Shown: one piece after another, positions 1 to 64,000 of the stretch
How the letters are laid out: every line of letters begins with the position of its first letter
Position numbering within the stretch: the stretch's first letter is position 1
Source of the DNA: an uncultured Hyphomicrobiales bacterium
GTDB lineage: Bacteria; Bacteroidota; Ignavibacteria; Kapaibacteriales; UBA2268
Assembly (NCBI GenBank): GCA_964462685.1
Contig: CAYWYR010000001.1
Location: 108,137-172,136, forward strand
Length of the DNA stretch: 64,000 bases
Direction of reading: 5' to 3'
Position numbers and translations under genes: made by a program
The notes under the pieces: model-generated
Database searches by the model: none
What the model was told of the DNA's origin: nothing
What the model saw: the letters and a program-made list of their open reading frames with translations, nothing else

Positions 1-2447
1 CGGGTAACTTCCGTGATATGGAGTTTGTACCGAACAATCCTAATAGAATTATAGCAACTACCTTCAACAGAAGTAACGGTGGTGGTATATCCTTTTTCAC
101 TTCTAGTGATAATGGAGTAACATGGACTGGCCGCCAGGCAGTTTCAGGTGCGGTTAGGGCGGAACTTGCGGTGTCACCGGCTCAGCCAAATAAAGTATGG
201 GCTATAGTTGCCGAGCAGGGTTCCAACGCTTACCATTCTACATGGTACTCTGAGGATTTCGGTGAGAACTGGGTACAGTTAGAAGAAGCTGATGGTGAGA
301 ACAACTATCTTGGATGGCGAGACGGTGACGATAACAGAGGCCAAGGTTGGTATGATCTGTCAATTGACGTTGACCCTGTTATGACTAACCAGGTAGTGAT
401 TGGCGGTGTCAATCTATGGAAATCCAATAATAGCGGGCAGTCTTTCGAACTTGAAACCCACTACAACGGCGGATATGACAGGCCTGATATCCATGCCGAT
501 CAGCATGATATTGTTTATTCCAAAGATGGGCTGTATTACTTAGTTGCCAATGACGGCGGATTGAGAAGGTACAACGAGAGTACCGATACTTACGAGAACC
601 TTGCATTTGGCCTGCCTATAACTCAGTTTTACAAAATCGGAGTCTCTCAATCTGAATCTGGTTTATTCTCTGGTGGAACCCAGGATAACGGGACTTTCCT
701 ACATGATCAAGATAATTGGTTCAGGATCGGAGGTGCTGATGGAATGGAAACCGCGATCGATCCGTCAAATCCTGATATAAGGTACAGGTCAATCCAGTTC
801 GGAAGGTTTGATATCACACTTAACGCTGGCCAGCGATGGGAAACTATGTTCAGCCCTACTATAGCTGAACGGGAATATGGCTACGAGGAAGACGGCCCAT
901 GGACAACTCCGTTTATTATAGACCCGAAAAGCCCAAATACTATCTTCATAGCGATGACACAAGTTTGGAGAAGTGATGACAGAGGTGCCGATGGGTCTTG
1001 GAGAAGAATAAGTGATTTTAATGTAAGCCAAGAGTTCAACGATCTCGCAATACCTGATAACGGTAACTTGCTTTACGCAGCTCGGGGTGGTGCTTTAATC
1101 GTATCGCCGGATGACGGTTCAAACTGGCAGTCGGTTTTTTCCAGAGGGCAAGAGCTTATGGATATTGCTGTTCATCCTACCGACTCTCTGATAGTAGGCC
1201 TTGCTTATAGTGGTTTCAGCGAAAACGATAAGGTTTATATCGTTGATAATGGCGAAGTGATAAATATAAGCGGCAATCTGCCCAATGTTCCGGTCAATGC
1301 TATAGTATTCGATCCTGAAGATCCTCAGAGGATATATGTGGGTAATGATATAGGTGTATTTACTTCCTACGGCAGATCTGGTATCTGGTCAAGATACGGT
1401 GGCAATATGCTTAATACAGTAGTATCGGAACTGGAAATCCATAAAAATGACAGATTGCTATATGCTGCGACTTATGGTACTGGAATATGGAGCATACCGC
1501 TTCTTGAAAATTGTGTTCCTAATCAAACCCTTACGATACTAGATCAAGATATTATAAATATCTGTCCTACAGATTCAATATTTGTGGATATAGATTTCCC
1601 GGGAACATTGATTTGGTCAGATGGATTTGAAGGCAATACAAGATATCTAAGAGAAGAAGGCAGATATAGCGTTGCAGCAAGCAATGACTATTGTGCTGAT
1701 TATTCATCCCCGATTGTTATCGAACACAATGAAGTTGCCAGTATTTCAATTACTGCTTTCAGGAGAACTATCTGCGGAGCTGATTCGGTACAGCTAAATG
1801 CTACTGCCGGTTTCGATAATTATAGATGGTCCAACGGGATGACGGGAAGGAGAATATGGGTTAAAGAAGGGGGGGATTACACTGTGGAAATTGATAACCC
1901 TAATGGCTGTATATCTAGATCAAGCTCAATAAGTGTCGATAAATATGAAGTGCCTGAAAGGCCTGTTGTAAAAGTATTATCTATAAATGATACTGTAGCG
2001 GTTATATCTACTACAACTGTAGGTGAAAGCTATAGATGGCTAAGGGATGGAACGCTGATTTCTGAGGGTGATGACAATACTATTGAAGTATTGCTGACAG
2101 GTGAATACTCAGTTGAAGTATTGACCGGGGAAGGCTGTTCTACTGAACGCAGTGAGCCTGTGCCTATTATTATAACCTCAGTTATTTGGGAAAGTAATAT
2201 ATCCCAGGGAAAATCATATCCTAATCCCGCGGTCGAGGAAATAATCCTTGAAGGTAAGTTCGATCGTCAGAACGAGCAATATAAGATATTCAGTAACAGT
2301 GGGCAGTTGGTAGGTGAAGGAAAAGTCTTCACGACCGATAATACAGCAAAGATCGCGATTCAGCCTCTTCTTACTGGCCAGTATTATATTGTATTGGGCA
2401 GCGGCGAGTCTCAGACTCTTTATACATTTATAAAACAAGCCGACTGA
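1..2447 (+). CDS. BNR/Asp-box beta-propeller surface protein with Ig-like domains and a T9SS C-terminal sorting domain. 5'-partial: the frame is open to the window edge.
   Basis: Repeated S-x-D-x-G-x-T-W type motifs (SSDNGVTW, SEDFGENW, SNNSGQSF, SPDDGSNW). Paralogous to the N-terminal region of the 52702..57552 protein. C-terminus (KSYPNPAVEEIILEG ... YYIVLG) resembles a Por/T9SS CTD. Confidence 0.6.
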   Translation, partial: GNFRDMEFVPNNPNRIIATTFNRSNGGGISFFTSSDNGVTWTGRQAVSGAVRAELAVSPAQPNKVWAIVAEQGSNAYHSTWYSEDFGENWVQLEEADGENNYLGWRDGDDNRGQGWYDLSIDVDPVMTNQVVIGGVNLWKSNNSGQSFELETHYNGGYDRPDIHADQHDIVYSKDGLYYLVANDGGLRRYNESTDTYENLAFGLPITQFYKIGVSQSESGLFSGGTQDNGTFLHDQDNWFRIGGADGMETAIDPSNPDIRYRSIQFGRFDITLNAGQRWETMFSPTIAEREYGYEEDGPWTTPFIIDPKSPNTIFIAMTQVWRSDDRGADGSWRRISDFNVSQEFNDLAIPDNGNLLYAARGGALIVSPDDGSNWQSVFSRGQELMDIAVHPTDSLIVGLAYSGFSENDKVYIVDNGEVINISGNLPNVPVNAIVFDPEDPQRIYVGNDIGVFTSYGRSGIWSRYGGNMLNTVVSELEIHKNDRLLYAATYGTGIWSIPLLENCVPNQTLTILDQDIINICPTDSIFVDIDFPGTLIWSDGFEGNTRYLREEGRYSVAASNDYCADYSSPIVIEHNEVASISITAFRRTICGADSVQLNATAGFDNYRWSNGMTGRRIWVKEGGDYTVEIDNPNGCISRSSSISVDKYEVPERPVVKVLSINDTVAVISTTTVGESYRWLRDGTLISEGDDNTIEVLLTGEYSVEVLTGEGCSTERSEPVPIIITSVIWESNISQGKSYPNPAVEEIILEGKFDRQNEQYKIFSNSGQLVGEGKVFTTDNTAKIAIQPLLTGQYYIVLGSGESQTLYTFIKQAD

Positions 2448-2466
2448 TAATCAACCAAGAACTTTT

Positions 2467-3060
2467 ATGATTGAACTTCTCGAGGGCAAAGTAATCGAGG
2501 CAAGCCCAGTTAAAGCCGTTTTTCTATGTGGAGGGGTAGGTTATGCTCCTCATATAACTATGTCTTTATATGATAGCCTTAAAGTTGGTGAGCTTAAGAC
2601 AGTTCATACGCGGGCTATTTACAGAGAGAACGAACAGTTGCTCTTCGGCTTTTCGTCTTTGGCCGAACGCGATACTTTTGACCGCTTGCTTAAAGTCTCA
2701 GGTATTGGCCCCAAAACCGCCTTGGGCATTATAAGCGGTACTACGCCAGAAGACCTTGCCAGAAGAATAAACGATGCGGATATAGCGGCTCTATCAAAAC
2801 TACCAGGAATAGGGAAGAAGACAGCAGAGAGGATGGCACTCGAGCTTGCCGGTAAACTGAAAATCGACAGTACTATAGGTGATACCGAAAGCTCTGGATC
2901 ATCTGTAAGCCAGATAGAGACCGAGGCTACTGCGGCACTTGTCTCTCTTGGGTTCCCGAAGGCAGGAGCCGAAAAATCTGTCTCCAGAGCATTGAAGTCT
3001 TTGGACTCCCCCTCGGTTGAGGAACTGATCAAGACCGCACTTAAAAACTCTATGGGCTAG
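2467..3060 (+). CDS. ruvA: Holliday junction DNA helicase RuvA
   Basis: Start MIELLEGKV, and a tandem HhH region (GIGPKTA / LPGIGKKTAERM) typical of RuvA. Confidence 0.9.
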   Translation: MIELLEGKVIEASPVKAVFLCGGVGYAPHITMSLYDSLKVGELKTVHTRAIYRENEQLLFGFSSLAERDTFDRLLKVSGIGPKTALGIISGTTPEDLARRINDADIAALSKLPGIGKKTAERMALELAGKLKIDSTIGDTESSGSSVSQIETEATAALVSLGFPKAGAEKSVSRALKSLDSPSVEELIKTALKNSMG

Positions 3061-3070
3061 ATTCAGGCTT

Positions 3071-3790
3071 ATGTTTTTGATAATTCCAGAAATAAGACTA
3101 ACTGCCGGGCTTTGCAGCGATAGTGTATCCAGCGATAGCAGAATAGACGGATATTACGAGAATATGATATCCAACCCAGCCGATTTGGCGAGGCTTTTGC
3201 GCAGGGAAAACGCCAAATCAATCTGTGTATCGGAGTTTGACAATATTGGCGGAAACAGTGCTGAAGTTTTGGAGAAACTAGTTTCATGTTTGGATATCAC
3301 TACCCAGTTTAATACTTCGGCTTCGGCTATAGATAAAGATATAGTAGATCAGTTAATGTCGACTGGTATTAAAAGGCTTAATCTATACGTTGACCCCAAA
3401 AGTATGGAACACTATGTTGGTATTCGAAATAGTTTCCCTGATTTTTCTATATATCCAATTATAGATTCTGAAAACCTGTTCCTTTTAGATAAAATCGAAT
3501 GTGAGAGGTTCAGTATACTCAATGAAAAGGCTAACTGGGATCATGAAACTCTAAAAAAAATTATAGAGACTAAAGCATCAAACACTAGAATTACTTTATA
3601 CGGTGGGATATCGGACCATATCTCACTAAAGCTATCCGCTTCTTATACTTCTAGCGGAATAGATTCGTGTATAATAGGAAAGCCTCTCTATGATAATTCA
3701 TTCCCTTGCCAAGCAATCTGGAGAAATATAGAGGGCGAAATCGACAGCGGTGCCGGTGAAAAAGAGATATCAACCGTATTAGACGGCTGA
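3071..3790 (+). CDS. Divergent HisA/HisF-family (beta/alpha)8-barrel protein, possibly non-catalytic
   Basis: N-terminal LIIPEIRLTAGLC aligns with HisA IIPAIDLKDGKCVRL. The C-terminal IIGKPLYDNSF aligns with the HisA IVGRALLEGKF phosphate-binding motif. The catalytic Asp of the IDL motif is replaced (IRL). Confidence 0.4.
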   Translation: MFLIIPEIRLTAGLCSDSVSSDSRIDGYYENMISNPADLARLLRRENAKSICVSEFDNIGGNSAEVLEKLVSCLDITTQFNTSASAIDKDIVDQLMSTGIKRLNLYVDPKSMEHYVGIRNSFPDFSIYPIIDSENLFLLDKIECERFSILNEKANWDHETLKKIIETKASNTRITLYGGISDHISLKLSASYTSSGIDSCIIGKPLYDNSFPCQAIWRNIEGEIDSGAGEKEISTVLDG

Positions 3791-3863
3791 AAAAACTTCA
3801 TTATCCAAAAAGTTTTTATCATTTATAACCATGTGGTTGTGAATAGCTCTTAAAAATGGTATT

Positions 3864-5666
3864 TTGCAGTTCGATTATTTCAATGGAAATAATATTGATC
3901 GGAGTATATTAATGCCTACTATCACTATAGATGGTAATAAGATTGAAACCAAGCCAGGTCAGACCGTCATTCAGGCGGCTTACGACAATGGCATGAAAAT
4001 ACCGCATTTCTGCTGGCACCCCGAGTTAACTGTTGCGGGGAACTGCCGGATGTGCCTTGTAGAAACTGGAACCCCAAAGCGAGACAGAGAAGGGAATGTT
4101 GAAACCGATGAGAACGGCGAGCCCGTGATATCATTTATTCCCAAACTTCAGATCGCTTGTGCTACCCAAGTCTCAGATGGAATGGTCATCAAGACCGCTT
4201 CCGACAAGGCAATTGAAGCACAGGAAGCCGTAATGGAGTTTTTGCTTATCAATCACCCACTTGATTGCCCTATATGCGATGAAGCCGGTGAGTGTAAACT
4301 CCAGGAATACGGGCTTAAGCACTCAACTGGCGAAAGCCGTTTTGATGAGCAGAAGAACCATAAACCCAAACGTCAGGTTTGGGGCCCGAACGTGGTATTT
4401 GATGCGGAAAGGTGTATATCTTGTTCCCGTTGTATCAGATATGCTGACGAGATAGCCGAGCAAAGTGTTTTGACTTTTGTTCAACGCGGTGATCACGTTA
4501 CTATAGAGCTCTTCGAAGACACTGTATTCGACAGCCCTTATTCTATGAACGTTATCGAGCTTTGCCCAGTAGGAGCTCTAACTTCTGATGACTTCAGGTT
4601 CAAGTCCAGAGTTTGGGAAATGTCCTTCAGCGAATCTATTACGAACGCTGATGCAAGCGGTGCAAATATCAGAATCGGTGTCAGGAACAATGAAGTTCTT
4701 AGAATCCAGCCGCGTACTAATATGTACGTAAACGAGTACTGGCTAAGCGATGACCAAAGACTGAATCACATAGATAAATTGAATGAAGACCGTATCACAG
4801 AGCCAATGATCAAGATCGACGGTGTGATGCGGGAAACAAGTTGGGATGAGGCTTACGCGTCAACCTATAAACTGATAAGCCAGACACAAGGCAAAATCGC
4901 AGTTATCGGTTCGGCAAAATCATCCAACGAAGATCTTTTTGCTCTCAAGCGTTTTTCCTCCGAAGTATTGAACACAGAGAACCTGGTTTATCTTAACTTC
5001 TTCGATGAATCGCAGGATGACAAATTAGTCAAAGGTGTAAAAGAAAGAAGGCCTAACGCAAAAGGTGCAAACGCGCTTGGGTATAAAGAAGGTAAAGAGG
5101 CTTTTGAAGATGCCTTGAATGGTGCTGGGCTTATCATTGTGGTGGATGAGGATTTCGCGAACCACAGAGATTTAGGATCTTATGTGACTGCATCCGGTGT
5201 ACCCATTATTGCATTCGCTCAAAACGAGGGCCCTGTAACCGCAGTATCCGAGATAGTACTTCCTTCTTCCACTTATGCCGAATCTGAAGGTACTTATACC
5301 AACTTTGAAGGAAGAGTACAGCATTTCGGCCCGGCTATGACAACTAAAGAGAATTTCAGGTTCATGGGTATGAAAATGTCCCGATGGGATAAATTCGGTG
5401 CCCCTAATGACAGATGGACTCAGCATGAGCAAAGGAACTGCCGTCAGCTTTGGAGATCATTGCAAAAGATAGCAGCACTTGCTGGCTTTGAATGGAGCTA
5501 CAAGAATTCATCTCATGTATTTGATGAGATCGCAGCTTCAAACGAAAATTTCGGTGGTATGGAGTATAAGACAATTAAGCATTACCAAGGTCTGGTTATG
5601 GGCAAGCAGTCCGAACCCGATCCAAAGGTAATGAATTATGTCAGCCACTCGATGAAACCGTACTAA
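3864..5666 (+). CDS. nuoG: NADH-quinone oxidoreductase subunit G (short form); likely true start at 3912 (MPTITIDG)
   Basis: N-terminal 2Fe-2S ferredoxin fold (CRMCLVE), HPLDCPICDEAGECKLQEY 4Fe-4S motif, and CISCSRCIRY. Confidence 0.85.
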   Translation: MQFDYFNGNNIDRSILMPTITIDGNKIETKPGQTVIQAAYDNGMKIPHFCWHPELTVAGNCRMCLVETGTPKRDREGNVETDENGEPVISFIPKLQIACATQVSDGMVIKTASDKAIEAQEAVMEFLLINHPLDCPICDEAGECKLQEYGLKHSTGESRFDEQKNHKPKRQVWGPNVVFDAERCISCSRCIRYADEIAEQSVLTFVQRGDHVTIELFEDTVFDSPYSMNVIELCPVGALTSDDFRFKSRVWEMSFSESITNADASGANIRIGVRNNEVLRIQPRTNMYVNEYWLSDDQRLNHIDKLNEDRITEPMIKIDGVMRETSWDEAYASTYKLISQTQGKIAVIGSAKSSNEDLFALKRFSSEVLNTENLVYLNFFDESQDDKLVKGVKERRPNAKGANALGYKEGKEAFEDALNGAGLIIVVDEDFANHRDLGSYVTASGVPIIAFAQNEGPVTAVSEIVLPSSTYAESEGTYTNFEGRVQHFGPAMTTKENFRFMGMKMSRWDKFGAPNDRWTQHEQRNCRQLWRSLQKIAALAGFEWSYKNSSHVFDEIAASNENFGGMEYKTIKHYQGLVMGKQSEPDPKVMNYVSHSMKPY

Positions 5667-5701
5667 ACAGATTAATTGGATAAAAAGGGACTAACCCAAA
5701 A

Positions 5702-6820
5702 ATGTCTGATCTAAATTTTCTCTTGCTTGAAACCGGTGTTAAGGCTTTTGTAGTCGTCAACATCATTCTTGCTCTCGCCTCAGGCGAGGTTTATCTAGAA
5801 AGAAAAATATCCGCTTGGATACAAAACCGTATCGGCCCCAATAGGGTAGGGCCATTAGGCTTATTACAGCCCATAGCCGATGTTGTAAAACTATTCTTCA
5901 AAGAGGATGTAGTCCCGAAGGCGGCACATCAAGGCTTTCACCTTCTGGCACCGATGCTCTCTCTTGCTGTTGCTGTAGGTGTTTACGCGGTGATCCCTTA
6001 TGGCCATTATCTGGAGTTTGAAGTAGGTGATACTATCAGGCGAGTATATATGGGTCTGGCGCCAAATATCAACGTTGGTGCTCTGTTCATCTTAGCTATG
6101 ACTTCAGTCGGTGTTTATGGGATTACGATAGCCGGGTGGGCATCCAATTCCAAATATTCACTTCTCGGTGGATTGCGTTCGGCCGCACAGATGATTTCCT
6201 ATGAACTTGCTATGGGTCTGGCGCTTGTAGCCGTTATCATTATATCAGGTTCATTAAGCATGAATCAGATCGTGATTGAGCAGTCGGCATGGGGCGGTTT
6301 CCGTTGGAATGTTATACTTCAGCCACTGGGTTTCATAATATTTCTGGTATCGGCTTTCGCTGAGACAAACCGTGCACCTTTCGATCTACCCGAGGCAGAG
6401 CCAGAGCTTGTAGGTGGATTCAATACAGAGTATTCTGGTATGAAGTTCGGTATGTTCTTCTTGGCCGAGTATGCGAACATGGCTACGGCATCTGCTTTCT
6501 TGGCGATACTATACTTTGGAGGATGGACGCTTCCATTCCACGATCTTATCCCGATAATGGATTCAGCCGGTGAGATAATCAGATACGATAACGGCGAGTG
6601 GTTCGGGATTCCAGGTAATTCTTGGATTATAGGTCTGGCACAGTTTGTATGGTTCTTCGCCAAACTAATGTTCTTCATTCTGTTCTTTATTTGGGTAAGA
6701 TGGTCTATACCTCGTTTCAGATATGATCAGCTAATGAACCTTGGTTGGAAAGTACTCCTACCGTTATCAATAGTCAATGTAATAATTACTGCTGTACTCG
6801 TCCTATTACTTGACAGTTAA
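5702..6820 (+). CDS. nuoH: NADH-quinone oxidoreductase subunit H
   Basis: GPLGLLQPIADVVKLFFKED motif, a multi-pass membrane protein of about 370 aa, lying between nuoG and nuoI. Confidence 0.9.
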   Translation: MSDLNFLLLETGVKAFVVVNIILALASGEVYLERKISAWIQNRIGPNRVGPLGLLQPIADVVKLFFKEDVVPKAAHQGFHLLAPMLSLAVAVGVYAVIPYGHYLEFEVGDTIRRVYMGLAPNINVGALFILAMTSVGVYGITIAGWASNSKYSLLGGLRSAAQMISYELAMGLALVAVIIISGSLSMNQIVIEQSAWGGFRWNVILQPLGFIIFLVSAFAETNRAPFDLPEAEPELVGGFNTEYSGMKFGMFFLAEYANMATASAFLAILYFGGWTLPFHDLIPIMDSAGEIIRYDNGEWFGIPGNSWIIGLAQFVWFFAKLMFFILFFIWVRWSIPRFRYDQLMNLGWKVLLPLSIVNVIITAVLVLLLDS

Positions 6821-6853
6821 AATCGCAAAATTTGCAGTTGAAAGGCTTATAAA

Positions 6854-7351
6854 ATGAATAATACTAAGAATACCGAAGCAGAGAGAATGTCCTTTTGGGA
6901 AAAGCTCTACATCCCCGAGATAGCAAAGGGATTGGGCATAACCCTCAAGCAGATGTTCAAGCCGAAGTTTACTAGGCAATACCCGGAGGAAAGATTTGAA
7001 CCTACGGGATCTTATCGCGGCAGGCCTGTACTGGTGGAAGAAAATGGCCAAGAACGATGCGTTGCTTGTGGGCTTTGTTCTAGGGTTTGCCCTGCACTTG
7101 CTATTGAAGTACAAGCCGATGAGACACCTCGACATAAAGAGCGCTATCCAGTCAAATTCGAAATCAATATGCTTCGCTGCATATTCTGTGCGCTTTGCGA
7201 AGAAGTATGCCCGGAGGAAGCTATTGTTATGAGTAAGGATTACGACCTCGTATTCACAAGCCAGCAAGATGCAATACTCGGCAAAGAAGAGCTTCTAGTT
7301 CCTATGGAAAGACTACAAGATAGGTTAGAGTTCCTTAGAGCTTACAAATAA
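6854..7351 (+). CDS. nuoI: NADH-quinone oxidoreductase subunit I (2x 4Fe-4S ferredoxin)
   Basis: Two CxxCxxCxxxCP motifs ([24 protein letters not shown]). Confidence 0.85.
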
Positions 7352-7380
7352 ATCCTTACTTAAATTGTCTAAAACTCAAT

Positions 7381-7411
7381 AAGCCGAACCTTTTAGGGTC
7401 GGCTTTTTTTT
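7381..7411 (+). terminator. Rho-independent terminator after nuoI
   Basis: GC hairpin agccgaacc/gggtcggct followed by a T8 run. Confidence 0.6.
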
Positions 7412-7434
7412 ATTCCCTTAAATCAAATCAAGAA

Positions 7435-9033
7435 ATGAACAATATTAAATATTTAAAAGATCTCCAGACTAAACTATCACAGCTATATATAGATATCACA
7501 AAGAATTACTATGAAGCCTCAATTTCCGGTGATGATACTCTATTTGAAGCAAGCAGTAAAGCTCAGTTTGAATATGAAAAGGTATTGGCTGATAAAGGAA
7601 CATATCAAAAATTAAAAGATTTAGCCACAACAGAAGAAACTACATCTGATATTGATAGGAGAACGGCCAAAGTCCTGCTGAATGAATCGGAAGCAAAACA
7701 GATAAATGAGCCCGATCTTAAAAAAATGATCGATCTCCAAACCGAGATTGAAAAGAAGTTCACATCATTCAGGGCGGAGATAGATGATAGAAATTATACC
7801 GACAACGAGATTGAAAATACACTATCAGACAGCAACGACAGTAAAGTAGTCGAAGCATTTTGGAAGTCATCAAAAGAAATAGGAAATCAGGTTTCAAGTG
7901 AAGTATTAGAACTGGTTCATCTCAGGAATGCAAGTGCAAAAGAGTTAGGCTATGATAATTATCACTCCATGCAATTACAGCTAAATGAGATAGACCCAAC
8001 TTGGCTAGAAAATATCTTTGATGAATTAGATGAACTCACACGCCCAGCTTTTGAAGAAATGAAAACCGAAATCGATAGTTTCATAGCAAAAAAATTCGGT
8101 GTTGAATCTAATGATCTAAAGCCTTGGCATTATGGCAATCGTTATTTTCAGGAAGCCCCAGCAATATACGATAGCGGACTTGACACAGTATATAAAGAAG
8201 CCCCTATACACGATATCACAAAAGCATTTTACGACTCTATTGGGCTAAATATAGATGAGATGTCTTCAAATTCTGATCTCTACGAGAAAGAGGGTAAGAA
8301 CCAGCACGCTTTCTGCATAGATATAGACAGGGAAATAGGAGATATCCGTATCCTGTGTAATATCGTGCCTTCACACAGGTGGATGGATACCGATCTCCAT
8401 GAATTTGGGCACGGAGTTTATGACTATTATATGAATAGGGAACTGCCATGGGCGTTGATGACACCCTCCCACATCTTCACAACTGAAGCAATAGCTATGC
8501 TTTTTGGCAGACTTGCCGGAAACGCCGAATGGATAAGGAACAATGTCCCTAATGCCGAAAAATATAACGATAACGGACATAGCCATAAAGAAGCAGCAAT
8601 GGCACAGATCGTATTCAGCCGATGGGCACAGGTGATGTACCGATTTGAAAAAGATATGTATGCCGATCCCAAGCAGGATTTACAGAAAATTTGGTGGGAT
8701 TTGGTAAGTAAATATCAAGGTATTACCATGCCCATAGGCCGAGATAGTGAGAATGACTGGGCATCGAAAATCCATATCGCTACCGTACCGTGTTATTATC
8801 ACAACTACCTATTAGGAGAGATAATGGCGAGCCAACTGCAAGCCTATATTACCAAGAACATCAGCAATGATAAGAACCCTGGAAACTGGAAAGGTGATAA
8901 AAAAGTAGGTGAGTATCTAACTGAAAAAGTATTCAAACCAGGTAAATCACTCCGTTGGGATCAGTTAGTTGAAAATGCTACTGGAGAGAACCTCACAGCC
9001 AAATACTATTCAGAACATTTCTGCGATTTTTAG
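7435..9033 (+). CDS. Zinc metallopeptidase, gluzincin of the M2 (ACE-like peptidyl-dipeptidase) type
   Basis: HEFGH zinc motif with a downstream TEAIAMLFG glutamate 24 residues later. This parallels the ACE HEMGH ... HEAIGD arrangement and LP-x-AL spacing. Confidence 0.55.
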   Translation: MNNIKYLKDLQTKLSQLYIDITKNYYEASISGDDTLFEASSKAQFEYEKVLADKGTYQKLKDLATTEETTSDIDRRTAKVLLNESEAKQINEPDLKKMIDLQTEIEKKFTSFRAEIDDRNYTDNEIENTLSDSNDSKVVEAFWKSSKEIGNQVSSEVLELVHLRNASAKELGYDNYHSMQLQLNEIDPTWLENIFDELDELTRPAFEEMKTEIDSFIAKKFGVESNDLKPWHYGNRYFQEAPAIYDSGLDTVYKEAPIHDITKAFYDSIGLNIDEMSSNSDLYEKEGKNQHAFCIDIDREIGDIRILCNIVPSHRWMDTDLHEFGHGVYDYYMNRELPWALMTPSHIFTTEAIAMLFGRLAGNAEWIRNNVPNAEKYNDNGHSHKEAAMAQIVFSRWAQVMYRFEKDMYADPKQDLQKIWWDLVSKYQGITMPIGRDSENDWASKIHIATVPCYYHNYLLGEIMASQLQAYITKNISNDKNPGNWKGDKKVGEYLTEKVFKPGKSLRWDQLVENATGENLTAKYYSEHFCDF

Positions 9034-9055
9034 ATCTCTACTATGCTTCCCTCTG

Positions 9056-9166
9056 AATGACATATACAGCTCTTCAATTCCTTCCCTTGGGGGGAAGGGT
9101 TTAGGATGGGGTGTTCTATAACAAGGGGTTGCAACCCCTGTTGCATAGTATATATGACAAGACATA
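9056..9166. repeat. Dispersed intergenic repeat, modules C+B, in reverse orientation relative to the copy at 26428..26536
   Basis: The reverse complement of 26428..26536 aligns along about 110 bp (ctctgaatgac ... ccttcc-ggggaagg-tttaggatggggtg ... aacaaggggttgcaacccctgttgcata-tatatatgaca). It contains the 24-bp palindrome aacaaggggttgcaacccctgttg. Confidence 0.75.
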
Positions 9167-9243
9167 GTAACTGTAATTTCGAATGCCGATAGGCAGAAAA
9201 ATCCTCAATATTTACCCACAATTTACATCAAGCCATATTAAGC

Positions 9244-9274
9244 TTGCATTTTACTAACTACCTTATTATATTTG
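9244..9274 (+). promoter_or_regulatory. Bacteroidetes-type sigma-A promoter (TTG-N20-TAtaTTTG) upstream of rplU
   Basis: TTG at 9244-9246, a 20-nt spacer, then TATATTTG at 9267-9274, 44 nt before the rplU start codon. Confidence 0.5.
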
Positions 9275-9317
9275 TAGTCTTATTAAAACACAAACCACTA
9301 TTTTTGGTTAGATAGAA

Positions 9318-9623
9318 ATGTACGCAGTAGTAGATATAGCAGGCAACCAATATCAGGTTACCAACAACCAGACTATCACAGTTGATAAGCTTAGCGCTAA
9401 ACCTGGCGAAGAAGTTACTTTCGATAATGTACTTGTAGCCAATGACGGTAGCAATACAACTATCGGCTCACCATTTACAGGTGGGGCGGTAAAAGCGAAA
9501 GTAATAGAGCACGGGCGTGCCGATAAAGTTCTTGTCTTCCACAAGAAGAGAAGAAAAGGTTACCGTAAGCTTAACGGACACCGCCAGCATTATACTACTA
9601 TCGAAATCACTTCGGTAGCTTAA
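9318..9623 (+). CDS. rplU: 50S ribosomal protein L21
   Basis: MYAVVDIAGNQYQV N-terminus; about 100 aa. Confidence 0.9.
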   Translation: MYAVVDIAGNQYQVTNNQTITVDKLSAKPGEEVTFDNVLVANDGSNTTIGSPFTGGAVKAKVIEHGRADKVLVFHKKRRKGYRKLNGHRQHYTTIEITSVA

Positions 9624-9671
9624 GCTCCCGATTTTCCAAAGAAATTAAATATCTTATAAAGGTAAGCTAAA

Positions 9672-9926
9672 ATGGCACACAAAAAAGGTCAAGGTTCCTC
9701 CAGGAACGGTAGAGATTCTAATGCTAACCGCCATGGCGTGAAAAGATTCGGCGGTGAGCTTGTTATACCGGGTAATATTCTTGTACGCCAGAACGGCACT
9801 AAATTCCACCCAGGCGAAAATGTTGGCCTAGGTAAGGATTACACTATTTTCTCTCTTATTGAAGGTAATGTAAAGTTCCGTAAAACCCGCAACAACAAAA
9901 TGACAGTATCTGTACTTCCTAACTGA
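9672..9926 (+). CDS. rpmA: 50S ribosomal protein L27
   Basis: [17 protein letters not shown]-terminus; 84 aa. Confidence 0.9.
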
Positions 9927-10010
9927 TAAAACTTTTTTTTGGTTAGCGTCGTATATTAATATGCAAACAGTTCTTATGAACTAAATTTCTATAACTCTCC
10001 ACTTGCACAC

Positions 10011-10050
10011 AGCTTCGGGCAGTCACAAAGACCTCCGAAGCTTTTTTTTG
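10011..10050. terminator. Bidirectional rho-independent terminator between rpmA (+) and tonB (-)
   Basis: agcttcgg ... ccgaagct stem followed by T8. Confidence 0.6.
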
Positions 10051-10066
10051 CCCGCCGTTTCTTTCG

Positions 10067-10918
10067 TTAGTCCAATTTATATGTGATCGGTATCCTAATC
10101 CAAGATATTACGGGTCTGCCATCCAGTATAGCTGGTTGAAAGTCAGCTGCCTTCACCGCCTCCAATGCCGATATATGAAAAATTTCTTTACCATTCATTA
10201 CATCAGCTCTCAGTACCTCACCATCCGGACCGACTAATACGCGAACTACTACTCGCCCTTCAAGCCCTGCCTTCTTAGCTATCTGTGGATAGATTATAGA
10301 TCTGCTTAGTTTGCCCATATCAACTCCTGGCTCCTTGTCATAAGCTACAAAAACGGTCTCGTCAGGTATCTCGATAACATTGATGCCGTCCTTATTACCA
10401 TTCCCGATGCCGTTACCATTACCGTCTCCAAAACCGCCTGTCCCCAAACCGTTTGCAGTAAGTCCATCAAGCGTGTTATTCCCATCGCTGCCCATTAATG
10501 TATTCATTTCATCTATTAGCTCATTCAGATCATTATCCAGACCATCATCGGGTACAACAATATCGATAGTCGGTATATCATTCACTGTCGTAATTTGTGT
10601 AGGCATACTGTTATTTATAGAATTTTCAATAGGGGCAGTACTCTTTTTGCTGCCACCAGCATCCGGCTTTATCAGCTCTTTTATATCCTCCATAAAAATC
10701 TTGATAGGTTCAACCTTTTTGTCGAATGCACTATCTGTCGGGTATATCTGCTCATTAGGAGCTAACCAGTTAGCAAAAAGTCCGATTAATGCAGAAGTGC
10801 CGAATGTAATAATAAAGGCTTTTAATTGCTGCTTCCAGCTTTCTCTGTTCTGAGATGGCCCGCCATAGGGCATAAGGTTTTGTGGTAAAAATCTATTGCC
10901 GTCCATAATATTCCTCAA
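10067..10918 (-). CDS. tonB: Energy transducer TonB
   Basis: N-terminal TM anchor, a Gly/Asn-rich linker, and a C-terminal TonB domain (GRVVVRVLVGPDGEVLRADV ... PVISWIRIPITYKL). Confidence 0.7.
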   Translation of the reverse strand: MRNIMDGNRFLPQNLMPYGGPSQNRESWKQQLKAFIITFGTSALIGLFANWLAPNEQIYPTDSAFDKKVEPIKIFMEDIKELIKPDAGGSKKSTAPIENSINNSMPTQITTVNDIPTIDIVVPDDGLDNDLNELIDEMNTLMGSDGNNTLDGLTANGLGTGGFGDGNGNGIGNGNKDGINVIEIPDETVFVAYDKEPGVDMGKLSRSIIYPQIAKKAGLEGRVVVRVLVGPDGEVLRADVMNGKEIFHISALEAVKAADFQPAILDGRPVISWIRIPITYKLD

Positions 10919-10995
10919 TGATTACTTATTGTTCATATTAAATAGACAAACCGAGAGATAAAATGGTTACAGATGCACAGAAAGAGAAAACAAGT

Positions 10996-11025
10996 TTGAT
11001 ACAAATCGTATTTTCCTTATATTTG
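10996..11025 (+). promoter_or_regulatory. TTG-N19-TAtaTTTG promoter upstream of tRNA-Leu(UAA)
   Basis: TTG at 10996-10998, a 19-nt spacer, then TATATTTG at 11018-11025, 32 nt before the tRNA 5' end. It shares the TATATTTGTAG core with the rplU promoter. Confidence 0.5.
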
Positions 11026-11057
11026 TAGCTATTCCGTTTGCCACACGATCGGAAAGT

Positions 11058-11141
11058 GCCCGGATGGCGGAATTGGTAGACGCTCAGGACTTAAAATCCT
11101 GTGATGGCAACATCGTGCGGGTTCGATTCCCGCTCTGGGTA
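11058..11141 (+). tRNA. tRNA-Leu (anticodon UAA)
   Basis: GCCCGGATGGCGGAATTGGTAGACGC D-arm. Anticodon stem-loop cagga-cuUAAaa-uccug. Long variable arm. T-arm gcgggTTCGAttcccgc. Confidence 0.85.
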
Positions 11142-11148
11142 CAAAAAA
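11127..11148 (+). repeat. Direct repeat, left copy: tRNA-Leu 3' end plus 3 nt (candidate attL core)
   Basis: ttcccgctctgggtacaaaaaa recurs at 14534..14555 with identical sequence. Confidence 0.7.
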
Positions 11149-11195
11149 AGGGGAAGCTTTTAAACAGAGGTTTCCCCTTTTATTTTAGGGTCTGA
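11148..11195 (+). terminator. Terminator hairpin after tRNA-Leu(UAA)
   Basis: aaaggggaa ... ttcccctttt stem followed by a T-rich tail. Confidence 0.45.
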
Positions 11196-11596
11196 TGTTT
11201 AATGTTTAACTCCCTGTTCTTTTATCGCTATTAATTGGAATTTTTATTTGTTTCGATACGTTTATATTAGTCCAAGATCAGTTTAAATTAATCATCTAAA
11301 ATGCATTCAGTGCAAATATCCCTTAGTTATTCCACAATCATTATAATTATATACTGGATAATTTATTATTAGTTATTCATACAAAAAGATGAATAACAGA
11401 TTAATGAGTACATAAATAGAATTAAAAACTCATTACCAGACTAAATAGTATAAAAGATATTTATGCATCTTCTAAAGTCTTATTTTTTTTTTATTTTATG
11501 ATTAACTAAAACAGATTATAGATATATTTATGGAAACATCAAAAGTTGATGTGTTTTTTTTTCTATTGCTTTTGCAATATAATTAGGAGGTCTCAT

Positions 11597-12301
11597 ATGA
11601 GATTAAAGTTTTTTGTATCACTTATTTTAGTAGTAGGTGTAACAACTATCTACGCACAAACACCTGCTGTGTGTATTCCTGAACCCATCACTATCGATTT
11701 GGACGATTATCCAATTCAAGCAGATGACTTTCTAATATACGGGAGTATCGATGTTGTTGGATCATTTGATGCTGAAACGTGTGTTTATAATCTAGAGCTT
11801 GATTGGCCAGGATTTAATCCGTATAGCATAAACGGTAAGCAATATTCCTTTGAAGATGTCAAGGGTCTGTTGACTTTTAAATTTCTCGAAGCATTCTATC
11901 GAGATCATATAGACAATAAAGATCCTAGTTTGACATACACAGTCAATTTTTTTGAGAAGAAGTTTTGTACCTATAATGAGGTATGTTATTTAGAATTTGA
12001 AAGAAATGCAACAACCGACTGTGTTGATCCTGGATTTGGCGATCCTCCAATTTGGATAGAGGGTAATACCAATAGAATATTATCTTTCGTGAGTGAAGGA
12101 GGAACCTGTGGATACGTGTGCTGCGTTACACCAGTAACATTTAAACCAGGGCAAGGTAGCATAATTGTTGATAATATACAAATTCTGAACTCTTATCAGT
12201 ACTCTTCATTTTGTGAGCCTCCGGCAGAAACAGATTGTCTTACTGGTGAACCTTATGAATGTGTAAGTCCTAGCTGTGATTATGTAAAAGGGGGTAGTTA
12301 A
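11597..12301 (+). CDS. Cysteine-rich secreted hypothetical protein (islet gene 1)
   Basis: An AGGAGG RBS lies 8 nt upstream of ATG 11597. Signal peptide MRLKFFVSLILVVGVTTIYAQ. Sixteen Cys in the mature part. Very AT-rich upstream region. Confidence 0.5.
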   Translation: MRLKFFVSLILVVGVTTIYAQTPAVCIPEPITIDLDDYPIQADDFLIYGSIDVVGSFDAETCVYNLELDWPGFNPYSINGKQYSFEDVKGLLTFKFLEAFYRDHIDNKDPSLTYTVNFFEKKFCTYNEVCYLEFERNATTDCVDPGFGDPPIWIEGNTNRILSFVSEGGTCGYVCCVTPVTFKPGQGSIIVDNIQILNSYQYSSFCEPPAETDCLTGEPYECVSPSCDYVKGGS

Positions 12302-13758
12302 TGAGATCATTTTCAATTATGCTGCTATTTATAGGGATGTACTATTGCAGTTTATCTTATGATACTGATGAATTTTTTGTAAAAAACAGATTAGTAGTGA
12401 ATGAGAACGGATATATTATGGTACTCGATAAGAATGACCCCACTCCTGAAAATTTCTATTTTGGTAAAGATATCGATAATCTAGTCAGTGTGGATTGTCC
12501 AATGTATTTACAAGAAACAGATGATTTCATGTTAGATTTCTCTATTTCCCCTTCAGGAGATCTATATGCTACTTTAAAAGACAGCCTATACCGCTTTGAT
12601 GATAACTCCTGGGTTAGTTATCCATTTAGATTTGACCTTCCTGCACCCTCTATCGATGTACTTGGATTTGATGATGACAATGACCCCATCCTAGAGTTAT
12701 CTGAGGCATATTTCATTAATTCCCAGGGTACTAATATCCCAATTATCGTATCTATGGAAATAGCAAGATTTAAAAACGAGGAATTGCTCTATTACCCAGA
12801 CAGCCATCTGGGTGTAGATATTAATGATGAAAATATTATAAGATTCCCAAGATTTATTGAAGGCACTAGAATCTATTATGAAGCCGTTTCTCCCGTTATG
12901 GACTCAATGGCACTCGGTACGGTCGAGAATCTGTTCGAGGATAATCTCTTTATATTAGACAGAGATGGAATCAAAGAAAGCTTTAGGACTTTAAACTTTC
13001 CTGATAGTGTACCTGTAACTGCATCTTCTATTACTAATGTAAAAAAGGCAAACAACACTCTCTATTTTAATCATAGAAAACCAGTGGTTCAGATACCTTC
13101 AGACGACAATGCTAGTTTGACCAATATCTTTCTTGACAAGATGATAACTACGTTCGATCTTGATACTTACGAACAGGATATTATTAACGACTGGTCTGCT
13201 TTGCCTTCAATATATTTAGAACCAGGGTTCTCGAATATGTACTCTGTAGATGACAAGATATACGGAATAAACTACAATACCCTGTACACGATAGTAGGCC
13301 GATCGGTTAAGAATATTCAGATCGATATCGACAAGCTTATAACGGTATATCCATTCAGAAATGAATCGGAATATACAGAAATTGATATCAGCGGGGATAT
13401 TGCCGATATATCAGTAGGCAAGATGAAGGGACTTTTCCAGATGGGCGGGATGGTTTACTTTATTGGAGATTATGCATTCTATGAGTTTGAGACCAGTGCT
13501 ATCAAACCATTAACGTCGGTTGTGTCGGAAAACTCACAGAATCGCTTGGAGGCATATTATTCTAAAGGTGTACTACACTTCAAGAAAATGATAGAAACCG
13601 AAGCCTATCTATTCGACATAAACGGTAAGCTGTTGATGGAAATACAGGCAAATACTGAATCGATAGATATGTCACCATATCCGGTCGGTACATATATCGT
13701 GATGAAGTCTTTCAATACACCTCAATTTCAATCATTCAAATTTTCAAAAAAGGACTAA
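12301..13758 (+). CDS. Secreted hypothetical protein with a T9SS-like C-terminal domain (islet gene 2)
   Basis: A TAATG stop/start overlap with the upstream gene. N-terminal signal/lipobox-like segment. C-terminal segment (YLFDINGKLLMEIQ ... GTYIVMKSF) resembles a Por CTD. Confidence 0.5.
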   Translation: MRSFSIMLLFIGMYYCSLSYDTDEFFVKNRLVVNENGYIMVLDKNDPTPENFYFGKDIDNLVSVDCPMYLQETDDFMLDFSISPSGDLYATLKDSLYRFDDNSWVSYPFRFDLPAPSIDVLGFDDDNDPILELSEAYFINSQGTNIPIIVSMEIARFKNEELLYYPDSHLGVDINDENIIRFPRFIEGTRIYYEAVSPVMDSMALGTVENLFEDNLFILDRDGIKESFRTLNFPDSVPVTASSITNVKKANNTLYFNHRKPVVQIPSDDNASLTNIFLDKMITTFDLDTYEQDIINDWSALPSIYLEPGFSNMYSVDDKIYGINYNTLYTIVGRSVKNIQIDIDKLITVYPFRNESEYTEIDISGDIADISVGKMKGLFQMGGMVYFIGDYAFYEFETSAIKPLTSVVSENSQNRLEAYYSKGVLHFKKMIETEAYLFDINGKLLMEIQANTESIDMSPYPVGTYIVMKSFNTPQFQSFKFSKKD

Positions 13759-13759
13759 A

Positions 13760-14413
13760 ATGAAAAAACTAATTTTCTTATTAATAATATCATTTAGTAT
13801 TCAAAACATAGCTTTATCGCAAGCTGAAGATTGTGTACCGGGAAATCCACAATGGACAAATGGGACAGCATCATATGATAACGATGGTTATATGACAAAC
13901 AATATCTATTCTACAGTTGATTACAAATTTTCAGGTACTAATGTTATTATTGACTGGTTTACACTAAACAATACTAGTATAGGTGGTTGGATTAGTGATC
14001 AACTTGTGAAAGATGGTCTTATTAGTAGTATTGCATATTCATTGACTTCTGGATCCGGAACTGTAAATTTCTATTTCGAAACAGTATGTCGAAAACTTGT
14101 AAGGGCATATTATACGAGAGCACAAACATAAGACGAAGAATGTTGTCCTTCTAAATCACAAGCTGAAAAAGATGCTTTATTTGAAAGAATAAGTGGAGTA
14201 GATTATAGAGTTGCTACTCGGTGGGTGGATTGTGGTGTAAAATGTTGTAGATTGGAAGTGACAATCACTTCAAGCTTTGATACCTTTAGCAGCAAATGGG
14301 TATATTCATATGCATATAATACTTATTCTGTAACTAATTGTGATCCTGGTACTGACGTGGATTGTAAAGACAGGCCTGCACCTTGTGCAGCGGATTGTCC
14401 AGAGTATCCGTAA
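13760..14413 (+). pseudogene. Cys-rich secreted protein gene interrupted by a single in-frame TAA at 14129-14131 (islet gene 3)
   Basis: ORFs 13760..14131 and 14225..14413 share one frame. The stretch between them (DEECCPSKSQAEKDALFERISGVDYRVATRWVDCGVKCC ...) is open. Signal peptide MKKLIFLLIISFSIQNIALSQA. Confidence 0.35.
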
Positions 14414-14533
14414 AATGTATGTATAAAGATTAGGAACGGGTCATAATAAATTTGTTCCTATCTTATATCTCGCACAATAACGGACATTTATATGTTGCTC
14501 AACTATTTTTAATTCACTCAACATTAATAGCGT

Positions 14534-14555
14534 TCCCGCTCTGGGTACAAAAAAG
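14534..14555 (+). repeat. Direct repeat, right copy: orphan tRNA-Leu 3' fragment (candidate attR core)
   Basis: A 22/22 identity to 11127..11148. No tRNA body lies upstream of it. Confidence 0.7.
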
Positions 14556-14586
14556 GCTTCCTTTCATCCGAAGGGAAGCCTTTTTT
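14555..14586. terminator. Strong bidirectional terminator hairpin (3' of the 14619..15956 minus-strand gene)
   Basis: A 10-bp stem ggcttccttt / aaagggaagcc with loop catccg, then T6. Confidence 0.6.
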
Positions 14587-14618
14587 GCATTTGTTTTCTA
14601 GAATACTTAATCCAAGAA

Positions 14619-15956
14619 TTACTGCACAGCTAACCATTCAGAGTTGCCGCCGATAATTACTCTATAAAGGCCTGGTGTGCTAAAAGAACTGCGGTTGATT
14701 ACGCCTTCTCCGTTAATCATTACACCTTCAGTAACTAATTCTCCAGTAATCGAATATACCTGATATCCGGTAGCCTGTTTGTCCTCAGATACTATTGAAG
14801 CCTGTGTATCCAAAAAGTTAGGCGAAATACTGAAATCATATTGGGTTTCTGTTTGTACACTTATAGGATAACTATAAATGGCAATAGTATTGTTTTTAGA
14901 ATAATCTTCATTAAACGGCATTGCCATAGCTAAATTGAAGAAATTCCCGATTAGTCCCTCACCAAAGTGATCCGCTTGAAATTCTACAGAAACTTCGCTC
15001 TCAGTATCTATAACAAGTGTTTTCTTTGAATAAGTTGATACAACCAACATGTTCTCATTAATTAGCCATGCATCCCTTGGCCCCCCAAAACCTTCCGTAT
15101 CTGTTTGAATGGTCTGAACCAATTCACCTGTAACAGAGTTTATTCTATATATTTCGTGTGAACCGTTGCCGATAACATAAAATTCAGCCTCATCATTATC
15201 GTTTTCGGGGGCTAATACTATTGAGTTTGGGGTATTGCCTACCGGAATAGATACATAATCCCACGTGCTTACTAAGCCAAAGGTGATTTTGCCTACTTGC
15301 ACAGTCCAATTTTGAAATGTACCATCATGATTTAGTGTAGCGATATATAATTCACCGCTGTCGTCCCCACCAACAATATTCATATTTGTTGCGTATTTCC
15401 CAGCGTCTAAATTGATCTGAAAACCATTAACAAAAACACTTACTTCTGAATCTCCTACAGCATTACTGGTTAAGAGCATTTCAATAGTATTCACTTCGCC
15501 ATCTTCTTCATCTTGCAAATAGAAGATAGCATCTGTATCAATCTCAAAAGTAGGCTCAGATTCTAATGTTTGAGTAGCATAATCAAACATATAGACATTA
15601 CCGTCAGTCATAGGAATGAAAGAATTATCCCCAATACCAAATACATTGACTGGAAATTTTGGAAAATAACCATCTATTTCTGCTACTTGTTCAGGAATTG
15701 ATCCCCATTCATACTTCCAGATTGATGCTTTCGTATCTGTTCCTTCGTCATATACACCATCAAATTCTACATCATCCCCGATACATATAATATAAAATGG
15801 TTCAGAAAACTCATTATCAAGTATATCTTCGATATTACCAATTATCTTTGCGGGGCCTAAGCCAACTTCGATTTCATTATATTGATATACAGGAAACTGT
15901 CCTAAAGCAATGGCAGCCGTAGCCAGTAGTGATAAAAGTAGTGTAGTAATTTTCAT
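14619..15956 (-). CDS. Secreted hypothetical protein with a T9SS C-terminal sorting domain
   Basis: Signal peptide MKITTLLLSLLATAAIALGQ. C-terminal GYQVYSITGELVTEG ... GLYRVIIGGNSEWLAVQ is CTD-like. Confidence 0.5.
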   Translation of the reverse strand: MKITTLLLSLLATAAIALGQFPVYQYNEIEVGLGPAKIIGNIEDILDNEFSEPFYIICIGDDVEFDGVYDEGTDTKASIWKYEWGSIPEQVAEIDGYFPKFPVNVFGIGDNSFIPMTDGNVYMFDYATQTLESEPTFEIDTDAIFYLQDEEDGEVNTIEMLLTSNAVGDSEVSVFVNGFQINLDAGKYATNMNIVGGDDSGELYIATLNHDGTFQNWTVQVGKITFGLVSTWDYVSIPVGNTPNSIVLAPENDNDEAEFYVIGNGSHEIYRINSVTGELVQTIQTDTEGFGGPRDAWLINENMLVVSTYSKKTLVIDTESEVSVEFQADHFGEGLIGNFFNLAMAMPFNEDYSKNNTIAIYSYPISVQTETQYDFSISPNFLDTQASIVSEDKQATGYQVYSITGELVTEGVMINGEGVINRSSFSTPGLYRVIIGGNSEWLAVQ

Positions 15957-16089
15957 TGGTTACCTTAATGATTATTTATTTCTTTTAATTGCCGTAACAT
16001 CAAATATAAGCTTTTTGTCAGTCTTTAACTCTAAAAAAACTATGATTGTCTTTTTTCGTCATAACTGTTTTGAAAAAACTATTTGAAGT

Positions 16090-16812
16090 ATGAAACTCAA
16101 CGTCAATATTGATCATTTTGCCACACTTCGCAACGCGCGTGGATATCACTTCCCCGATCCTGTAAAGGCTGCGGATATCGCGGAAGCGGCTGGTGCTAGT
16201 GGTATCGTCTGCCATTTGAGAGAAGATAGGCGGCATATTAAAGATGATGATGTAAAGAGATTGAAAGAGTCCGTAAAAGGCCAGTTTGACTTCGAGATAT
16301 CCCTCGATCCTGAGATACTTGATATAGCTATTGCCACAAGACCCGATCTTGTTACACTAGTACCCGAAAAGAGGGAAGAGCTGACAACCGAAGGTGGCAT
16401 GAACATGCAGACAACCGCGGAAAAACTAAAATCAATCATACCAAGATTCCATGAAGCCGGGATTAGAGTATCACTATTTGTAGAACCTGATGAATATGCA
16501 ATACGGCAAGCCACAGAGCTAAAAGCCGATATGGTAGAGCTCCACACAGGCCATTACTCCGATCACCACATAAAAAACGGCTGGGACTCAAAGTGTGAAT
16601 ATATGGTCGGCGGTTTTAAGTCCGCGGCTAAACTCGCAAAATCTCTTGGCCTAGAAGTTGCGGCGGGGCACGGTATCACTCTTGATAACATTTCGCCTAT
16701 TTCAGCGATCAAGGATATAGATGAGCTTTCAATTGGGCATGCACTGGTTGCGGATTCGCTTTTTTTAGGTCTTGAAAATGCGGTAATTGCTTATCTTGAA
16801 AAAATGAAATAG
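16090..16812 (+). CDS. pdxJ: Pyridoxine 5'-phosphate synthase
   Basis: NIDHFATLRNARG ... HLREDRRHI and EPDEYAIRQA motifs characteristic of PdxJ. Confidence 0.9.
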   Translation: MKLNVNIDHFATLRNARGYHFPDPVKAADIAEAAGASGIVCHLREDRRHIKDDDVKRLKESVKGQFDFEISLDPEILDIAIATRPDLVTLVPEKREELTTEGGMNMQTTAEKLKSIIPRFHEAGIRVSLFVEPDEYAIRQATELKADMVELHTGHYSDHHIKNGWDSKCEYMVGGFKSAAKLAKSLGLEVAAGHGITLDNISPISAIKDIDELSIGHALVADSLFLGLENAVIAYLEKMK

Positions 16813-16884
16813 CGTGAATATGCGTCTTATTATTGATTGATGTTATTTATAATAAAGAAAACTAACTAATAAATAGGAACAGAT

Positions 16885-17736
16885 ATGAAAAAATTACTCA
16901 AACTCTCTAGCGTATTGTTGCTTTCAACTGCGATGTTCACAGCTTGCGACGATGATGATGACGGACCGATCAATCCGATAGATAATACCGACCCGACCGT
17001 AACCTACGTTACATTCGACGCCGGTAGTTACTGGATATACGAAAGCAATGAATATGATGATGAGAACCCCCAGATAGGAGAGACTACAAGAGATTCCACT
17101 GTAGTTGATGTGAAACTGCTTTTCGCCCAAAGAACAGCTACCAAGTATAATACTTATGAAATGAACGCTGACGGTTCATATCCCGCCGATCCGACCGCTA
17201 TCGATTATTACTCAGAAGAAGAAGGGAATATATGGGTGTATAGTGATGTGATAAATTCTCGCCTATCGATTGATGAATTTGAGGATTTAGACCTATCTAT
17301 CCCTGACGGATGGCTTCAGATAAGAGATATAGGTGCGAATGGTGAATGGACTCTTCAAACAGTCAACCTCCAAGACTTTACTGTGCCATTAGAGGGTTTT
17401 GGAGAAGCATCTATTAGTAATGGTACCTTATCGCTAAAAGCAAGAAATCTCGGTACAGATAACTTCACATTAAACGGAGCTGAGTTCCCAGTTATAAAAC
17501 AAGAAATCAGTTTCGAGCTAAATGGCGAAGGAACATTTTTAGGCCAACCAGCTGGGACAATAACAGGAAGCACGCGCTATGAAATGTGGTTTAGTGAAGA
17601 TTACGGGCTAGTGCAAACTAATTTTATGCCTTTTGGTGTAAGAAGTTCCATTATCGATCCAGAAAGTGATATTTACACTCAACCTGGTACTCTTACATCA
17701 GCAGTTGATGCACAAGTTGTATTATCTGATGATTAA
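16885..17736 (+). CDS. Hypothetical lipoprotein
   Basis: Lipobox LLSTAMFTAC followed by DDDDDG. No recognisable catalytic motifs. Confidence 0.5.
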   Translation: MKKLLKLSSVLLLSTAMFTACDDDDDGPINPIDNTDPTVTYVTFDAGSYWIYESNEYDDENPQIGETTRDSTVVDVKLLFAQRTATKYNTYEMNADGSYPADPTAIDYYSEEEGNIWVYSDVINSRLSIDEFEDLDLSIPDGWLQIRDIGANGEWTLQTVNLQDFTVPLEGFGEASISNGTLSLKARNLGTDNFTLNGAEFPVIKQEISFELNGEGTFLGQPAGTITGSTRYEMWFSEDYGLVQTNFMPFGVRSSIIDPESDIYTQPGTLTSAVDAQVVLSDD

Positions 17737-17756
17737 TAGAAACGAGATGAGTTAGA

Positions 17757-17789
17757 AGCCAGCTATAAAAAATAGTCTGGCTTTTTTTA
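17757..17789 (+). terminator. Rho-independent terminator
   Basis: agccag ... ctggct stem followed by T7. Confidence 0.55.
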
Positions 17790-17797
17790 TTTTCTGC

Positions 17798-17828
17798 TTG
17801 CAGATTAACTTAATCTTCCTTAAATTTG
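17798..17828 (+). promoter_or_regulatory. TTG-N20-TAaaTTTG promoter upstream of tRNA-Val
   Basis: TTG at 17798-17800, a 20-nt spacer, then TAAATTTG at 17821-17828. Confidence 0.45.
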
Positions 17829-17882
17829 TCTCTCTTTTGAAAGAGATGACGGCAAAAGTTGTTGCTCGATAAAAGTAGAAAG

Positions 17883-17960
17883 GGGCGATTAGCTCAGTTG
17901 GTTCAGAGCATCTGCCTTACAAGCAGAGGGTCGGGAGTTCGAGTCTCTCATCGCCCACCA
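17883..17960 (+). tRNA. tRNA-Val (anticodon UAC), CCA encoded
   Basis: GGGCGATTAGCTCAGTTGG start. Anticodon stem-loop ucugc-cuUACaa-gcaga. T-arm GGTTCGAGTC. 3' ATCGCCCACCA. Confidence 0.85.
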
Positions 17961-17974
17961 CGATACATAATTAA

Positions 17975-18008
17975 AGCAAGGCTCTTAGTTGACCTTGCTT
18001 TTCTTTTA
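17975..18008 (+). terminator. Terminator after tRNA-Val
   Basis: agcaagg ... ccttgct stem followed by a T-rich run. Confidence 0.5.
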
Positions 18009-18025
18009 TATAGTTACAAGTATCA

Positions 18026-18109
18026 GCCCGGATGGCGGAACTGGTAGACGCGTTGGATTCAAAATCCAATGATAGCAATATCGTGCGGGTTCGAGTCCCG
18101 CTCTGGGTA
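18026..18109 (+). tRNA. tRNA-Leu (anticodon CAA)
   Basis: GCCCGGATGGCGGAACTGGTAGACGC. Anticodon stem-loop uugga-uuCAAaa-uccaa. Long variable arm. T-arm gcgggTTCGAgtcccgc. Confidence 0.85.
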
Positions 18110-18120
18110 CAAAGTAAAAA

Positions 18121-18155
18121 AGCAAAACCTTCATAGGTTTTGCTTTTCTTGTTTT
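18121..18155 (+). terminator. Terminator after tRNA-Leu(CAA)
   Basis: agcaaaacc ... ggttttgct stem followed by a T-rich run. Confidence 0.55.
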
Positions 18156-18207
18156 GATACACTTGTCTGCAATATCTCATAGCCATTAATTAGAAGTAGC
18201 GCCATAG

Positions 18208-18415
18208 TCGAGTGTCATACTTGAGTGTCACACTGAGCCTGCCCGAGTGCCTGTCGAAATATAGACAAGAGCATTGCAAGATTCAATATGCTAAAGTTTC
18301 TGGATTCCTCGGCCTATCGGCACTCGGAATGACGGTTACTATGTATTGTCATACTTACTTGTCATATTGTGGCTATTGAAATATAGACAAGTACAGTGCA
18401 ACACTAAATATGCTA
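18208..18415. repeat. Two tandem copies of dispersed repeat module A (18208..18292 and 18346..18415), with a partial reverse C-like motif between them
   Basis: tgtcatacttgagtgtcacactgagcctgcccgagtgcctgtcgaaatatagacaag ... caatatgc aligns with 26346..26420 and 30197..30256. Confidence 0.7.
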
Positions 18416-18438
18416 TGTGATCGGAATGATATATGTTT

Positions 18439-19770
18439 CTATTTCTCTGGGCGATCTTCCCACTTTGTGTTTTTGCGTCTGAAAATCAAAGAGATAGGTG
18501 TACCTTCGAACCCGTAAAGCTCTCTAATCTTACGTTCAAGGAAACGTTTGTAATTCTCGGTAAGATCAGAAGGGTAGTTTAAGAACAGAGCGAATACTGG
18601 TGGCTCTGTTCCAACTTGGGTTACAAAGTTGATCCGCATATCACGGCCCCTTATTGCAGGTGGGGGAGTAACTTCAACAATAGGAAGTATTTGCTCATTT
18701 AGTTCATGTGTTTTGATGCGAAGCTTCCTATTGGCTTGAACTGTTTTAGCCATCTCAAGTATTTTGTGAATCCTCTGTTTTGTAAGGGCAGAGGCAAATA
18801 AAACGGGCGCATAGCTGATCGTTCTCATTTCCTCAGCAAAGTTCTTTCTTAGGGTATCAGCGGTTTTGTCATCTTTTTCGATTATATCCCACTTGTTGTA
18901 AACGATGATGATACCTTTTCGGGCTTCTTCGAGCTGGTTGATTATCTTTTTATCTTGATCTTCTAAGCCACGGGTCGCGTCAATCATCACGATGCCTATG
19001 TCACATCGTTCTATCGCACGCTGTGTTCTCAGTACGCTATAAAGCTCGATGTTCTCTTTAACTTGCGCCCTTTTTCTTAGGCCTGCAGTATCGATAAGGA
19101 CAAGTTCTTCACCTTCATATTCTACGGCGGTATCTATCGCATCGCGAGTAGTGCCGGCTACATCTGTGACAATTAGCCTATCATACCCAAGAAATGCATT
19201 GATAAGCGAAGATTTTCCTGCGTTGGGTCTGCCGACTACTGCCAGTTTTAATCTATCGTCAACTTCGTCTTCTGGGTTAGCCTCCAGCCCAGATACTAAT
19301 TTATCCATAAATTCGCCAGTGCTTCGCCCGTTCATGGCGGACATAGCATAAGGATCACCAAGCCCAAGAGAGTAGAACTCGTATGCGAAATTATCCTGGT
19401 TGGCGTTATCGGCTTTGTTCACAGCCATCACCACGGGCTTGTTGCTTTGGCGGAGTATCTGGGCTATGTCCTCATCGAACTTAGTGACTCCGTCCCGAGC
19501 ATCTACTACGAATATTATAGCATCAGCTTCTTCGATGGCGAGTTCAGCCTGCTCTCGAATGGCTTTTTCCATTACGGTTTCGCTTCCGGGTATAAAACCG
19601 CCAGTATCGATAAGGTCAAAATAGATTCCGTTCCAATCTGATTTACCGTAGATCCTGTCTCGTGTTACTCCAGGCGTATCCTCCACTATGGCTTCTCTGT
19701 TACCAACAAGCCTGTTAAAGAGTGTGGATTTTCCTACGTTTGGCCTACCTACTATCGCTACTAAGTTCAT
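18439..19770 (-). CDS. der: Ribosome-biogenesis GTPase Der (EngA), tandem GTPase domains
   Basis: Two G1 motifs (GRPNVGKST and GRPNAGKSS), DTAG/DTGG motifs and NKWD/NKAD motifs. Confidence 0.9.
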   Translation of the reverse strand: MNLVAIVGRPNVGKSTLFNRLVGNREAIVEDTPGVTRDRIYGKSDWNGIYFDLIDTGGFIPGSETVMEKAIREQAELAIEEADAIIFVVDARDGVTKFDEDIAQILRQSNKPVVMAVNKADNANQDNFAYEFYSLGLGDPYAMSAMNGRSTGEFMDKLVSGLEANPEDEVDDRLKLAVVGRPNAGKSSLINAFLGYDRLIVTDVAGTTRDAIDTAVEYEGEELVLIDTAGLRKRAQVKENIELYSVLRTQRAIERCDIGIVMIDATRGLEDQDKKIINQLEEARKGIIIVYNKWDIIEKDDKTADTLRKNFAEEMRTISYAPVLFASALTKQRIHKILEMAKTVQANRKLRIKTHELNEQILPIVEVTPPPAIRGRDMRINFVTQVGTEPPVFALFLNYPSDLTENYKRFLERKIRELYGFEGTPISLIFRRKNTKWEDRPEK

Positions 19771-19939
19771 CTGTCAATCTTTTATTTATCTAATGTATGC
19801 ATGTTTACAGTCGGCAAAGCAATACAGTGTATTTCATGCGTCAATATGCCTACTCGGTTAAACGCCTGCATGGCAAAATTAACTTATCTGAGACTATTCC
19901 CAAGTCGGTTTTATCCGCAACACATTAATTACTTCAAGT

Positions 19940-20896
19940 ATGCCCGTATTAGAGATCGATAATCTTGTAAAAGAGTTCCGAAACCTGAAGGCAGTCGATA
20001 ATCTTTCATTATCGGTAGAAAAGGGGGAGATATATGGCTTCCTCGGCCCGAACGGAGCTGGCAAAAGCACTTCAATCCGTATTATACTCTCACTTATTAA
20101 GCCGACTTCAGGCAGTATAGCACTTTTCGGTAAAAAACTCCGCTGGGGGGATAGAGATCCTTTCGGAAAGATCGGTGCTTTGGTTGAACGTCCGGATTTC
20201 TATAATTATCTACCAGCATTCCGGAACCTTGAGTTTTTCGGTGCTATCTCAAATGCGGATGTTTCTAAAGAAAATCTATTCAGGCAGTTAAAAACAGTTG
20301 GGTTGGAAGGTAGAGAGAAAGATAAGGTAAAGACATATTCCTTAGGGATGAAGCAGAGGCTTGGGATAGCTCAGGCTCTTCTTCACGACCCAGAATTTAT
20401 CATACTCGATGAACCTACAAACGGGCTCGACCCGCAAGGTATGCACGAAATGAGGGAGCTAATCAAAAGCCTTTCTCGAGACCACGGCAAAACCGTTTTC
20501 TTATCCTCCCATATCCTGGCAGAGGTTGAATCGATAGCTTCTTCTATGGCTATCATCAACAAAGGTAAAACACTTGTTCAGGGAAAAGTACAATCCCTTC
20601 TGGATAGGGGTAGCAATAAAATCCTGATGCGTGTATCGAGTCTGCCGGAATCAATCGAGGCCTTGCAAGGTAGTAGGTTGGAATCCGATAAATTTGGTTT
20701 GCATGAGGATTATCTTCAATTACTGATTCCTAAAGGGGATATATCTTATGTAGTGGATTTATTGAGAATGCACAATATAGATATCTATGAGATCAAATCA
20801 TCACGCTCCCTGGAGGCTTATTTCTTAGATGTAACAAAAGGAAAATACGATCAGGAAATCGCAAGCGGAAAACTAGCCATAGGGGGTACGGAATGA
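19940..20896 (+). CDS. ABC transporter ATP-binding protein (ABC-2 subfamily)
   Basis: Walker A GPNGAGKST, signature LSLGMKQRL, Walker B ILDEPTNGLD. Confidence 0.85.
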   Translation: MPVLEIDNLVKEFRNLKAVDNLSLSVEKGEIYGFLGPNGAGKSTSIRIILSLIKPTSGSIALFGKKLRWGDRDPFGKIGALVERPDFYNYLPAFRNLEFFGAISNADVSKENLFRQLKTVGLEGREKDKVKTYSLGMKQRLGIAQALLHDPEFIILDEPTNGLDPQGMHEMRELIKSLSRDHGKTVFLSSHILAEVESIASSMAIINKGKTLVQGKVQSLLDRGSNKILMRVSSLPESIEALQGSRLESDKFGLHEDYLQLLIPKGDISYVVDLLRMHNIDIYEIKSSRSLEAYFLDVTKGKYDQEIASGKLAIGGTE

Positions 20897-21732
20897 TAGC
20901 AAAACTAGTCAGGCTAGAGCTTTTAAAGATTTTCAGTAAATGGCGTACATATATCGGTTTTATAGCTGTTGGTGTTTTAGTACCGCTTATACATGCTGCC
21001 ATGTATATTGAGGGTGAAACATACATCGGTTTTATCACTAATTCTTTAGAAGAGATATTCGAGTTCAACGGGGAGCTTCTGAACGGTTATGTTGTTGCGA
21101 GAATAATACTGCAGACCTTATATGTAAATATACCGCTGCTGATAACCCTTGTAGCTGGGGACTTGCTTGCCGGAGAGGCCACTTCTGGTACTTATCGCCT
21201 GTTGCTTGTAAGGCCTGCCTCCAGAACTCAGATAGCTGTAGCCAAATATATCGCAGGCTTGATATATGTTTTCCTTTTGGTTGCCTGGCTTGCGGTTCTT
21301 ACACTCGGTATAGGGCTGCTGATTCACGGTACGGGTGATATGCTAGTAGTTGGCCAAAAGATTACCATACTGCCAGAAGTGGATGTACCTTGGAGGTTCT
21401 GGGCGGCTTTCGGGCTGGCTTTTATAGCTATGTGGACTGTATATACGATAACTTATATGTTTTCCGCTATAGTAGAGAACGCCATTGGTCCTATTTTCTC
21501 GACTATGGCGATAATCATTGTTTTTTCTATAATCGGTGTTCTGGGTATAGGCTTTTTGGAAGATATATCTCCTTACCTATTTACGACGCACATGGTATCT
21601 TGGCGACTGCTTTTTGAGCTTGATGTAGATTACTCACTAGTTTGGGAGTCTATTGCGGTTCTGATGGCACATACGCTTATAATCGCAACTGGTACAGTAC
21701 TTTATTTTAAAAGGAAGGATATAAATACATAG
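20893..21732 (+). CDS. ABC-2 family transporter permease
   Basis: Six predicted TM helices. Start is translationally coupled to the ATPase gene by a 4-nt overlap. Confidence 0.6.
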   Translation: MIAKLVRLELLKIFSKWRTYIGFIAVGVLVPLIHAAMYIEGETYIGFITNSLEEIFEFNGELLNGYVVARIILQTLYVNIPLLITLVAGDLLAGEATSGTYRLLLVRPASRTQIAVAKYIAGLIYVFLLVAWLAVLTLGIGLLIHGTGDMLVVGQKITILPEVDVPWRFWAAFGLAFIAMWTVYTITYMFSAIVENAIGPIFSTMAIIIVFSIIGVLGIGFLEDISPYLFTTHMVSWRLLFELDVDYSLVWESIAVLMAHTLIIATGTVLYFKRKDINT

Positions 21733-21846
21733 AAAAGCAGATTATCATCATTTCAATTAATTATATAGTCTTTAAAATTCAAGAAATTTATTTAAAAAAA
21801 CATTAGTTCTGTAACTAATTAGGTTGTCGTATTGTTCTAATATAAA

Positions 21847-22692
21847 ATGAAGTACTCAATAAGCATAATAATGGTTATCATAGTTTCTTTTCTTATTTCA
21901 TGTGATGATAACGATATCGTTTCAGGTAGAAATGAATATGAAAAGAAGCTTACAAGAATCTCATTTGTGGAATCCCATATTGACTTTATATCTTTAAGTT
22001 ATAATCAAAAAGGAGATATGAACTCAGCGTATATAAAATACTTTGGGATTAATCCTAACATCAGGGAATATATCACTTGGAGTAACCATGAAAATATCAG
22101 ACAATTTGACAAGTTAGTTGACTATGGCCCTGAAAATCAAATGAAATCTATTTTTGTGAAAGAAGTTACCAATCCAAATCGAAAGATTTATTCTTTTGTT
22201 GATGGCATAAATGAAACAGGTCTTACAAGAGAATACTCCAATATAGAAATAGAATATATCGAAAATATAGTAATTGATCTTATTATCTCTGATACACTTT
22301 TAGCTCACGATTATAATTTTGATCTTACAACAAATGAAATAAATATTATATCCACCGTTTTGGATAATCCGCAAACTAAATATGAATACTCGGCGAGTTA
22401 TGTTTCTAAAAAAAAGCCTACACCTTTTAAAGATCTATACTTTCTCGGGAGCCACTTCTTAAATATATCTCCTATATTCGTTTTTGATGAGTTGCTAGAA
22501 AACTTCACTATTAAGCCATACCAAAATAATGGGTGGATAGAAAAAGAATATTCTTACGATTATAAGTATGATAGAGATGGATATCCCATAACGATAAATG
22601 AGTATGTAAATGGTAACTCGTTGCCTAAAACAATTATTAACTTAGAATGGGATGATATAAAAAATGCTTCATCAATAGATACTGTAAAATGA
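21847..22692 (+). CDS. Hypothetical lipoprotein, tandem paralog A
   Basis: Lipobox FLISCDDND. AT-rich. 281 aa. C-terminal LEWDD motif shared with the paralog. Confidence 0.5.
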   Translation: MKYSISIIMVIIVSFLISCDDNDIVSGRNEYEKKLTRISFVESHIDFISLSYNQKGDMNSAYIKYFGINPNIREYITWSNHENIRQFDKLVDYGPENQMKSIFVKEVTNPNRKIYSFVDGINETGLTREYSNIEIEYIENIVIDLIISDTLLAHDYNFDLTTNEINIISTVLDNPQTKYEYSASYVSKKKPTPFKDLYFLGSHFLNISPIFVFDELLENFTIKPYQNNGWIEKEYSYDYKYDRDGYPITINEYVNGNSLPKTIINLEWDDIKNASSIDTVK

Positions 22693-23531
22693 TATCGATT
22701 ATATCAAATAACATAAGGTTTATTGTTTGTTCTCTAATAGCAATTTCAATTTTAGTAGCCTGCGATGACAGGGATAATATACTAACTGATGATAAGCAGA
22801 ACATTCCTTTATTAAGAAAAATCACCTTTCAACATGAAGACTTTCATAGTATTGATTTCAAATACGACGAGTCAGATATTATTGATACTATATATGCCCG
22901 AATCGGAGATCATATTCAAGAGATATTTGTTGACTATCAAGATGTGGACACATTTTATAGAACCAGGATTCTGATAGACAACCTATATTTAAGTGGTTTT
23001 TATGACTCTGAAACAAAAAAATATTGGGAAGGAAGTACAAAGGTAGTAGAGATTTTAGGTTCAGGGCTATATGAATCAGATCAACCTCTTGAGCATTATT
23101 TTGTGCGATATAATAATTCCGATACTACGGAGATAGAGTTTAACAGAGATTACATATGGAATAGACGCGCTATTGTCAATCATACTTTCGACTTCGATAA
23201 TGATAACAGATGGATTAGTACTTTCTCTAATGAGGAATCGCAGGAAATCTATATACTATATTCCTTTGTATTGAGACCTGAACTGAATCCACTACATCAG
23301 CTTGATTTTATGCCTTTTAGTTTTTTAACTGCTTTTAGCCCAATGCTTTTTCATAACAGATTATTAGATCGTGTGGAACCCATAAAATATAATGGGATAT
23401 CTATGCCTGTTGCTACTATAACTTATGATTATGAATTCGATATTGATGGTAATCTTACCAAGGCAGTTGAAACTTTCGTTGAAAATGATAAAGATTCTAT
23501 TGGGAATATTATTGATTTAGAATGGTATTGA
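22689..23531 (+). CDS. Hypothetical lipoprotein, tandem paralog B
   Basis: Lipobox ILVACDDRDN. 280 aa. C-terminal IDLEWY. A 4-nt overlap with paralog A. Confidence 0.5.
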   Translation: MISIISNNIRFIVCSLIAISILVACDDRDNILTDDKQNIPLLRKITFQHEDFHSIDFKYDESDIIDTIYARIGDHIQEIFVDYQDVDTFYRTRILIDNLYLSGFYDSETKKYWEGSTKVVEILGSGLYESDQPLEHYFVRYNNSDTTEIEFNRDYIWNRRAIVNHTFDFDNDNRWISTFSNEESQEIYILYSFVLRPELNPLHQLDFMPFSFLTAFSPMLFHNRLLDRVEPIKYNGISMPVATITYDYEFDIDGNLTKAVETFVENDKDSIGNIIDLEWY

Positions 23532-23658
23532 AGTATCTACCTTATCTATTTAATAATACTGTTTACTATATACCGCTACTAATCTTCAAAACACTATTGT
23601 TTGATTTTATATTATCCTTATCTTGCATCCAATTGTTAATCATAAACCATATAACAAA

Positions 23659-24306
23659 ATGAATAGAATCTTTTTATCGCTAATGGCGATTGGCTTGTTT
23701 GGCTCAGGTACTTTGATTACATCTTGCGGCGAGGATAACGACGGTGATGCTGCCGAAGTAATGAACGAGATCGACGGTATTGAGAACCAGCTAGGCCTGG
23801 AAGTTGAAAGCGAGTATGAAAACGACGGCTTACTCGAGCTCGGTGAATACAACGTAGTTGTACCAAAAGAGTGGATCGGCGAAAAACCGGCTAACGGTAT
23901 GCGAGTGGCACAGTACAAGATACCGAACAATGACGAAGTATCGATGTATGTTACCAAACTGCCAAAGAACGGCATGATGGGTGATATGAGCGATCCTTCC
24001 GTTATTATGGACAAGTGGAAGGCAGAGTTCAGCGGTGCTGAAGAGACTATGGACAAGAACTTTGACTCCGGTGCTGTTATGTATGCAACCGATGGTATGT
24101 ACACACATACTGATATGGCGACTGGTAATGCTACTTCTTACGATGATTATATGATGCTGGGCGGTTTCCTACCAGGCCGGGAAAGTATCTACACTTTCAA
24201 AATGGTTGGGCCAAAGGCTGCTGTAGCTGAATATACTGAGAAATTCGAAGAGATGATGGAAAGCATCACTTTAGTAGATGAAATGGATGAGGACGAACTT
24301 CTGTAA
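23659..24306 (+). CDS. Met-rich acidic lipoprotein of unknown function
   Basis: Lipobox TLITSCGED. Seventeen Met (about 8%) including MMGDM, MYATDGMYTHTDM, DYMMLGG and EEMMES clusters. Confidence 0.5.
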   Translation: MNRIFLSLMAIGLFGSGTLITSCGEDNDGDAAEVMNEIDGIENQLGLEVESEYENDGLLELGEYNVVVPKEWIGEKPANGMRVAQYKIPNNDEVSMYVTKLPKNGMMGDMSDPSVIMDKWKAEFSGAEETMDKNFDSGAVMYATDGMYTHTDMATGNATSYDDYMMLGGFLPGRESIYTFKMVGPKAAVAEYTEKFEEMMESITLVDEMDEDELL

Positions 24307-24355
24307 CTGTCAGCTAGATACCACTCAGATACTACTTACCGTATTCAAAATGATA

Positions 24356-24395
24356 AGCCCTGTTGCTAAATTCTAGCTTCGGGGCTCTTTTTTGT
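24356..24395. terminator. Weak terminator-like hairpin plus T6 between the lipoprotein gene and umuC
   Basis: agccc ... ggggct stem with a long loop, then ctttttt. Confidence 0.3.
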
Positions 24396-24433
24396 GGTGT
24401 CGAGCTACACCCTTGCTTTAATACCTGCCATAC

Positions 24434-25705
24434 TTATGCTGTGGCTTTGACTTTTATGATATCGGATAGGCGGGTGGTGTAACGCGGGGAAAGCAGTTCC
24501 TGCTTCATTCGCCAGCGGCGACCTGTACCATTGGCCGCTATGCGGATCAGATCACGCCGATCCCGCTGGTTGTGCTTGTCCATAGCTGCCATGATAGCTT
24601 TGTGGCGGGGATCCTCATTGGCAAAAAGGTTCTTCTGGCGGTTTTCCGTAGGGGTAAGCATCATTGCTACCACACCAGCCTTAGCATAGCCAAAGCCAGG
24701 CTTATAGAGTGTCCTCATTACTTTTTGGGCCATATCTGAGAGGTCGATACTGGAATTTGTCGGGTACGGCATTTTTACGATACGCTGAACATATAGCTGC
24801 TCCAGCGGGTTCTTGAAACGGCTGGTCCGCAAAAATACCTGCAGCATCAGGCAGTCGCTTTGCTGTGCCCTCAGTTTTTCGCCACACACGGAGGCATATA
24901 TTGATATATTCTCAAGTATCGGCTCGATATCGTAGAGTGCTTTGGCAAAAGAACGCGTAACGGCGGTCGCTTTTTTGTCGGGCGGCTCGAACTCCCACTC
25001 TATACTGGAGATACCTTTCAGCTCCTTTACAAGTCGCAATCCCACAACGGTAAACTTCTTCTTTACGAACTGCTCGTCCAGCTTGGAAAGCATATATGCG
25101 TTCTTGATACCCAGCCTGTCGAGTTTTTTGAACTGCTGCCGCCCGATACCCCATACATCGGGCAGGGGAAGCCACTCCAGAACGTTTTTTCTTTTGCTCT
25201 CACTATCGATTATATAAATGCCCTCGGGTATGATATGCTTGTTTTTCTTGGCATATCTATTGGCGGCCTTTGCTAAGGCTTTTGTTTTGCCGATACCTAT
25301 ACTGATGGGGATGCCAGTCCATCTCTCGACACGCTCTTTCATCTCTACGGCTAGTGATTCCAGGTTCTCCGGGCTGATACCCTTCAGATCCAGAAAGCAT
25401 TCGTCGATGGAATATACTTCTATGCCGGGCGCCATATCACCGAGAATACTCATTACGCGGGAACTCATATCCCCATAGAGGGCATAGTTGGAGGAGAATA
25501 CGGATATACCTTGCCGTTTGAACTCGACACGGTACTTAAATTCGGGCGCACCCATCGGGATACCCATTTTTTTGGCGAGGTTGCACCGTGCTATCACGCA
25601 CCCGTCGTTGTTGGAAAGCACAACGATAGGGGTATCGGCGAGATCGGGACGGAAAGTCCTCTCGCATGAGGCGTAGAAATTATTACAATCGACCAGGGCT
25701 ATCAT
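24434..25705 (-). CDS. umuC: Y-family error-prone DNA polymerase V catalytic subunit UmuC
   Basis: MIALVDCNNFYASCERTFRPDL ... VVLSNNDGCVIAR closely parallels E. coli UmuC. C-terminal MLSPRYTTR as well. Confidence 0.85.
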   Translation of the reverse strand: MIALVDCNNFYASCERTFRPDLADTPIVVLSNNDGCVIARCNLAKKMGIPMGAPEFKYRVEFKRQGISVFSSNYALYGDMSSRVMSILGDMAPGIEVYSIDECFLDLKGISPENLESLAVEMKERVERWTGIPISIGIGKTKALAKAANRYAKKNKHIIPEGIYIIDSESKRKNVLEWLPLPDVWGIGRQQFKKLDRLGIKNAYMLSKLDEQFVKKKFTVVGLRLVKELKGISSIEWEFEPPDKKATAVTRSFAKALYDIEPILENISIYASVCGEKLRAQQSDCLMLQVFLRTSRFKNPLEQLYVQRIVKMPYPTNSSIDLSDMAQKVMRTLYKPGFGYAKAGVVAMMLTPTENRQKNLFANEDPRHKAIMAAMDKHNQRDRRDLIRIAANGTGRRWRMKQELLSPRYTTRLSDIIKVKATA

Positions 25706-25720
25706 TTAGAATCAGATAAG

Positions 25721-26155
25721 TCAGAAACTTTTTATTACGTGCTTTACTATACCCCAGATCTTGAAGTCGCTCTCTTCGGTAACTTTGATCTTTTTATACT
25801 TGGGATTCGCCGGGATCAGCCAACAGCCGTCACTTTCGATCTTGATTTTTTTCAGCGTGAAATCCCCATCGACCGAACACACGGCTATATGTCCCGTTTT
25901 TGGGTCGATACTCCGGTCTATGATCATCAGATCCCCATCGCCGATACCCTCGTCCTTCATCGAGTCACCGCTTACACGCCCATAAAATGTAGAGGAGGGA
26001 TTATCGATAAGATCCCGGTGCAGATCGATAGCTATATCCAGATGGTCCTGTGCTGGGGAGGGGAAGCCCGCCGGTACCGAAGCCGCCAATAGCGGAATCG
26101 TCATCTTCGAGAGAATCTTATGGTATATAATATGTACTGACGGGGTTTCAAGCAT
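25721..26155 (-). CDS. umuD: UmuD-like S24 peptidase (pol V accessory subunit)
   Basis: Ala-Gly autocleavage site (VPAG|F), Ser nucleophile GDSM and catalytic Lys FTLKKI. Confidence 0.8.
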   Translation of the reverse strand: MLETPSVHIIYHKILSKMTIPLLAASVPAGFPSPAQDHLDIAIDLHRDLIDNPSSTFYGRVSGDSMKDEGIGDGDLMIIDRSIDPKTGHIAVCSVDGDFTLKKIKIESDGCWLIPANPKYKKIKVTEESDFKIWGIVKHVIKSF

Positions 26156-26198
26156 AAAGCTACCTAAGAGTATCGTTGTTCATATCAAAATTTAGCGG

Positions 26199-26216
26199 GT
26201 ATAATACGCATTATAC
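26199..26216. promoter_or_regulatory. Perfect palindrome GTATAAT-acgc-ATTATAC, 44 nt upstream of umuD; a candidate operator overlapping a -10-like TATAAT
   Basis: A 7-bp inverted repeat with a 4-bp spacer seen directly in the sequence. Its position fits the umuD promoter. Confidence 0.3.
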
Positions 26217-26317
26217 ACTAAAATGCATCATTTGCTACCTAATATGCAAGAGGTGATGATATTTTGTGGATAACATTCTGATATAGGACTAACTATTCCT
26301 TACCACTTAGGTGTATT

Positions 26318-26640
26318 CGTAATTCGGAGGGAGCGAAATACTTACTTATCATATTGAGTGTGACACTGAGCCTGCCCGAGTGCCTGTCAAAATACAGACA
26401 AGAGCGAAGAATCTCAATATACAATCTGTCATATATATTATGCAACAAGGGGTTGTAACCCCTTGTTAAAGATCACCCCATCCTAAATCCTTCCCCTCAG
26501 GTGGAAGGACTTGTTAAGCTTTTCGTCATTCAGAGAGAGCATAGCGACCGAAGAATCTCAGAAGCGACAGGCTGAATATGACATGCACTCGGGAAGATAG
26601 GGTTATAGTCTGGCTGTGCCTTCGAGGCAGGCAGTTTCGG
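26318..26640. repeat. Most complete copy of the mosaic intergenic repeat: C'(26318-26329), A(26336-26420), B(26428-26536, ending in C gtcattcagag), plus a tail
   Basis: It aligns to 18208..18292 and 30190..30256 (module A), and its reverse complement aligns to 9056..9166 (modules B+C). An 11-bp C motif lies at both ends in direct orientation. Confidence 0.75.
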
Positions 26641-26656
26641 AATAAAAATGCATCTT

Positions 26657-26950
26657 TCAGTTCATCAGATGCATATCGCTTTCCCTCGAGGCCACGGTAT
26701 AGAGCTGTTCGTATTTTTCAATACGGCGGCGGCGTTCTTCATCAAGCCTTATCAGTTTTAAGGATACAGGTAGATTGACCGCCGGTATGAGTATAATCGG
26801 TATTACTGCAGCTATTTTAAGACTGTTTGTATACATATAAACAAAGGCCGATACCGCAACAGCAATAACTATCACAGCAAAAATAAGCCACTTCAGGAAA
26901 AGTGTTTTGTTCCTGAGTTGAAAATCATTTAGTTCTGATACCTTTTTCAT
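26657..26950 (-). CDS. Small hypothetical membrane protein
   Basis: Two hydrophobic helices. No similarity recognised. Its 3' end abuts the repeat element. Confidence 0.35.
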   Translation of the reverse strand: MKKVSELNDFQLRNKTLFLKWLIFAVIVIAVAVSAFVYMYTNSLKIAAVIPIILIPAVNLPVSLKLIRLDEERRRRIEKYEQLYTVASRESDMHLMN

Positions 26951-27030
26951 AACTTGATATTTTATAAGTGGCTGTTTGCCACAATTAAATTTCCACTTAC
27001 CATTCAGATATCACTAAAGACGGATCAGTA

Positions 27031-27885
27031 GTGAAAAATATAATCCTTCCATCGTTTTTCGGGCTGGCTTTGATTGCTTCTTCATGTGTTTCCAGTTCAA
27101 AATATGAAGCAGCTTTAGGCCAAATAGATTCTCTGCAAACCGCTAATGACAGCCTCGAGAAAATCATTTATGCCAATAACGCCGATATCGCTGGATTGGA
27201 ATCGCAAGCTGAAGTTAACTCTCGCAAAATTCAGCAATTGCAAAATGAGTTAAACGATCTGAATAAGCTATACCAAACAGCTAAAAACTCCGCAAACCAG
27301 ACTACCCAGTCCTTACTGGCTGATATTGAAAGACTGCAAAAGGAAAAAGTCTCTCTACAGACCGAAACCGATAGAATCAAGAACCTACTCAAGCAAAGAG
27401 ACGACAAAATCAACTCTTTAATGCAAAAACTAAAGCAGTCTTTACTCGGTTTTGAAGATTCTGGCCTTAGCCTTGAAATCAAGAACGGTAGGGTATATGT
27501 CTCTCTTTCCAACCAGCTGCTTTTTCCTTCCGGATCTATTGAGATAAACGATAACGGTAAAGAGGCACTTAAAAGCTTGGTAGGCGTTCTGAAGGATACC
27601 AGAGATATCAATGTACTGGTTGAAGGGCATACAGATGATAAAGCTGTTCGAGGTGGATATAGATTCAAAGACAACTGGGAACTTTCAGTTCTCCGTGCCA
27701 CTGAAGTAGCTAAATATATGACTGGGGACGACGGTCTTTCGCCCGAGAGGATTATAGCATCTGGACGCTCGCAGTATTTACCGATTGAAACGGAAGATAC
27801 CGACGAGGCAAGATCAAAGAACCGGCGTACCGAAATAATCTTAACGCCAGATCTCGGCGAGATTTACGACATTTTGAAGGGCTGA
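27031..27885 (+). CDS. OmpA-family lipoprotein with an N-terminal coiled coil
   Basis: Lipobox LIASSCVSS, heptad-rich region, and a C-terminal OmpA-like domain (GHTDDKAV ... LSVLRATEVAKYM ... NRRTEIIL). Confidence 0.75.
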   Translation: MKNIILPSFFGLALIASSCVSSSKYEAALGQIDSLQTANDSLEKIIYANNADIAGLESQAEVNSRKIQQLQNELNDLNKLYQTAKNSANQTTQSLLADIERLQKEKVSLQTETDRIKNLLKQRDDKINSLMQKLKQSLLGFEDSGLSLEIKNGRVYVSLSNQLLFPSGSIEINDNGKEALKSLVGVLKDTRDINVLVEGHTDDKAVRGGYRFKDNWELSVLRATEVAKYMTGDDGLSPERIIASGRSQYLPIETEDTDEARSKNRRTEIILTPDLGEIYDILKG

Positions 27886-27895
27886 TCTATATAAA

Positions 27896-27914
27896 ATGTC
27901 ATAAAAAATGACAT
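27896..27914. promoter_or_regulatory. Inverted repeat ATGTCAT-aaaaa-ATGACAT between the ompA-like gene and clpP
   Basis: A 7-bp perfect inverted repeat seen directly. Function unknown: could be an operator or a weak terminator. Confidence 0.2.
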
Positions 27915-28035
27915 AATTGACAGCTTCCCCAAAAAAACAACAACGTGGTTTGATTATCGTTTAGGTTGTATCGAATAAAGTGCTGTTAAACAGGCTATAC
28001 AACCAAGAAATCAATCAAATATTAGATACAACACT

Positions 28036-28710
28036 ATGAAAATGCAAGATATTCACACTAATATGGAAAGCAACTACATGATTCCTTATGTAGTTGAACG
28101 AACCAGCCGCGGTGAGAGATCATTCGATATTTATTCCCGTTTGCTACAGGAAAATATTATCTTCATCAACTCCCCTATTGATGATGGGCTGGCTTCTGTG
28201 GTGATAGCTCAAATGCTTTTCCTTTCATCACAAGATCCTAAAAAAGATATAAACCTTTATATCAATTCTCCTGGCGGATCGGTAACATCTGGCTTAGCTA
28301 TTTACGATACGATGCAGTTTGTAAAACCTGATATATCAACTATATGCATAGGAATGGCAGCTTCAATGGCTCAGGTATTGCTGGCGGCCGGAAGCGAAGG
28401 CAAGCGTTTCGCTCTTCCTCACAGTAAGATTATGATGCATCAGCCAATGGGGGGCACCCAGGGTATGGCATCTGATATCGATATATACACTAAGGAAATG
28501 CTTCGCACGCGTGATACGCTTTATGAGATTATCGGTAAGCATACGAACAAGCCAGCTGAGGAAATCAGGAAAGATGCTGACCGCGATTTCTATATGACAG
28601 CTCGTGAAGCAGCGGATTATCATATCGTAGATAAAGTACTTGAAAGAGTAAGCGATTCCGACTCACTGGATAAAGACAAAAAAGACGATAATTCAAATAA
28701 AGATTCTTAA
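28036..28710 (+). CDS. clpP: ATP-dependent Clp protease proteolytic subunit (probable start at 28078, MIPYVVE)
   Basis: RGERSFDIYSRLL, the Ser nucleophile in GMAASMA, and MHQP. Confidence 0.9.
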   Translation: MKMQDIHTNMESNYMIPYVVERTSRGERSFDIYSRLLQENIIFINSPIDDGLASVVIAQMLFLSSQDPKKDINLYINSPGGSVTSGLAIYDTMQFVKPDISTICIGMAASMAQVLLAAGSEGKRFALPHSKIMMHQPMGGTQGMASDIDIYTKEMLRTRDTLYEIIGKHTNKPAEEIRKDADRDFYMTAREAADYHIVDKVLERVSDSDSLDKDKKDDNSNKDS

Positions 28711-28781
28711 AAAAATACACTTAATACGATTACAGTTATTCTTAAATTGCTTTATATAATAAAGCAGATTTAGATTATCAG

Positions 28782-28812
28782 AAGCCGCTTATGATAAAAA
28801 AGCGGCTTTTAG
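28782..28812 (+). terminator. Hairpin between clpP and clpX (partial terminator or attenuator)
   Basis: Perfect 8-bp stem aagccgct / agcggctt followed by a T-rich tail. Confidence 0.45.
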
Positions 28813-28844
28813 ATTTTAAGCAGTAAGGCACATTACAAACTGAT

Positions 28845-30128
28845 ATGGCAAAAAGAAACACTACAAACGAACTGCACTGCTCTTTTTGCAGTAGATCCAA
28901 CTCCGAAGTCAATAGCTTGATCGAGGGGCCAAACGGGGTTTTTATCTGCGATCGTTGCGTATCAAATGCTAACGATATCATAAAAAAAAGCAAGCCTTCG
29001 GAAAAGCTAGGAGATTTTACTTTATATAAGCCATCGGAACTGAAAAAGCGACTTGATGAGTATGTTATCGGACAGGATGACCCAAAAAGAATTCTTTCTG
29101 TCGCTGTATATAATCATTATAAAAGAATACAGTCCGATAACCTTTCAAGTAAGTTTGATGATATTAAGGATGTGGAGCTTGAAAAAAGTAATATCCTTAT
29201 GCTTGGGCCAACAGGTACTGGTAAGACTTTACTTGCAAGGACTCTCGCCCGTATCCTAAACGTACCTTTTGCAATAGCGGACGCCACCACGATTACAGAA
29301 TCAGGATATGTGGGAGATGATGTGGAGACGGTACTGCTTGGTCTTCTTCAGGCTACCGACTATGATACAGACCTTGTAGAACGCGGTATTATATATATAG
29401 ATGAGATCGATAAAATCGGTCGTAAATCCGATAGTCAGTCTATAACTCGCGATGTATCTGGTGAGGGCGTTCAGCAGGCTTTACTTAAAATGCTAGAGGG
29501 CTCCAAAATGGGCGTTCCGCCCAAAGGTGGCCGAAAGCACCCAGAGCAAAATCTGATATATGTAGATACTACCAATATTCTCTTTATATGTGGCGGTGCA
29601 TTTGAGGGATTAGAGAAAATTATCGATGCCCGTATGCAGAAAGCAAGTATTGGTTTTATGGCTGATGGTAAAAAGTCTGAAGAAGAACTTGAAGAGCTCC
29701 TTACGTTCGTAGAGCCAGATGATCTTGTCAAATTCGGATTCATACCTGAAATGATAGGCAGGTTGCCAGTTGTTACTTCTCTTCAGTCCTTATCCGAAGA
29801 TGCGATGCTACGCATCCTTACAGAGCCGAAAAACGCTATCACCAAACAGTACCAAAAGCTTTTTGCTTTGGATGGTGTTGAATTAGAGTTTGATCAAGGC
29901 GCCTTAAAGGCCATTGTCGAGAAAGCTTTCGCTAGAAAAACCGGCGCTCGTGGGCTACGCTCTATAGTTGAAGATACAATGCTATCAATAATGTACGATG
30001 TACCAGACAAAACTAATCTAGGTAAGGTTGTGATAACCGAAGATACTGTTAAGGCTAAAGCTACTCCCGTTATGCTTCCTAAAGGCGAAACATCTGAGCC
30101 CAAATCTAATGCTAAAAAAGCAAGCTGA
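28845..30128 (+). CDS. clpX: ATP-dependent Clp protease ATP-binding subunit ClpX
   Basis: N-terminal C4 zinc finger (CSFCSRS ... CDRC), Walker [12 protein letters not shown] and Walker [11 protein letters not shown]. Confidence 0.9.
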
Positions 30129-30174
30129 TCTTATATAGTAGTGAGTTATAGATTATCTATATCTATCTATTCCC

Positions 30175-30256
30175 GTCATTCAGAGGGGGCAGAATACTTG
30201 CTTGTCATATTGAGCCTGTCGAAATATGGACAAGTACATTCCAAGACTCAATATAA
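30175..30256. repeat. Dispersed repeat copy: module C (gtcattcagag) then module A with an internal 28-bp deletion
   Basis: cccgtcattcagagggggcagaatacttgcttgtcatattgag ... cctgtcgaaatatggacaagtacattccaagactcaatata aligns with 26318..26420. Confidence 0.7.
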
Positions 30257-30294
30257 CATGCGCTTGATATGACGTGGTAGTTTTCTAAAGTATT

Positions 30295-30853
30295 TCAAAT
30301 CCATCCTTTTTTTCTTGTAACATAAATAAGTGCCCCAGAAATAATTATTCCCAAAATATATGCTGGGAAAAGGACGTACCCTGATTCTCCTCCTTCAATT
30401 ACACTCCAAAGCATCTTCAATACGATACTCATCATTATAACTATAAAGCCCCAGAATATTTTGCGTTGCCAAAATGCCATGCCTATTAGAATAAATCCCG
30501 CTGGAACAGTTAATGTCAACAGTATTTTCTTGATTCCCCAATCTGATGTCAAAAACTCTATCTCCATTTCAAGAAATTCTATAGCAATAGCCGATGGTGT
30601 ACTCGGCTCGGTAAACCACATCATAGATGTTGTAAGGGCAAAAAATACTGAATAGCATGCCTGAATAGCTTTTCTTGAAAGCAAAAAAGCAATATGGCAA
30701 TAGCAACAAAGGCCTTATGTACCAACTGAGGGGATTATAGTGTCTCTGCCACGAAAACTCAAAAAAAGAATCATTAAATATCATCAGTAGTATAAAAACT
30801 ACTGTAAGTAAACCGAAAAATATAGATAATAATATATCTTTTTTACGAGACAT
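30295..30853 (-). pseudogene. Small polytopic membrane protein split across two overlapping frames: a frameshift, or a sequencing or assembly error
   Basis: ORFs 30569..30853 and 30295..30684 overlap by 116 nt in different frames. Each is hydrophobic only outside the overlap. Confidence 0.3.
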
Positions 30854-30899
30854 TGAAGGAATGGAATTTATCAGTCATATTGTTTGAATTCAATATAAA

Positions 30900-30928
30900 T
30901 AAAAAAGGCAACCTTATTAGGTTGCCTT
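30900..30928 (-). terminator. Terminator downstream of tRNA-Ser (minus strand)
   Basis: aggcaacc / ggttgcct stem. On the minus strand it is followed by T6. Confidence 0.55.
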
Positions 30929-30939
30929 TATATCGCTGT

Positions 30940-31025
30940 TGGCGGAGGATGAGGGACTCGAACCCCCATGTCCGTGAAGACGGCAGTTTTCAAGACTGCT
31001 GCAATACCAATTATGCGAATCCTCC
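30940..31025 (-). tRNA. tRNA-Ser (anticodon UGA)
   Basis: The reverse complement reads GGAGGATTCGC ... gcagu-cuUGAaa-acugc, with a long variable arm (cgtcttcacggacat) and GGTTCGAGTCC T-arm, ending ATCCTCCGCCA. Confidence 0.85.
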
Positions 31026-31039
31026 GTATCAGAGAGAGG

Positions 31040-31070
31040 CAAAATTAGGTACTTGAAGGCATATATGCAA
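31040..31070 (-). promoter_or_regulatory. TTG-N20-TAatTTTG promoter upstream of tRNA-Ser (minus strand)
   Basis: On the minus strand, TTG (31070-31068), a 20-nt spacer, then TAATTTTG (31047-31040), 14 nt before the tRNA 5' end. Confidence 0.45.
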
Positions 31071-31096
31071 GTACAAATTTCATATATGGAAAATTT

Positions 31097-32071
31097 TCAG
31101 AAGCTTCTTTCTAATACGAAGTCAGCTAATTGTTGAAGAGAGTCTTTATGAGGGCTGTTTCGTAAACCGCTGATTGCGTCTATTGCCTTATCGCGATAAA
31201 TCAGAGCCTGATGTTTAGTGTATTCCAGCCCGCCGGATCTATCAACATATTCCACCACTTTCTTTACATCGGCATCAGTAAGCTTGCCTTTTTTGATCAT
31301 ACTCTGTATCTTCTTGGTCTCATTAGCTTCACCATGCTGAAACGAGTAGATTAGTGGGAGTGTGATCTTTCTTTCTTTTATGTCATTGCCAACTGGCTTT
31401 CCGATAATACTGGTGCGGGAGGTGTAATCAAAAAGATCATCTCTAAGTTGGAAAGCTATACCTAGGTTTTCGCCATATTCAGATAGTGATGAACGAATTT
31501 CTTTTTTATCAGTTGTGGATATCGCCCCAATACAGCAACATGATGCGATAAGTGATGCTGTTTTGTCCGATATGATCTTGAAGTAAGTCTCTTCTTTGAT
31601 ATCGAATTTCTTTGCTCTCTCAATAGCGAGAAGCTCACCTTCAGACATTCGCCTAACCGAGCTGCTTGTTACTGCCAGAAATTCAAACTCATTATTTTCT
31701 ACAGAAGTGGACAGACCTTTGGAAAGTAAATAGTCACCGACCAGTACCGCTATTTTGTTGTTCCATTCAGCATTGATGGAAGCAAGGCCGCGGCGTTCAC
31801 CTGCTCTATCAACTACATCATCATGTACGAGTGTAGCTGTATGCAGAAGCTCTACCATCGTGGCGCCGATATATGTTCTATCTGAGATAGTACCGGCCGC
31901 ACCGGCCGATAGGAAAACAAGAATCGGCCTTATCTGCTTGCCTTTAGTTTTGGACATGTAGCGGAGCACAAGGTTCAGCAGAGAGGTCTCGGTCTTTATC
32001 GCGTCTTTGTAATAAGCGTCAAACTTGCCGAGGTGTTCGTTTATTGGAAGAGATATATCTTTTAGGTTCAT
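31097..32071 (-). CDS. ispB: Polyprenyl diphosphate synthase (octaprenyl/IspB-like)
   Basis: First DDxxD motif LVHDDVVDRAGERRG and second motif FQLRDDLFD. Confidence 0.8.
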   Translation of the reverse strand: MNLKDISLPINEHLGKFDAYYKDAIKTETSLLNLVLRYMSKTKGKQIRPILVFLSAGAAGTISDRTYIGATMVELLHTATLVHDDVVDRAGERRGLASINAEWNNKIAVLVGDYLLSKGLSTSVENNEFEFLAVTSSSVRRMSEGELLAIERAKKFDIKEETYFKIISDKTASLIASCCCIGAISTTDKKEIRSSLSEYGENLGIAFQLRDDLFDYTSRTSIIGKPVGNDIKERKITLPLIYSFQHGEANETKKIQSMIKKGKLTDADVKKVVEYVDRSGGLEYTKHQALIYRDKAIDAISGLRNSPHKDSLQQLADFVLERSF

Positions 32072-32101
32072 GCTGTAGTGTGTAACGCCTAAGGTAAAGG
32101 T

Positions 32102-32974
32102 TTATGTTAGCGGTTCGGCATATTTCTTGAAAGCCCATGCTGAAATGAGTATGCTTATCTCATAAAGTATATATATCGGGCCTGCTACGATAGTCTGGTT
32201 CAAGGGGTCAGGGCTTGGTGTGATAATGGCCGCGAGTATCAATATTATTACTATTGAATGCCTGCGGTATTTGCGAAGCACACCCGGGGATAGCATCCCG
32301 CCTCGGCTGAGTACATAAGATACCATAGGCATTTCAAAGAAAAGCCCGGCGGCGAGAATTACCATCATTATGGTATCCCAGTACATATTGATATCTGTAA
32401 GATTTAAGATCAGATCCGAACCAAAACCACTTGCAAAAGACAGCATCGGTGGCAGCATAACGAAATATGCGAAAGTGATACCCGATATAAAACAGAAGGT
32501 GGTGAAAAGCACGATCGTTTTCGCCCAGGATTTTTCGTTTTTATATAAAGCTGGTTCTACGAACCGCCATATCTGATATAGCGTATGGGGTAGGGATAGT
32601 ACAACACCTGCCCATAGTATCGTTTTGAAGAAAAAATAAACCTGGCCGTAAGGTTGCTGGTTTTGGAGTTTCATCCCCGCATTCTTAGCAGGCAGGAGAA
32701 GTACGTAATTTATAATCTCTTCTATATAAATACCGCCCACAATGGCCGCTAAGGCTACTCCACCGATTATCCAAAGGATCATGTTCCGGAGATCGGATAG
32801 GTGATCCATAAAGGTCATTTGCTTCTGTTCCTCGGTGGCTTCAGGCTCATCTCTGCTTACTTCTATATGCCCAGAATCCAAATTTCCATCTTTGTCAATG
32901 CCATCCTTAGGCCTTCCACCTGTCGGTAGTTCGGCGCCTTCTTCAGGCAGATCAAAATCTTGGTCTCTAGGCAT
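32102..32974 (-). CDS. tatC: Twin-arginine translocase subunit TatC (probable start at the internal Met near 32818; acidic N-terminal extension if the longer form is real)
   Basis: MTFMDHLSDLRNMILW ... is a TatC-type N-terminus, with six TM helices. Confidence 0.8.
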   Translation of the reverse strand: MPRDQDFDLPEEGAELPTGGRPKDGIDKDGNLDSGHIEVSRDEPEATEEQKQMTFMDHLSDLRNMILWIIGGVALAAIVGGIYIEEIINYVLLLPAKNAGMKLQNQQPYGQVYFFFKTILWAGVVLSLPHTLYQIWRFVEPALYKNEKSWAKTIVLFTTFCFISGITFAYFVMLPPMLSFASGFGSDLILNLTDINMYWDTIMMVILAAGLFFEMPMVSYVLSRGGMLSPGVLRKYRRHSIVIILILAAIITPSPDPLNQTIVAGPIYILYEISILISAWAFKKYAEPLT

Positions 32975-33042
32975 TTATCAGAATTTTGGAGTGTGGTATC
33001 TAAATAAGTATTACGAAAAGTAGCATCAGCTTGATATGCAAT

Positions 33043-35055
33043 TTACAATATGGATTTCAGACCCATGCGTAATGTTCTGCCAGGAGCTGGAAAACCTATC
33101 TTAAACAGAAAAGGCTGGTCGGTAATATTATCGATTCTCGCGAATATTTCTGTGGCTGTACTCTCAATTATCAGGTTATAGGCTAACCTGAGATTTAGGC
33201 GATACTGAAATCCGAGGATAACTTCTTCACCGTCATTGTAACTCAACTGGCTGCCGTTAAACTGTATTTCTGGCATAATAGATAGATTTTCTATCGATCG
33301 GTTGTCTATTCTGAGAAAGCCTATTACCTCAGGTCTTGTTTCGAGTAGCCGCTCACTACCGTTCGAAGTTCCACGCGGCCTCATAAGGGATAGATTTGCA
33401 AGATAACTTGTTGATATATCCGAAAAAGTACCGTCGGCTTCGATTTCTATTCCAGGAATAACTGCGTTGTCGATATTCCTTCTCATATCTCTTCCTAAGT
33501 CATCGCCTAAAACGGGCTCTACTTCTATTAAGCCATTATAACTATTATAAAAAGCAGCTGTTGAAATGGAATGATTTTCGAAAGAAATTCTATATCCAAA
33601 TTCAGAAAGTATACCTGTTTCGGGTGTTAAATCCGGATTGATGATAAATCTATCAGCATCCGAATACTGTTCGCGCATTGTTGGGAATCTATTCTTCCTC
33701 GATATGTTTGCGAATATATCTGAGCTTTCTGTTAATCTATATCCAACACCGAGCAAGAAACCTAAATCAGAAATCGTATTACCTTCATCTTCTGTAAACT
33801 GCCCTGTTTGAGGCGTAATATTAAGATCGTAACTAGCACCTATGGCATAGCTAAGATTATTATATATGCCTCTGTATTCCGATCCAAGCGAGAATGTAGA
33901 TTGCGAAAATGTCAAATCTGGTTGGTTTGTTTCTTCCCAGCCATGTATAGAGTGGTAGCCTACGATAGATGTAGAAAGCGTTCCATCTGCTATATCGAGA
34001 TCTAATATAGCTCTTCCGCCGAATGTGCGGTCGTCATCTTCCTGTATAGCTTCAATATCGGAATATGATATATCCTCGTACTTATCAATTGCTTGATCAA
34101 AATCATCATACCATAGTGTAGTCCTGAAACTACCTTCATCAAACTCGTAGCTGGAATTAAGTATCGTTATAAGTCTGTTCCAATCTCCGTACTGCCAGTA
34201 GCGGCTTCTTCTTTCTCTATTATCTTGGGGTACTACTCCTTTACTACCGGTTATCCCCAATACACCTAAACCTATCTTTACTTCACCGATTTGGGTTTCG
34301 GCTCTTATATAACCAGTGTTTCTTTCTTGGAAAGAGTTCGGTAACAGTCCTGGATTGCCTGGCCTGTTAAATACTTCATAATTTGGCTGTGAGGTATTGA
34401 GTATTCCGGGTGAATTTAGGGTATTGAAATGCACTATGATATTGGTTTTGCCCGATCTGTTATGGGAAGTACCGCTTAGTTGATAGCCTCCGCCCTCTAG
34501 CCCCATGGCTGATATAATATTGGTTTGGCCATCGCTGTTCCGTTCAAACGTACTGAGACTAAGAGCCCCACCCATTGTGTTTGCACCATATAGTACAGAA
34601 GATGAACCTTGGTCGGTTACCATTCTACCTATTATTTCTGCTGGTATAAATGATAGATCCATTCTGTTATCCCATGGGATGTTCAGCAAAGCACCGTCAA
34701 AAAAAAGAGCTGTCTGTCTTTCGCCAGAGTTTCTCAGATAAAGCAGTGTCTCTCCTCGGGAATTAGTTTCAAGCCGTGCAGAGGGTATTAGCGGAGCTAC
34801 TTCGGCTATGGAAGTACCATCCGTTTTTTGTATATCACGATACCGCAGTATATCAGATGTAGATATTCTTACTTGGTTTTGCCCGTTTTCATCAGCCGTT
34901 TTAACTATCTGGCCAATCGAATAGCTTTGAATGCTATCGCTTGCTTTAACTATTTCAGAATCTTGTGCTGATAATTGATAGCTGAGAGAAAGTAGTAAGA
35001 TTATACAAGCGAGAAATTTATAATATAGATTTATAAGTAGATACTCGTAATGCAT
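33043..35055 (-). CDS. TonB-dependent outer-membrane receptor
   Basis: Signal peptide, plug domain (VTDQGSSSVLYGANTMGGALSL), and a long beta-barrel with a C-terminal aromatic-rich strand. Confidence 0.75.
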   Translation of the reverse strand: MHYEYLLINLYYKFLACIILLLSLSYQLSAQDSEIVKASDSIQSYSIGQIVKTADENGQNQVRISTSDILRYRDIQKTDGTSIAEVAPLIPSARLETNSRGETLLYLRNSGERQTALFFDGALLNIPWDNRMDLSFIPAEIIGRMVTDQGSSSVLYGANTMGGALSLSTFERNSDGQTNIISAMGLEGGGYQLSGTSHNRSGKTNIIVHFNTLNSPGILNTSQPNYEVFNRPGNPGLLPNSFQERNTGYIRAETQIGEVKIGLGVLGITGSKGVVPQDNRERRSRYWQYGDWNRLITILNSSYEFDEGSFRTTLWYDDFDQAIDKYEDISYSDIEAIQEDDDRTFGGRAILDLDIADGTLSTSIVGYHSIHGWEETNQPDLTFSQSTFSLGSEYRGIYNNLSYAIGASYDLNITPQTGQFTEDEGNTISDLGFLLGVGYRLTESSDIFANISRKNRFPTMREQYSDADRFIINPDLTPETGILSEFGYRISFENHSISTAAFYNSYNGLIEVEPVLGDDLGRDMRRNIDNAVIPGIEIEADGTFSDISTSYLANLSLMRPRGTSNGSERLLETRPEVIGFLRIDNRSIENLSIMPEIQFNGSQLSYNDGEEVILGFQYRLNLRLAYNLIIESTATEIFARIDNITDQPFLFKIGFPAPGRTLRMGLKSIL

Positions 35056-35091
35056 ATTCAGCGTAAATAGGTTCAGTCTTTATATTTATGG

Positions 35092-36132
35092 TTATAGGCG
35101 AGGAATATCATCATCGCTGGTGATTTCATCTTCTTCCTGTTGCTTTTTATCTCTGAGAATACTTTCCCACAGCAGATGTTTTAACTGCTCGATATTCTTG
35201 CCTGAAACCGAGGATATGAATATCGGTTCGATGCCGTCGAATCTCATTTCCTTCGCTTCTTCAATGATCTCAGGTATAGCGGAATCTACTTTGGTCAACG
35301 CAACCATAAAGCTTTTGTCTTTCATCAGTTCTGAATAGGAATGCAGCTCATTTTTGAGCAGTTCATATTCTTCCATTATATCAACCGCATTGATATCGAT
35401 CATATATAATAGAGAGGCTGTCCTTTCTATATGCTTTAGAAACTGAAACCCCAAGCCTTTCCCTTCGCTAGCTCCTTCGATAAGTCCCGGTATATCCGCT
35501 ACTGTATATGACTCATATTCGCCCATTCGGACTATCCCAAGGTTGGGTACGAGTGTTGTAAAAGGGTAATCAGCTATTTTAGGTTTTGCGGCAGATATTA
35601 CCGAAATAAGAGTGCTCTTGCCAGCGTTAGGTTTTCCAACAAATCCAATATCAGCAAGTAGTTTAAGCTCAAGCTTGATAAAGCGTTCTTCGCCGGGTAG
35701 GCCTGGCTGCCCGTATCGCGGTGCCTGATTGGTAGGGGTAGCGAATTCTGCATTACCTCTACCGCCCTTACCGCCTTTAAGCAGTACTACTTTCTTATCT
35801 TTAGTATCGATATCGGCTAGTAGCTCACCCGTATCTGCATCAAAAACCTGAGTCCCAACTGGAACTTTTATTTTTTTGCTTTTTCCGTTCTTCCCTGATT
35901 TTTTTGCCTTACCACCCGGTACGCCATCTGGAGCATGGTATTTTCTAACGTACCTGAAATCCAGAAGCGTGGCCATATTCGGATTGGCTTGAATAACGAT
36001 ATCCCCGCCATCCCCGCCGTTACCGCCGTCAGGCCCGCCTTTGGGCATAAACTTTTCTCTACGGAATGAAACGTGTCCTTTTCCGCCGTCGCCTGATTTG
36101 ACTTCTACTTTAGCGCTGTCAATAAACTTCAT
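35092..36132 (-). CDS. obg: GTPase Obg/CgtA
   Basis: Obg fold N-terminus (GDGGKGHVSF ... GGNGGDGGD) and GTPase G1 motif GKPNAGKST. Confidence 0.9.
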   Translation of the reverse strand: MKFIDSAKVEVKSGDGGKGHVSFRREKFMPKGGPDGGNGGDGGDIVIQANPNMATLLDFRYVRKYHAPDGVPGGKAKKSGKNGKSKKIKVPVGTQVFDADTGELLADIDTKDKKVVLLKGGKGGRGNAEFATPTNQAPRYGQPGLPGEERFIKLELKLLADIGFVGKPNAGKSTLISVISAAKPKIADYPFTTLVPNLGIVRMGEYESYTVADIPGLIEGASEGKGLGFQFLKHIERTASLLYMIDINAVDIMEEYELLKNELHSYSELMKDKSFMVALTKVDSAIPEIIEEAKEMRFDGIEPIFISSVSGKNIEQLKHLLWESILRDKKQQEEDEITSDDDIPRL

Positions 36133-36909
36133 TCAAATATTATAGTCTTTAAATTCGTATGTGTCGTAGCCCTGCTCTTCTAGCTCTTCTAGGCTTTTTA
36201 CTATGTAATCAATTACCGTATCAACTGTGATAATATTATTATCCGGATCATTTTGTTCTTTTTGGCTGAAATCGTGTTGAAGCCGAGCTGCAACTGATTC
36301 AAACCCCTTCTCATCAAGATAGATGAGTGCGGCTTTATAATCCAGTAGTCCGTTCCCTTCCAAATCAAAGAAAGCACTTATCTGATTGAGTGTATCTGAT
36401 AGATCATCCAAAGTCATGTTTTCAATTATCTCGGATTCTATACCTTCCAGTGCAGTTTGTATTTTGGTGATTTCGCCGGGGTATTCAGATATATAGTTAT
36501 CTATATCAAAATCTGAATACAATGTACTTATTGAATCGATAATACATTTAGCGGTAATTATTGAATCGGTAAGCACACTATTTCTAGCAGAATTATCGGA
36601 TTCGCTTTCACTTATCTCTCCATTATCCCCAATTCCTCCAATTCCTTCGTCTATTCCTGAAAGAACCTTAAATGTCGTTCTCGGCCTTAGAAGTCCGTTT
36701 ATATATATACCAGCCAAGTTGACCGTTGTGCCAATATTCTTCCCCGAAAAAAGTGCATCTATCTTTTCCAGCGAGTTTAAGATTTCATTCGGTGGTTCAG
36801 AATCAGTACTCTCTAGGCTGCAATAGTCTTGATACTGGTTATTCCAGTATTCTATTTCATCGGTGAAAAGTGACATGGCATAAATCGGCTTTGTTTTGTT
36901 ATAGGGCAA
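36133..36909 (-). CDS. Acidic hypothetical protein, translationally coupled to obg
   Basis: Stop and start are adjacent (36132/36133). About 20% Asp/Glu. No recognisable motifs. Confidence 0.45.
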   Translation of the reverse strand: MPYNKTKPIYAMSLFTDEIEYWNNQYQDYCSLESTDSEPPNEILNSLEKIDALFSGKNIGTTVNLAGIYINGLLRPRTTFKVLSGIDEGIGGIGDNGEISESESDNSARNSVLTDSIITAKCIIDSISTLYSDFDIDNYISEYPGEITKIQTALEGIESEIIENMTLDDLSDTLNQISAFFDLEGNGLLDYKAALIYLDEKGFESVAARLQHDFSQKEQNDPDNNIITVDTVIDYIVKSLEELEEQGYDTYEFKDYNI

Positions 36910-37089
36910 TTATCAGATTCTACAAACATAGTTTAATGAAGCGTCAACTTCAATAAAAGATAATATGCATAATCATATACCGTTATCCACATTATAGTAA
37001 AGGAATAATTACAATCCTTATTTTTGAAATTACTAGAATAGCTGATAAGCTCAGTAAAATCTGATCTCAACATTAAACCGTAAGCAATT

Positions 37090-38661
37090 ATGACTGTTAA
37101 TAATGACCTATTGATGACACCTAAAAAAGCCATTATTTCTGTATCCGATAAAAAGGGTATCGAAGAGCTGGCAAAAGGATTAACCGATAACGGGGTTGAG
37201 ATCTACTCTACTGGTGGTACCAAAAAGGCTATTGCATCTGCTGGTATTCCTGTCAAATCAATCTCTGAACTTACTGGCTTTCCAGAAATTATGGGTGGAA
37301 GGGTTAAAACTCTTCACCCAAAAGTTCACGGCGGTATCTTAGCCGATCTAAGTTTACAGTCACACTTGGATGAGATGAGAGATACCGGAATACAACAGAT
37401 TGATATAGTTGTTGTCAATCTCTATCCCTTTGCAGAAACTTTGAAAAAGGGCGGCAGCCATGCTGATTTAATCGAGAACATCGATATCGGTGGCCCTACT
37501 ATGGTGAGGGCTTCTGCCAAAAATTATCGCTATACAACTATAATTACCGACCCTAATGATTATGATGTAGTGCTTTCAGAAATCAAAGGGGAAGGTATAA
37601 AATTTATTACAAGGGAAAGATTAGCCTCCAAAGCGTTCTTGCATACCGCTGAATATGATACAATGATATCAGGTTATTTCAGTGACTATCTATCAAATTC
37701 GAAAAGTGATACTTCTGATAAACGCACTGAATCGGAGGTAACCCTTAGATATGGGGAAAATCCTCATCAGGAAGCAAGCCTGAAATATTCAGATAGTCTG
37801 CCGTTTGATAGGATTTTTGAAAAGCTACACGGCAAAGATCTCAGCTATAATAATATTATTGATATTGATGCTTCCGCTGCTTTGATAAATGAGTTTAAAA
37901 ATGATGACAGAGCTGTTTGTAGCATTATCAAGCATACAAATCCATGTGGGGTAGGAGCTGGACAAGACATTTCATCAGCTTTTGATCTAGCATTTAAAAC
38001 TGATAATGTCAGCCCGTTCGGTGGTATAATCACAGTCAATAGAAGTATTGATGCTGAGTTTGCGGAGAAGATCCACTCAATGTTTATGGAAGTTGTAATT
38101 GCCCCAGGCTACGATGACAGTGCAATGGAAATATTAACAAAGAAACGCGATCGAAGACTTTTGACGATTGATTTTGATTCTCTAAATAGTGCCGATAATA
38201 AACTTGTAAAATCTGTTTACGGCGGTGAACTGATTCAGCAAAGGGACGGTTTTATGGTAGATAAAGCAGATCTGAAAACCGTTACTAAACGCCAGCCGAC
38301 AGATGAGGAAATGATAGCACTGATGTTCAACTGGAAGGTTTGTAAGCATGTTAAGTCCAACGCTATTGTATTTGGCGATATGAACGGTACGTTAGGGATA
38401 GGTGCCGGGCAGATGTCCCGGGTTGACAGTAGTAGAATAGCAGTTGAAAAATCAAAGCTTATGGGGCTGTCTTTGAAGGGTAGTGTAGTGGCAAGTGACG
38501 CATTCTTCCCTTTTGCTGACGGGCTTGAGCAGGCAGCAGAAGCAGGGGCTTCCGCGGTTATCCAACCAGGGGGATCGGTAAGAGATGAAGAAGTAATAGC
38601 GGCGGCGGATAGATTAGGGGTTGCTATGGTATTTACAGGTAATAGGCATTTCAAACACTGA
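37090..38661 (+). CDS. purH: Bifunctional AICAR transformylase / IMP cyclohydrolase
   Basis: MGS-like N-terminus (ALISVSDKKGIEELAKGL ... GVEIYSTGGT) and AICARFT domain. Confidence 0.9.
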   Translation: MTVNNDLLMTPKKAIISVSDKKGIEELAKGLTDNGVEIYSTGGTKKAIASAGIPVKSISELTGFPEIMGGRVKTLHPKVHGGILADLSLQSHLDEMRDTGIQQIDIVVVNLYPFAETLKKGGSHADLIENIDIGGPTMVRASAKNYRYTTIITDPNDYDVVLSEIKGEGIKFITRERLASKAFLHTAEYDTMISGYFSDYLSNSKSDTSDKRTESEVTLRYGENPHQEASLKYSDSLPFDRIFEKLHGKDLSYNNIIDIDASAALINEFKNDDRAVCSIIKHTNPCGVGAGQDISSAFDLAFKTDNVSPFGGIITVNRSIDAEFAEKIHSMFMEVVIAPGYDDSAMEILTKKRDRRLLTIDFDSLNSADNKLVKSVYGGELIQQRDGFMVDKADLKTVTKRQPTDEEMIALMFNWKVCKHVKSNAIVFGDMNGTLGIGAGQMSRVDSSRIAVEKSKLMGLSLKGSVVASDAFFPFADGLEQAAEAGASAVIQPGGSVRDEEVIAAADRLGVAMVFTGNRHFKH

Positions 38662-38693
38662 TATTAATTTTTTTGAGATTTAAGGGTTAAGAT

Positions 38694-39164
38694 ATGGTGG
38701 GTTTCGGCTATGATGTGCATAGGTTGGAGAATGGCGAAAGCCTGATTTTGGGCGGAATCACTATTGATTCAGAAGTAGGCACTGTAGCCCATAGTGACGG
38801 GGATGTTCTTGTACATAGTATTATCGATGCTATCTTAGGTGCGGCTGGGCTTGATGATATAGGAGAACACTTTCCCGATACAGACGAAAAATGGAAAGAT
38901 GCTGATTCTATTGTGCTTTTGGAACATGTACTAAAGCTTATAGCCGAGAAAAATTATGGGATAGTAAATATCGATGCTATTATTGTAATGGAAAAGCCTA
39001 AATTATCTCCTTACAAATCCCTGATTAAAGAGAAAATAGCTCGCGTTTTGGGTTTACCGGTATCAAAGGTGAACATCAAAGCCACAACAAATGAGAAAAT
39101 GGGCTTTATAGGGCGGGGCGAGGGAACAGCCGTCCATTCAGTATGTATGCTAAAAGAAATATAG
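38694..39164 (+). CDS. ispF: 2-C-methyl-D-erythritol 2,4-cyclodiphosphate synthase
   Basis: GFGYDVHRL ... GGITI ... AHSDGDVLVHSIIDAILGAAGLDDIGEHFPDTD. Confidence 0.9.
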   Translation: MVGFGYDVHRLENGESLILGGITIDSEVGTVAHSDGDVLVHSIIDAILGAAGLDDIGEHFPDTDEKWKDADSIVLLEHVLKLIAEKNYGIVNIDAIIVMEKPKLSPYKSLIKEKIARVLGLPVSKVNIKATTNEKMGFIGRGEGTAVHSVCMLKEI

Positions 39165-41419
39165 ATAACTCCTTTTCATTTCTACGACTATATATTATAG
39201 CTGTATTGATATTTTCGTTCTCACAATCCTTATACTCCAGCTGGCTATGGGGTGACTGGGAAAGCGGCAAAGATTTTTATCCTTTTTATATCGATAACAC
39301 TACTCTTTATGATGGTAACTTCATCAAACAGGTTGATGACCGTTTTTATTTATATGATTATAACTGGCTTGATGATAATATTGAATTGACTGTAATAAAA
39401 GGTAGCGGTAAATCTACTTTTAGGTTGATGGGGGATGGAGTAGCCCGCACTTTAGATAATAGTATTATTACGTATCAAGAAAAAGAAAGAATCTCCATAT
39501 TTAGTTATTCTTTATCTGATAAGGATAAACCCGAGTTGCTGCAAACTAAAGTGCTGCCTAATGATTGGTCTGTGGTAAATTCAAATTGCCTGACATATTT
39601 TTCGAAAAATGATTCTGTTCTGTTTTATAGCGAAAATGCCGAACCCATATATATAAGAAACGGGATATACAAGCCATATTACCTTTCAGATTCTGTTTTA
39701 GTATTGATGGCAAATTCTAATATGGGTAAGATATTTAATATCTATACTGATGGTAGATTATCACAGCCTATCAGAATAATTCTAAATTATAACGGGAATA
39801 TCAATATAAGAGTGGAAGGCGACGATATTTATGCTATAGGTGAGTCACGCAATCAGAGCCTCGCCTCCAGAGTATCTAAGAAAGTATATAAGCTGGAAGG
39901 TAATAGTTTTAATTTAATTCAAGAGTTAGTTGATACCAAAGACTTTATCGCTACCGGCGGAAGTTATTATCAGATTTATACCGATAAGATTACCTTAGGG
40001 AATAAAAGTATCTCAACTAAAGGTAAGATTGATTTTTTGGGATCAGCAGAAATTATGGTCGATGGCGAGCCAGCAGTTTTCGCTTTTTTCAGAAATGGTA
40101 TAATCGCATTACAAAACGGCAGATTAATCGCCGACCAATATATTGATCTTTCAGGTTTGAAAGGCAAGGGCGATCTCGAAGCAGAGTATTACGAAGGCAG
40201 GTTAATTTTAACAGGCAATAGCAATACCGCCAATAGTATCGCTAATGGTATCACTTATTCGATGCGTATAACAAAGAATAAAGCCTTTATGATCAATAGG
40301 GTTTTAGACAGGCTGCTATTGATTATGATAACTCTGACATTAGTATCTATAGCATTTTATCTTTATCAAAAATATAAAAGAGCCTCTCGAGAGACCAGAG
40401 AGCTTACCGAGGATCTACAAGGTGGTATATTTTTTACGGTCGATGAATCGGGTATTTTCCAAAGACAGAATAAAGAGTCAAAGGAGATATTGGTAAATGA
40501 AACCGGAAGAGTGAGTTTCAAAAAACTTAAAAGCAAGGAAGGACTCGAGGATATATATAGAATGATAAACAATGTACTGAAAGATAAAAAAGATTCTACT
40601 TACAAAGTACATATTATCCAAGGCATCAAGCATAGCGAATATATGTTCCAAGCCAGCGTTCTGAGAGGAAGCATAGGCAGTTTCAGAGGAGCGGTATTTT
40701 ATGGTACCGATATTACCGAAGAGCTAGAAAGAAAGCGGCTTAGAAACTGGGCACAGCTCGCCCACGATATGCAGACAAATCTTAGTGTTATAAGGCTAAA
40801 TACTGAGCAGCTGCAGATAATGGCGGTAGGTGCTGACCTGCAAAAACTGAACAAGATAAAGCATCAATCAGATATTATGTTAAAAAGGGTCAGGGATATC
40901 GTGACTATAGGAAGGGGCGGTGAAGTCAAGTTCCAACCCGTTAATATCAAGATGCTTATACAAGAACTTGAGATTGAATTCCAAGACAGCGATGACAATA
41001 CAGAATATAGGTTTCATTCACAGGATTTTGTAGCTGAACTTGACGCTAACAAAGTGACCCGAGCTGTTAGAAACGCGATTGAAAACGCTAGGAAAGCAGT
41101 ATTCAGTAATGGCAAGCAAACTGGCAGAATATCGGTTACGGCATATAAGGAATTGCGATACTTTTATATAAAAGTTGATGATAACGGACATGGAATGGAC
41201 GATCAGGTCAAAAACAGAATGCTTACCCCTTATTTTACCACTGGGGCGGCAAGTGGCGGTTCTGGAATCGGCACTATGGTAATGACTAGTGTTATGGAAC
41301 TTCATAACGGAACCCTTAGTATTGATTCCAATAAAGGAGATGGTACTACAGTTGTTTTCCGGTTCCCCGTAAAGCAGAACTCCTCAGATAGTGCTGTTAA
41401 TTCCACTGAAGAAATATAA
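39143..41419 (+). CDS. Sensor histidine kinase with a large N-terminal periplasmic domain
   Basis: TM helix at the N-terminus and a second at about aa 385. H-box AQLAHDMQTNLSVI. HATPase_c G-boxes (DDNGHGMD, GGSGIGTMV). A 22-nt overlap with ispF. Confidence 0.7.
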   Translation: MYAKRNIDNSFSFLRLYIIAVLIFSFSQSLYSSWLWGDWESGKDFYPFYIDNTTLYDGNFIKQVDDRFYLYDYNWLDDNIELTVIKGSGKSTFRLMGDGVARTLDNSIITYQEKERISIFSYSLSDKDKPELLQTKVLPNDWSVVNSNCLTYFSKNDSVLFYSENAEPIYIRNGIYKPYYLSDSVLVLMANSNMGKIFNIYTDGRLSQPIRIILNYNGNINIRVEGDDIYAIGESRNQSLASRVSKKVYKLEGNSFNLIQELVDTKDFIATGGSYYQIYTDKITLGNKSISTKGKIDFLGSAEIMVDGEPAVFAFFRNGIIALQNGRLIADQYIDLSGLKGKGDLEAEYYEGRLILTGNSNTANSIANGITYSMRITKNKAFMINRVLDRLLLIMITLTLVSIAFYLYQKYKRASRETRELTEDLQGGIFFTVDESGIFQRQNKESKEILVNETGRVSFKKLKSKEGLEDIYRMINNVLKDKKDSTYKVHIIQGIKHSEYMFQASVLRGSIGSFRGAVFYGTDITEELERKRLRNWAQLAHDMQTNLSVIRLNTEQLQIMAVGADLQKLNKIKHQSDIMLKRVRDIVTIGRGGEVKFQPVNIKMLIQELEIEFQDSDDNTEYRFHSQDFVAELDANKVTRAVRNAIENARKAVFSNGKQTGRISVTAYKELRYFYIKVDDNGHGMDDQVKNRMLTPYFTTGAASGGSGIGTMVMTSVMELHNGTLSIDSNKGDGTTVVFRFPVKQNSSDSAVNSTEEI

Positions 41420-41428
41420 GGCCGCAAA

Positions 41429-41854
41429 ATGACAGATTCCGCTCAAAATAAAAGAATATGTTCAATCGATTATGGCAAAAGAAGAGTAGGCTTAGCAATA
41501 TCCGATATACTACATATAACCTGCAGGCCTTTCAGAACTATCGAGAACGACGTTAAGCTTATCGATAATCTTATGAAAATTGCACAAGAGGAAAATGTCG
41601 GACTGTGGGTGGTTGGCGTTCCTATAGGTTCTGAGGGGGAGACTTCAATAGTCAAGACCGTAAGAGAATTTATAACTGAATTAAATGAAAGTACAGGAAT
41701 CGACACAATAGAGATTGATGAATCGTTCTCATCTAAGAAGGCTTCTTCAAATATGGTCGAAGCTGGTGTTAAAAAGAAAAAAAGACAGGAAAAGGGTATG
41801 TTGGATATGTTTGCCGCACAGGCAATCCTAAGAGAATATCTCGACAGGCTCTGA
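41429..41854 (+). CDS. ruvX: Holliday junction resolvase-like RuvX/YqgF
   Basis: ICSIDYGKRRVGLAISD N-terminus (RNase H-like fold); 141 aa. Confidence 0.8.
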   Translation: MTDSAQNKRICSIDYGKRRVGLAISDILHITCRPFRTIENDVKLIDNLMKIAQEENVGLWVVGVPIGSEGETSIVKTVREFITELNESTGIDTIEIDESFSSKKASSNMVEAGVKKKKRQEKGMLDMFAAQAILREYLDRL

Positions 41855-41865
41855 AAAAATAGATT

Positions 41866-43227
41866 ATGTTTATCAAACAGATTCTTATCGGATTAATATT
41901 TTTATCGGCATTTATAGCAGCTGATTCGCAGGATAGAAGCCAGTATTTTACTTTTGGCGAGCCTTACAAAGCATCCGTAGTAGTATTGCCACACAGCAGC
42001 AATGATTCCCTTCATGCTATCGTGATGCACAGAATAAGTTATGAAACTCTACAGTTTACCAGAACCCGAAAAGGTGGACTTACTACTTATGCCGCGGAAA
42101 CAGAGGTCAATATCACCTTTAGGAATTCCGAGGGTATCGTAAAAAACAGAACGTTCTGGCGTGATACTGTAATTACTACTGACTTTAGTGAAACCAGTAT
42201 GAAAAATAAATGGGTAGAGGGTGCTATCCAGACAGACCTACCACTGGGGGAATATTCGGTGGAGATTGAATTTGATACTAAGTCAAGATATAGGAAAAAT
42301 AAAATTGAATTAGCAATAGATTTCCCTGAAGGCTTTTACAAGTCCAATGATGATGCGACATTTGTATTCGCTGAAAAAAATGAAGAAGCCGGTATAACAA
42401 CTCCTTTTATCGATGGGGATAAGATATTGTTCAACCCTCAAGGGGCAAGTATCAAAATCTTCACTGAAGTGAGCGATATCGCTGGGCAGTATATCTTCCA
42501 GTTCGAGAAACTGACACTCTCGGAGTACCAACCTGAAGATCCAGAAACGGGCGATGAGCCACTTATGGATAGTGAGCTTGTTTATTCTGGTTCAGTAGAA
42601 CCGAAAATTGATACTCGTATTGAACTCATTACAGACCGCCGAGAAGTTTATCTGATAGACAAGCCTTTTAAAAATGACTCACTTAATACCTTATATTTTG
42701 ATATCGAATTCCCTTCAGATAAATTACAGCCAGGTAGTTACAGGCTAAAACTTTACGATGATCAGGGGGATGACACTCTACAGAAAAGATTTGTGGTTAA
42801 CTGGGAAAACAGACCGCAGTCGCTTCAGGATATCGAAGGGGCAGTTGAGTATATGTATTATATTCTGGATGATGAAAAATTCGAATCAATGAAATCTCTG
42901 AATGATGACAAGCAGGAAAAGGCTTTCAATCAGTATTGGGAAAATATTGACCCAACCCCCCAGACTCCATTTAACGAAGCACTTTACCAGTATTATAGCC
43001 GTGTGGACTATGCCTTTTTCAACTACCGGACTCTTGTAGAGAAAGACGGTGCAAAAACTGACCGTGGTAAGATTTACATCCTATATGGCACTCCCGATCA
43101 AAGAGATGAGGGCTTTGAGGGTGATGAATCGGTTATCAGATGGAAGTATGAAAAGCTTAGAAAAGAGTTTTTATTTACAGCCATAAGTACTGGGGTATAT
43201 AGGTTAACAGCGATAAATGAAATATAA
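41866..43227 (+). CDS. Secreted hypothetical protein with a GWxTD-like C-terminal region
   Basis: Signal peptide. C-terminal DGAKTDRGKIYILYGTPDQRDE and WENIDPTPQTPFNEALYQYYSRVDYA resemble GWxTD-domain proteins. Assigned from memory of the family. Confidence 0.4.
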   Translation: MFIKQILIGLIFLSAFIAADSQDRSQYFTFGEPYKASVVVLPHSSNDSLHAIVMHRISYETLQFTRTRKGGLTTYAAETEVNITFRNSEGIVKNRTFWRDTVITTDFSETSMKNKWVEGAIQTDLPLGEYSVEIEFDTKSRYRKNKIELAIDFPEGFYKSNDDATFVFAEKNEEAGITTPFIDGDKILFNPQGASIKIFTEVSDIAGQYIFQFEKLTLSEYQPEDPETGDEPLMDSELVYSGSVEPKIDTRIELITDRREVYLIDKPFKNDSLNTLYFDIEFPSDKLQPGSYRLKLYDDQGDDTLQKRFVVNWENRPQSLQDIEGAVEYMYYILDDEKFESMKSLNDDKQEKAFNQYWENIDPTPQTPFNEALYQYYSRVDYAFFNYRTLVEKDGAKTDRGKIYILYGTPDQRDEGFEGDESVIRWKYEKLRKEFLFTAISTGVYRLTAINEI

Positions 43228-43269
43228 TTCTTAATTTAGCCGACTTATCTTAACAAATCAGTTAAATAA

Positions 43270-44208
43270 ATGACCATTCTCGAAGTAGAGAACGTAGTTA
43301 AAAAATTCGGCGATTATAAAGCCACAAATAATGTATCGTTCAACGTGGATCAAGGGACTATATACGGGCTTCTGGGGCCTAACGGTGCCGGAAAGACTAC
43401 CCTGATCAGAATGATAACCAATATCTATAAACCCGATGAAGGAATCATACGCCTAGAAGGCAATGAAGTAAGCCCAGCTATTCAGGAAAGGATTGGTTAC
43501 CTGCCAGAGGAAAGAGGCCTTTATAAAAAGATAAAGGTAATCGACCAGCTGATATATTTCGGTACTCTGAAAGGCATGACATCACACGCAGCCAGGCTAT
43601 CGGCTATGGACTGGCTTGCCAGACTGAACGCAGTTGACTTCGCTCAGAAAAAAGTACAAGAGCTATCAAAAGGTATGGCTCAAAAAGTACAGTTTATAGC
43701 CACTGTATTGCACAATCCACCCTTTTTGATTCTCGATGAGCCGTTTTCAGGTTTTGATCCCGTTAATGCAGAACTCCTGAGACATAGCATATTAGAACTT
43801 AAGAAACAAGGCACGACTATCATCCTTTCTACTCATGTGATGCAGCAAGTAGAGGAGATGTGTGATGAGATTACCCTCATAAGTAAAGGTAAGGCTATTC
43901 TGCAAGGTAGTGTAAGGGAAATCAAAAGACAGCATGGCAGGGATATTTTAATCTTAGAAACAGATGGGGATACATCATTTCTGGACAGTATCGGAGGAAT
44001 AAATATAGTAAACAAAACTGCTGGACGGGCTGAAATAAGAGTTGGTGGCGATCAGGATTTGGCAAAGCATATTCTCGAAGAAGCTATTAAATGCTGCACT
44101 ATATACCGGTATGAGCTTCTTGAGCCCCACCTCAATCAGATTTTTATCGATACGGTTTCAGATGATGAAGAGTATATATTGACAGATGACGGAGGGGTAG
44201 CGAAATGA
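43270..44208 (+). CDS. ABC transporter ATP-binding protein (ABC-2 subfamily)
   Basis: Walker A GPNGAGKTT, signature LSKGMAQKV, Walker B ILDEPFSGFD. Confidence 0.85.
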   Translation: MTILEVENVVKKFGDYKATNNVSFNVDQGTIYGLLGPNGAGKTTLIRMITNIYKPDEGIIRLEGNEVSPAIQERIGYLPEERGLYKKIKVIDQLIYFGTLKGMTSHAARLSAMDWLARLNAVDFAQKKVQELSKGMAQKVQFIATVLHNPPFLILDEPFSGFDPVNAELLRHSILELKKQGTTIILSTHVMQQVEEMCDEITLISKGKAILQGSVREIKRQHGRDILILETDGDTSFLDSIGGINIVNKTAGRAEIRVGGDQDLAKHILEEAIKCCTIYRYELLEPHLNQIFIDTVSDDEEYILTDDGGVAK

Positions 44209-45509
44209 CAAATAAAGTACTTACGATTATCGGGCATGAATATAGCTCAAAAGTAAAGTCCCGTGGTTTTCTGATAGCTACTTTTCTTGCTCCTATAGGT
44301 ATAGTGGCTCTATATGGGTTAATTATATACCTTTCAATTTCCTTTGATACAACCGAAAAGAAGCTTTTCTTTATAGATAACGGCCTGCCTATGATGGAAA
44401 ATATCATAGAGCAGGACCCTAATTTATACGAGCTAACTGATAGGGAAGTAGATGATCTCAAATCCGACGTCCAGGAAGGCAAGATCGACGGCTATGTAAC
44501 AATCCCATCAGATATTGTTGAAAATGGAGAGTTTTCAGTTTATACCACGGGCGGGGGTGGTACTGGATATATCAGTAAGCTGAAAACCGATGTAGGGGAT
44601 GTTGTAGAACAACTGCGAATTGACGAAGCCGGTATAGATCAGTCTATACTGGCGGAGATTTATGCTCCAGTGAGGCTGAGCACTAATAAGATCAACGAGG
44701 ACGGTAAAGAAGAAAAAGATGCTACTGAGATAAAATCATTTATAGGGATAGCTTTCGGTTTTATAATGTATATGCTGATCTTCATTTATGGTTCGTTTGT
44801 TTCCCGTGGTGTGCTTGAGGAGAAGTCCAATAGAATCATCGAGATTATAGCGTCATCGGCCAAACCGATTGATATATTGTTGGGAAAAGTTATCGGGATT
44901 GGTGCGCTAGCCCTCACGCAGATTTTCATGTGGCTGATAGTTATAGGGGCAATGCTTGCAATTATTGGCGGTATTGGGTTAACCCCTGATGCTGATGATC
45001 TGCAAAAGACAATGGACAGCCAGCCTATGGTTGCCCCTCAGGCGGAAAGCCTGCCTTTAGAAATGATAGATTCTGTAACCAGTTCGATTGATGCTACTGT
45101 GATTGTCAGCTTTATCTTTTTCTTTATCATAGGATTTCTGATTTATTCGGCGATATTCGCAGCTCTTGGGGCGGCAGTTGATAATGAACAGGATATGGGC
45201 CAGTTACAGTTGCCTTTTACTTTGCCTATTATATTATGTATAGGTATGATTACGCCTGTTACACAGAATCCTGATGGACTACATTCTATCATATTCACAA
45301 TGTTCCCGCTGACTTCCCCTATTCTCATGCCGGCGCGGATAGCAGCTACTAATGTACCTTTGTGGGAGGTTATCGTATCCGGTTTGCTTGCTATTCTAGG
45401 ATTTCTGGCTATCCTGTGGGTGGCGGGTAAAATCTATAGAATTGGAATGCTATCTACAGGTAAGAAGCCAAGCTTCAAAGATTTGTGGAAATGGATCAGA
45501 ACGGCATAA
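44205..45509 (+). CDS. ABC-2 type transporter permease with a large extracytoplasmic loop
   Basis: A 4-nt overlap with the ATPase gene. An N-terminal TM helix, a roughly 150-aa loop, then five TM helices. Confidence 0.6.
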   Translation: MTNKVLTIIGHEYSSKVKSRGFLIATFLAPIGIVALYGLIIYLSISFDTTEKKLFFIDNGLPMMENIIEQDPNLYELTDREVDDLKSDVQEGKIDGYVTIPSDIVENGEFSVYTTGGGGTGYISKLKTDVGDVVEQLRIDEAGIDQSILAEIYAPVRLSTNKINEDGKEEKDATEIKSFIGIAFGFIMYMLIFIYGSFVSRGVLEEKSNRIIEIIASSAKPIDILLGKVIGIGALALTQIFMWLIVIGAMLAIIGGIGLTPDADDLQKTMDSQPMVAPQAESLPLEMIDSVTSSIDATVIVSFIFFFIIGFLIYSAIFAALGAAVDNEQDMGQLQLPFTLPIILCIGMITPVTQNPDGLHSIIFTMFPLTSPILMPARIAATNVPLWEVIVSGLLAILGFLAILWVAGKIYRIGMLSTGKKPSFKDLWKWIRTA

Positions 45510-45517
45510 TATTCTCG

Positions 45518-46456
45518 TTATCTAAATAGTTCACCCCTGAACCTGGCACCGATAAATGTTGAAGTATTCGGTCTGGGTTCGGGGTTTTTAAAATCATCGA
45601 ACATCTCCTCATATCCTAAGTAAATATCGATACCACCAGCATTTCCTCTTATCTGTGCCCCCAGCTCTGTTCTGAAAAGAGACTCAATACTGCTGCCATC
45701 TGAATAAGCTGTATAAATGTTTCTGCTGAATAAATTAATCCATTTGTTAATATCATAGCCCAGTTCCAAATGTGGTGTGAATTTATACTGCAGTTCAGAT
45801 ATATTAAAGCCGTTTATATAATCTGGTGTTCTATAATCCGAGCCGACTATGATATACTGCGCGTCAATACCCCAGGATATTTCCAGCCCGTTCGCTAAAT
45901 TACTGTATTTAGGTGATAGATAGCCGAGTAGGGGCCCGGCATATAGAGTTACTCTTTTTGTAGAGCTTGTTGGGTTGCTCTCTTCATAATTGTCGATTTC
46001 GTGCCTGCACCTGTGTCCAAACCCTATTTCTATTATCCCAAAATCAAACTTTTGGCTATACCGTATCTCTTCTTGCCAGCTAGCGGCATAGGGATCAAAG
46101 TTTATATCATTAAAAGGTGTGGCAAGCACATTCCCGATAACCGTAAACCAAAGTGCGGAATTATCCCACCTGTAGAAAGTACCGCTACCACCAAAAACTA
46201 GATTATGGCGTAATGCTCCATCAGCGCTTCCATTCCCTCTTTCGTAAAGGCCTATAAAATCCAGATCATGCATAAACCTGACTGAATCTAAATCACTTCG
46301 ATCCAGCGGGGAATAAAAGCCGAATCTCTGCATGTCATGTTGGCTGTAAACATTGCTAACACAAAACAGTATGAGCGATAATTGAATAATATATTTGATA
46401 GTAAACCTCTTATTTTTAATATATTTATATACCGTTAACATAGAAATGGTTTCCAA
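45518..46456 (-). CDS. Hypothetical outer-membrane (beta-barrel-like) protein
   Basis: Signal peptide ending VSNVYSQ. Alternating hydrophobic pattern. Aromatic-rich C-terminus. Confidence 0.4.
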   Translation of the reverse strand: METISMLTVYKYIKNKRFTIKYIIQLSLILFCVSNVYSQHDMQRFGFYSPLDRSDLDSVRFMHDLDFIGLYERGNGSADGALRHNLVFGGSGTFYRWDNSALWFTVIGNVLATPFNDINFDPYAASWQEEIRYSQKFDFGIIEIGFGHRCRHEIDNYEESNPTSSTKRVTLYAGPLLGYLSPKYSNLANGLEISWGIDAQYIIVGSDYRTPDYINGFNISELQYKFTPHLELGYDINKWINLFSRNIYTAYSDGSSIESLFRTELGAQIRGNAGGIDIYLGYEEMFDDFKNPEPRPNTSTFIGARFRGELFR

Positions 46457-46470
46457 AATGTTAATTTTGT

Positions 46471-48021
46471 ATGAACTTCAAAAATGGAAAATTTATGTTG
46501 ATACTCGACGGTCATAATCTCACTATTGATAAACTTCATTCTATCGCCAGAAAAGGTACGTCTCTTAATCTTGATGATAACTCATGGAATAGAATATCCG
46601 CCAGCCGCGTAATGCTTGAGAAGAAGATAGATAACGGTGAGATAATGTATGGTATCAATACAGGTATCGGTGAGTTCAGCGAAGTAACGCTCAACCCTGA
46701 CCAAGTAAAGGATTTTCAAAAGTACCTTATATATAACCATGCGGCCGGGATAGGGGAGCCAGCTCCCGTAGAACATATCCGAGGCGCTATGGCAGGAAGA
46801 ATAAACGTACATGCAAAAGGGCACAGCGGGCTTAGGCCTGTTATTACTGAAACGCTGATCAAGCTACTAAATGCTGGGATTACTCCAGTTGTCTGTGAAA
46901 AAGGCTCGGTTGGCGCTAGCGGAGATTTAGCACCTATGAGCCAGATGGCATTATGCCTAATGGGGGAGGGTGAATTATGGCAAAACGGTAATCGCAGGCC
47001 AGCCAGTGATGTGATGGACGAGTTGGGCATAGAAATACCTGGCCTTGAAGCTAGGGACGGGTTAGCGACTATCAACGGCTCGAATCTTTTGACGGCTATA
47101 GCTGCTCTTCAGATTTATGATATCAGAAAACTCATCTATCAGTTTGAGATCGCTGCTGCTATGTCCCTTGTGGCTCTTAAAGCCAATCTGAAGCCTTATG
47201 ATAAAAGGATTACCGAGCTGAGGGGTTTTTCGGGGGCGGTTAAGTCATCAAAGATATTGACGAAACTTGTTGAAGGGTCTGCACTTCAAATAGGTGATAT
47301 ACCTGTAAAAGTTCAAGATGCTTACTCGATGCGGTCAACTCCACAAGTTGTAGGTGCGGCAAGAGATTCAGTCGAGTTTGCGGCCTCTCAGGTAGAGACT
47401 GAACTAAATGGAGTAGGTGATAACCCGATATTCTTAACAGAGGAAGAAACTTATTTATCGGGTGCAAACTTTCAGGGAACTCCCGTTTCACTTCCGATGG
47501 ATAATGTAAAATCAGCTGTCACGATGATATCTGTGTTGTCTGAAAGAAGATTGAACAGGTTACTGAATCCTGCACTTTCTGTGGGGCTACCTCCGTTTCT
47601 CACAGAAAATCCCGGTCTGTTTTCTGGTATGATGCTCAGCCAATACACAGCGGATACACTGATTGTCGAACAGCGCACCCTATCAGCTCCGGCAAGTATC
47701 CAGTCGATTCCCGCTGCGGCCGACCAAGAGGATTTTGTATCGATGGGGATGAACACAGTATTACAGAACCAGCAGATTATCAAGAACGCTTATGGGGTTC
47801 TTGGGATAGAGTTTATGGCTGCGGCCCAAGCACTTGATATACGGAAGTATAATCCAGGGCCGGCATTATCATCAGCCCATAAGGTTATTCGAGATCATGT
47901 TGACTTTTTGGATATAGACAGGCCGCTATACAAAGATCACAATACTATGATGGAACTTGTTAAATCGAATGCCATATTAGAAGCTGTAGAAAAAGAGATT
48001 GGGCAACTCTCCGAGGTTTAA
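46471..48021 (+). CDS. hutH: Histidine/aromatic amino-acid ammonia-lyase (HAL/PAL family, MIO cofactor)
   Basis: Ala-Ser-Gly MIO-forming triad within SVGASGDLAPMSQ, plus NTGIGEFS. Confidence 0.8.
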   Translation: MNFKNGKFMLILDGHNLTIDKLHSIARKGTSLNLDDNSWNRISASRVMLEKKIDNGEIMYGINTGIGEFSEVTLNPDQVKDFQKYLIYNHAAGIGEPAPVEHIRGAMAGRINVHAKGHSGLRPVITETLIKLLNAGITPVVCEKGSVGASGDLAPMSQMALCLMGEGELWQNGNRRPASDVMDELGIEIPGLEARDGLATINGSNLLTAIAALQIYDIRKLIYQFEIAAAMSLVALKANLKPYDKRITELRGFSGAVKSSKILTKLVEGSALQIGDIPVKVQDAYSMRSTPQVVGAARDSVEFAASQVETELNGVGDNPIFLTEEETYLSGANFQGTPVSLPMDNVKSAVTMISVLSERRLNRLLNPALSVGLPPFLTENPGLFSGMMLSQYTADTLIVEQRTLSAPASIQSIPAAADQEDFVSMGMNTVLQNQQIIKNAYGVLGIEFMAAAQALDIRKYNPGPALSSAHKVIRDHVDFLDIDRPLYKDHNTMMELVKSNAILEAVEKEIGQLSEV

Positions 48022-48029
48022 AAAACGAT

Positions 48030-48956
48030 CTATTGCAATATCCAGATTGCAGATCCAACAGATACAAACAACCAAAGAAGTATAGCTAATATAAGCGGTT
48101 TTAACCCCATAGATTTTATCTTTTCTATTGAAAAGCTAAAGCCTATAAATAGAATGGCAACTACCATTAAGCGTTTTGATCCAAATCTGATAGCATCTGA
48201 AAGTTGAGTCGGCAATGCCAAGTATTGATTTACTAGTATAGCTAATACGAAAAGCAGTATAAAAACCGGTACTTTTGGCCTGCCGCTACCCTTGAATAAG
48301 TATGAAAACGCAAGTGAAAGTGGAATAATCCAAAGCGCTCGGGCAAGTTTAACTGTTGTCGCAATTTCCAAAGCTTCAGGGCTGAATGCACTTGCAGCAC
48401 CCACTACAGAGCTTGTATCGTGTATAGCAATGGCTGCCCATAGGCCAAACTGCTGGCTGCTCATACCTAAGACCTCTCCCAGATAAGGGAACAGTAATAA
48501 CGCTATTGCGTTGAGCATGAATACTACTCCGAGCGCTATGCCGATCTGGTTTTGGTTGGCTTTGATGGTAGGGGCTATTGCCGCGATTGCGCTTCCACCG
48601 CATATTGCGGTTCCCGAAGATATCAGTACCCCCGTTTTGTTATCTTTAAGAAGTAATTTCGATCCGATATAGCCTAACAGGAGTACTGATAGGATAGTGC
48701 TTAAGGTAAGCCAGAAACCTTCCCCGCTTACTTCCAATGCTTTATCAAGTGAAATCCCAAACCCTAAGCCTACTATGGCGGTTTTGAGTAGGATGCCTGT
48801 CATTTTTGAGTATTTTGCTAAACCTGATTTAGCTTTTTCGGTAGTTGCGAATACTGCGATAGCTAAACCTATAATAAGTGCAATCGGTGCAGAAACTGTC
48901 AGAAAAAAAATCCCTACTACGCATATCAATACCAGCCAGTCTATCATACTAAGCAT
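48030..48956 (-). CDS. Polytopic inner-membrane protein, YeiH/UPF0324-like
   Basis: About 9-10 TM helices in 308 aa. Family assignment is tentative. Confidence 0.4.
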   Translation of the reverse strand: MLSMIDWLVLICVVGIFFLTVSAPIALIIGLAIAVFATTEKAKSGLAKYSKMTGILLKTAIVGLGFGISLDKALEVSGEGFWLTLSTILSVLLLGYIGSKLLLKDNKTGVLISSGTAICGGSAIAAIAPTIKANQNQIGIALGVVFMLNAIALLLFPYLGEVLGMSSQQFGLWAAIAIHDTSSVVGAASAFSPEALEIATTVKLARALWIIPLSLAFSYLFKGSGRPKVPVFILLFVLAILVNQYLALPTQLSDAIRFGSKRLMVVAILFIGFSFSIEKIKSMGLKPLILAILLWLFVSVGSAIWILQ

Positions 48957-48959
48957 AAC

Positions 48960-51900
48960 CTAATCGATAACTACGGTTAGTTCGCCTTCAATAGAGTCAG
49001 TTTCTAATTTCAGAAAGTATAGGCCACTCGCTATTCCCGCTCTGTCAAAAATAACTTCGTCCTCTTCTAAAAAGCCTTCGAAAATTACCCTTACAAGATT
49101 TCCCGCTCTGTCGAATAAACTGATATCCGTGTTTTCACCAGCAGGAACATTTAAGAAAATGGTAGCTATATCTTGAACTGGATTCGGCTGAATGCTATAA
49201 AGCCCAAACTCTCCCGACATTGACAGAAGCCTTGTACCTCCATCTTCACAAAGTTCAGTTAGTGTAAAAACTCCTGGTCCTAACTCCACATCGCTACCAG
49301 CTGTAATATCGAGAAACTGTGAAACCGGGCTTGTTTCGGAATTACCTAAAGCAACTTTGAATGGTATTAGGAGTTGGCTGTTTTCATTAAGTTGATCCTC
49401 AGTAATCGTAATGTTTAGTCTAAATTTACCATCAACTTCTATTTGGGTAAATTCAAACCCTGAGTATGTCAATACAGTAGGATTGTATTCGATACTAAAA
49501 TTCAAAACATCATTTGTGATAAAGTATTGATCAGCTTCGGGCAAATCAATGATAATATTGATACTTTCCCCCTGTGCCCCTGAAGCGTCATTTATTTTAC
49601 CTATTATCGTTTCGCTGATTGTGCGGCCTACTATAGTAACTGTATAGGGCACATCAAATCCGCTTTCATAGATTAGAAGCTCGGCTATAGAATATGACTG
49701 AGACATAGGATCAAACGATGTTATATATCCTGTAGAAGTATTAGGAATAATCACGGTTGGAAGCACTATTCCATCCACACTGATATATTCGTTGGGATCG
49801 GATAATAGCTCATAATCAACTATTGGAACATTACGAAGACTGTTATTCCTTATACCGTCTTCAATATTCAAAACTGACTGCTTACCGACTTCGGTCAATG
49901 GGAAAAAAATAGGTGTTTCAACCGATAGCCTTCTTTCCTCTACTTCGGCTATGATATTCGCACTAGCGGTTTTGCCATTATAGTATATCTCGATCACTGC
50001 TTCAAAAATACCTAACTCATCCGCTCTGAAAGTAAATGCCTGCATCTTGGCAGTTTGGTATAGCAGATCTTCAGTAGTTGAAGTTTTGAGCATATTGAAT
50101 TTCTCTGGATTCGTTCCTGTGATATCAAAGCCCTCGATAGAGATATATGGGTCGGTTATCCCTTGTAGATAGTCATCTATTTTCAAGTATAGATCCTCAC
50201 CTAGTACTGTTTTTCCCAAGTCGATATCATTAATTATCAGAACTGGTTCTATAATACTTAAAGTATTGCTCGTATCTCTAACAACTGTATTGAACAGGGC
50301 TCCCCATTCTATCACTTTACCGTCTTCACCCGCGGATACAAATGTCTTCCCGCCTGGAACTAAGTCCAAAGAAAATGGGATACCGTCATTAAATCCATCA
50401 TAATCATGGGCTTTAAAATCCTCTATTATAGACCAGTTCTCGGTATCAATAGCGGTTATTTCGCCCAAGCGCCCTATTGCAATTAAGGTTGTGCCTAGCT
50501 CATCAAAAAACAAATCAGTAGTGTTTACCAGACCAGGGTCAGTATATTCAAATATGGGTTCACCCATATTATCTGAATCATATACATTTATATTATCGCG
50601 ACTGGCAATTGCGGTTGTACTCAAGTCTTTATTGAAAGCAATAGAGTACAAATTATTAAAAGGGACTTGATCTTGATGTTGGACTGACCAGTCATTGGCA
50701 TCGTGAGTATAAATCAAACCTGATTCTGATATACTTATTATTTCATCAAATAAAGGATTGTATTCCAGTGTGCGGATTCTTGAATTATGGTCGGCATTTG
50801 AATTTAGATCATTAAAACTATCAGTATCTATAAGGATTACAAATCCGTCTTCGGTAGAAAATGCTAGTTGGTTTTTATCTTGGAGTAGTGTGATATCTGT
50901 TACTGAGTCATCGTTCAATGAATAAGTATTTAATATCTCTAATGTAGAGGTATCCCATTTTATTACTTTGCCGAAAAGGGTGCCTGTATAAAAATATCTG
51001 CTGTCATCGGAAAACTCTATGCAAGTGATTTTATCGTTCGCATCAAAAAGTGTCGCTATCGGCAGGAATGTTTCATAGTCCAGTATAATTAGTTGATTCG
51101 CTCCTACTGCCACTATTGACTTGTCTGGGCTTACTTTGACATCGTTAATAGAAGATGTAGGCCCATGGAATTCTTTTAATAGCGACCCAAAAGATTTACC
51201 GTCACTGATATCGCATTCAGCAATAATACGCCCTAACTGGGTAACGTTGTTCTGATCGGTTTGCCATAAAAAAGGGCTTTCGGTTATGTCTGGGGTTATT
51301 ATGGATATATTATTAGTTGCTAAATCTTCAAAAAATAAATCAACAGGTAAATCTCCTACTCCAGAATATCCTATTGCAACATTATCACCAACTAAATAGG
51401 AGTCATTGATTTTTGTATCATCCAAGAAAATCTGCATTTCTAAATTAGATTTTATATTGCCGCCACCTATTTCAAAAGAGTTATCGCAATATCCATCAAG
51501 CACTTCTATCTGGTAAACCCTATAGAGATTATCAATTGGAGAAAATGTAATATCAATTATCTGGGATTGTCCAGATTCTAAATCAAATGTACTAGGGGTT
51601 AGTTCTACATCTGTAGAAGGGGATACTAGTCTGATATCCTTAAAATCATAATTGTTAGCTGTCACTGTGATTTGATCTACAAGCGTCTCCCCTTGATCCA
51701 GCTCTCCAAAATCAACAAATGTACTAGATATTTCTAGTTTGGGTAAATCATCAGTTTGTATAAAATCAAAATCTGATCTAATATCATCCTGCCCACCATA
51801 TATTACAGATAATGTTCTTTCGCTGTTGTCGCAATCAGGATCAATCTTAAATTCTGCCGCTAAGCTATAATTATCAGTATAATACTTAGAGTAAACAAAT

Positions 51901-52622
51901 CTTTTAAGTGCCTCATCAAAGCTATCAATGTTTAGATTTTCCTCTGAGTGGCCTCCTGAATTAGCTACTATGGACTTTACCTCATCATAGATTATATCAA
52001 ATGACAGTACTGATAAAGTGTGGTTTTTTGTTCGCAAAAAGTCAGAGATTAGAAGTTCGCTATCAGTGGTAAAGCTATTATCGGTAAATACTAGGATATC
52101 AGCCGATGGAGTATCGAAGTGATCTAAGACTGAAAACAAACCACTTCCATCGCCAAGAAAAGAGTCGTCAAAACTATATTTTCTTATAGTAGGGTTGATA
52201 TTATTGAAGTCAAGGTCTATCGGTGAAAAATTACGAGGCTTTATAAGCTGAGCTTTGTAATCAAATACGAATACCAAAGACCTTTTATCAAATGATAGAG
52301 CCTCTATATCGGCTACGGCATTTTGAATAGCTACCAATTTATCAGATTCATTCAATAAAGATTTATCGATCATCAAAACCAGATCCCTGTCAAGCATAGA
52401 AGGGTTGGCAGGAACTGAAGACAGCTCAAAATTAACCTCGTTACCGTCAATCAAAATCGATAAATCATTCTTGTTGGACACTTCGGGGAATCCGTTCGCA
52501 TTCCAAAAAGCTAATTCAGCGTTAACTGTAAGACCGTTGTTCTCGCTTTCAATAACTGCCAAACTCTGGGATTGGATGAGTAAAGGCATTATTAGTGAAA
52601 GTAGTAAAGTAAATATTCGCAT
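48960..52622 (-). CDS. Giant secreted protein (about 1220 aa) with a WD40/PQQ-like beta-propeller, Ig-like domains and a T9SS C-terminal domain. The ORF continues to 52643, but the signal peptide starts at Met 52622.
   Basis: Signal peptide MRIFTLLLSLIMPLLIQSQS. Repeating propeller blades in the middle. C-terminal IQPNPVQDIATIF ... GLYFLKLETDS ... VVID is Por CTD-like. Confidence 0.6.
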   Translation of the reverse strand: MRIFTLLLSLIMPLLIQSQSLAVIESENNGLTVNAELAFWNANGFPEVSNKNDLSILIDGNEVNFELSSVPANPSMLDRDLVLMIDKSLLNESDKLVAIQNAVADIEALSFDKRSLVFVFDYKAQLIKPRNFSPIDLDFNNINPTIRKYSFDDSFLGDGSGLFSVLDHFDTPSADILVFTDNSFTTDSELLISDFLRTKNHTLSVLSFDIIYDEVKSIVANSGGHSEENLNIDSFDEALKRFVYSKYYTDNYSLAAEFKIDPDCDNSERTLSVIYGGQDDIRSDFDFIQTDDLPKLEISSTFVDFGELDQGETLVDQITVTANNYDFKDIRLVSPSTDVELTPSTFDLESGQSQIIDITFSPIDNLYRVYQIEVLDGYCDNSFEIGGGNIKSNLEMQIFLDDTKINDSYLVGDNVAIGYSGVGDLPVDLFFEDLATNNISIITPDITESPFLWQTDQNNVTQLGRIIAECDISDGKSFGSLLKEFHGPTSSINDVKVSPDKSIVAVGANQLIILDYETFLPIATLFDANDKITCIEFSDDSRYFYTGTLFGKVIKWDTSTLEILNTYSLNDDSVTDITLLQDKNQLAFSTEDGFVILIDTDSFNDLNSNADHNSRIRTLEYNPLFDEIISISESGLIYTHDANDWSVQHQDQVPFNNLYSIAFNKDLSTTAIASRDNINVYDSDNMGEPIFEYTDPGLVNTTDLFFDELGTTLIAIGRLGEITAIDTENWSIIEDFKAHDYDGFNDGIPFSLDLVPGGKTFVSAGEDGKVIEWGALFNTVVRDTSNTLSIIEPVLIINDIDLGKTVLGEDLYLKIDDYLQGITDPYISIEGFDITGTNPEKFNMLKTSTTEDLLYQTAKMQAFTFRADELGIFEAVIEIYYNGKTASANIIAEVEERRLSVETPIFFPLTEVGKQSVLNIEDGIRNNSLRNVPIVDYELLSDPNEYISVDGIVLPTVIIPNTSTGYITSFDPMSQSYSIAELLIYESGFDVPYTVTIVGRTISETIIGKINDASGAQGESINIIIDLPEADQYFITNDVLNFSIEYNPTVLTYSGFEFTQIEVDGKFRLNITITEDQLNENSQLLIPFKVALGNSETSPVSQFLDITAGSDVELGPGVFTLTELCEDGGTRLLSMSGEFGLYSIQPNPVQDIATIFLNVPAGENTDISLFDRAGNLVRVIFEGFLEEDEVIFDRAGIASGLYFLKLETDSIEGELTVVID

Positions 52623-52662
52623 AAAAAAAAGTAGTATTAACATTGTTCAACGCTAATACTAC
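52623..52662 (-). terminator. Intrinsic terminator between the two giant genes, ending immediately at the start codon of the downstream gene
   Basis: Perfect 9-bp stem gtagtatta / taatactac. On the minus strand it is followed by T8, then ATG. Confidence 0.5.
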
Positions 52663-52701
52663 TAACACTTTTTTAGGGAAAATGTTTTCTTAATATCCCT
52701 A

Positions 52702-55700
52702 CTATTCGATAATTACAGATATTATACCTTTGTGCGGGCCTGCTTCAATATAAAGGTTATATGCACCAGATGGCAATCCTGATATATCCATTGCCCGCCC
52801 TGATATCAAGTTTACGCCTTTATCGAAGCTGTAGGATGAGATATACTCGCCTGCGGTATTGTAAACCTGTACTTTGATTTCATAAGGTATATTTTTATTA
52901 GCGGCTAAGGTAAACAGCCCGTTATTAGGATTTGGGAACACTGTAAGCCCGTACTCTATTTCAAGATAAGAGCCAACGCTAACCAGCGCCTTAAAATCGA
53001 ATTTCCAAAAATCGTTATCCGATATCCTTCCTTCAGAATTCTGAGCTACTAGATTCCACCAGTATTCTCCGTTTTCCATATCATTGATAATGGACGGTAC
53101 ATAATCCAAAACACTTATTACTGTATCATATATAATATTATCGCCATTCAAATCATAGGAAATCTGGAATCTGTATTCATCAGCACCATCAACACTTTGG
53201 AACTGAAATGAAGAGAATACAGCTTCATATATTCCACCTCTCTCTGGGGTGGTTCTCTCAGGCATACTGAGTTTGGTACCAAATTCAACTTCTTCCCAAT
53301 CACTTGTATCATTGGGTTTAATACCTCTCACCCTTAGCCTGTAGTCGCTGTTATAGCTAAGGCCAGATATTTCCCTTTCATTTGTTTTTATGCCAGTTAT
53401 AGATTCTACAACCGAGTTATCCGATAGGTCATTTAGTTCTAACTCATAAGAATCTACCCCGCTAAGCGCTGTCCATCGTGCGGTCAAAAATGTGTCTTTA
53501 TTTACGCCACTGGTTGGTGCGGTGATGGAAATACTACCTAATGGAGGGACAGTCGTAAAGTTCCAGGTATCGGACCATTCGCTATATCCACCCGCTATCT
53601 GATACCTGACTTTCCAATAATAGCGTGTGCCCAGTTCTGTTGTAGGTGTGTAAGAAGCTTGATTGACAGTTTGCTCCACCAGCGGACTATTCAGAGTTTC
53701 ATCATTCCCTAGTACTAGATCGTATTCAGCTCCCGGTATAGTTCCCCATACAAGTGGAGTGAGTTGCTCAATATCGATGGCATTATTATCAGGTGATGTT
53801 AAAGAAAGTGCGGGATATATTGTTGTGAATGACCACGTATCAGTCCAGTCAGTCTCAATATTATTAGCGGTAGCCCTTACCCGCCAGTAGTAAGTCGTAC
53901 CTAATTCTAATGATGAGTAGTCGTAGGTTAGTCCACTTATATCTGTCGTATCCAATAGCAAGTTATTAAACTGACTATCAGTTGATAATTGAAGACTGTA
54001 TGACGATGCACCCATAGACTCCGACCAAGTCAGTTCTCCGTTTTGTTCTAAAGTCTTTGACCCGTTGAGGGGAGATGAGAGAGAAAAACCAGGTAGCTTT
54101 GTAGTAAATGAGAATGTATCCGACCATTCGCTGTAATCAAAGCCATCATAGCTCATAACCCGCCAATAGTATGTTACTCCACCTGTCATATTTGTAAAGT
54201 TGAATGTAGTATGGGTTAGTGATCTTGTAAATACCCGAGACTGTAGGTTCGCGTCTGAGAAGATTTCCAAACTATCGGCAACCGAGGATGAGTACGAGTC
54301 CCATACAAGATCAACTCCGAATGGGTCTGCACCCTGAACCATGTCCGCGGGACTAACTAGAGTAGGAGTAGTAATTCCTGTTCTAAAAGCTTCTGTCACT
54401 GACCAGTCACTTTCACTTTCTACATCTACTGCTTTCGCTCTCCAATAATACATAGTGGAAGGTTGAAGGCTTTGATTGATATATGTTGTGTCGGTTATAT
54501 TCTCGACTGTTGCCGTGCTTGCACTAAAATCGCTTTCTGTGGCATATTCAATAGAATATGAGTCTGCTGCGGGATTTGAACTCCATAGTAGTGAAACAGG
54601 TAAATCAAGCCCACCAATACTATCTACAGGGCTGATAAGATTTACGGGAGATAGTTTTGTCTTAAACGAGAAAGGTGTAGAATAAGCCGTTTCACCACCT
54701 GGATAAATAACCTTTACCCTCCAGAAATATTCCTTTTCAAACTCTAAACTGGCTGTTGTAGTAGAAAATTCGTTTGTGCTAAGAGAATTTGAGGTATAAT
54801 CTATATTGGTAAAAGTATTATCTTGAGATAATTCCAGTATGTACCCTCCTGCACCCGCAATATTCGTCCAAGTGAGTACTGTATCAAGCCCTAAGCCTTC
54901 TGAGCCGTCAGTAGGCGATACCAGGGTAGTTGGAGGTACTGTAGTCCTGAAACTCCAAGTATCGGTCCAAGGAGAAATAACATTTCCGTTAACAGATCGG
55001 ACTCTCCAATTGTATTCAGTGTAGTAGCTAAGTGTAGGTGTTACAACTGATGTATTGCTGATACTATCACCAGAAGCTACGATTTGTGTGAACTGTTCAT
55101 CGCTTGCAAGCTGCCAATCATATCCTGTGGCATTTGAAACCCCAGACCACGCTAATGTAGTATCAATCGATATGTATTCAGAATCGTTGGCAGGGGAGAT
55201 AAGGGTGGGTATAGTTATATCAACTGGCAGATCACTTACCCAGATACTTCGGCCATAAGTTCCGGCATATATTTTCTGGTTCTGCCCATCCAGTACTACA
55301 GTTCGCACACTGGTATATGGAAGGTTTTTAGAATACTCTACCCAACCGTTGCTGTTATCATCTCTATAGAATACACCTCTGTCATTGCCGAGCCATAGTC
55401 TGTTATTAGAACCTGCTTGGTGCGCCCCGTCCAATGCTGGAATGTTAGCAAGCCCCTGTGATTGATTGGTAAAAGTACTACCGAAATCATCGGAGTAATA
55501 GACTTTTTCATTATTAGAATATCCACCGTATATCAGCCACAGTTTATCAGAATCAGATGAATGGAAAACAACTTCCTGAAGAGGCTGATTGCTATTGGAG
55601 GTTATCTGATCCCAAGTAGTACCGCCATCGGTGGTTTTATAAATAGAGTTCGAATTACTATTTCTAAAGCTGAATACGATTCTGTTGGAATCCACAGGTG

Positions 55701-57552
55701 ACATATCTAAAACACGAATGGTATTGGTATGCGAGAAATTTGTCAATCTTTGATAATCATCTTCCTGAAGAAAATTATTCGATTTCCACACATTATAATA
55801 TCCCACAAGCATTGTAGAAGATTTTTGAGCACTCATAATATATGGTGTTTCCCAAGCTCCTTCTTCATCTGTTTTATTAACCCAGTCACTTTGGGCTGAA
55901 TCCCATTCAAAAGTCAATTTTATGAAATTTTGCCCACCGTCACCAGAACCGGAGATCTCTCCGTAATATAGAGCACAGAACATATTATCATCATCATTGG
56001 GGTCTATATGCGATACAAAACCATCCCCGCCGAGTGGCACATACCAGTTTCCGTCATCAAGTAACATTTGGGTACCGTTATCCTGCGTTCCGCCGATAAT
56101 TCGTTTGGGATTAATAGTTTGCACATCAAAATCGTAGAACTGGCTAATCGCTAAGCCCTCGGCCAGCCACGTGTATGAGCTGCCACCATTGGATGTTGAA
56201 AACAGTCCACCATCATTTGTGATATACAATATACTTGTATTGGGTTTGAAGTGGAGCGAATGCTGATCTGCATGGATAACTGGGGAGCTGTTCTTGTTAT
56301 GCCCGGTCCAACCAGTCCACATAGCTACTGCTTCCCAGTTTTGCCCCCCATCTGTAGATTTTTGCAGATTAATACCGCCAACGTAAACTTCATTTTTATT
56401 AGTTGGGGATACCTCAATTGCTAAATCGTAGAAGGCTTGCCCGCCAGTATCACTACCATCAGAATGATAACCTAAGATATTGGTGGATGTATGCCTTGCG
56501 GAAAACGAATTACCTCCATTTGTTGATCGGTACACTCCGTGTAAGTTTCTAAAGTTCGCTGCCAATACATAAAGGTAATCAGGGTCGTCAGGTGTAACCG
56601 CCAGTTCTATTCTGTGCAGACTGTTTGAGGAAGGCAGACCATTTGTCAATTCAGCCCAAGTTATACCGGCATCGGTAGATCGATAAACTTTTTCATCAGC
56701 ACTGGCGTAAATTGTTGAAGGCGAATTAGGTTTGAATACTATATCATAACAGTTGTCGGTAAGAGTTCTATCCCAACTATCCCCTCCATCTGTTGATACT
56801 ATTATACCGCCGTTACCAGCAGCATACACAAGATCAGGATCTGTAGGGTGTACAATTATCTCCCTTAATAACCAGAAATCCGTGAGATTGGTTTGCCAGT
56901 TCGTCTCCGCCCAAGTACTGCCACCGTCTGTTGATTTCATGACGCCAAGGGAGTAAGCATCTGTGCCGTAGCCGTCGCCAGTAGCTGCATATACAATATT
57001 TCTGTTTGAAGGTGCGAACTCTATATCGGTAATACCTATAGGCTGAAGAATCGATAATCTGTCAGTCAAAGGAGTCCATGAGCCCCCAGCGTTTCTTGTT
57101 TCCCATATACCGCCGAGTGGCATCCCTACAAGCCACCTGTTAGCATCCCCAGGGTCAAACGCGATGGTATTTATCCGGCCGTTTCCAAAGTTTCTACCCT
57201 GGGAACTATCCGGCCCTACAAGCGACCAATCAGACTGATCGTTATGCTTATCGAAAGTGTTTTTATCTTGATCAATTAATTGGAAGCTATTATTTTCTGG
57301 CATATATAAATGCCCGGAACTAGTAAGCCTTGAGCTCCAATAATGTTCCCACCGCTTATATTTTTTATATACAGCCTCTCTTTTATCTAAACCGAGCTCA
57401 TCTGCTTTTGCATAGAATGCGTCCTGAATCTCATAGAAATTCGGATTTTCTTTACCCGTCCATTCTATCCAAGGCTGTGATGAAAGATGCCCCAAGCCAA
57501 TGAACAAGAAAAAGGAAATAAGAGAAAAAGTGATTTTAAACATAATAGCCAA
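52702..57552 (-). CDS. Giant secreted BNR/Asp-box two-propeller (GH74/sortilin-like) protein with about ten FN3-like repeats and a T9SS C-terminal domain
   Basis: Signal peptide. Asp-box motifs (STDGGSTW, STDGGDSW, STDAGITW, STNGGNSF, STDGGQNW, TTDGGTTW, SDDFGSTF). FN3 repeats each ending in a YYWRV / Y-x-WRV-type strand. C-terminal LTVFPNPNNGLFTL ... GAYNLYIEAG ... VIIE. Confidence 0.7.
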   Translation of the reverse strand: MAIMFKITFSLISFFLFIGLGHLSSQPWIEWTGKENPNFYEIQDAFYAKADELGLDKREAVYKKYKRWEHYWSSRLTSSGHLYMPENNSFQLIDQDKNTFDKHNDQSDWSLVGPDSSQGRNFGNGRINTIAFDPGDANRWLVGMPLGGIWETRNAGGSWTPLTDRLSILQPIGITDIEFAPSNRNIVYAATGDGYGTDAYSLGVMKSTDGGSTWAETNWQTNLTDFWLLREIIVHPTDPDLVYAAGNGGIIVSTDGGDSWDRTLTDNCYDIVFKPNSPSTIYASADEKVYRSTDAGITWAELTNGLPSSNSLHRIELAVTPDDPDYLYVLAANFRNLHGVYRSTNGGNSFSARHTSTNILGYHSDGSDTGGQAFYDLAIEVSPTNKNEVYVGGINLQKSTDGGQNWEAVAMWTGWTGHNKNSSPVIHADQHSLHFKPNTSILYITNDGGLFSTSNGGSSYTWLAEGLAISQFYDFDVQTINPKRIIGGTQDNGTQMLLDDGNWYVPLGGDGFVSHIDPNDDDNMFCALYYGEISGSGDGGQNFIKLTFEWDSAQSDWVNKTDEEGAWETPYIMSAQKSSTMLVGYYNVWKSNNFLQEDDYQRLTNFSHTNTIRVLDMSPVDSNRIVFSFRNSNSNSIYKTTDGGTTWDQITSNSNQPLQEVVFHSSDSDKLWLIYGGYSNNEKVYYSDDFGSTFTNQSQGLANIPALDGAHQAGSNNRLWLGNDRGVFYRDDNSNGWVEYSKNLPYTSVRTVVLDGQNQKIYAGTYGRSIWVSDLPVDITIPTLISPANDSEYISIDTTLAWSGVSNATGYDWQLASDEQFTQIVASGDSISNTSVVTPTLSYYTEYNWRVRSVNGNVISPWTDTWSFRTTVPPTTLVSPTDGSEGLGLDTVLTWTNIAGAGGYILELSQDNTFTNIDYTSNSLSTNEFSTTTASLEFEKEYFWRVKVIYPGGETAYSTPFSFKTKLSPVNLISPVDSIGGLDLPVSLLWSSNPAADSYSIEYATESDFSASTATVENITDTTYINQSLQPSTMYYWRAKAVDVESESDWSVTEAFRTGITTPTLVSPADMVQGADPFGVDLVWDSYSSSVADSLEIFSDANLQSRVFTRSLTHTTFNFTNMTGGVTYYWRVMSYDGFDYSEWSDTFSFTTKLPGFSLSSPLNGSKTLEQNGELTWSESMGASSYSLQLSTDSQFNNLLLDTTDISGLTYDYSSLELGTTYYWRVRATANNIETDWTDTWSFTTIYPALSLTSPDNNAIDIEQLTPLVWGTIPGAEYDLVLGNDETLNSPLVEQTVNQASYTPTTELGTRYYWKVRYQIAGGYSEWSDTWNFTTVPPLGSISITAPTSGVNKDTFLTARWTALSGVDSYELELNDLSDNSVVESITGIKTNEREISGLSYNSDYRLRVRGIKPNDTSDWEEVEFGTKLSMPERTTPERGGIYEAVFSSFQFQSVDGADEYRFQISYDLNGDNIIYDTVISVLDYVPSIINDMENGEYWWNLVAQNSEGRISDNDFWKFDFKALVSVGSYLEIEYGLTVFPNPNNGLFTLAANKNIPYEIKVQVYNTAGEYISSYSFDKGVNLISGRAMDISGLPSGAYNLYIEAGPHKGIISVIIE

Positions 57553-57812
57553 CTATACATAGAGATTTAGAAAAAAGGGTGATATCTCAACAAAATTAAC
57601 AAAACCAAATCAAAATTAGCATACTTATTCCGCGTATTTTGATAGAGTAAAATACACTATCCTGTTCTTTGAAAGTTATAAGTAATAGTGATCGAAGGAT
57701 ATGAAACAGAATAGGCAATCAGCCGTTTTAATGTACTATATCAAATCTGTAGGCCAACACTCTTTTTAGCCTCTCCAGAGACCACTATCACTACAAACCT
57801 GAAAGGGAAGAC

Positions 57813-58970
57813 ATGCCGTTGAATACTGGGCTTAACGATGAACAAATTATGCTTCGCGATACTATCAGAAGATTTGCTGAAGAAGAGGTTCGGGAAAAAT
57901 CAAAAGAACTTGATGAAAAAGAAGAGTTTTCTCCTGAACTGACTATGAAAATGGCGGATCTCGGTCTTCTTGGAGCATTTATACCGGGTGAGTATGGCGG
58001 GAGTGAACTTGATTACGTGTCTTATATCATTGCTGTAGAAGAGCTCTCTAGGGTTGACGGATCCCAAGCTGCTACTATAGCGGCCCATAACTCTCTTGGC
58101 ACGGGTCCGCTTTATTATTTTGGTAACGATGAGCAAAAAAGTAAATATCTACCGCAGCTTACTGGCGGGAAACTATGGGGTTTTGGCCTGACAGAACCAG
58201 AAGCTGGTTCTGATGCAGGTAATACCCAGACTACAGCAGTACGAGATGGCGATGAGTGGGTGATCAATGGTTCAAAAATATATATAACGAACTCAGCTAC
58301 CGATATGACTATCGGCTCCACTGTTTTAGCAGTAACAGGCGAGAAGAACGGTAGAAAAGAGTTATCTACATTTATTGTTGAAAACGATGCCCCAGGCTTT
58401 ACCCAGAATGTTATGCACGGTAAAATGATGTGGCGCGGTTCAAATACGGGCGAGCTTCATTTTGATAATGTCCGAGTACCTCACACTAATATGCTCGGCA
58501 AGCAGGGTGATGGATTTAAGCAGATGCTATCAACCTTAGATAAGGGTAGGCTATCGATCGCGGCTATGGGATTAGGTCTTGCTCAGGGTGCATTCGATTA
58601 TGCTATGAAGTATGCTAAAGAGCGTAAGACCTTCGGTAAAGCTATATCTACCTATCAGATAAACGCTTTCAAGCTGGCAGATATCGATATGGGAATAGAG
58701 CTGGCAAGAAATTACCTCTATGACCTGTGCCGTAGGGTAGAAAAGGGCGAGCGAATCACTAAAGAATCTGCTATTGCTAAGCTCAACTGTTCGGAACTAG
58801 CTCACATGGCGGCTAACCACTGCGTTCAGCTATTGGGCGGATACGGCCTAATGAAAGAGTACGAGGCTGAAAAATATTACCGCGATCAAAAACTACTGGA
58901 GATCGGCGAAGGCACAAGCGAGATACAGCGAATAGTTATCTCCCGCGAGATAGGCTGCTATGATGTGTAA
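57813..58970 (+). CDS. Acyl-CoA dehydrogenase
   Basis: GFGLTEPEAGSDAGNTQTTA and the C-terminal catalytic region GGYGLMKEYEAEKYYRD ... EIGEGTSEIQR. Confidence 0.9.
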   Translation: MPLNTGLNDEQIMLRDTIRRFAEEEVREKSKELDEKEEFSPELTMKMADLGLLGAFIPGEYGGSELDYVSYIIAVEELSRVDGSQAATIAAHNSLGTGPLYYFGNDEQKSKYLPQLTGGKLWGFGLTEPEAGSDAGNTQTTAVRDGDEWVINGSKIYITNSATDMTIGSTVLAVTGEKNGRKELSTFIVENDAPGFTQNVMHGKMMWRGSNTGELHFDNVRVPHTNMLGKQGDGFKQMLSTLDKGRLSIAAMGLGLAQGAFDYAMKYAKERKTFGKAISTYQINAFKLADIDMGIELARNYLYDLCRRVEKGERITKESAIAKLNCSELAHMAANHCVQLLGGYGLMKEYEAEKYYRDQKLLEIGEGTSEIQRIVISREIGCYDV

Positions 58971-58995
58971 GGAGCATTGAAATACCAACTTTTCA

Positions 58996-59029
58996 AACCC
59001 TGTACTTAATCATAGTACGGGGTTTTTAT
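58996..59029. terminator. Bidirectional terminator between the acyl-CoA dehydrogenase gene (+) and higA (-)
   Basis: 11-bp stem aaccctgtact / agtacggggtt followed by a T-rich run. Confidence 0.6.
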
Positions 59030-59397
59030 TTATAATCAGCGACTAAAACTGATGCTGATAGATTAAGCTTGCTTTCTAAGTTTCTTATCATTTGTACTGT
59101 AAGTTTTTTCTTCCTATTGAGAATTTCTGAAACACTACTTTTACCGCCGATAATTCCGACTAGGTCTTTTTGTTTCAAGCTTAATTCCTCCATTCTTATC
59201 TTTATCGCTTCTATAGGATCAGGAGCATCTATGGGGAAGTGAGTTTGTTCATAATTATCTATTAAAAGAATCAATACTTCGGCTTCATCTCCTTCCGGTG
59301 AATTTGAAGGAGCATTGAAAATTTCGTTTAGCCGTTCGAGAGCTAAATAATAATCATTTTCATTTTTTATAGGTTTGATATTCATATTATGATCCAT
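59026..59397 (-). CDS. higA: HigA-like antitoxin (HTH, XRE family)
   Basis: Lies 5 nt downstream of the higB-like gene. C-terminal HTH-like segment LKQKDLVGIIGGKSSVSEILNRKKKLTVQMIRNL. Confidence 0.6.
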   Translation of the reverse strand: MDHNMNIKPIKNENDYYLALERLNEIFNAPSNSPEGDEAEVLILLIDNYEQTHFPIDAPDPIEAIKIRMEELSLKQKDLVGIIGGKSSVSEILNRKKKLTVQMIRNLESKLNLSASVLVADYK

Positions 59398-59402
59398 TGA
59401 AG

Positions 59403-59699
59403 TTATATATTATTCGCATCGATTTTATCATAGTGCGAGTGTGTTCCTATAAATCGAATAAAAGCCCATTGCTTTTCATAATTAAACTTAACTACCAGCC
59501 GGAACGAATTACCTTTTATATTAAAAACAGCTCTTCCGTTTTTTAGAATACTCGCGTTCGCATATACTCTTTTGATATCAGAAGGAGATTTCCAATCGGC
59601 CTTCTTCGCAGTATCATACCATGTTTTAAGGTATTGCTCAGAATCATTATAGATATTCCAAAAATCTATAAGGGCTTTTTTAGATACTATTCGTTTCAT
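59403..59699 (-). CDS. higB: HigB-like toxin (RelE/ParE superfamily mRNA interferase)
   Basis: 98 aa. VFNIKGNSFRLVVKFNYEKQWAFIRFIGTHSHYDKI matches the conserved HigB core. The toxin gene precedes the antitoxin. Confidence 0.65.
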   Translation of the reverse strand: MKRIVSKKALIDFWNIYNDSEQYLKTWYDTAKKADWKSPSDIKRVYANASILKNGRAVFNIKGNSFRLVVKFNYEKQWAFIRFIGTHSHYDKIDANNI

Positions 59700-59747
59700 T
59701 ATGATCCAAAGTTACGAAAAGTTCTCTAAATACGAACATATCTCAAT

Positions 59748-60494
59748 TCAATACTCAGCACCGACAAAATATAGACCGCTGGCTGGGGCTAAGGGGGAAT
59801 TTAGCGTTCTGTCTTTTGCTAATAGCGCCTTTTTAAGCTCGGTCTCGCTTCTATGGCCCCTTCCAACATCTATCATAGCCCCTACCAGTGAGCGAACCAT
59901 ACCGTAAATAAACCTATCGGCTTTTACTCTATAGTGATATTCGTTATCGCTAATCTTTTCCCAAGAGCTAATATCTATATTACAGAGCGTATTTTTAGTA
60001 TCAGGGTTGTTCTTCGAGAAAGTAGTGAAATCAAAGCTACCGAGAAAAATCTTTGATGAACGCTCAAGCCCATCAAAATTTAGATCATAGAAGGTATATC
60101 CTTTGGTATCTATACCGAATACATCTCTTTTAGTTGTCAGCTTATAAAGATAACTTCTCCTTTTGGCATCGAATCTCGCGTTGAAACCCTTTTTTACTTC
60201 AACTACCGATATCACTCTTATATCATAAGGGAGTAGAGAGTTGATAGCTTTCGGTATCTTATCGAACGGGATGTTTTTGGAGGGGAGGACCATCGATACT
60301 GGCATAGCCAAGGCATGTACACCGCTATCGGTCCTGCCTGCCCCGGTAGTCGCCACTTGAACTCCATAAAGTTTTCGAAGAGCGTTTTCGAGGGTTTCCT
60401 GAACCGAGAGTGCGTTTTTCTGATTTTGCCACCCTGCGTAACCCGATCCGTTATATGCTAGTTTGATAAGAATGTTCATCAACAAAATTATCAA
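59748..60494 (-). CDS. truA: tRNA pseudouridine(38-40) synthase TruA
   Basis: LAYNGSGYAGWQNQ ... GAGRTDSGVHA catalytic Asp motif. Confidence 0.85.
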   Translation of the reverse strand: MIILLMNILIKLAYNGSGYAGWQNQKNALSVQETLENALRKLYGVQVATTGAGRTDSGVHALAMPVSMVLPSKNIPFDKIPKAINSLLPYDIRVISVVEVKKGFNARFDAKRRSYLYKLTTKRDVFGIDTKGYTFYDLNFDGLERSSKIFLGSFDFTTFSKNNPDTKNTLCNIDISSWEKISDNEYHYRVKADRFIYGMVRSLVGAMIDVGRGHRSETELKKALLAKDRTLNSPLAPASGLYFVGAEY

Positions 60495-60502
60495 AAAAAG
60501 AT

Positions 60503-60533
60503 TTGGTAGTTACCCTTTATTCACATATTTTTG
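60503..60533 (+). promoter_or_regulatory. TTG-N20-TAttTTTG promoter upstream of tRNA-Leu(UAG)
   Basis: TTG at 60503-60505, a 20-nt spacer, then TATTTTTG at 60526-60533, 14 nt before the tRNA 5' end. Confidence 0.45.
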
Positions 60534-60547
60534 TACACTAATTCTTT

Positions 60548-60629
60548 GCGGATGTGGCGGAACTGGTAGACGCGCTAGATTTAGGATCTAGTGCCGCAAG
60601 GCGTGTGAGTTCGATTCTCTCCATCCGTA
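60548..60629 (+). tRNA. tRNA-Leu (anticodon UAG)
   Basis: GCGGATGTGGCGGAACTGGTAGACGC. Anticodon stem-loop cuaga-uuUAGga-ucuag. Long variable arm. T-arm GAGTTCGATTCTC. Confidence 0.85.
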
Positions 60630-60723
60630 CTAACGAATAACTTAAAAAGCAAGATACACCGCTGTTTCTTGCTTTTTTTGTATATACCTGAAATCACCTT
60701 ATAATCACTTTTAGGATTCCACT

Positions 60724-62193
60724 TTGGAACATAAGATAGAAAATATAAGCCCGAGCAAGAAGAAAATAGACTTCACTATATCAACTGAAGAGCTTCAGCC
60801 GCATTACGATCAGGCCTACAGAAAGGCTAGGAAGAATATATCTCAGCCAGGCTTCAGAAAAGGGAAGGTTCCTGTAAGTGTAATAAAGAAGAAGTACGGG
60901 CCCGCTATCGAAAATGAAGCTAGCCAGGATATCATAAACCAAGAGTTCGGAAAATTCGCACAGGAGCAACAGCTAAGAATAGTTGGCACCCCGAATCTGA
61001 CCGATATTAAAAAGAATGAAGACGGTTCGCTATCATTTGTAATCGAGTTTGATACCATACCTGATGTACAGCTCAGCGATTACAAGGGTTTGACGATTGA
61101 TGAGCCGATGCATGCCGTTTCAGATGATGAAATAAGAGATGAGCTGGATAATATTCTCAGAAACCAAGGTGATCTTGAGCCGGCCGATCAGGTGGAAGAT
61201 GAGCATCACGTCGTAGGTTTGACTCTCAGAACAATCGACAAAGAAACCAACGAAGTATCTCAGGAAGATGAGCCGCAAGAGACGAATGTTTATCTGGCTG
61301 ATAAAAATGTACTCCCTGAGATGAAAGAACTACTTCTGAATACTAAAGCAGGAGACACGTTCAGGTTCACCCCTGACGACCATACCCATTCACATGATGA
61401 CGGTGAAGATCACGACCACCAAGCACATGAGCATACAGAGTATGAAGTAACTGTAAACGATATTCAAAAGCTTGTTCCGAAAGAACTGAATGAAGACTTC
61501 GTAAAAGAGTACACAAAAGAAAGATTCTCTGATCCAGATGATCTGAAAGAAGAGATCGGCTATCAATTACAAGAGCAATGGGATAAGCAATCACGCCAGG
61601 TAATGGAAAACCAAATAGTTGATAAGCTGGTATCGGATAATGATGTGGAAGCTCCTGAATCGGCGGTAAGGGAAATGACCGATGTTATCTATGCCGATAT
61701 GCACAAACGCTATGGTGGCACGCCGGAAAACAGACCTGATCTTACCGAAGAAATGAGAATTGAACTTGCCCCTATGGCTGAAAAATCAGTAAAATGGGAG
61801 ATTATCAGAGGGCAGATAGTCAGGGAAGAAGGACTGACGGTAGAAGATCACGATATCGAGCCTTTCGCACAGCAAGAAGCAGCCAGGGCTGGCATGGAAG
61901 CGGATAAGGTACTTAAGATGCTGAAAAGCAATCCACAGTTCACTACTTCTATACTTTCTAAAAAAGTTATGGATCTTATCCTGGATTTTGCCATTACTCA
62001 GGAAACTGATTTTGAAGGCAACCCTATAGATCAGACTTCATTCTCATCAACTGCCTATACAGATAACGATGATGAACAAGAAGCAGATCAGACTACAGAA
62101 GAAAAACCTTTATCAAAAGACTCTTCTGATGATAAAAAGTATAAGGAAGAAAAACCTAAGAAGAAAAAGAAATCAAAGAAGAAAGAAGACTAA
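60724..62193 (+). CDS. tig: Trigger factor (TTG start), with an unusual C-terminal acidic and Lys-rich tail of about 70 aa
   Basis: KIDFTISTEELQPHYDQAYRKARKNISQPGFRKGKVP is the trigger-factor ribosome-binding N-domain. A PPIase-like middle domain. The tail ends KPKKKKKSKKKED. Confidence 0.8.
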   Translation: MEHKIENISPSKKKIDFTISTEELQPHYDQAYRKARKNISQPGFRKGKVPVSVIKKKYGPAIENEASQDIINQEFGKFAQEQQLRIVGTPNLTDIKKNEDGSLSFVIEFDTIPDVQLSDYKGLTIDEPMHAVSDDEIRDELDNILRNQGDLEPADQVEDEHHVVGLTLRTIDKETNEVSQEDEPQETNVYLADKNVLPEMKELLLNTKAGDTFRFTPDDHTHSHDDGEDHDHQAHEHTEYEVTVNDIQKLVPKELNEDFVKEYTKERFSDPDDLKEEIGYQLQEQWDKQSRQVMENQIVDKLVSDNDVEAPESAVREMTDVIYADMHKRYGGTPENRPDLTEEMRIELAPMAEKSVKWEIIRGQIVREEGLTVEDHDIEPFAQQEAARAGMEADKVLKMLKSNPQFTTSILSKKVMDLILDFAITQETDFEGNPIDQTSFSSTAYTDNDDEQEADQTTEEKPLSKDSSDDKKYKEEKPKKKKKSKKKED

Positions 62194-62220
62194 ACCACAG
62201 TAACTATATTACTATGAACA

Positions 62221-62257
62221 AGCCTATCCTCAATAAAGTGGATGGGCTTTTTTTTAT
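62221..62257 (+). terminator. Rho-independent terminator after tig
   Basis: agcctatcc ... ggatgggct stem followed by T9. Confidence 0.55.
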
Positions 62258-62287
62258 TCTAAAAAATTAAAGAGATTTGTAAGGATA

Positions 62288-64000
62288 TTAATTTGATCTG
62301 ATTATATCCAACGCCTGTTCGCTTGCATTTAGAAGTGGCTCTATAGATAGTGGATGGCCCACCGCACGCTTCATCCATACATCTGGTGGTAATTTTCCCT
62401 GGGATAGAATACGCTGCATTTCTTCCGCTAAGTCTTTGCCTTCCATATACTGCTCTAATTGAAACTGGGCTAAATACCCGACTGGGTAAGATGCCAGGTA
62501 AAGCGGATAATCTATCATGTGGGAATAAACTGCGAGAATAGGGGAGCCTGGGCTTCCGAATATCGGGGCGTAATACTCATCCCAAACTTCGGCGGCTATC
62601 TCGATCGTCCGGTCGCGAAGTTCGGCGGGTGTAACTTCCGGATTATCATATAGCCACTTCCAAAGTCTCATATCAACTAAGGATACGCCCATCATTTCAT
62701 AATTAGTCCATAAGTTGTCCAGGGTTGTCAGATGTTTGCCAATGCCATCTGGTTTCGGCATACCGAGAAGTGGTAAATCCCTGCTTTGGAAAACAAACGC
62801 CGTTGCTTCGGAAAAGGCGGTATTAGGCACTCCGTTCATAATATAATAGGGAGTATCATGTAGGGAAATAGTCTGTTCTATATTGTGTCCGAACTCATGT
62901 ACTGCGATATTATATCCTTTGTAATCCATGCCTTCGGGTTTGATATGTGTACGGAGGCGGGACTTATCAGATTTCATCTGAGCTCCCCATGCATGCCCTG
63001 CTCCACGGCTTGCGTCAACTTCCACCTGCTCGGCTAGGAAAGCTGCTCTTTCATTTTCAAAACCTAACTCTTTCAGTATTCTCGGTAAATCAGCTTTAAA
63101 AGCCGCTGCGTCAGGATACCTATCGCGTGTTATAGCCGATAGTTCATCTTCATTGATGTTGGAGCGTGCTTTAAAACCGTCATACCATATATCCCACGGT
63201 TCTAGCTGCCTACCCAGTCTATCCTGAACCAGCTCAGCGGTTTTCTTAATGGTTTCTGAAGAGATGAGAGCAGTAAAAAGGCTGTCGATTTTTTCAAAGG
63301 AATAGCCCATCTCCCCTTCAAATTTTCGAACTATATAATTCTGATCTTTGGGGTAGAACGAGTCCGCATTTCTTACCGCTAAGAAATTATCCAAAAGATA
63401 CTGATAACGTACTGTTGACTCTGGAGCAGCTTGTGTTTCACCTGATTCACCGTATATTTTGTTTTCTATAGGATCCCATTTATATTCTGACTTATTGATT
63501 ACTTCATTTGGTATATCTTGGGTGATGATATTTAGCATCACATTATAGACTAGTTCCTGTTTTCGATAACCATTATCTTTGTTGGCATAATTGGATTTGA
63601 TCTCATCACGTAGATTCCAATGTGAAATTAGCCTCATATCTTCTGGAAAAGGAGAGTTCATATCTTTATCTACTACCTTACCCATATAGATATAGTATTC
63701 ACTTATATATTTATCAGATTTATTTTGAGCGTCTGAGACCATTAGCCCAGCTTCTGGCCCAACCCTAGAGGAAAAAAGGTCGCCGGCCGCTGCCATAGCC
63801 CACTGTTTATCTGTCCAAGTCTCTTCGTTACTGAGTTTTTCTTCTAAAGTATATTGGGGGAAGTTGAGAGCAATAAAAAAGGCGGTCTTGTTCTTGAACA
63901 TATCCTCGGCAAAATGGGATGAAGGTTCCCAGTCAGCCATCATGCCCTCTAACTCGCCAATCTCTCCTGAATCTGTATGAACAGGCATCTTTAGTTGCAC
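62288..64000 (-). CDS. Second gluzincin peptidase paralog (M2/ACE-like). N-terminally truncated by the window edge.
   Basis: HEFGHNIEQ followed by FSEATAFVFQ at the same spacing as HEFGH ... TEAIAMLFG in 7435..9033. Confidence 0.55.
   Translation of the reverse strand: MQLKMPVHTDSGEIGELEGMMADWEPSSHFAEDMFKNKTAFFIALNFPQYTLEEKLSNEETWTDKQWAMAAAGDLFSSRVGPEAGLMVSDAQNKSDKYISEYYIYMGKVVDKDMNSPFPEDMRLISHWNLRDEIKSNYANKDNGYRKQELVYNVMLNIITQDIPNEVINKSEYKWDPIENKIYGESGETQAAPESTVRYQYLLDNFLAVRNADSFYPKDQNYIVRKFEGEMGYSFEKIDSLFTALISSETIKKTAELVQDRLGRQLEPWDIWYDGFKARSNINEDELSAITRDRYPDAAAFKADLPRILKELGFENERAAFLAEQVEVDASRGAGHAWGAQMKSDKSRLRTHIKPEGMDYKGYNIAVHEFGHNIEQTISLHDTPYYIMNGVPNTAFSEATAFVFQSRDLPLLGMPKPDGIGKHLTTLDNLWTNYEMMGVSLVDMRLWKWLYDNPEVTPAELRDRTIEIAAEVWDEYYAPIFGSPGSPILAVYSHMIDYPLYLASYPVGYLAQFQLEQYMEGKDLAEEMQRILSQGKLPPDVWMKRAVGHPLSIEPLLNASEQALDIIRSN

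Follow-up and report, generated by a model that had tools for sequence, protein, structure and literature searches.

Integron cassettes are promoter-independent, recombinase-less units that are bounded by hairpin sites (attC) and moved by an enzyme encoded elsewhere. In Prochlorococcus, genomic islands that have partial tRNA repeats at their borders and contain no integrase were reportedly described by Coleman et al. in 2006; these islands are said to span tens of kb, to be hypervariable between strains and to carry mixed cargo. The Islander criteria for tDNA islands call for an intact tRNA gene, a co-oriented 3' fragment of it displaced to a downstream position, and an integrase gene (PMC4383910). 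Cis-mobilizable elements (CIMEs) have kept attL and attR and lost their integration genes (Guedon et al. 2017; PMC5704250); they are decay products of ICEs or IMEs and usually lie in tandem with them (PMC5704250). In the Bacteroidota, the 10K GI of Riemerella anatipestifer is a proven IntN1-like integrase system whose 53-bp repeat comprises the tRNA 3' end and a terminator hairpin. This island has 12 ORFs, and its NBU1 IntN1-like integrase, encoded beside the tRNA, alone drives integration and excision (PMC6764341).

The locus described here lies in a 64-kb window (the whole stretch of DNA that was analysed) and resembles each of these systems in part. Like the tDNA islands of Islander, which are made by tyrosine integrases, it has an intact, apparently regenerated tRNA gene, a cognate 22-nt fragment 3.4 kb downstream in the same orientation and a lowered GC content, and the attL/attR-type signature at a tRNA 3' end that the first-pass annotation recognised accords with Islander placement (PMC4383910). 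It differs from such islands in having no tyrosine integrase and in being just 3.4 kb long, with a one-operon cargo and no phage or conjugation genes. As in a CIME, attL/attR-like repeats are present and integration and transfer genes are absent; unlike a CIME, the islet has neither ICE or IME gene remnants nor an adjacent element, although absent remnants are compatible with decay, and the operon it carries occurs on chromosomes elsewhere too. The islet lies directly downstream of a tRNA and its repeat is a tRNA 3' end running into a terminator hairpin, as in the R. anatipestifer island, but this repeat measures 22 nt rather than 53 bp and the islet lacks an integrase of its own. With the Prochlorococcus islands it shares borders made of a tRNA 3'-end repeat without an integrase. 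The hairpins of the islet, unlike those of integron cassettes, have the GC stem, 4-5 nt loop and T-run of ordinary intrinsic terminators and showed no attC-like features by eye; with no IntI, no cassette array and a leader of its own, the unit does not qualify as an integron cassette.

Junctions and composition of the islet

The features of the locus are as follows (positions within the window).
11058-11141, forward strand: intact tRNA-Leu(UAA) (Rfam RF00005, 57.6 bits, model positions 1-71 of 71)
11127-11148, forward strand: left 22-nt repeat, attL-like, tRNA 3' end plus CAAAAAA
11146-11187, forward strand: intrinsic terminator hairpin on the islet side, AAAAGGGGAAGCUUUU/AGAGGUUUCCCCUUUU followed by a T-tract (-20.9 kcal/mol, z -3.4)
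11188-11596, forward strand: AT-rich non-coding leader, GC ~0.23 (composition; six-frame Pfam scan empty)
11597-12301, forward strand: A1, 234-aa Sec-exported Cys-rich protein with 12 Cys (exhaustive HMMER, invariant columns)
12301-13758, forward strand: gene in the B position, for a secreted protein of 485 aa with a weak, putative C-terminal sorting domain of T9SS type A
13760-14413, forward strand: A2, A1 paralogue of the A2 subfamily, with an in-frame TAA at 14129-14131
14533-14554, forward strand: right 22-nt repeat, attR-like, displaced tRNA 3' fragment without a tRNA body
14548-14587, no strand assigned: strong A/T-flanked intrinsic terminator (-27.1 kcal/mol, z -7.7; terminator scan)

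The sequence TTCCCGCTCTGGGTACAAAAAA forms an exact 22-nt direct repeat with copies at 11127-11148 and 14533-14554, both on the forward strand. Nowhere else in the 64-kb window do exact direct repeats of at least 20 nt lie 0.5-8 kb apart, and the chance expectation for a second copy was 0 (100 shuffles). The recurrence reported by the first-pass annotation is thus exact and real, with its second copy one base off the 14534-14555 given there. The repeat had also been divided into 19 tRNA nt plus 3 flanking nt; with the tRNA bounded by Rfam, the left copy instead comprises the last 15 nt of tRNA-Leu(UAA) and 7 flanking nt (CAAAAAA), the 15 tRNA nt running from the final 2 nt of the T-loop through the 3' strands of the T-stem and the acceptor stem to the discriminator (ARAGORN bounds the gene at 11058-11142). 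The second copy was said to have no tRNA body before it, and here the two accounts agree: upstream of this 22-mer no tRNA was found by ARAGORN, or by Rfam at E<=10, and local alignment of the tRNA body with the 90 nt upstream of copy 2 scored 7.0, equal to the shuffle mean of 7.0. The same analyses (ARAGORN, Rfam and an alignment at shuffle level) exclude the second 22-mer as the remnant of a degraded independent tRNA, a possibility raised earlier. A second, independent assembly (L005) has the same left junction.

Different terminators stand at the two junctions. On the left, the foot of the hairpin stem at 11146-11187 is the A-run of the repeat (detected as an inverted repeat), and this hairpin terminates the regenerated tRNA. 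On the right, the terminator at 14548-14587 is presumably the original tRNA-Leu terminator; it is common to a convergent gene encoding 445 aa (14619-15956, reverse strand). That the terminators differ, and that the stronger right one is common to a convergent host gene, is as expected for the original site.

The islet (11149-14532) has a GC content of 34.2%, against 40.2% for the 64-kb window, and it opens, as previously described, with a stretch of very low GC (0.23 over 11200-11599). Third-position GC is 0.26 in A1 and 0.19 in A2, compared with 0.33-0.45 in reference genes, so the compositional contrast proposed for the islet holds; the value for B (0.37) is ordinary and the overall deviation is modest. 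The leader at 11188-11596 is presumed to contain the operon promoter and 5' UTR. Six-frame translation and a Pfam scan of 11149-11596 found no coding remnant, and thus no integrase remnant in these AT-rich 448 nt, and no leader, promoter or RNA motif conserved between the islet and other loci with the same genes was found.

The absence of an integrase or excisionase from the islet, stated in the first-pass annotation, was upheld: its ORFs contain no recombinase domain. Across the 64-kb window, the called genes and long ORFs that were checked yielded no recombinase, and the called genes up to 10 kb away on either side yielded no neighbouring mobile element. The attB pattern (22-mer core plus right flank) had 0 matches in a metagenome collection, which indicates that this collection lacks the source sample, and the 22-mer att core had 0 matches in a viral collection searched for a helper element. 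Exact look-ups of the islet-flanking proteins returned the same population only. An empty site was also sought through TonB homologues. The nearest relatives reached no more than 53% identity, over part of TonB, and lacked synteny; these homologues, paralogues from ExbBD operons in distant genomes of the Kapabacteria type, were rejected as comparators. These searches found neither an empty site nor an attB or attP junction.

A conserved three-gene module and its other loci

The islet cargo is a tightly packed, self-contained operon in which the start of B overlaps the stop of A1 (TAATG). The first-pass annotation could place none of its proteins. A1 and A2, however, are paralogues of one undescribed Cys-rich family, and with B they make up a conserved three-gene module, A1-B-A2, in which two paralogous Sec-exported Cys-rich proteins surround a T9SS-CTD protein of ~500 aa. 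A1 has no match in Pfam, NCBIfam or PDB, and its predicted model (pLDDT 67) resembles no known fold. The exhaustive HMMER search with A1 gave 12 cluster representatives, including A1 itself and the non-family protein P0004 (2857 aa), a LapA-repeat adhesin that aligns only with the acidic stretch of A1 and was rejected as a relative, the match being judged compositional. Members of the A family have ~200 aa and ~10 conserved Cys each; their alignment has 14 invariant columns, 10 of them Cys, and the invariant pattern C...DW...C...C...CG..CC...C...C...C...C is present in both A1 and A2 of the islet. Broad family alignments were too diverse for pattern scans, and narrower ones yielded only 5 and 3 loci. 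Islet A1 pairs best with A1s elsewhere and islet A2 with A2s elsewhere, the top matches of the latter being L8_A2 (8.6e-24) and L9_A2. The nonsense codon noticed earlier in one gene is the TAA at 14129-14131 inside A2; downstream of it every invariant Cys is still intact, and A2 is otherwise a whole member of the family.

The middle gene is less easily placed. The cargo was initially taken to consist of secreted Cys-rich proteins throughout, a description that suits A1 and A2 but not B, which has 2 Cys only. The T9SS C-terminal domain attributed to one protein is a putative one, at the end of B, with matches that fall below the curated cut-offs: 16.7 bits (E=0.009) to PF18962, where the cut-off is 27, and 17 bits (E=0.004) to TIGR04183, where it is 23. 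Compared with the B-family profile by hhalign, B aligned over its last 110 residues only (the CTD), at 41% probability; its body did not match the N-terminal profile of the family significantly by hmmsearch --max, and BLASTP found nothing. Nor did the B body qualify as the Reg_prop-type beta-propeller that the definition of the module assigns to its middle gene. The single-sequence AF2 model was unusable (pLDDT 33), and B had no relatives in a search of 5.8 billion proteins, making it an orphan.

Elsewhere, the module was found at seven independent complete loci in Ignavibacteria/Kapabacteria-type MAGs (L008, L009, L012, L013, L015, L024 and L025), of which none is tRNA-adjacent. The genomic contexts of these seven loci differ, which implies that the module has relocated in evolution. 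It always has the orientation of the upstream gene, is chromosomal in every genome where it was found and did not turn up in collections of plasmids, phages and viral contigs. The T9SS type-A sorting domain passes in all seven B-family members found elsewhere, and the islet module is the most divergent copy found. The products of A1, B and A2 may act jointly in a complex, stabilised by disulfides and exported via Sec and T9SS, that is secreted or sits at the cell surface.

Two further copies of the module are bracketed by repeats. At L009 and L015, exact repeats of 32 and 34 nt overlap terminator hairpins and are the only such repeats in ~20 kb each (best score among non-cognate flank pairs, 19). 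The repeat is in each case the intrinsic terminator of the upstream gene (a gene for a giant T9SS protein and gcvPB, respectively), and at L015 an imperfect similarity continues past the terminator (9747-9773 against 12798-12824, 81%). No flanking repeat was found at two of the seven complete loci (L008 and L013), and L012 and L024 have promoter-leader repeats, unlike the flanking att-like repeats. No motif is common to the inner ends or leaders of the repeat-bracketed units. The bracketing duplications of the upstream gene's 3' end look fresh in three separate lineages, though the module copies are very divergent.

Possible origins of the bracketing repeats

The segment 11149-14554 appears to be an insertion at the 3' end of tRNA-Leu(UAA), for which we infer both a recombination mechanism and a direction. 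We hold with moderate confidence that the islet is a site-specifically integrated element, CIME-like in that its integrase acted in trans or was lost, which is starting to decay. In such an event, a DNA circle bearing 22 bp of the tRNA 3' end, with a terminator of its own behind them, would be joined to the tRNA gene of the chromosome by site-specific recombination of the tyrosine-integrase type, the integrase being encoded outside the element (trans-acting) or since lost. The tRNA would be regenerated at the left junction, and its original 3' end and terminator would be displaced to the right one. The predicted junction sequences are GGTTCGATTCCCGCTCTGGGTACAAAAAAGGCTTCCTTTCATCC for the empty site (attB) and CAACATTAATAGCGTTCCCGCTCTGGGTACAAAAAAAGGGGAAGCTTTTAAAC for the circle (attP). 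In favour of this reading are the exact and singular repeat with its tDNA-island orientation, the intact tRNA, the two different terminators, the lower GC, the relocation of the module in evolution, its repeat-bracketed copies at L009 and L015 and the R. anatipestifer precedent. Because the nonsense codon in A2 is recent, the islet is probably fixed and its decay just beginning. The decayed or minimal integrative islet of the first-pass annotation is consistent with the tDNA geometry, the missing integrase, the low GC and the nonsense codon; it is only one route to the repeat, however, and the terminator repeats at L009 and L015 fit a trans-acting or non-integrase mechanism equally. Several observations run against integrase-made insertion: these two repeats are the terminators of arbitrary genes, which an element-borne att copy hardly explains, two of the seven complete loci are repeat-free and two others have promoter-leader repeats, no integrase is present in the islet or among the genes and long ORFs checked in the window, no empty site or attB or attP junction was found, and the deviation in composition is modest.

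The main rival is duplication without any recombinase. The module would have entered through replication template switching where a hairpin stalls the fork (at the tRNA 3' end or an intrinsic terminator), or through a single Campbell-type crossover between very short homologous stretches, and the 22-51 nt repeat would be a stretch copied twice and no att site. The repeats vary in length and sequence from locus to locus (22, 32-35 and 34-51 nt), are always the 3' end of the upstream transcription unit, overlapping an A/T-flanked terminator hairpin, and bracket three units that have no recombinase inside or nearby; together with the imperfect similarity (81%) past the terminator at L015, this argues for copying of that kind. 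We nevertheless regard it as somewhat unlikely, given that the geometry of the islet is exactly that of integrase-made tDNA islands, that the islet brings its own terminator for the tRNA and that terminator-containing integrase att repeats are documented in the Bacteroidota (PMC6764341). If such duplication were general, other acquired genes in these genomes would be predicted to show it as well. A1-B-A2 could also be a dedicated recombinase-less mobile cassette, inserted at the 3' ends of transcription units by a trans-acting enzyme that duplicates 20-50 bp of target. Three units of 3.1-3.4 kb (the islet, L009 and L015) do have near-perfect bracketing repeats, the events appear independent because the proteins share only 20-35% identity, and the upstream gene and the module always point the same way. 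A dedicated cassette is nonetheless improbable: the sample of loci is small, no motif recurs among the leaders or inner ends of the units, two complete loci are repeat-free, two others have duplicated promoter-leaders, and plasmid, phage and viral collections lack the module. Its agent, an enzyme or mechanism as yet undescribed in bacteria of the Bacteroidota group that would act in trans, recognise hairpins and account for repeated insertions at a tRNA gene and at terminators, is a similarly doubtful proposition. Finally, the locus could be native, with no insertion and with the second 22-mer as the last remnant of a degraded tRNA-Leu, a chance match or an assembly product. A tRNA-Leu(CAA) gene 3.5 kb downstream agrees with the 22-mer at 19 of 22 positions (tRNA-Leu 3' ends are alike here), and the module is chromosomal in all genomes that have it. 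Such an origin is nonetheless very improbable: no trace of a tRNA body lies upstream of copy 2, the boundaries of identity are sharp, 0 chance matches are expected, the left junction is identical in the independent assembly, and an assembler working at large k should not be misled by a repeat of just 22 nt.

Significance of the module

In outline, islets at tRNA genes that have bounding repeats but no integrase are already known, as CIMEs and decayed islands, and by itself this islet would be ordinary. What is new here is an undescribed conserved three-gene secretion module, with a Cys-rich family absent from Pfam, NCBIfam and PDB, whose hosts are poorly studied Ignavibacteria/Kapabacteria-type bacteria. 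If the bracketing pattern holds, it would point to a route by which whole operons move without a recombinase in cis and with terminators as targets. With its 14 invariant columns (10 Cys) and fixed gene order, the module provides a handle on a new class of T9SS-associated proteins.

The repeat at tRNA-Leu(UAA) and its junctions

The 22-mer TTCCCGCTCTGGGTACAAAAAA occurs twice on the forward strand, where no match is expected by chance, and the pair is the sole exact direct repeat of at least 20 nt at 0.5–8 kb spacing in the 64-kb window. The exact repeat described in the first-pass annotation at the tRNA-Leu(UAA) 3' end is thereby confirmed, with its second copy moved by one base from 14534–14555.

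11058–11141: tRNA-Leu(UAA) (Rfam, 57.6 bits; also ARAGORN)
11127–11148, + strand: left copy of the 22-nt repeat, exact match
11146–11181: terminator hairpin after the left copy, −20.9 kcal/mol
14533–14554, + strand: right copy of the 22-nt repeat, exact match
14548–14587: terminator hairpin after the right copy, −27.1 kcal/mol, common to a convergent 445-aa gene

Since the tRNA spans 11058–11141, 15 nt of the repeat belong to it, from the final two bases of the T-loop through the 3' strands of T-stem and acceptor stem to the discriminator, and the rest is CAAAAAA. The only other near match, with 3 mismatches, is the 3' end of tRNA-Leu(CAA) (18095–18116; 19/22 positions as in the 22-mer), which lies with tRNA-Val 3.3 kb beyond the islet. 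Ahead of the second copy, ARAGORN finds no tRNA and Rfam gives no tRNA-like match at E ≤ 10; when the tRNA body is aligned locally with the preceding 90 nt, the top score equals that obtained with shuffled sequence. The earlier statement that no tRNA body precedes this copy thus holds, and decay of a second tRNA gene can be discarded as the origin of the copy.

Identity between the two copies ends abruptly at both sides, and a different terminator hairpin stands 3' of each, the A-run of the repeat forming the stem foot in both. Two distinct junction terminators are a prediction of integration at a tRNA 3' end: incoming DNA would bring a new tRNA 3' end and terminator, and the original 3' end and terminator would be pushed to the far junction. 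Directly outside the right repeat lies the 445-aa gene (14619–15956, − strand). It is an orphan whose T9SS C-terminal domain is weak and whose GC3 is low (0.28), and it converges with the tRNA site on the strong terminator, which the two share.

The window corresponds to a 215-kb contig of JGI metagenome 3300040801, and identical sequence is present in two more JGI samples and one SRA run. Four contigs of the same population drawn from two other samples (L006, L005, L002 and L003) have an end in or around the islet (10820, 13193, 15321 and 15686), a possible sign of low coverage or of strain heterogeneity there. The 22-nt core with the right flank had no match in the metagenome scan, nor had the core in the viral scan. 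No close relative was found: the neighbouring TonB protein shares no more than about 50% identity with its homologues, measured over the C-terminal domain, and these lie in non-syntenic ExbBD–TonB operons, one of them named Candidatus Kapabacteria.

Contents of the islet

The left repeat is followed by 448 nt of non-coding, very AT-rich DNA, whose six-frame translations have no Pfam match; its GC of 0.23 (11200–11599) bears out the very-low-GC opening noticed earlier. Three tightly packed genes follow.

11597–12301: A1, 234 aa, 12 Cys
12301–13758: B, 485 aa, 2 Cys, start overlapping the A1 stop
13760–14413: A2, with an in-frame TAA at 14129–14131

GC is 34.2% in the islet versus 40.2% in the window; GC3 is low in A1 (0.26) and A2 (0.19) and ordinary in B (0.37). 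The cargo had been described as entirely Cys-rich, which is true of A1 but not of B; the T9SS-type domain ascribed to one protein is matched in B, but below threshold (Pfam, NCBIfam); and the gene said to be interrupted by a nonsense codon is A2. None of the three had been assigned to a known family, and none has one in Pfam or NCBIfam, but A1 and A2 form one family with distant homologues. The reported lack of an integrase extends to all recombinases and transposases among the called genes and long ORFs checked in the 64-kb window. The islet's neighbours are housekeeping genes (L21/L27, TonB, PdxJ, Der, ClpXP, Obg, PurH and others), and a umuDC-like pair (an IMS/DinB-family polymerase and a Peptidase_S24 protein) lies about 10 kb away (c. 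24400–26200).

The A1–B–A2 module in other genomes

An exhaustive HMMER search with A1 recovered about ten distant proteins of 218–241 aa. In alignment, A1 and read-through A2 belong to one family, whose invariant columns are an N-terminal Cys just past the signal peptide, DW, two Cys, CG..CC and four C-terminal Cys. Gene order is identical at every family locus (L008, L009/L010, L012, L013/L028, L015, L023/L024, L025 and partial contigs): an A gene, a gene of about 500 aa with Por_Secre_tail, and a second A gene. First-position A proteins are closest to first-position ones and third to third, and the A1/A2 duplication and gene order therefore predate these lineages. The window proteins are the most divergent in the family. 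The invariant Cys past the A2 stop codon are all intact, so the nonsense mutation is recent. Members of the B family are Reg_prop-type beta-propellers carrying a T9SS C-terminal domain; window B matches the family profile in that domain only, with no detectable homology in the body, and is either an extremely diverged member or a substitute of like size and type.

Judged from anatomy alone, a surface or secreted complex is suggested: two of the products are Sec-exported paralogues with multiple disulfide bonds, the third is T9SS-sorted, and the three invariably occur together in fixed order. In window A2 (13760–14413) and P0012, the protein at the A2 position of L009, the Cys of the conserved 'CY' motif is missing, and further along the next conserved Cys has become a 'CC' pair, a correlated change that suggests a re-paired disulfide; L008:12179–12841 is listed alongside them. 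In an Ignavibacteria MAG, the A1 gene is preceded by tandem copies of a heptamer, (AAAAGAC)n (L011:272–340).

Bracketing repeats and the origin of the islet

No tRNA lies near the module at any other locus. At L009 the module is flanked by a 35-nt repeat (32 nt exact) of the intrinsic terminator of an upstream giant T9SS gene, and at L015 by a 51-nt repeat (34 nt exact) of the terminator of housekeeping gcvPB, past which weaker similarity extends. At both loci (about 20 kb each), as in the window, the flanking repeat is the sole exact repeat of at least 20 nt at such spacing. Upstream/downstream flank pairs score at most 19 when non-cognate, and the cognate pairs of the three loci score 22, 32 and 36. 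L008 and L013 have no flanking repeat. L010, a 3148-nt Logan contig (SRR12363485), has an identical 28-nt piece of the L009 terminator repeat at each end and is a circle or else a unitig bounded by the repeat.

Repeats of another kind, duplicated promoter-leaders, are found at L012 and L024. In L024, four copies of an ~87-nt promoter/leader with the hairpin AAACAAAGATTTAGCTTTGTTT (2074–2116, 5878–5964, 9127–9213 and 11316–11390) run directly up to the start codons of four different operons for secreted proteins, A1–B–A2 among them, and look like the shared regulatory leader of a regulon. In L012 (Kapabacteria chromosome OY762428, 7927–12232), a recent tandem duplication within the module repeats a 214-nt leader at 97% identity and the B gene at 85–91%, with a third B-like 3' end upstream. 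Because such leaders are duplicated, four times over in L024, repeated intergenic elements are common in these genomes, and this tempers inference from bracketing. At L008, a repeat of ~100–150 nt on either side of kdsA (DAHP_synth_1; 6689–6781 and 8132–8224, spacing 1443 nt) may be a dispersed intergenic or MITE-like element.

The earlier reading of a decayed integrative islet stands in part: the islet has att-like repeats and the position of a tDNA island as defined by Islander (PMC4383910), but differs in carrying no integrase. It is CIME-like by definition, with att sites kept and integration genes absent. A proven IntN1-like integrase of the Bacteroidota, that of the R. anatipestifer 10K island, goes with a 53-bp att repeat made of a tRNA 3' end and the downstream terminator (PMC6764341); because this repeat includes a terminator, as do those of L009 and L015, the latter are not foreign to integrase chemistry. 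Site-specific integration, with the integrase acting in trans or lost, is favoured and given about an even chance.

Duplication with no recombinase involved, whether by a switch of template at hairpins or by a single crossover over short homology, is unlikely, if well worth weighing; the repeats of the window, L009 and L015 all overlap A/T-flanked terminator hairpins, and the surroundings of the module in L009 and L015 contain no recombinase. It is still more doubtful that the module is a dedicated cassette mobilised in trans. The lengths of the repeat-bracketed units (3406, 3120 and 3154 nt) speak for it; against it, the inner unit ends and leaders hold no common motif, and plasmids, phages and viral contigs yielded no copy of the module. 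A native locus, with the repeat due to chance or misassembly, is very improbable; the left junction is confirmed in a second assembly (L005).

A tRNA islet without an integrase is an already known kind of thing. New here, with mobility as a candidate property, are the conserved module, a protein family not described before, and the fact that the module is repeatedly flanked by duplicates of the upstream gene's 3' end.

Follow-up and report, generated by a model that had tools for sequence, protein, structure and literature searches.

Clusters of probable CGTC-type hairpin repeats in small mosaic arrays at the edges of conserved gene blocks in a relative of Candidatus Kapaibacteriales

Four patches in the spacers of a 64,000-nt stretch of bacterial DNA, referred to throughout as the window, are probably clusters of non-coding REP-type hairpin repeats of the CGTC superfamily, arranged in small mosaic arrays that resemble enterobacterial BIMEs and the NIMEs of Neisseria. 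The patches are found at approximately 9.02-9.21 kb (R9k), 18.21-18.42 kb (R18k), 26.32-26.64 kb (R26k) and 30.17-30.27 kb (R30k), and they have modules in common, in both orientations. The mosaic is one of CGTC-type hairpin repeats (module C) mixed with two lineage-specific modules, A and B (Table 1). The nearest named relatives of the source organism are 'Candidatus Kapaibacteriales' MAGs.

Four patches with shared modules

An initial annotation, made from the letters of the window, had claimed that the four loci share modules in both orientations, and self-BLAST and motif counts bear this out. In a BLAST comparison of the four spacers with the window, 9041-9159 matches the reverse complement of 26427-26544 (83% identity over 121 nt, E 1e-25), and a second alignment lengthens this match between R9k and R26k to 9019-9159 and 26427-26563. 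Similarly, 18187-18290 matches 26320-26428 (76%, 110 nt, E 1e-16), and 18351-18429 matches 30194-30272 (77%, 79 nt, E 1e-12). One more match, between 9147-9214 and the reverse complement of 18292-18359 (79%, 68 nt, E 2e-11), had been missing from the initial list. The motif GTCATTCMGAG occurs exactly four times in the window, every time in one of these spacers. The more degenerate GTMATWYNGAG occurs 8 times where 1.2 are expected, a count reached in none of 100 shuffles, and the patches, which make up about 2% of the window, hold 12 of its 70 YGTCAT sites. The sharing of modules among the four patches is far beyond chance, and the repeats are real and non-random. The six-frame translation of the four patches has no match in the protein database at E <= 10.

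No additional copies turn up in the remainder of the window or in the 12.5 kb of sequence that flank it (7.5 kb on the left, 5 kb on the right). In total we read about 76 kb of source-genome DNA (window plus flanks); all four patches lie inside 21 kb of it (9 to 30.3 kb), and there are no others in the remaining 55 kb or so. A BLAST match at 42895-42927 falls within an ORF with an E-value of 0.25, that is, at chance level, and was rejected as a fifth copy. At 99.97% identity, the window is nearly the same as the JGI metagenome contig Ga0450804_3994347 (3300040801), from which it differs at only four positions over 13.3 kb (26344, 30306, 30318 and 31568). The A/G difference at 26344 falls within a repeat, and two of the other three are at or near a T-run just past R30k.

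Table 1. Repeat modules and hairpin units in the four patches, in window coordinates.
Feature	Coordinates	Strand	Description
C unit c3	9019..9062	-	TGTC head; GTCATTCAGAG at 9051-9061; 3' half degenerate
Module B, reverse copy	9063..9159	-	Head TGTCAT at 9154-9159; near-perfect 24-bp palindrome at 9120-9143; second hairpin CCTTCCC...GGGAAGG
C unit c6, degenerate	9172..9213	+	TGTAATTTCGAA-TGCCGATAGGC-AGAAAAATCC; aligned to c2; head-to-head with the B head, 12-nt spacer
Module A, long form, 5' frame truncated	18213..18290	+	From self-comparison and alignment
C unit c2	18299..18337	-	CGTCATTCCGAG-TGCCGATAGGC-CGAGGAATCCAG; head-to-head with the next A copy; model R1 36.8 bits, E 1.2e-8
Module A, short form	18347..18415	+	Apex TGTCAT-ATTGTG-GCTAT-TGAAATAT in a hairpin of ~16 bp; fold z = -2.1
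Composite	26318..26424	+	5' C-like frame half (CGTAATTCGGAGGGAGC), A long form, 3' frame half (CGAAGAATCTCAATAT)
Module B	26427..26523	+	TGTCAT head; 10-bp perfect hairpin; CACCCCATCCTAAA; second hairpin
C unit c1	26524..26563	+	CGTCATTCAGAG-AGAGCATAGCGAC-CGAAGAATCTCAG; model R1 35.2 bits, E 3.6e-8
A-like, truncated and degenerate	26565..26640	-	Best-matching part 26565-26587
Composite	30174..30274	+	5' C frame half (CGTCATTCAGAG), A short form, degenerate 3' frame

Module C as a hairpin unit

What had been described as an 11-bp motif is, in the intact copies of module C, a whole hairpin unit with a head, a stem, a centre, a C and a tail. The head is CGTCAT, the stem is ATTC(C/A)GAG / CGA(G/A)GAAT, the centre is variable, and the C right after the stem is followed by a short tail (CCA or CTC). 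The stem has 8 positions, of which 1-4 or 1-5 and 8 can pair, and positions 6-7 are always a G.A/A.G tandem mismatch. The two stem halves are ATTCCGAG/CGAGGAAT in c2, and ATTCAGAG/CGAAGAAT in c1 and in the L024 unit found in a relative (see below). The intact c2 reads CGTCAT-TCCGAG-TGCCGATAGGC-CGAGGAAT-CCAG, and the intact c1 reads CGTCAT-TCAGAG-AGAGCATAGCGAC-CGAAGAAT-CTCAG. The centres, 11-13 nt long in c1, c2 and c6, often form a mini-hairpin of their own. The head tag is CGTC in c1, c2, c4 and the L024 unit, and TGTC in c3, in the apices of module A and in module B; degenerate tags are found in c5 (CGTA) and c6 (TGTA). Two head-to-head pairs, at 9159/9172 and 18334/18347, have an identical 12-nt spacer.

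By nearest-neighbour DNA folding, the C units do no better than shuffled sequence; in our view, this energy model may give tandem G.A pairs too little credit. Between the C class and the class of A apices three stem positions are altered on both sides with pairing kept (ATTCC/GGAAT versus ATATT/AATAT), and both these stems and the ACTC/GAGT stem of a unit in the relative L032 are compensated, which argues for pairing of the stem.

The copies had also been described as strictly intergenic, and c3 departs from this description. It overlaps the last codons and the stop (9031-9033) of an M2/M3 peptidase gene, the product of which ends in ...HFCDF* in the window versus ...EFC* in a relative.

Modules A and B, and the composites

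The apex of module A has the C design with a different, compensated stem (ATATTGAG / CGAAATAT), as in the copy within 30174..30274, where it reads TGTCAT-ATTGAG-CCTGT-CGAAATAT. In module A the head pairs too, which results in a hairpin of about 16 bp. There is a long and a short form of A, and the extra 24 nt of the long form are in its apex loop. Of the A copies initially proposed, the one at 18346 is indeed present, but it is a short form like the one at 30190, which had been singled out as carrying an internal deletion, and the size difference is 24 nt, not 28.

The initial annotation had C flanking A. For R26k and R30k this can be made more precise, in that A lies between matches to the 5' and the 3' halves of an intact C unit. 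Since the flanking sequences align with the two halves of c1, we describe A as nested in a C-like frame in these two composites. An alternative reading is that of a compact degenerate C followed by A. A reverse CGTCAT head (30269-30274) comes after the R30k composite. R26k holds, in addition to the content first reported for it, a truncated and reversed piece of A at 26565-26587, in a degenerate stretch that reaches to about 26640. Instead of the canonical C-A-B-C unit that had been proposed, a better description is one of hairpin units that are nested or adjoin each other, accompanied by a spacer module. This spacer-type module is B, of about 96 nt, with a TGTCAT head and two good hairpins.

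Module B is the only one that clearly folds better than shuffled sequence (z = -4.4 for 26427..26523 and z = -2.7 for 9063..9159), and all three copies of B, including a half copy (B2) in a relative, are oriented alike relative to the upstream gene. In one of the B copies, a single nucleotide is deleted from an arm of the palindrome. The alignment of the four A copies includes no compensatory changes and several broken pairs. The folding of B and its constant orientation would suit a family of structured small RNAs or cis-regulatory RNAs, one of the interpretations initially suggested, as would a C unit that is kept at a matching site in L032. The remaining evidence speaks against such a family, and we consider it very unlikely. 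In Rfam searches only tRNAs reach the gathering score in the window; permissive searches of the four loci return weak matches at chance level, and no module has an actual match at any threshold. The A copies lack covariation, B has the arm deletion, several copies are truncated or reversed, and the patches are missing from the ClpX-L21 spacer of three relatives.

A second possibility is that the modules are intrinsic terminators that came to look alike through convergence. They are downstream of genes and include G+C-rich hairpins, and, when the sense strand of the upstream gene is read, TTTAGGA comes after the second hairpin of B. A scan with a terminator consensus, on the other hand, flags no module, and a canonical terminator (18118-18147) is already present between tRNA-Leu and the R18k repeats. 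As the identity extends over 70-140 nt, it indicates common descent and not convergence, and we give terminators scarcely any credence. Altogether, with no Rfam match, broken pairs in A, a deletion in a B arm and no canonical terminators, most copies look like decaying repeats.

Genomic setting and gene order

The patches are flanked by housekeeping genes, in spacers between unidirectional or convergent genes, and downstream of genes. R9k is between the M2/M3 peptidase gene and rplU, R18k between tRNA-Leu(caa), which has its own terminator, and der, R26k between the gene of a 97-aa membrane-protein-like product (without a Pfam match) and umuD, and R30k is after clpX. Motif scans of the window and Pfam scans of about 29 ORFs reveal no transposase, integrase, RAYT-like or GIY-YIG ORF. 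JGI gene tables list no transposase, integrase or RAYT-like gene in the flanks, and no GIY-YIG domain in the flanks or the relatives, which for the source genome amounts to about 76 kb.

These observations bear on the suggestion that the elements are MITEs, that is, deletion derivatives of insertion sequences moved by a DDE transposase. Like MITEs, the elements are small (80-110 nt), structured, intergenic, present in both orientations and sometimes nested. However, their ends are not inverted repeats of each other beyond the 4 nt ATTC/GAAT, a check for target-site duplications finds none that is consistent, and no transposase gene is seen in the 76 kb. The sequence AGCGAA is present on either side of A in the R26k copy only, where it could be a target duplication or chance. 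MITEs are therefore a most improbable explanation.

Several gene blocks of the window are conserved in relatives. These include L21-L27-TonB, PdxJ-283aa-tRNA, 97aa-OmpA-ClpP-ClpX, Obg...polyprenyl synthase-tRNA-Ser, and RuvA...NADH dehydrogenase-peptidase. Compared with the relatives L028, L029 and L032, at least four conserved blocks are reshuffled in the window, and R9k, R18k, R26k and R30k are each at the edge of a conserved block, none of the four being inside one. In these three relatives clpX is directly followed by rplU-rpmA, genes that are 20 kb apart in the window (9318; 28845-30128), and their ClpX-L21 spacer includes no such repeats.

With two adjacent blocks inverted, the order of the relatives yields that of the window, a derivation made post hoc. 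The block between L21 and umuD is bracketed by inverted copies of B-C (9041-9159 versus 26427-26563), and the one that runs from the 97-aa gene to ClpX has inverted pieces of A on its two sides (26565-26587 versus 30199-30221). Identity between the inverted arms is now no more than about 80-90%, so if these inversions took place, they are old. Alternatively, the edge position could result from repeats accumulating where breaks are tolerated.

Some other features of the window and of one relative are reported here as observations in their own right. An exact copy of the final 22 nt of tRNA-Leu(taa) (11127-11148) is present at 14533-14554, with a strong terminator after it (14548-14587). In the intervening 3.4 kb there are three ORFs, with no Pfam match and no counterpart in the relatives. 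The region 11058-14587 looks like an element integrated at the 3' end of a tRNA, and no integrase is seen there. At 59026-59699, a HigB-toxin-like gene (98 aa, from the JGI Pfam table) is beside a 123-aa gene, and the two are probably a toxin-antitoxin pair. L028, a 3-Mb relative (JGI12316J15310_10000031), has an array of 4-5 paralogous genes upstream of its 97-aa gene (5534-8870); each encodes about 209 aa, and they repeat in tandem every 861 nt or so.

Copies in relatives and in unrelated contigs

The module C family occurs in unrelated genomes and at other sites in relatives. The pattern CGTCATTCMGAG-N3-20-CGARGAATC identifies 62 units in 41 IMG/VR loci, with up to 6 units per 12 kb and only one strand represented within any contig. 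In one IMG/VR contig (L045, 5774-11869), 6 kb of sequence contains six CGTCATTCCGAG...CGAGGAATC units on a single strand, which occupy one spacer after another in a run of co-directional genes. The centres of the IMG/VR units range from 5 to 19 nt, and include CCTGT, which is the loop of the A apex, and GGAGAGTAGCGAC, which is near that of c1. Units with an ATATT stem and CGTC or TGTC heads are present in other low-G+C contigs. A search of the plasmid collection with the canonical unit returned nothing relevant. A GIY-YIG motif scan of the unit-bearing IMG/VR loci finds no such gene near the units. A search of IMG/VR with an approximate Ssn-like protein sequence gave no match, a result uninformative either way.

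We built a covariance model (R1) solely from 31 IMG/VR units unrelated to the window. In the window, its only significant matches are c2 and c1 (Table 1). In the relatives, it identifies the L024 unit (36.6 bits) and, more weakly, the L032 unit (16.7 bits, E 0.02).

The L024 unit comes from a Logan relative that is 77% identical to the window in a neighbouring OmpA-like protein. In this relative, the ClpP-ClpX spacer contains half of B (B2) and a compact C unit, CGTCATTCAGAGCGAAGCGAAGAATCCAG, with a 5-nt loop (CGAAG) and a CCA tail. The same spacer in the window is repeat-free and has a terminator-like hairpin only. Three independent Logan assemblies (L024, L026, L027) end at the same base within the C unit, and three more contigs (L082-L084) end about 90 nt past the peptidase gene, which makes six contig ends at two sites in four sequencing runs (SRR24804885/6/7 and SRR27540967). 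Coinciding ends are what is expected of a multi-copy repeat in short-read assembly, and suggest repeat-induced assembly breaks.

The L032 unit (9458-9497), in a Kapaibacteriales MAG, matches c1 in place and orientation, lying 3' of the 97/104-aa gene. The two are identical at 28 of 33 positions, and the stem of the L032 unit is compensated (ACTC/GAGT versus ATTC/GAAT in the window). The remainder of the two spacers around this unit does not align.

Module A gives a different result. Its 3'-arm pattern has only chance matches, in coding DNA, among 185,579 species genomes. The same is true of the metagenome collection, a weak negative in that the window's own source contig was not returned either. 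The other patterns for A and B find nothing or chance matches in IMG/VR, and neither A nor B as a whole has a copy outside the window in the genome, metagenome and IMG/VR scans or in the relatives. In terms of conservation in relatives, then, C and part of B recur, and A was not found.

With these results we can assess the possibility that the shared modules, especially A and B, are scars of duplications and inversions confined to the 21-kb region. It would account for the restriction of all four loci to 9-30.3 kb, for an A module found nowhere else, and for loci that are without exception synteny edges, with inverted B-C and A pieces around two blocks. Against it, C and half of B are found at a different locus in a related species whose assemblies break there, and the C family is found in many unrelated contigs. 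Moreover, copies that are 76-83% identical and mosaic are not recent duplicates. Local scars are in our assessment unlikely. The initial description of the loci as REP-like and recombinogenic holds up well: these are short imperfect palindromes in both orientations, located between genes, which recur elsewhere in related genomes and lie where conserved blocks end.

Comparison with known repeat systems

The loci had initially not been assigned to a described class of repeats. In its architecture, module C corresponds to the CGTC-tagged REPs (Di Nocera, De Gregorio & Rocco 2013, PMC3733652), and the layout of the patches parallels that of NIMEs (PMC1797815). A CGTC-tagged REP consists of an unpaired terminal tag (CGTC, TGTC or CCTC), a stem of 8-9 bp whose first two positions are A-T pairs, a loop of 4-5 nt and a tail of 3 nt. 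Head-to-head dimers predominate, most copies are downstream of genes, between unidirectional or convergent ones, there is no dedicated transposase, and a genome has tens to thousands of dispersed copies. Four families (CGTC-1 to CGTC-4) are distinguished, some families have other loop lengths, and the elements are reported in Chlorobi, Bacteroidetes and other phyla, with the Neisseria dRS3 among them (PMC3733652).

Compared with these, the window units are alike in their terminal CGTC/TGTC tag, in a probable stem of about 8 positions that starts A-T, A-T, and in the short tail (CCA in c2 and L024). They are also alike in their head-to-head dimers, downstream location, occasional overlap with a gene end and lack of an adjacent transposase. 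The loop of 4-5 nt fits the L024 unit (CGAAG) and the short A apices (CCTGT, GCTAT); the centres of c1, c2 and c6, in contrast, have 11-13 nt, and the frames enclosing A hold a whole nested hairpin. Also unlike the CGTC REPs as described there, the window stem has a conserved tandem G.A mismatch (GAG...CGA), and the tail is often CTC. Based on the published architecture, module C can be filed under the CGTC REP superfamily with fair confidence.

NTS, CGTCATTCCCGCGMAVGCGGGAATCYRG, is an oriented 28-nt extension of dRS3 (Chenal et al. 2025, PMC11893778). SsnA, a 94-aa GIY-YIG nuclease, binds NTS only as single-stranded DNA, on one of the two strands, and cuts a few bases upstream, and ssn genes are usually flanked by NTS-type motifs. 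Reported as most important in NTS are the three bases that precede the palindrome and the C that follows it (PMC11893778), and these are the conserved positions of the window units. The unit c2 has CGTCATTCC...GGAATCCAG in common with NTS, and thus the same head, outer stem, C after the stem and tail. The variant NTSvar (CGTCATACTCGGG...) resembles the head TGTCATACTTGAG at 18213. The inner stem is different, GAG/CGA with G.A pairs in the window units versus CCGCG/CGCGG in NTS. The dRS3 consensus ATTCCCN8GGGAAT is absent, the window units reading ATTCCGAG...CGAGGAAT instead. The published Ssn-related motif, HGTCWYN(0-2)YYVSBRHN(0-5)WNVSBRGN(0-2)RNCYNB, has no match in the window (0.14 are expected in shuffles) and matches none of the 62 IMG/VR units, while the canonical NTS, used as a control, does match. 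A GIY-YIG motif scan finds no single-domain (cd10448) Ssn ORF in the window. For the window units, we treat the Ssn link as a working analogy, not as membership.

NIMEs (neisserial intergenic mosaic elements) are mosaic arrays in which dRS3 units flank RS modules of 50-150 bp that belong to more than 100 families; as of 2007, such arrays were stated to be unseen outside Neisseria (Bentley et al. 2007, PMC1797815). NIMEs are the elements most common at the borders of rearrangements in Neisseria (PMC9778887). The window is similar in that modules A (about 60-85 nt) and B (about 96 nt) are set between hairpin units in intergenic arrays, with B comparable to the RS spacers, in the varying composition of the arrays, and in the association with recombination and with borders of rearranged blocks. 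It differs in that the arrays are small (2-4 units), the units are partly nested, and the host belongs to a different phylum. With GTAG REPs, REPINs and BIMEs, which are associated with RAYT, the window repeats have in common that they are short, palindromic and extragenic, and form dimers and clustered mosaics. Unlike those, they have CGTC or TGTC heads and no GTAG tag, and no window ORF has the HUH and Y motifs of a RAYT.

Possible mechanism and significance

In the mechanism that we propose, the hairpin units would be recognised as single-stranded DNA by an enzyme encoded elsewhere in the genome. For what may be a sister motif, SsnA is the only partner demonstrated by experiment. The interaction with such an enzyme, together with homologous recombination between dispersed copies, could explain the spread of the units, their nesting and their link with rearrangements. 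Most window copies would be decaying and without individual function. The head, the G.A core and the C that follows the stem are conserved across phyla, and a unit is retained in L032. Both facts suggest a conserved protein partner, and they point to something other than pure neutrality.

A more specific reading, which we put forward tentatively and consider rather improbable, is that the window represents an unrecognised branch of Ssn-related hairpins, with a CGTCAT hairpin and a tandem G.A core (GAG...CGA) that escapes the published motif. Units with the G.A core span from a low-G+C Kapaibacteria-like genome to high-G+C environmental contigs, and a unit is kept at the same site, with its stem compensated, in two relatives whose versions of a neighbouring protein share only about 67% identity. 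On this reading, the hairpin can also be nested in another of its kind, and it marks all the edges of the rearranged blocks in the region. If this reading were true, a conserved single-stranded-DNA enzyme, an Ssn-type GIY-YIG nuclease or another, would shape gene order outside Neisseria.

For annotation, the four patches are to be treated as repeats, neither genes nor known RNAs. As probable CGTC-type repeats, they would extend a described class, the CGTC REPs, kin of NTS and dRS3, to an uncultured lineage of Bacteroidota, and would provide a NIME-like mosaic outside Neisseria. They would also bring to light a subfamily with tandem G.A stems that is common in environmental contigs and is missed by the motif used for the partners of Ssn nucleases. 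If a cognate protein exists, the units would be candidates for new specificities in the site-specific cutting of single-stranded DNA. Finally, the position of the patches at block edges would make repeat-linked rearrangement testable in another phylum.

Follow-up and report, generated by a model that had tools for sequence, protein, structure and literature searches.

Anatomy of the P1-P2 locus

The window, by which we mean the whole 64,000-nucleotide stretch of DNA analysed, carries two adjacent long genes, here called P1 and P2. Two long open reading frames (ORFs) were present in the ORF listing where the earlier note had placed them (48960..52622 and 52702..57552). Both are read from the minus strand, which puts 52702..57552 first, upstream of its neighbour. 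Its span is real, but the end at 57552, which gives 1616 aa, is the TTG of a maximal ORF extension. The N-termini of P1 orthologues agree with a start at ATG 57543, and the resulting 1613-aa product is present in exact form in public collections, from which the 1616-aa form is absent. P2 appears in databases as a 1220-aa form (NCBI-derived records) and a 1209-aa form (JGI records). The genes and the elements between and around them are as follows.

57591..57618, minus strand: two TAATTTTG boxes upstream of P1, a candidate promoter (pattern scan, TAnnTTTG consensus)
52702..57543, minus strand: coding sequence of P1, starting at ATG 57543 and giving 1613 aa; the open frame runs on to TTG 57552
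52630..52663, minus strand: intergenic hairpin of 15 pairs including G-U, with a 4-nt loop
52623..52630, minus strand: T8 run that abuts ATG 52622 of P2
48960..52622, minus strand: P2 coding sequence, 1220 aa from ATG 52622; an alternative ATG, 52643, lies within the hairpin
48030..48956, minus strand: gene for a Cons_hypoth698 membrane protein, beginning 3 nt past the P2 stop; a conserved downstream neighbour
3..2447, plus strand: ORF truncated by the window start, a paralogue of the P1 propeller region that also has Ig_7-like modules and a T9SS tail

The ORF at the start of the window was confirmed as a paralogue: over 562 aa it is 30% identical to the P1 propeller region (E 2e-62). It lacks its N-terminus because it is open to the window edge. 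The motifs GGTQDNGT and GGADGME are kept in this paralogue, which also passes PF15902 (37.3 vs 33).

P1 itself is composed of five parts.

57478..57543, minus strand: Sec signal peptide, read by eye, with probable cleavage before Gln (after …HLSS and before QPW)
57253..57477, minus strand: family-specific helical N-terminal segment of ~75 aa (AF2 helices 24-96)
55219..57252, minus strand: tandem seven-bladed Asp-box beta-propellers of GH74-like fold, without an equivalent of the catalytic Asp70
52993..55218, minus strand: eight FN3-like modules of ~93 aa each (module alignment; 13-39% pairwise identity)
52705..52941, minus strand: T9SS type A C-terminal sorting domain (PF18962 30.9 bits vs 27; TIGR04183 19.5, below 23)

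The P1 N-terminus reads MFKITFSLISFFLFIGLGHLSS followed by QPW, and its signal peptide was judged by eye. Gln23 is conserved in at least 90% of the family, and P1 orthologues read …LLA or …MQA followed by QPW at the same site. P2 begins with MRIFTLLLSLIMPLLIQS followed by QS, a Sec signal peptide, also by eye, with Gln after the cleavage site. At the C-terminus, the Por_Secre_tail reported earlier for P1 and P2 was present in both and also in the paralogue, all three scoring above the PF18962 gathering score of 27; the paralogue tail reached 31.8 bits on PF18962 and 32.5 vs 23 on TIGR04183. These sequence features support the assignment of P1 and P2 as T9SS type A CTD cargo with the architecture of surface proteins. 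Both resemble known cargo of this type in having a C-terminal Por_Secre_tail/TIGR04183 domain and an N-terminal signal peptide, and the same fate is predicted for them; unlike the cargo compared, their passenger domains are unrelated. Among the window ORFs scanned, no T9SS core gene was noticed. It is common for T9SS cargo to be multidomain, to combine propellers with FN3 or Ig spacers and to diverge fast.

Between the P1 head and the C-terminal anchor signal lies the FN3 array, in the spacer position that had been proposed for it from the sequence (module alignment and tail match). The modules are FN3-like, as claimed, but number eight and not about ten, and they do not end in a Y-Y-W-R-V-type strand: the YxWRV strand stands ~23 residues before the module end. 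Seven of the eight were recognised one by one, and all eight could be aligned with each other. Across the whole of P1, Pfam scores were 50.9 bits for fn3 (cutoff 25), 71.6 for Ig_Rha78A_N (above cutoff) and 44.5 for Pur_ac_phosph_N. A recent duplication of the array at the DNA level was rejected, as Tandem Repeats Finder returned nothing relevant and the modules are 13-39% identical. The length of the spacer has been kept, since P1 orthologues align end to end with only 6 gaps.

Two reports (PMC9143113, PMC8545088) describe type A cargo as losing its CTD and becoming attached to anionic LPS. By this route, P1 and P2 would be exported by Sec, with the signal peptide probably cut before Gln, and would then cross the outer membrane through the type IX secretion system, which would recognise the type A CTD. 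The CTD would be removed and the protein attached to anionic lipopolysaccharide, leaving the C-terminus at the cell surface. Because the C-terminus would sit there, we infer that the P1 head is held at the far end of the eight-FN3 spacer, roughly 25-30 nm, which would act as a stalk.

The P1 head and its relation to GH74

The Asp-box motifs described for the N-terminal region of P1 were borne out, with a count far above chance: the first 778 aa hold six strict boxes (SxDxG) and ten relaxed ones ([ST]x[DN]xGxx[WFY]), with 0.26 expected from shuffles. An AF2 model of the head had a pLDDT of 87.7 and a pTM of 0.89. When it was searched against the PDB with Foldseek, the best 25 matches were all GH74 (E 1e-31 to 2e-26, TM 0.56-0.63), and the next matches followed at 1e-18. 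The two-propeller, GH74-like architecture that had been proposed therefore stands. A P1-family profile matched GH74 entry 2cn3 among PDB sequences at 8e-31, and hhalign of the P1 family against 76 genuine GH74 sequences gave a probability of 100% (E 2.7e-46, 639 aligned columns). The P1 propeller pair is a remote GH74 homologue. The helical N-terminal segment, whose family consensus is NFY..Q..F..YW…KGKGWKQFKRWE, falls outside the hhalign match, which begins at residue 89.

Homology of this kind, and dbCAN-type annotation, would make P1 a true GH74 endo-xyloglucanase or beta-1,4-glucanase. The residues of the active site bear directly on this reading. The GH74 reference set consisted of 76 full genes from genome contigs, and the family alignment of 64 P1-family members; searching for homologues with 154 aa of Xgh74A had yielded only fragments of <270 aa. 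Both catalytic Asp, D70 and D480, are found in 75 of the 76 GH74 sequences, and P1 keeps one member of this pair. Asp70 (CtXgh74A, motif ARxDxGG) aligns with Pro142 of P1 (1613-aa numbering) in both the HMMER and the hhalign alignments, the context being GMPLGG in P1 and GAPSGG in the family. Among the 64 family members this column holds Pro in 46 and Ala in 15, the adjoining column holds Ser in 42, Ala in 14 and Gly in 5, and an acidic residue occurs at the Asp70 column or the next in 0 of the 64. Asp480 (motif AVGDIVGF) was placed by hhalign on D488 of GGTQDNGT, an alignment-based equivalence, and D488 is invariant (64/64).

Nearly all of the surrounding cleft residues are lost as well. Of 19 invariant cleft or polar residues of GH74 that were checked in P1, 17 were substituted or gapped: R68, R76, D107, R113, Y121, N154, R158, E162 and R163, together with W351, W352, W392, W410, E458, E459, F484 and H486. 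An HMM built here from the 76 GH74 sequences scored true members at ~1200 bits and the P1 family at a median of 62 bits; P1 itself scored only 47 bits, its match being broken into four fragments that were partly out of register, with no full-length in-register match. A polysaccharide utilisation locus at P1 was rejected, its neighbours being housekeeping genes, and neither a SusC/SusD pair nor a CAZyme neighbour was seen in any of the eight family-member loci inspected.

Crystals with bound xyloglucan oligosaccharide were of D70A, D60A and D465N variants, as judged from the titles of PDB entries 6mgl and 2ebs and from the 2cn3 and 2cn2 sequences. Ligand-bound Asp variants fit a requirement for both Asp residues in turnover, which counts further against GH74 activity in a protein with Pro at one of the two positions. 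Such Bacteroidota proteins are labelled GH74 in the literature (PMC7440613, PMC5219744, PMC10792170), and fold, remote homology and the retained Asp point the same way. Set against the Pro at Asp70, the lost cleft, the low profile score and the lack of a xyloglucan locus nearby, they leave true GH74 activity very improbable. As far as sequence can tell, GH74-type catalysis by P1 appears largely answered against, and P1 is not a GH74 enzyme.

P1 is thus like the GH74 xyloglucanases (Clostridium thermocellum Xgh74A, 2CN2/2CN3; Geotrichum OXG-RCBH, 1SQJ) in its tandem seven-bladed Asp-box propellers, in its detectable homology (Foldseek TM ~0.62) and in the invariant equivalent of D480. Unlike them, it has Pro for Asp70, has lost almost all invariant cleft residues and is only 16-18% identical; it also has the extra N-terminal helical segment, an inserted family-specific loop (GQGWYD), its own invariant motifs and a position outside any xyloglucan locus. 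What follows the P1 head is a set of FN3 modules and a T9SS tail, not CBMs or dockerins.

The fold search gave no support to sortilin/Vps10, the other architecture suggested for the P1 head. A sortilin-type ten-bladed propeller was rejected, with no sortilin chain among the best 50 Foldseek matches; PF15902 did not match P1 at E ≤ 0.01, and no Cys-rich (10CC) module was found after the head, P1 having 2 Cys in all. The resemblance to sortilin (PF15902) lies in the Asp-box propeller and in a weak profile similarity (1e-11 with the P1-family profile), but sortilin has a single ten-bladed propeller with 10CC modules and P1 a 7+7 pair. PorZ, a T9SS component, likewise has two propellers with a T9SS CTD behind them, but P1 differs in its Asp-boxes and clear GH74 homology; a PorZ-like component was rejected, PorZ being missing from the top fold matches. 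Double propellers of periplasmic-sensor type (BT4663, entry 4a2l) reached a TM of only ~0.3 with P1 in Foldseek.

The P1 family and candidate functions of the head

Homologues of the P1 head numbered 6964 at E ≤ 1e-5, with 93-100% head coverage and 34-40% identity. P1 is a member of a large Bacteroidota family with its own invariant motifs, HADxH, QDNG and GGDG. Members are annotated as 'VPS10 domain-containing / T9SS type A sorting domain-containing', or often as 'photosystem II stability/assembly factor-like', or as GH74 by dbCAN, and most homologues carry a precomputed PF15902 match. Several paralogues per genome are often found, as are two in the 64-kb window. P1 is like the rest of the family in its N-terminal segment, invariant motifs and Por_Secre_tail. 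Typical members, unlike P1, have ~840 aa when made of head and tail, or ~1100-1230 aa when PKD, CUB or Ig_7 domains are inserted; eight FN3-like modules and the loss of the near-invariant Glu of GGDGME set P1 and two orthologues apart.

H424, D426, H428, D444, Q487, D488 and D507 were invariant in 64 of 64 family sequences. By DSSP strand order, the invariant residues lie in the B-C and D-A loops, on the face opposite the Asp-boxes, which is the catalytic-loop face of GH74; the strand topology of the AF2 model places the invariant polar residues on cleft-facing loops of four consecutive blades. A search of PDB sequences with the conserved core alone (residues 420-545) returned nothing meaningful.

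The Asp-box propeller of sortilin binds ligands and is not an enzyme (PMC2716378), and this is the functional analogy that we favour for P1. The head would most likely be a specific ligand-binding module, of a receptor or an adhesin, with a candidate binding cleft lined by the invariant polar residues H-A-D-x-H, N-D-G-G, Q-D-N-G and G-G-D-G. Counting against a role in binding only, invariant His, Asp, Gln and Asn at ~35-40% identity are more typical of an active or metal site than of a generic adhesin. Because this polar set is invariant and D488 is retained, the P1 head may conceivably be enzymatic, with some other residue in place of Asp70 as the partner of D488.

Carried further, this becomes a doubtful but possible alternative in which the P1 family consists of hydrolases of GH74-like ancestry with a rebuilt active site, P1 being either a surface enzyme or an inactivated derivative. 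The partner of D488 would then be a second carboxylate or two His residues (H-A-D-x-H, D507, E510 of 'GGDGME'). The invariant residues on cleft-side loops of four consecutive blades and the alignment of D488 with GH74 D480 argue for such a site, although the candidate residues were placed by strand topology and not by distances, and the conserved core had no PDB sequence match. The family is very large, often with multiple paralogues per genome, which also favours the alternative; against it, no activity of any member was demonstrated in the literature searched, and no polysaccharide utilisation locus was seen around the members inspected. At position 510, Glu is found in 58 of 64 members, but the three P1 orthologues have Val, Val and Gln, the pattern that would be expected of a pseudo-enzyme subclade. 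The loss of this residue in its clade would make P1 a possible inactivated derivative. Taken jointly with the rest of the locus, the alternative extends to a distinct enzyme family with an inter-propeller active site (H-A-D-x-H, N-D-G-G, Q-D-N-G, G-G-D-G-M-E), in which the P1 clade is a pseudo-enzyme receptor that may be displayed on a fixed eight-FN3 stalk and acts with P2 at a stoichiometry set by the hairpin. We consider this combination improbable. The preferred reading of the P1 head remains specific ligand binding.

Surveys with dbCAN place 'GH74' among the commonest glycoside hydrolase families of marine Flavobacteriaceae (PMC7440613) and of Lutibacter (PMC5219744). Should the proteins behind these figures belong to the P1 family, GH74 counts would overstate xyloglucan/beta-glucan degrading capacity, because the family is without one catalytic Asp and the substrate cleft. 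The ligand or substrate of the P1 family is a question for T9SS cargo biology. For the specialist nothing here is very surprising.

P2, the conserved neighbourhood and the intergenic hairpin

P2 had been described as a different beta-propeller/Ig-like giant with the same tail. Its WD40 propeller, Ig-like domains and tail agree with that description, which missed a VWA-like domain at the N-terminus. From N- to C-terminus, P2 contains VWA-like, Ig-like, WD40 propeller, further Ig-like and T9SS tail domains.

51873..52385, minus strand: VWA-like alpha/beta domain with a degenerate MIDAS (D-K-S-L-L), from alternating strands and helices in AF2
51207..51740, minus strand: Ig-like domain (HYDIN/ASH type) and a small beta-sandwich (Pfam, weak choice_anch_D, AF2)
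50232..51188, minus strand: seven-bladed WD40 propeller (Pfam WD40 43.7 bits)
49260..50225, minus strand: two C-terminal Ig-like domains and a weak cohesin-like beta domain (AF2 secondary structure)
48963..49205, minus strand: T9SS type A C-terminal sorting domain (PF18962 29.2 vs 27; TIGR04183 25.8 vs 23)

The VWA region of the window protein had no Pfam match; its orthologue P0251 matched VWA at 29.4 bits vs 23.8, and the family consensus in this region is DxSxS…GGTD…TDG. The P2 family resembles VWA-containing adhesins in having a VWA fold with a MIDAS consensus; in the window protein the MIDAS is degenerate. PDB sequence matches to the WD40 region include PkwA and WDR5, and Foldseek matched the propeller to 5yzv (TM 0.92, rmsd 2.2 Å); the seven-bladed WD40 propeller is a likeness to PkwA (5YZV). 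In the C-terminal region, relatives match ASH/HYDIN Ig families, and the Cohesin match was weak (E 0.02). No description was found of the combination VWA - Ig - WD40 - Ig - T9SS tail. A word-indexed search had returned P2 itself only, and its status as an orphan was overturned by exhaustive HMMER, which found full-length relatives at 28-29% and 18-24% identity. P2 would be a second adhesin-like surface protein, fast-evolving and co-inherited with P1.

The P1-P2 pair recurs in the same neighbourhood in two other lineages (loci L086 and L087). The order at both is acyl-CoA dehydrogenase (ACD), P1 orthologue, P2 orthologue and, further downstream, Cons_hypoth698, with identities to the window of 91% for ACD, 52-53% for P1 and 28-29% for P2. 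A metagenome scan for further P1-P2 loci gave only a contig already known. Adjacency across three related lineages may reflect simple inheritance.

The earlier note gave the gap between the genes as 58 nt. It is 79 nt (52623..52701) to the ATG that the T-run abuts, and 58 only for ATG 52643, which lies inside the 3' arm of the hairpin. To our knowledge, initiation in Bacteroidota is not led by Shine-Dalgarno. The T8 run does abut ATG 52622 as had been reported, but the stem, thought to be a perfect 9-bp hairpin, has 15 pairs with G-U. The 101-nt hairpin region had a dG of -23.5 kcal/mol (z -4.0). No Rfam family matched the hairpin, and a dispersed repeat was rejected, near-copies elsewhere in the window being no commoner than chance. 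By sequence, hairpin and U8 have the canonical form of an intrinsic (Rho-independent) terminator, and form and energy are comparable with those of terminators that close other transcription units in the window. Stable hairpins also occur at the P2 start in both orthologous loci (z -3.0 and -4.15), where they are without U-tracts and share no sequence; conservation judged from these three loci has no statistical power.

The Bacteroidetes -7 promoter consensus is TAnnTTTG. Our pattern scan found the candidate boxes upstream of P1 and one at 49053, listed with the downstream Cons_hypoth698 gene, and none within 480 nt upstream of P2. Little weight attaches to the missing P2 box, since by chance 480 nt would hold only ~0.24 boxes. 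A sigma-70 promoter scan was uninformative (37 sites vs 32 expected).

The terminator readthrough or attenuation between the genes proposed earlier is plausible from this arrangement. P2, lacking a recognisable promoter of its own, would probably be expressed by read-through of the hairpin and U8, which would hold its level below that of P1. We think it somewhat doubtful that the element is instead the plain terminator of a monocistronic P1, with P2 transcribed separately and no functional link between the two. The U-tract touches the P2 ATG and leaves no room for a promoter or leader, the 480 nt upstream hold no TAnnTTTG box, and three lineages retain both genes in this order despite the 28% identity of P2. 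Separate transcription would fit the match in form and energy to other unit-end terminators, and also the company kept by more distant genes: distant P2 relatives stand alone, without a P1-like neighbour, and the closest non-orthologous P1 relatives adjoin other, unrelated T9SS cargo genes.

P1-P2 would be a surface-protein cassette, ordinary though uncharacterised, rather than a new enzyme system. We give a probability of roughly 0.5 to the whole explanation taken jointly, that of a conserved two-gene surface-protein unit of a Bacteroidota bacterium in which P1 would carry a ligand-binding head and P2 would be expressed by read-through; any cooperation between P1 and P2 is something we infer. 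The interest of the pairing, and of the hairpin where P2 begins, is purely local, as a small candidate case of expression tuning between two surface proteins.

Gene layout and domain architecture of P1 and P2

Both genes of the pair lie on the minus strand, so P1 (propeller head, FN3 array and T9SS tail) is the upstream gene and P2 (WD40 and Ig domains with a T9SS tail) follows it.

52702..57552, minus strand: P1 maximal ORF, 1616 aa, TTG start
48960..52643, minus strand: P2 maximal ORF, 1227 aa

An exact-sequence look-up found no public record of either maximal ORF. The forms held in public collections start at ATG 57543 for P1 (1613 aa) and at ATG 52622 (1220 aa) or a later Met (1209 aa) for P2. 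Residues are numbered here from ATG 57543 for P1 (add 3 for the ORF starting at TTG 57552) and from ATG 52622 for P2. The surrounding window genes are housekeeping (histidine ammonia-lyase, acyl-CoA dehydrogenase, TruA, trigger factor, ABC transporter, NADH dehydrogenase subunits and RuvA), with no SusC/SusD pair or CAZyme among them.

P1 and P2 are T9SS type A cargo with the architecture of surface proteins. The Por tails that the earlier note assigned to both were recovered: Por_Secre_tail scored 30.9 bits at the P1 C-terminus and 29.2 bits on P2 (Pfam cutoff 27), and TIGR04183 scored 25.8 on P2 (cutoff 23). The Asp-boxes noticed in the N-terminal region of P1 were also borne out, with 6 strict (SxDxG) and 10 relaxed motifs in 778 aa against 0.26 expected from shuffles. 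Pfam returned fn3-type matches throughout the middle of P1. This array comprises eight modules of 90-95 aa (ORF residues 779-1520), and the previous count of about ten was too high. The modules are 13-39% identical in pairwise comparison, 7/8 are recognised singly as FN3-type, and the array contains no DNA-level repeat. The YxWRV-type strand, described before as the end of each module, falls ~23 residues before it. By established T9SS biology (PMC9143113, PMC8545088), the tails would be cleaved and both proteins linked to anionic LPS, which would place the P1 head distally on an FN3 stalk.

P2 is a VWA-like/Ig/WD40/Ig protein, with two domains delimited as follows.

P2 residues ~295-390: Ig-like (HYDIN/ASH, "choice-of-anchor D") domain
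P2 residues ~479-797: WD40 propeller, from Pfam and PDB sequence searches

The AF2 model (pLDDT 79.5) orders the protein as a small beta domain, an alpha/beta (VWA-like) domain, an Ig domain, a beta-sandwich, a 28-strand propeller, two Ig domains, another beta domain (weak cohesin match, E 0.02) and the tail. The propeller superposes on the WD40 domain of PkwA (TM 0.92, 2.2 Å rmsd). A word-indexed search had suggested that P2 was an orphan; this was overturned by an exhaustive HMMER search, which found full-length relatives. The closest are P0251 (1233 aa, 29%, E 1e-131) and P0252 (1223 aa, 28%, E 3e-119), encoded at the related loci L086 and L087; further relatives are ~1150-1660 aa long and 18-24% identical. 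In P2 relatives a VWA domain lies close to the N-terminus (it scores 29.4 bits in P0251, cutoff 23.8), and the family consensus holds a full MIDAS motif (DxSxS…GGTD…TDG). Window P2 reads D-K-S-L-L, and its VWA-like region has no Pfam match.

The P1 head and its relation to GH74

The P1 head is a double Asp-box propeller of GH74 fold without GH74 catalytic competence. Structure prediction of residues 1-787, built on 63 homologues, gave a confident AF2 model (pLDDT 87.7, pTM 0.89), in which ~95 aa of helices precede 14 blades of four strands each. The best 25 Foldseek matches in the PDB were all GH74 two-propeller enzymes (E 1e-31 to 2e-26, TM 0.56-0.63, 15-18% identity); unrelated double WD40 propellers came next (1e-18), and no sortilin chain appeared in the top 50. 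The earlier note had called for a structure prediction and had offered GH74 or sortilin/Vps10 as models for a two-propeller head: the double propeller and the GH74 likeness hold, and the sortilin likeness is not supported by the fold search. A profile of the P1 family against PDB sequences likewise ranked GH74 first (2cn3, 8e-31), followed by sortilin (1e-11) and Ycf48 (6e-9).

We compared the family with 76 genuine GH74 genes taken from genome contigs, in which Asp70 and Asp480 (C. thermocellum Xgh74A numbering) are invariant in 75/76. Profile-profile alignment covered 639 columns (probability 100%, E 2.7e-46). This catalytic pair, named in the earlier note as the point to check, is half retained in P1. 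Asp480 pairs with Asp488 of "GGTQDNGT", invariant in 64/64 family members. In both profile-profile and HMMER alignments Asp70 pairs with Pro142 ("GMPLGG"; family "GAPSGG"), and in the HMMER alignment the D70A mutant 2cn3 and wild-type 2cn2 differ exactly at this column. Family members have Pro or Ala there and Ser, Ala or Gly in the next column, with an acid in 0/64. Among the other invariant GH74 residues checked, only D508 is kept in P1; R68, Y75, R76, D107, R113, Y121, N154, R158, E162, R163, D167, W351, W352, R359, W392, W410, D418, E458, E459, F484 and H486 are not. An HMM of the 76 sequences gave ~1200 bits for true members, a family median of 62 bits, and 47 bits for P1 in four fragments partly out of register. 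Given Pro142 in place of Asp70, the cleft residues not kept and the low profile score, P1 is, on sequence grounds, a superfamily-level relative of GH74 and not a member. Judged from these alignments, the two-Asp mechanism of GH74 is not open to it as such.

A search of a 5.8-billion-sequence collection gave 6964 relatives of the head (E ≤ 1e-5), and all those with an organism name are Bacteroidota. The best matches listed are only 34-40% identical, yet 93-100% of the head is covered. Their names include "VPS10 domain-containing", "T9SS type A sorting domain-containing", "PKD domain-containing", "glycosyl hydrolase" and "photosystem II stability/assembly factor-like". The typical member is either a head with a tail (~840 aa) or one that has PKD, CUB or Ig_7 inserts as well.

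The family is marked by invariant residues of its own: H424-A-D426-x-H428, D444-G-G, Q487-D488-N489-G, D507 and the loop G368-Q-x-W-Y-D373, which is an insertion relative to GH74. The DSSP strand order of the AF2 model suggests that they sit near where the two propellers join, in the B-C and D-A loops of four blades in a row. Their face would then oppose the Asp-boxes (C-D loops) and be the one that bears the GH74 catalytic loops. By analogy with sortilin, a non-enzymatic Asp-box receptor (PMC2716378), we prefer the reading that these cleft residues bind a ligand. They could alternatively form a new active site. Glu510 of "GGDGME" is Glu in 58/64 family members and Val in P1; that the P1 clade has lost it would fit a binding head as well as a pseudo-enzyme.

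The ORF at the window start (3..2447, plus strand, cut by the window edge) is a second member of the propeller family, as had been recognised from the sequence. It retains the family Glu (GGADGME) and has Cys-containing Ig_7 (CHU_C-associated)-like modules in place of FN3. P1 is 50 kb away and on the other strand; the ORF is followed by ruvA at 2467..3060.

No polysaccharide utilisation locus was found at the eight P1-family loci inspected (the window, L086, L087, L002, L005, L092, L093 and L094), which are flanked by housekeeping genes or by further T9SS cargo. Among relatives of P1 that are not orthologues, the closest adjoin cargo of three kinds: an arylsulfotransferase-CTD protein, an M43 peptidase-FN3-CTD protein and an FN3-rich CTD protein. 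At the locus of one distant family member, the propeller-PKD-CTD gene is directly preceded by a PorP/SprF-family gene (L094:6035-6913); the literature ties PorP-like proteins to the anchoring of CTD proteins of type B, not of type A (PMC9143113).

In surveys with dbCAN, "GH74" ranks with the most frequent GH families of marine Flavobacteriaceae and Lutibacter (PMC7440613, PMC5219744), and "GH74+GH74" T9SS proteins outside PULs have been listed (PMC10792170). As judged by their description, these proteins may be members of the P1 family and not GH74. The most useful by-product of this analysis is the evidence against counting so abundant a family as GH74.

Conservation of the P1-P2 pair

The two-gene unit is conserved in three lineages. 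L086 (a 3.0-Mb contig) and L087 share the layout of the window: a divergently oriented acyl-CoA dehydrogenase gene comes first, then a 1613- or 1618-aa FN3/Por_Secre_tail protein, the P2 orthologue and Cons_hypoth698. Both loci have an alpha/beta-hydrolase gene between the last two (L086, 12770-13714; L087, 11209-12150). It is missing from the window, since the minus-strand gene for the Cons_hypoth698 membrane protein begins only 3 nt past the P2 stop (48956..48960). A metagenome scan revealed no further loci with the pair, and more distant P2 relatives stand alone amid housekeeping genes.

Percent identity between the window and the two orthologous loci (L086 / L087)
Acyl-CoA dehydrogenase: 91 / 92
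Cons_hypoth698: 54 / 51
P1, whole: 53 / 52
P1 propellers: 64 / 60
P1 FN3 array: 45 / 48
P1 tail: 42 / 38
P2: 29 / 28

P1 and its L086 orthologue align over their full length with only 6 gaps, so the eight-module spacer is kept. The motifs G[MAT]P[LI]GG, HADQH, GTQDNGT and GGDGF[VQ] are common to all three P1 orthologues. By sequence identity, P2 is the very fast-diverging partner of a conserved pair (28-29%, against 52-53% for P1 and 91-92% for acyl-CoA dehydrogenase). Large size, modular build and fast evolution are all familiar in T9SS cargo, and nothing in the pair departs from that.

The intergenic hairpin and other features of the window

The P1 stop codon (52702-52704) and ATG 52622 are separated by 79 nt. 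The gap of 58 nt reported in the earlier note is correct only for ATG 52643. That codon falls within the 3' arm of the hairpin, and the signal peptide read from it (MLILLFFMR…) would be atypical; MRIFTLLL… has a conventional form and is the start in NCBI-derived records.

52663..52630, minus strand: hairpin, 15 pairs including G-U, 4-nt loop
52630..52623, minus strand: T8 run, directly 3' of the hairpin, up to ATG 52622

The T8 run thus abuts the ATG as first described, and the stem is not the perfect 9-bp one proposed with it. The 101-nt region that holds it folds at -23.5 kcal/mol (z -4.0). Other unit ends in the window have hairpin and T-run terminators with GC-rich stems of 8-10 bp, whose local stem energies are -12 to -18 kcal/mol, compared with -15.7 for the P1-P2 hairpin. 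No Rfam family matched the hairpin, and near-copies elsewhere in the window were no commoner than chance.

The Bacteroidetes -7 consensus is TAnnTTTG. Two copies lie a short way upstream of P1 (57618, 57598), and one precedes the Cons_hypoth698 gene (49053). There is none in the 480 nt before P2, which is weak evidence because only ~0.24 would be expected by chance.

The P2 start region also folds stably in both orthologous loci: in L087 a ~20-bp stem stops 2 nt before the P2 AUG (z -4.15), and in L086 a long-range stem takes in the AUG (z -3.0). Neither stem has a U-tract or sequence in common with the window hairpin. We infer that the hairpin, acting like a terminator or occluding the start, would keep P2 expression below that of P1, and that P2 would be made by read-through.

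Between TruA and acyl-CoA dehydrogenase, which are directly adjacent in L086, the window has a HigB-toxin-family gene (~59403..59699) and a 123-aa ORF (59026..59397) without a Pfam match, both on the minus strand; 59026..59699 looks like a lineage-specific toxin-antitoxin insertion. Four sizeable ORFs had no Pfam match at E ≤ 0.001: 62288..64000 (minus), 45518..46456 (minus), 12301..13758 (plus) and 3071..3790 (plus). The first of these reaches the last base of the window. A GWxTD-domain protein followed by an ABC-2 type transporter pair (ATPase and permease) is encoded at 41866..45509 on the plus strand.
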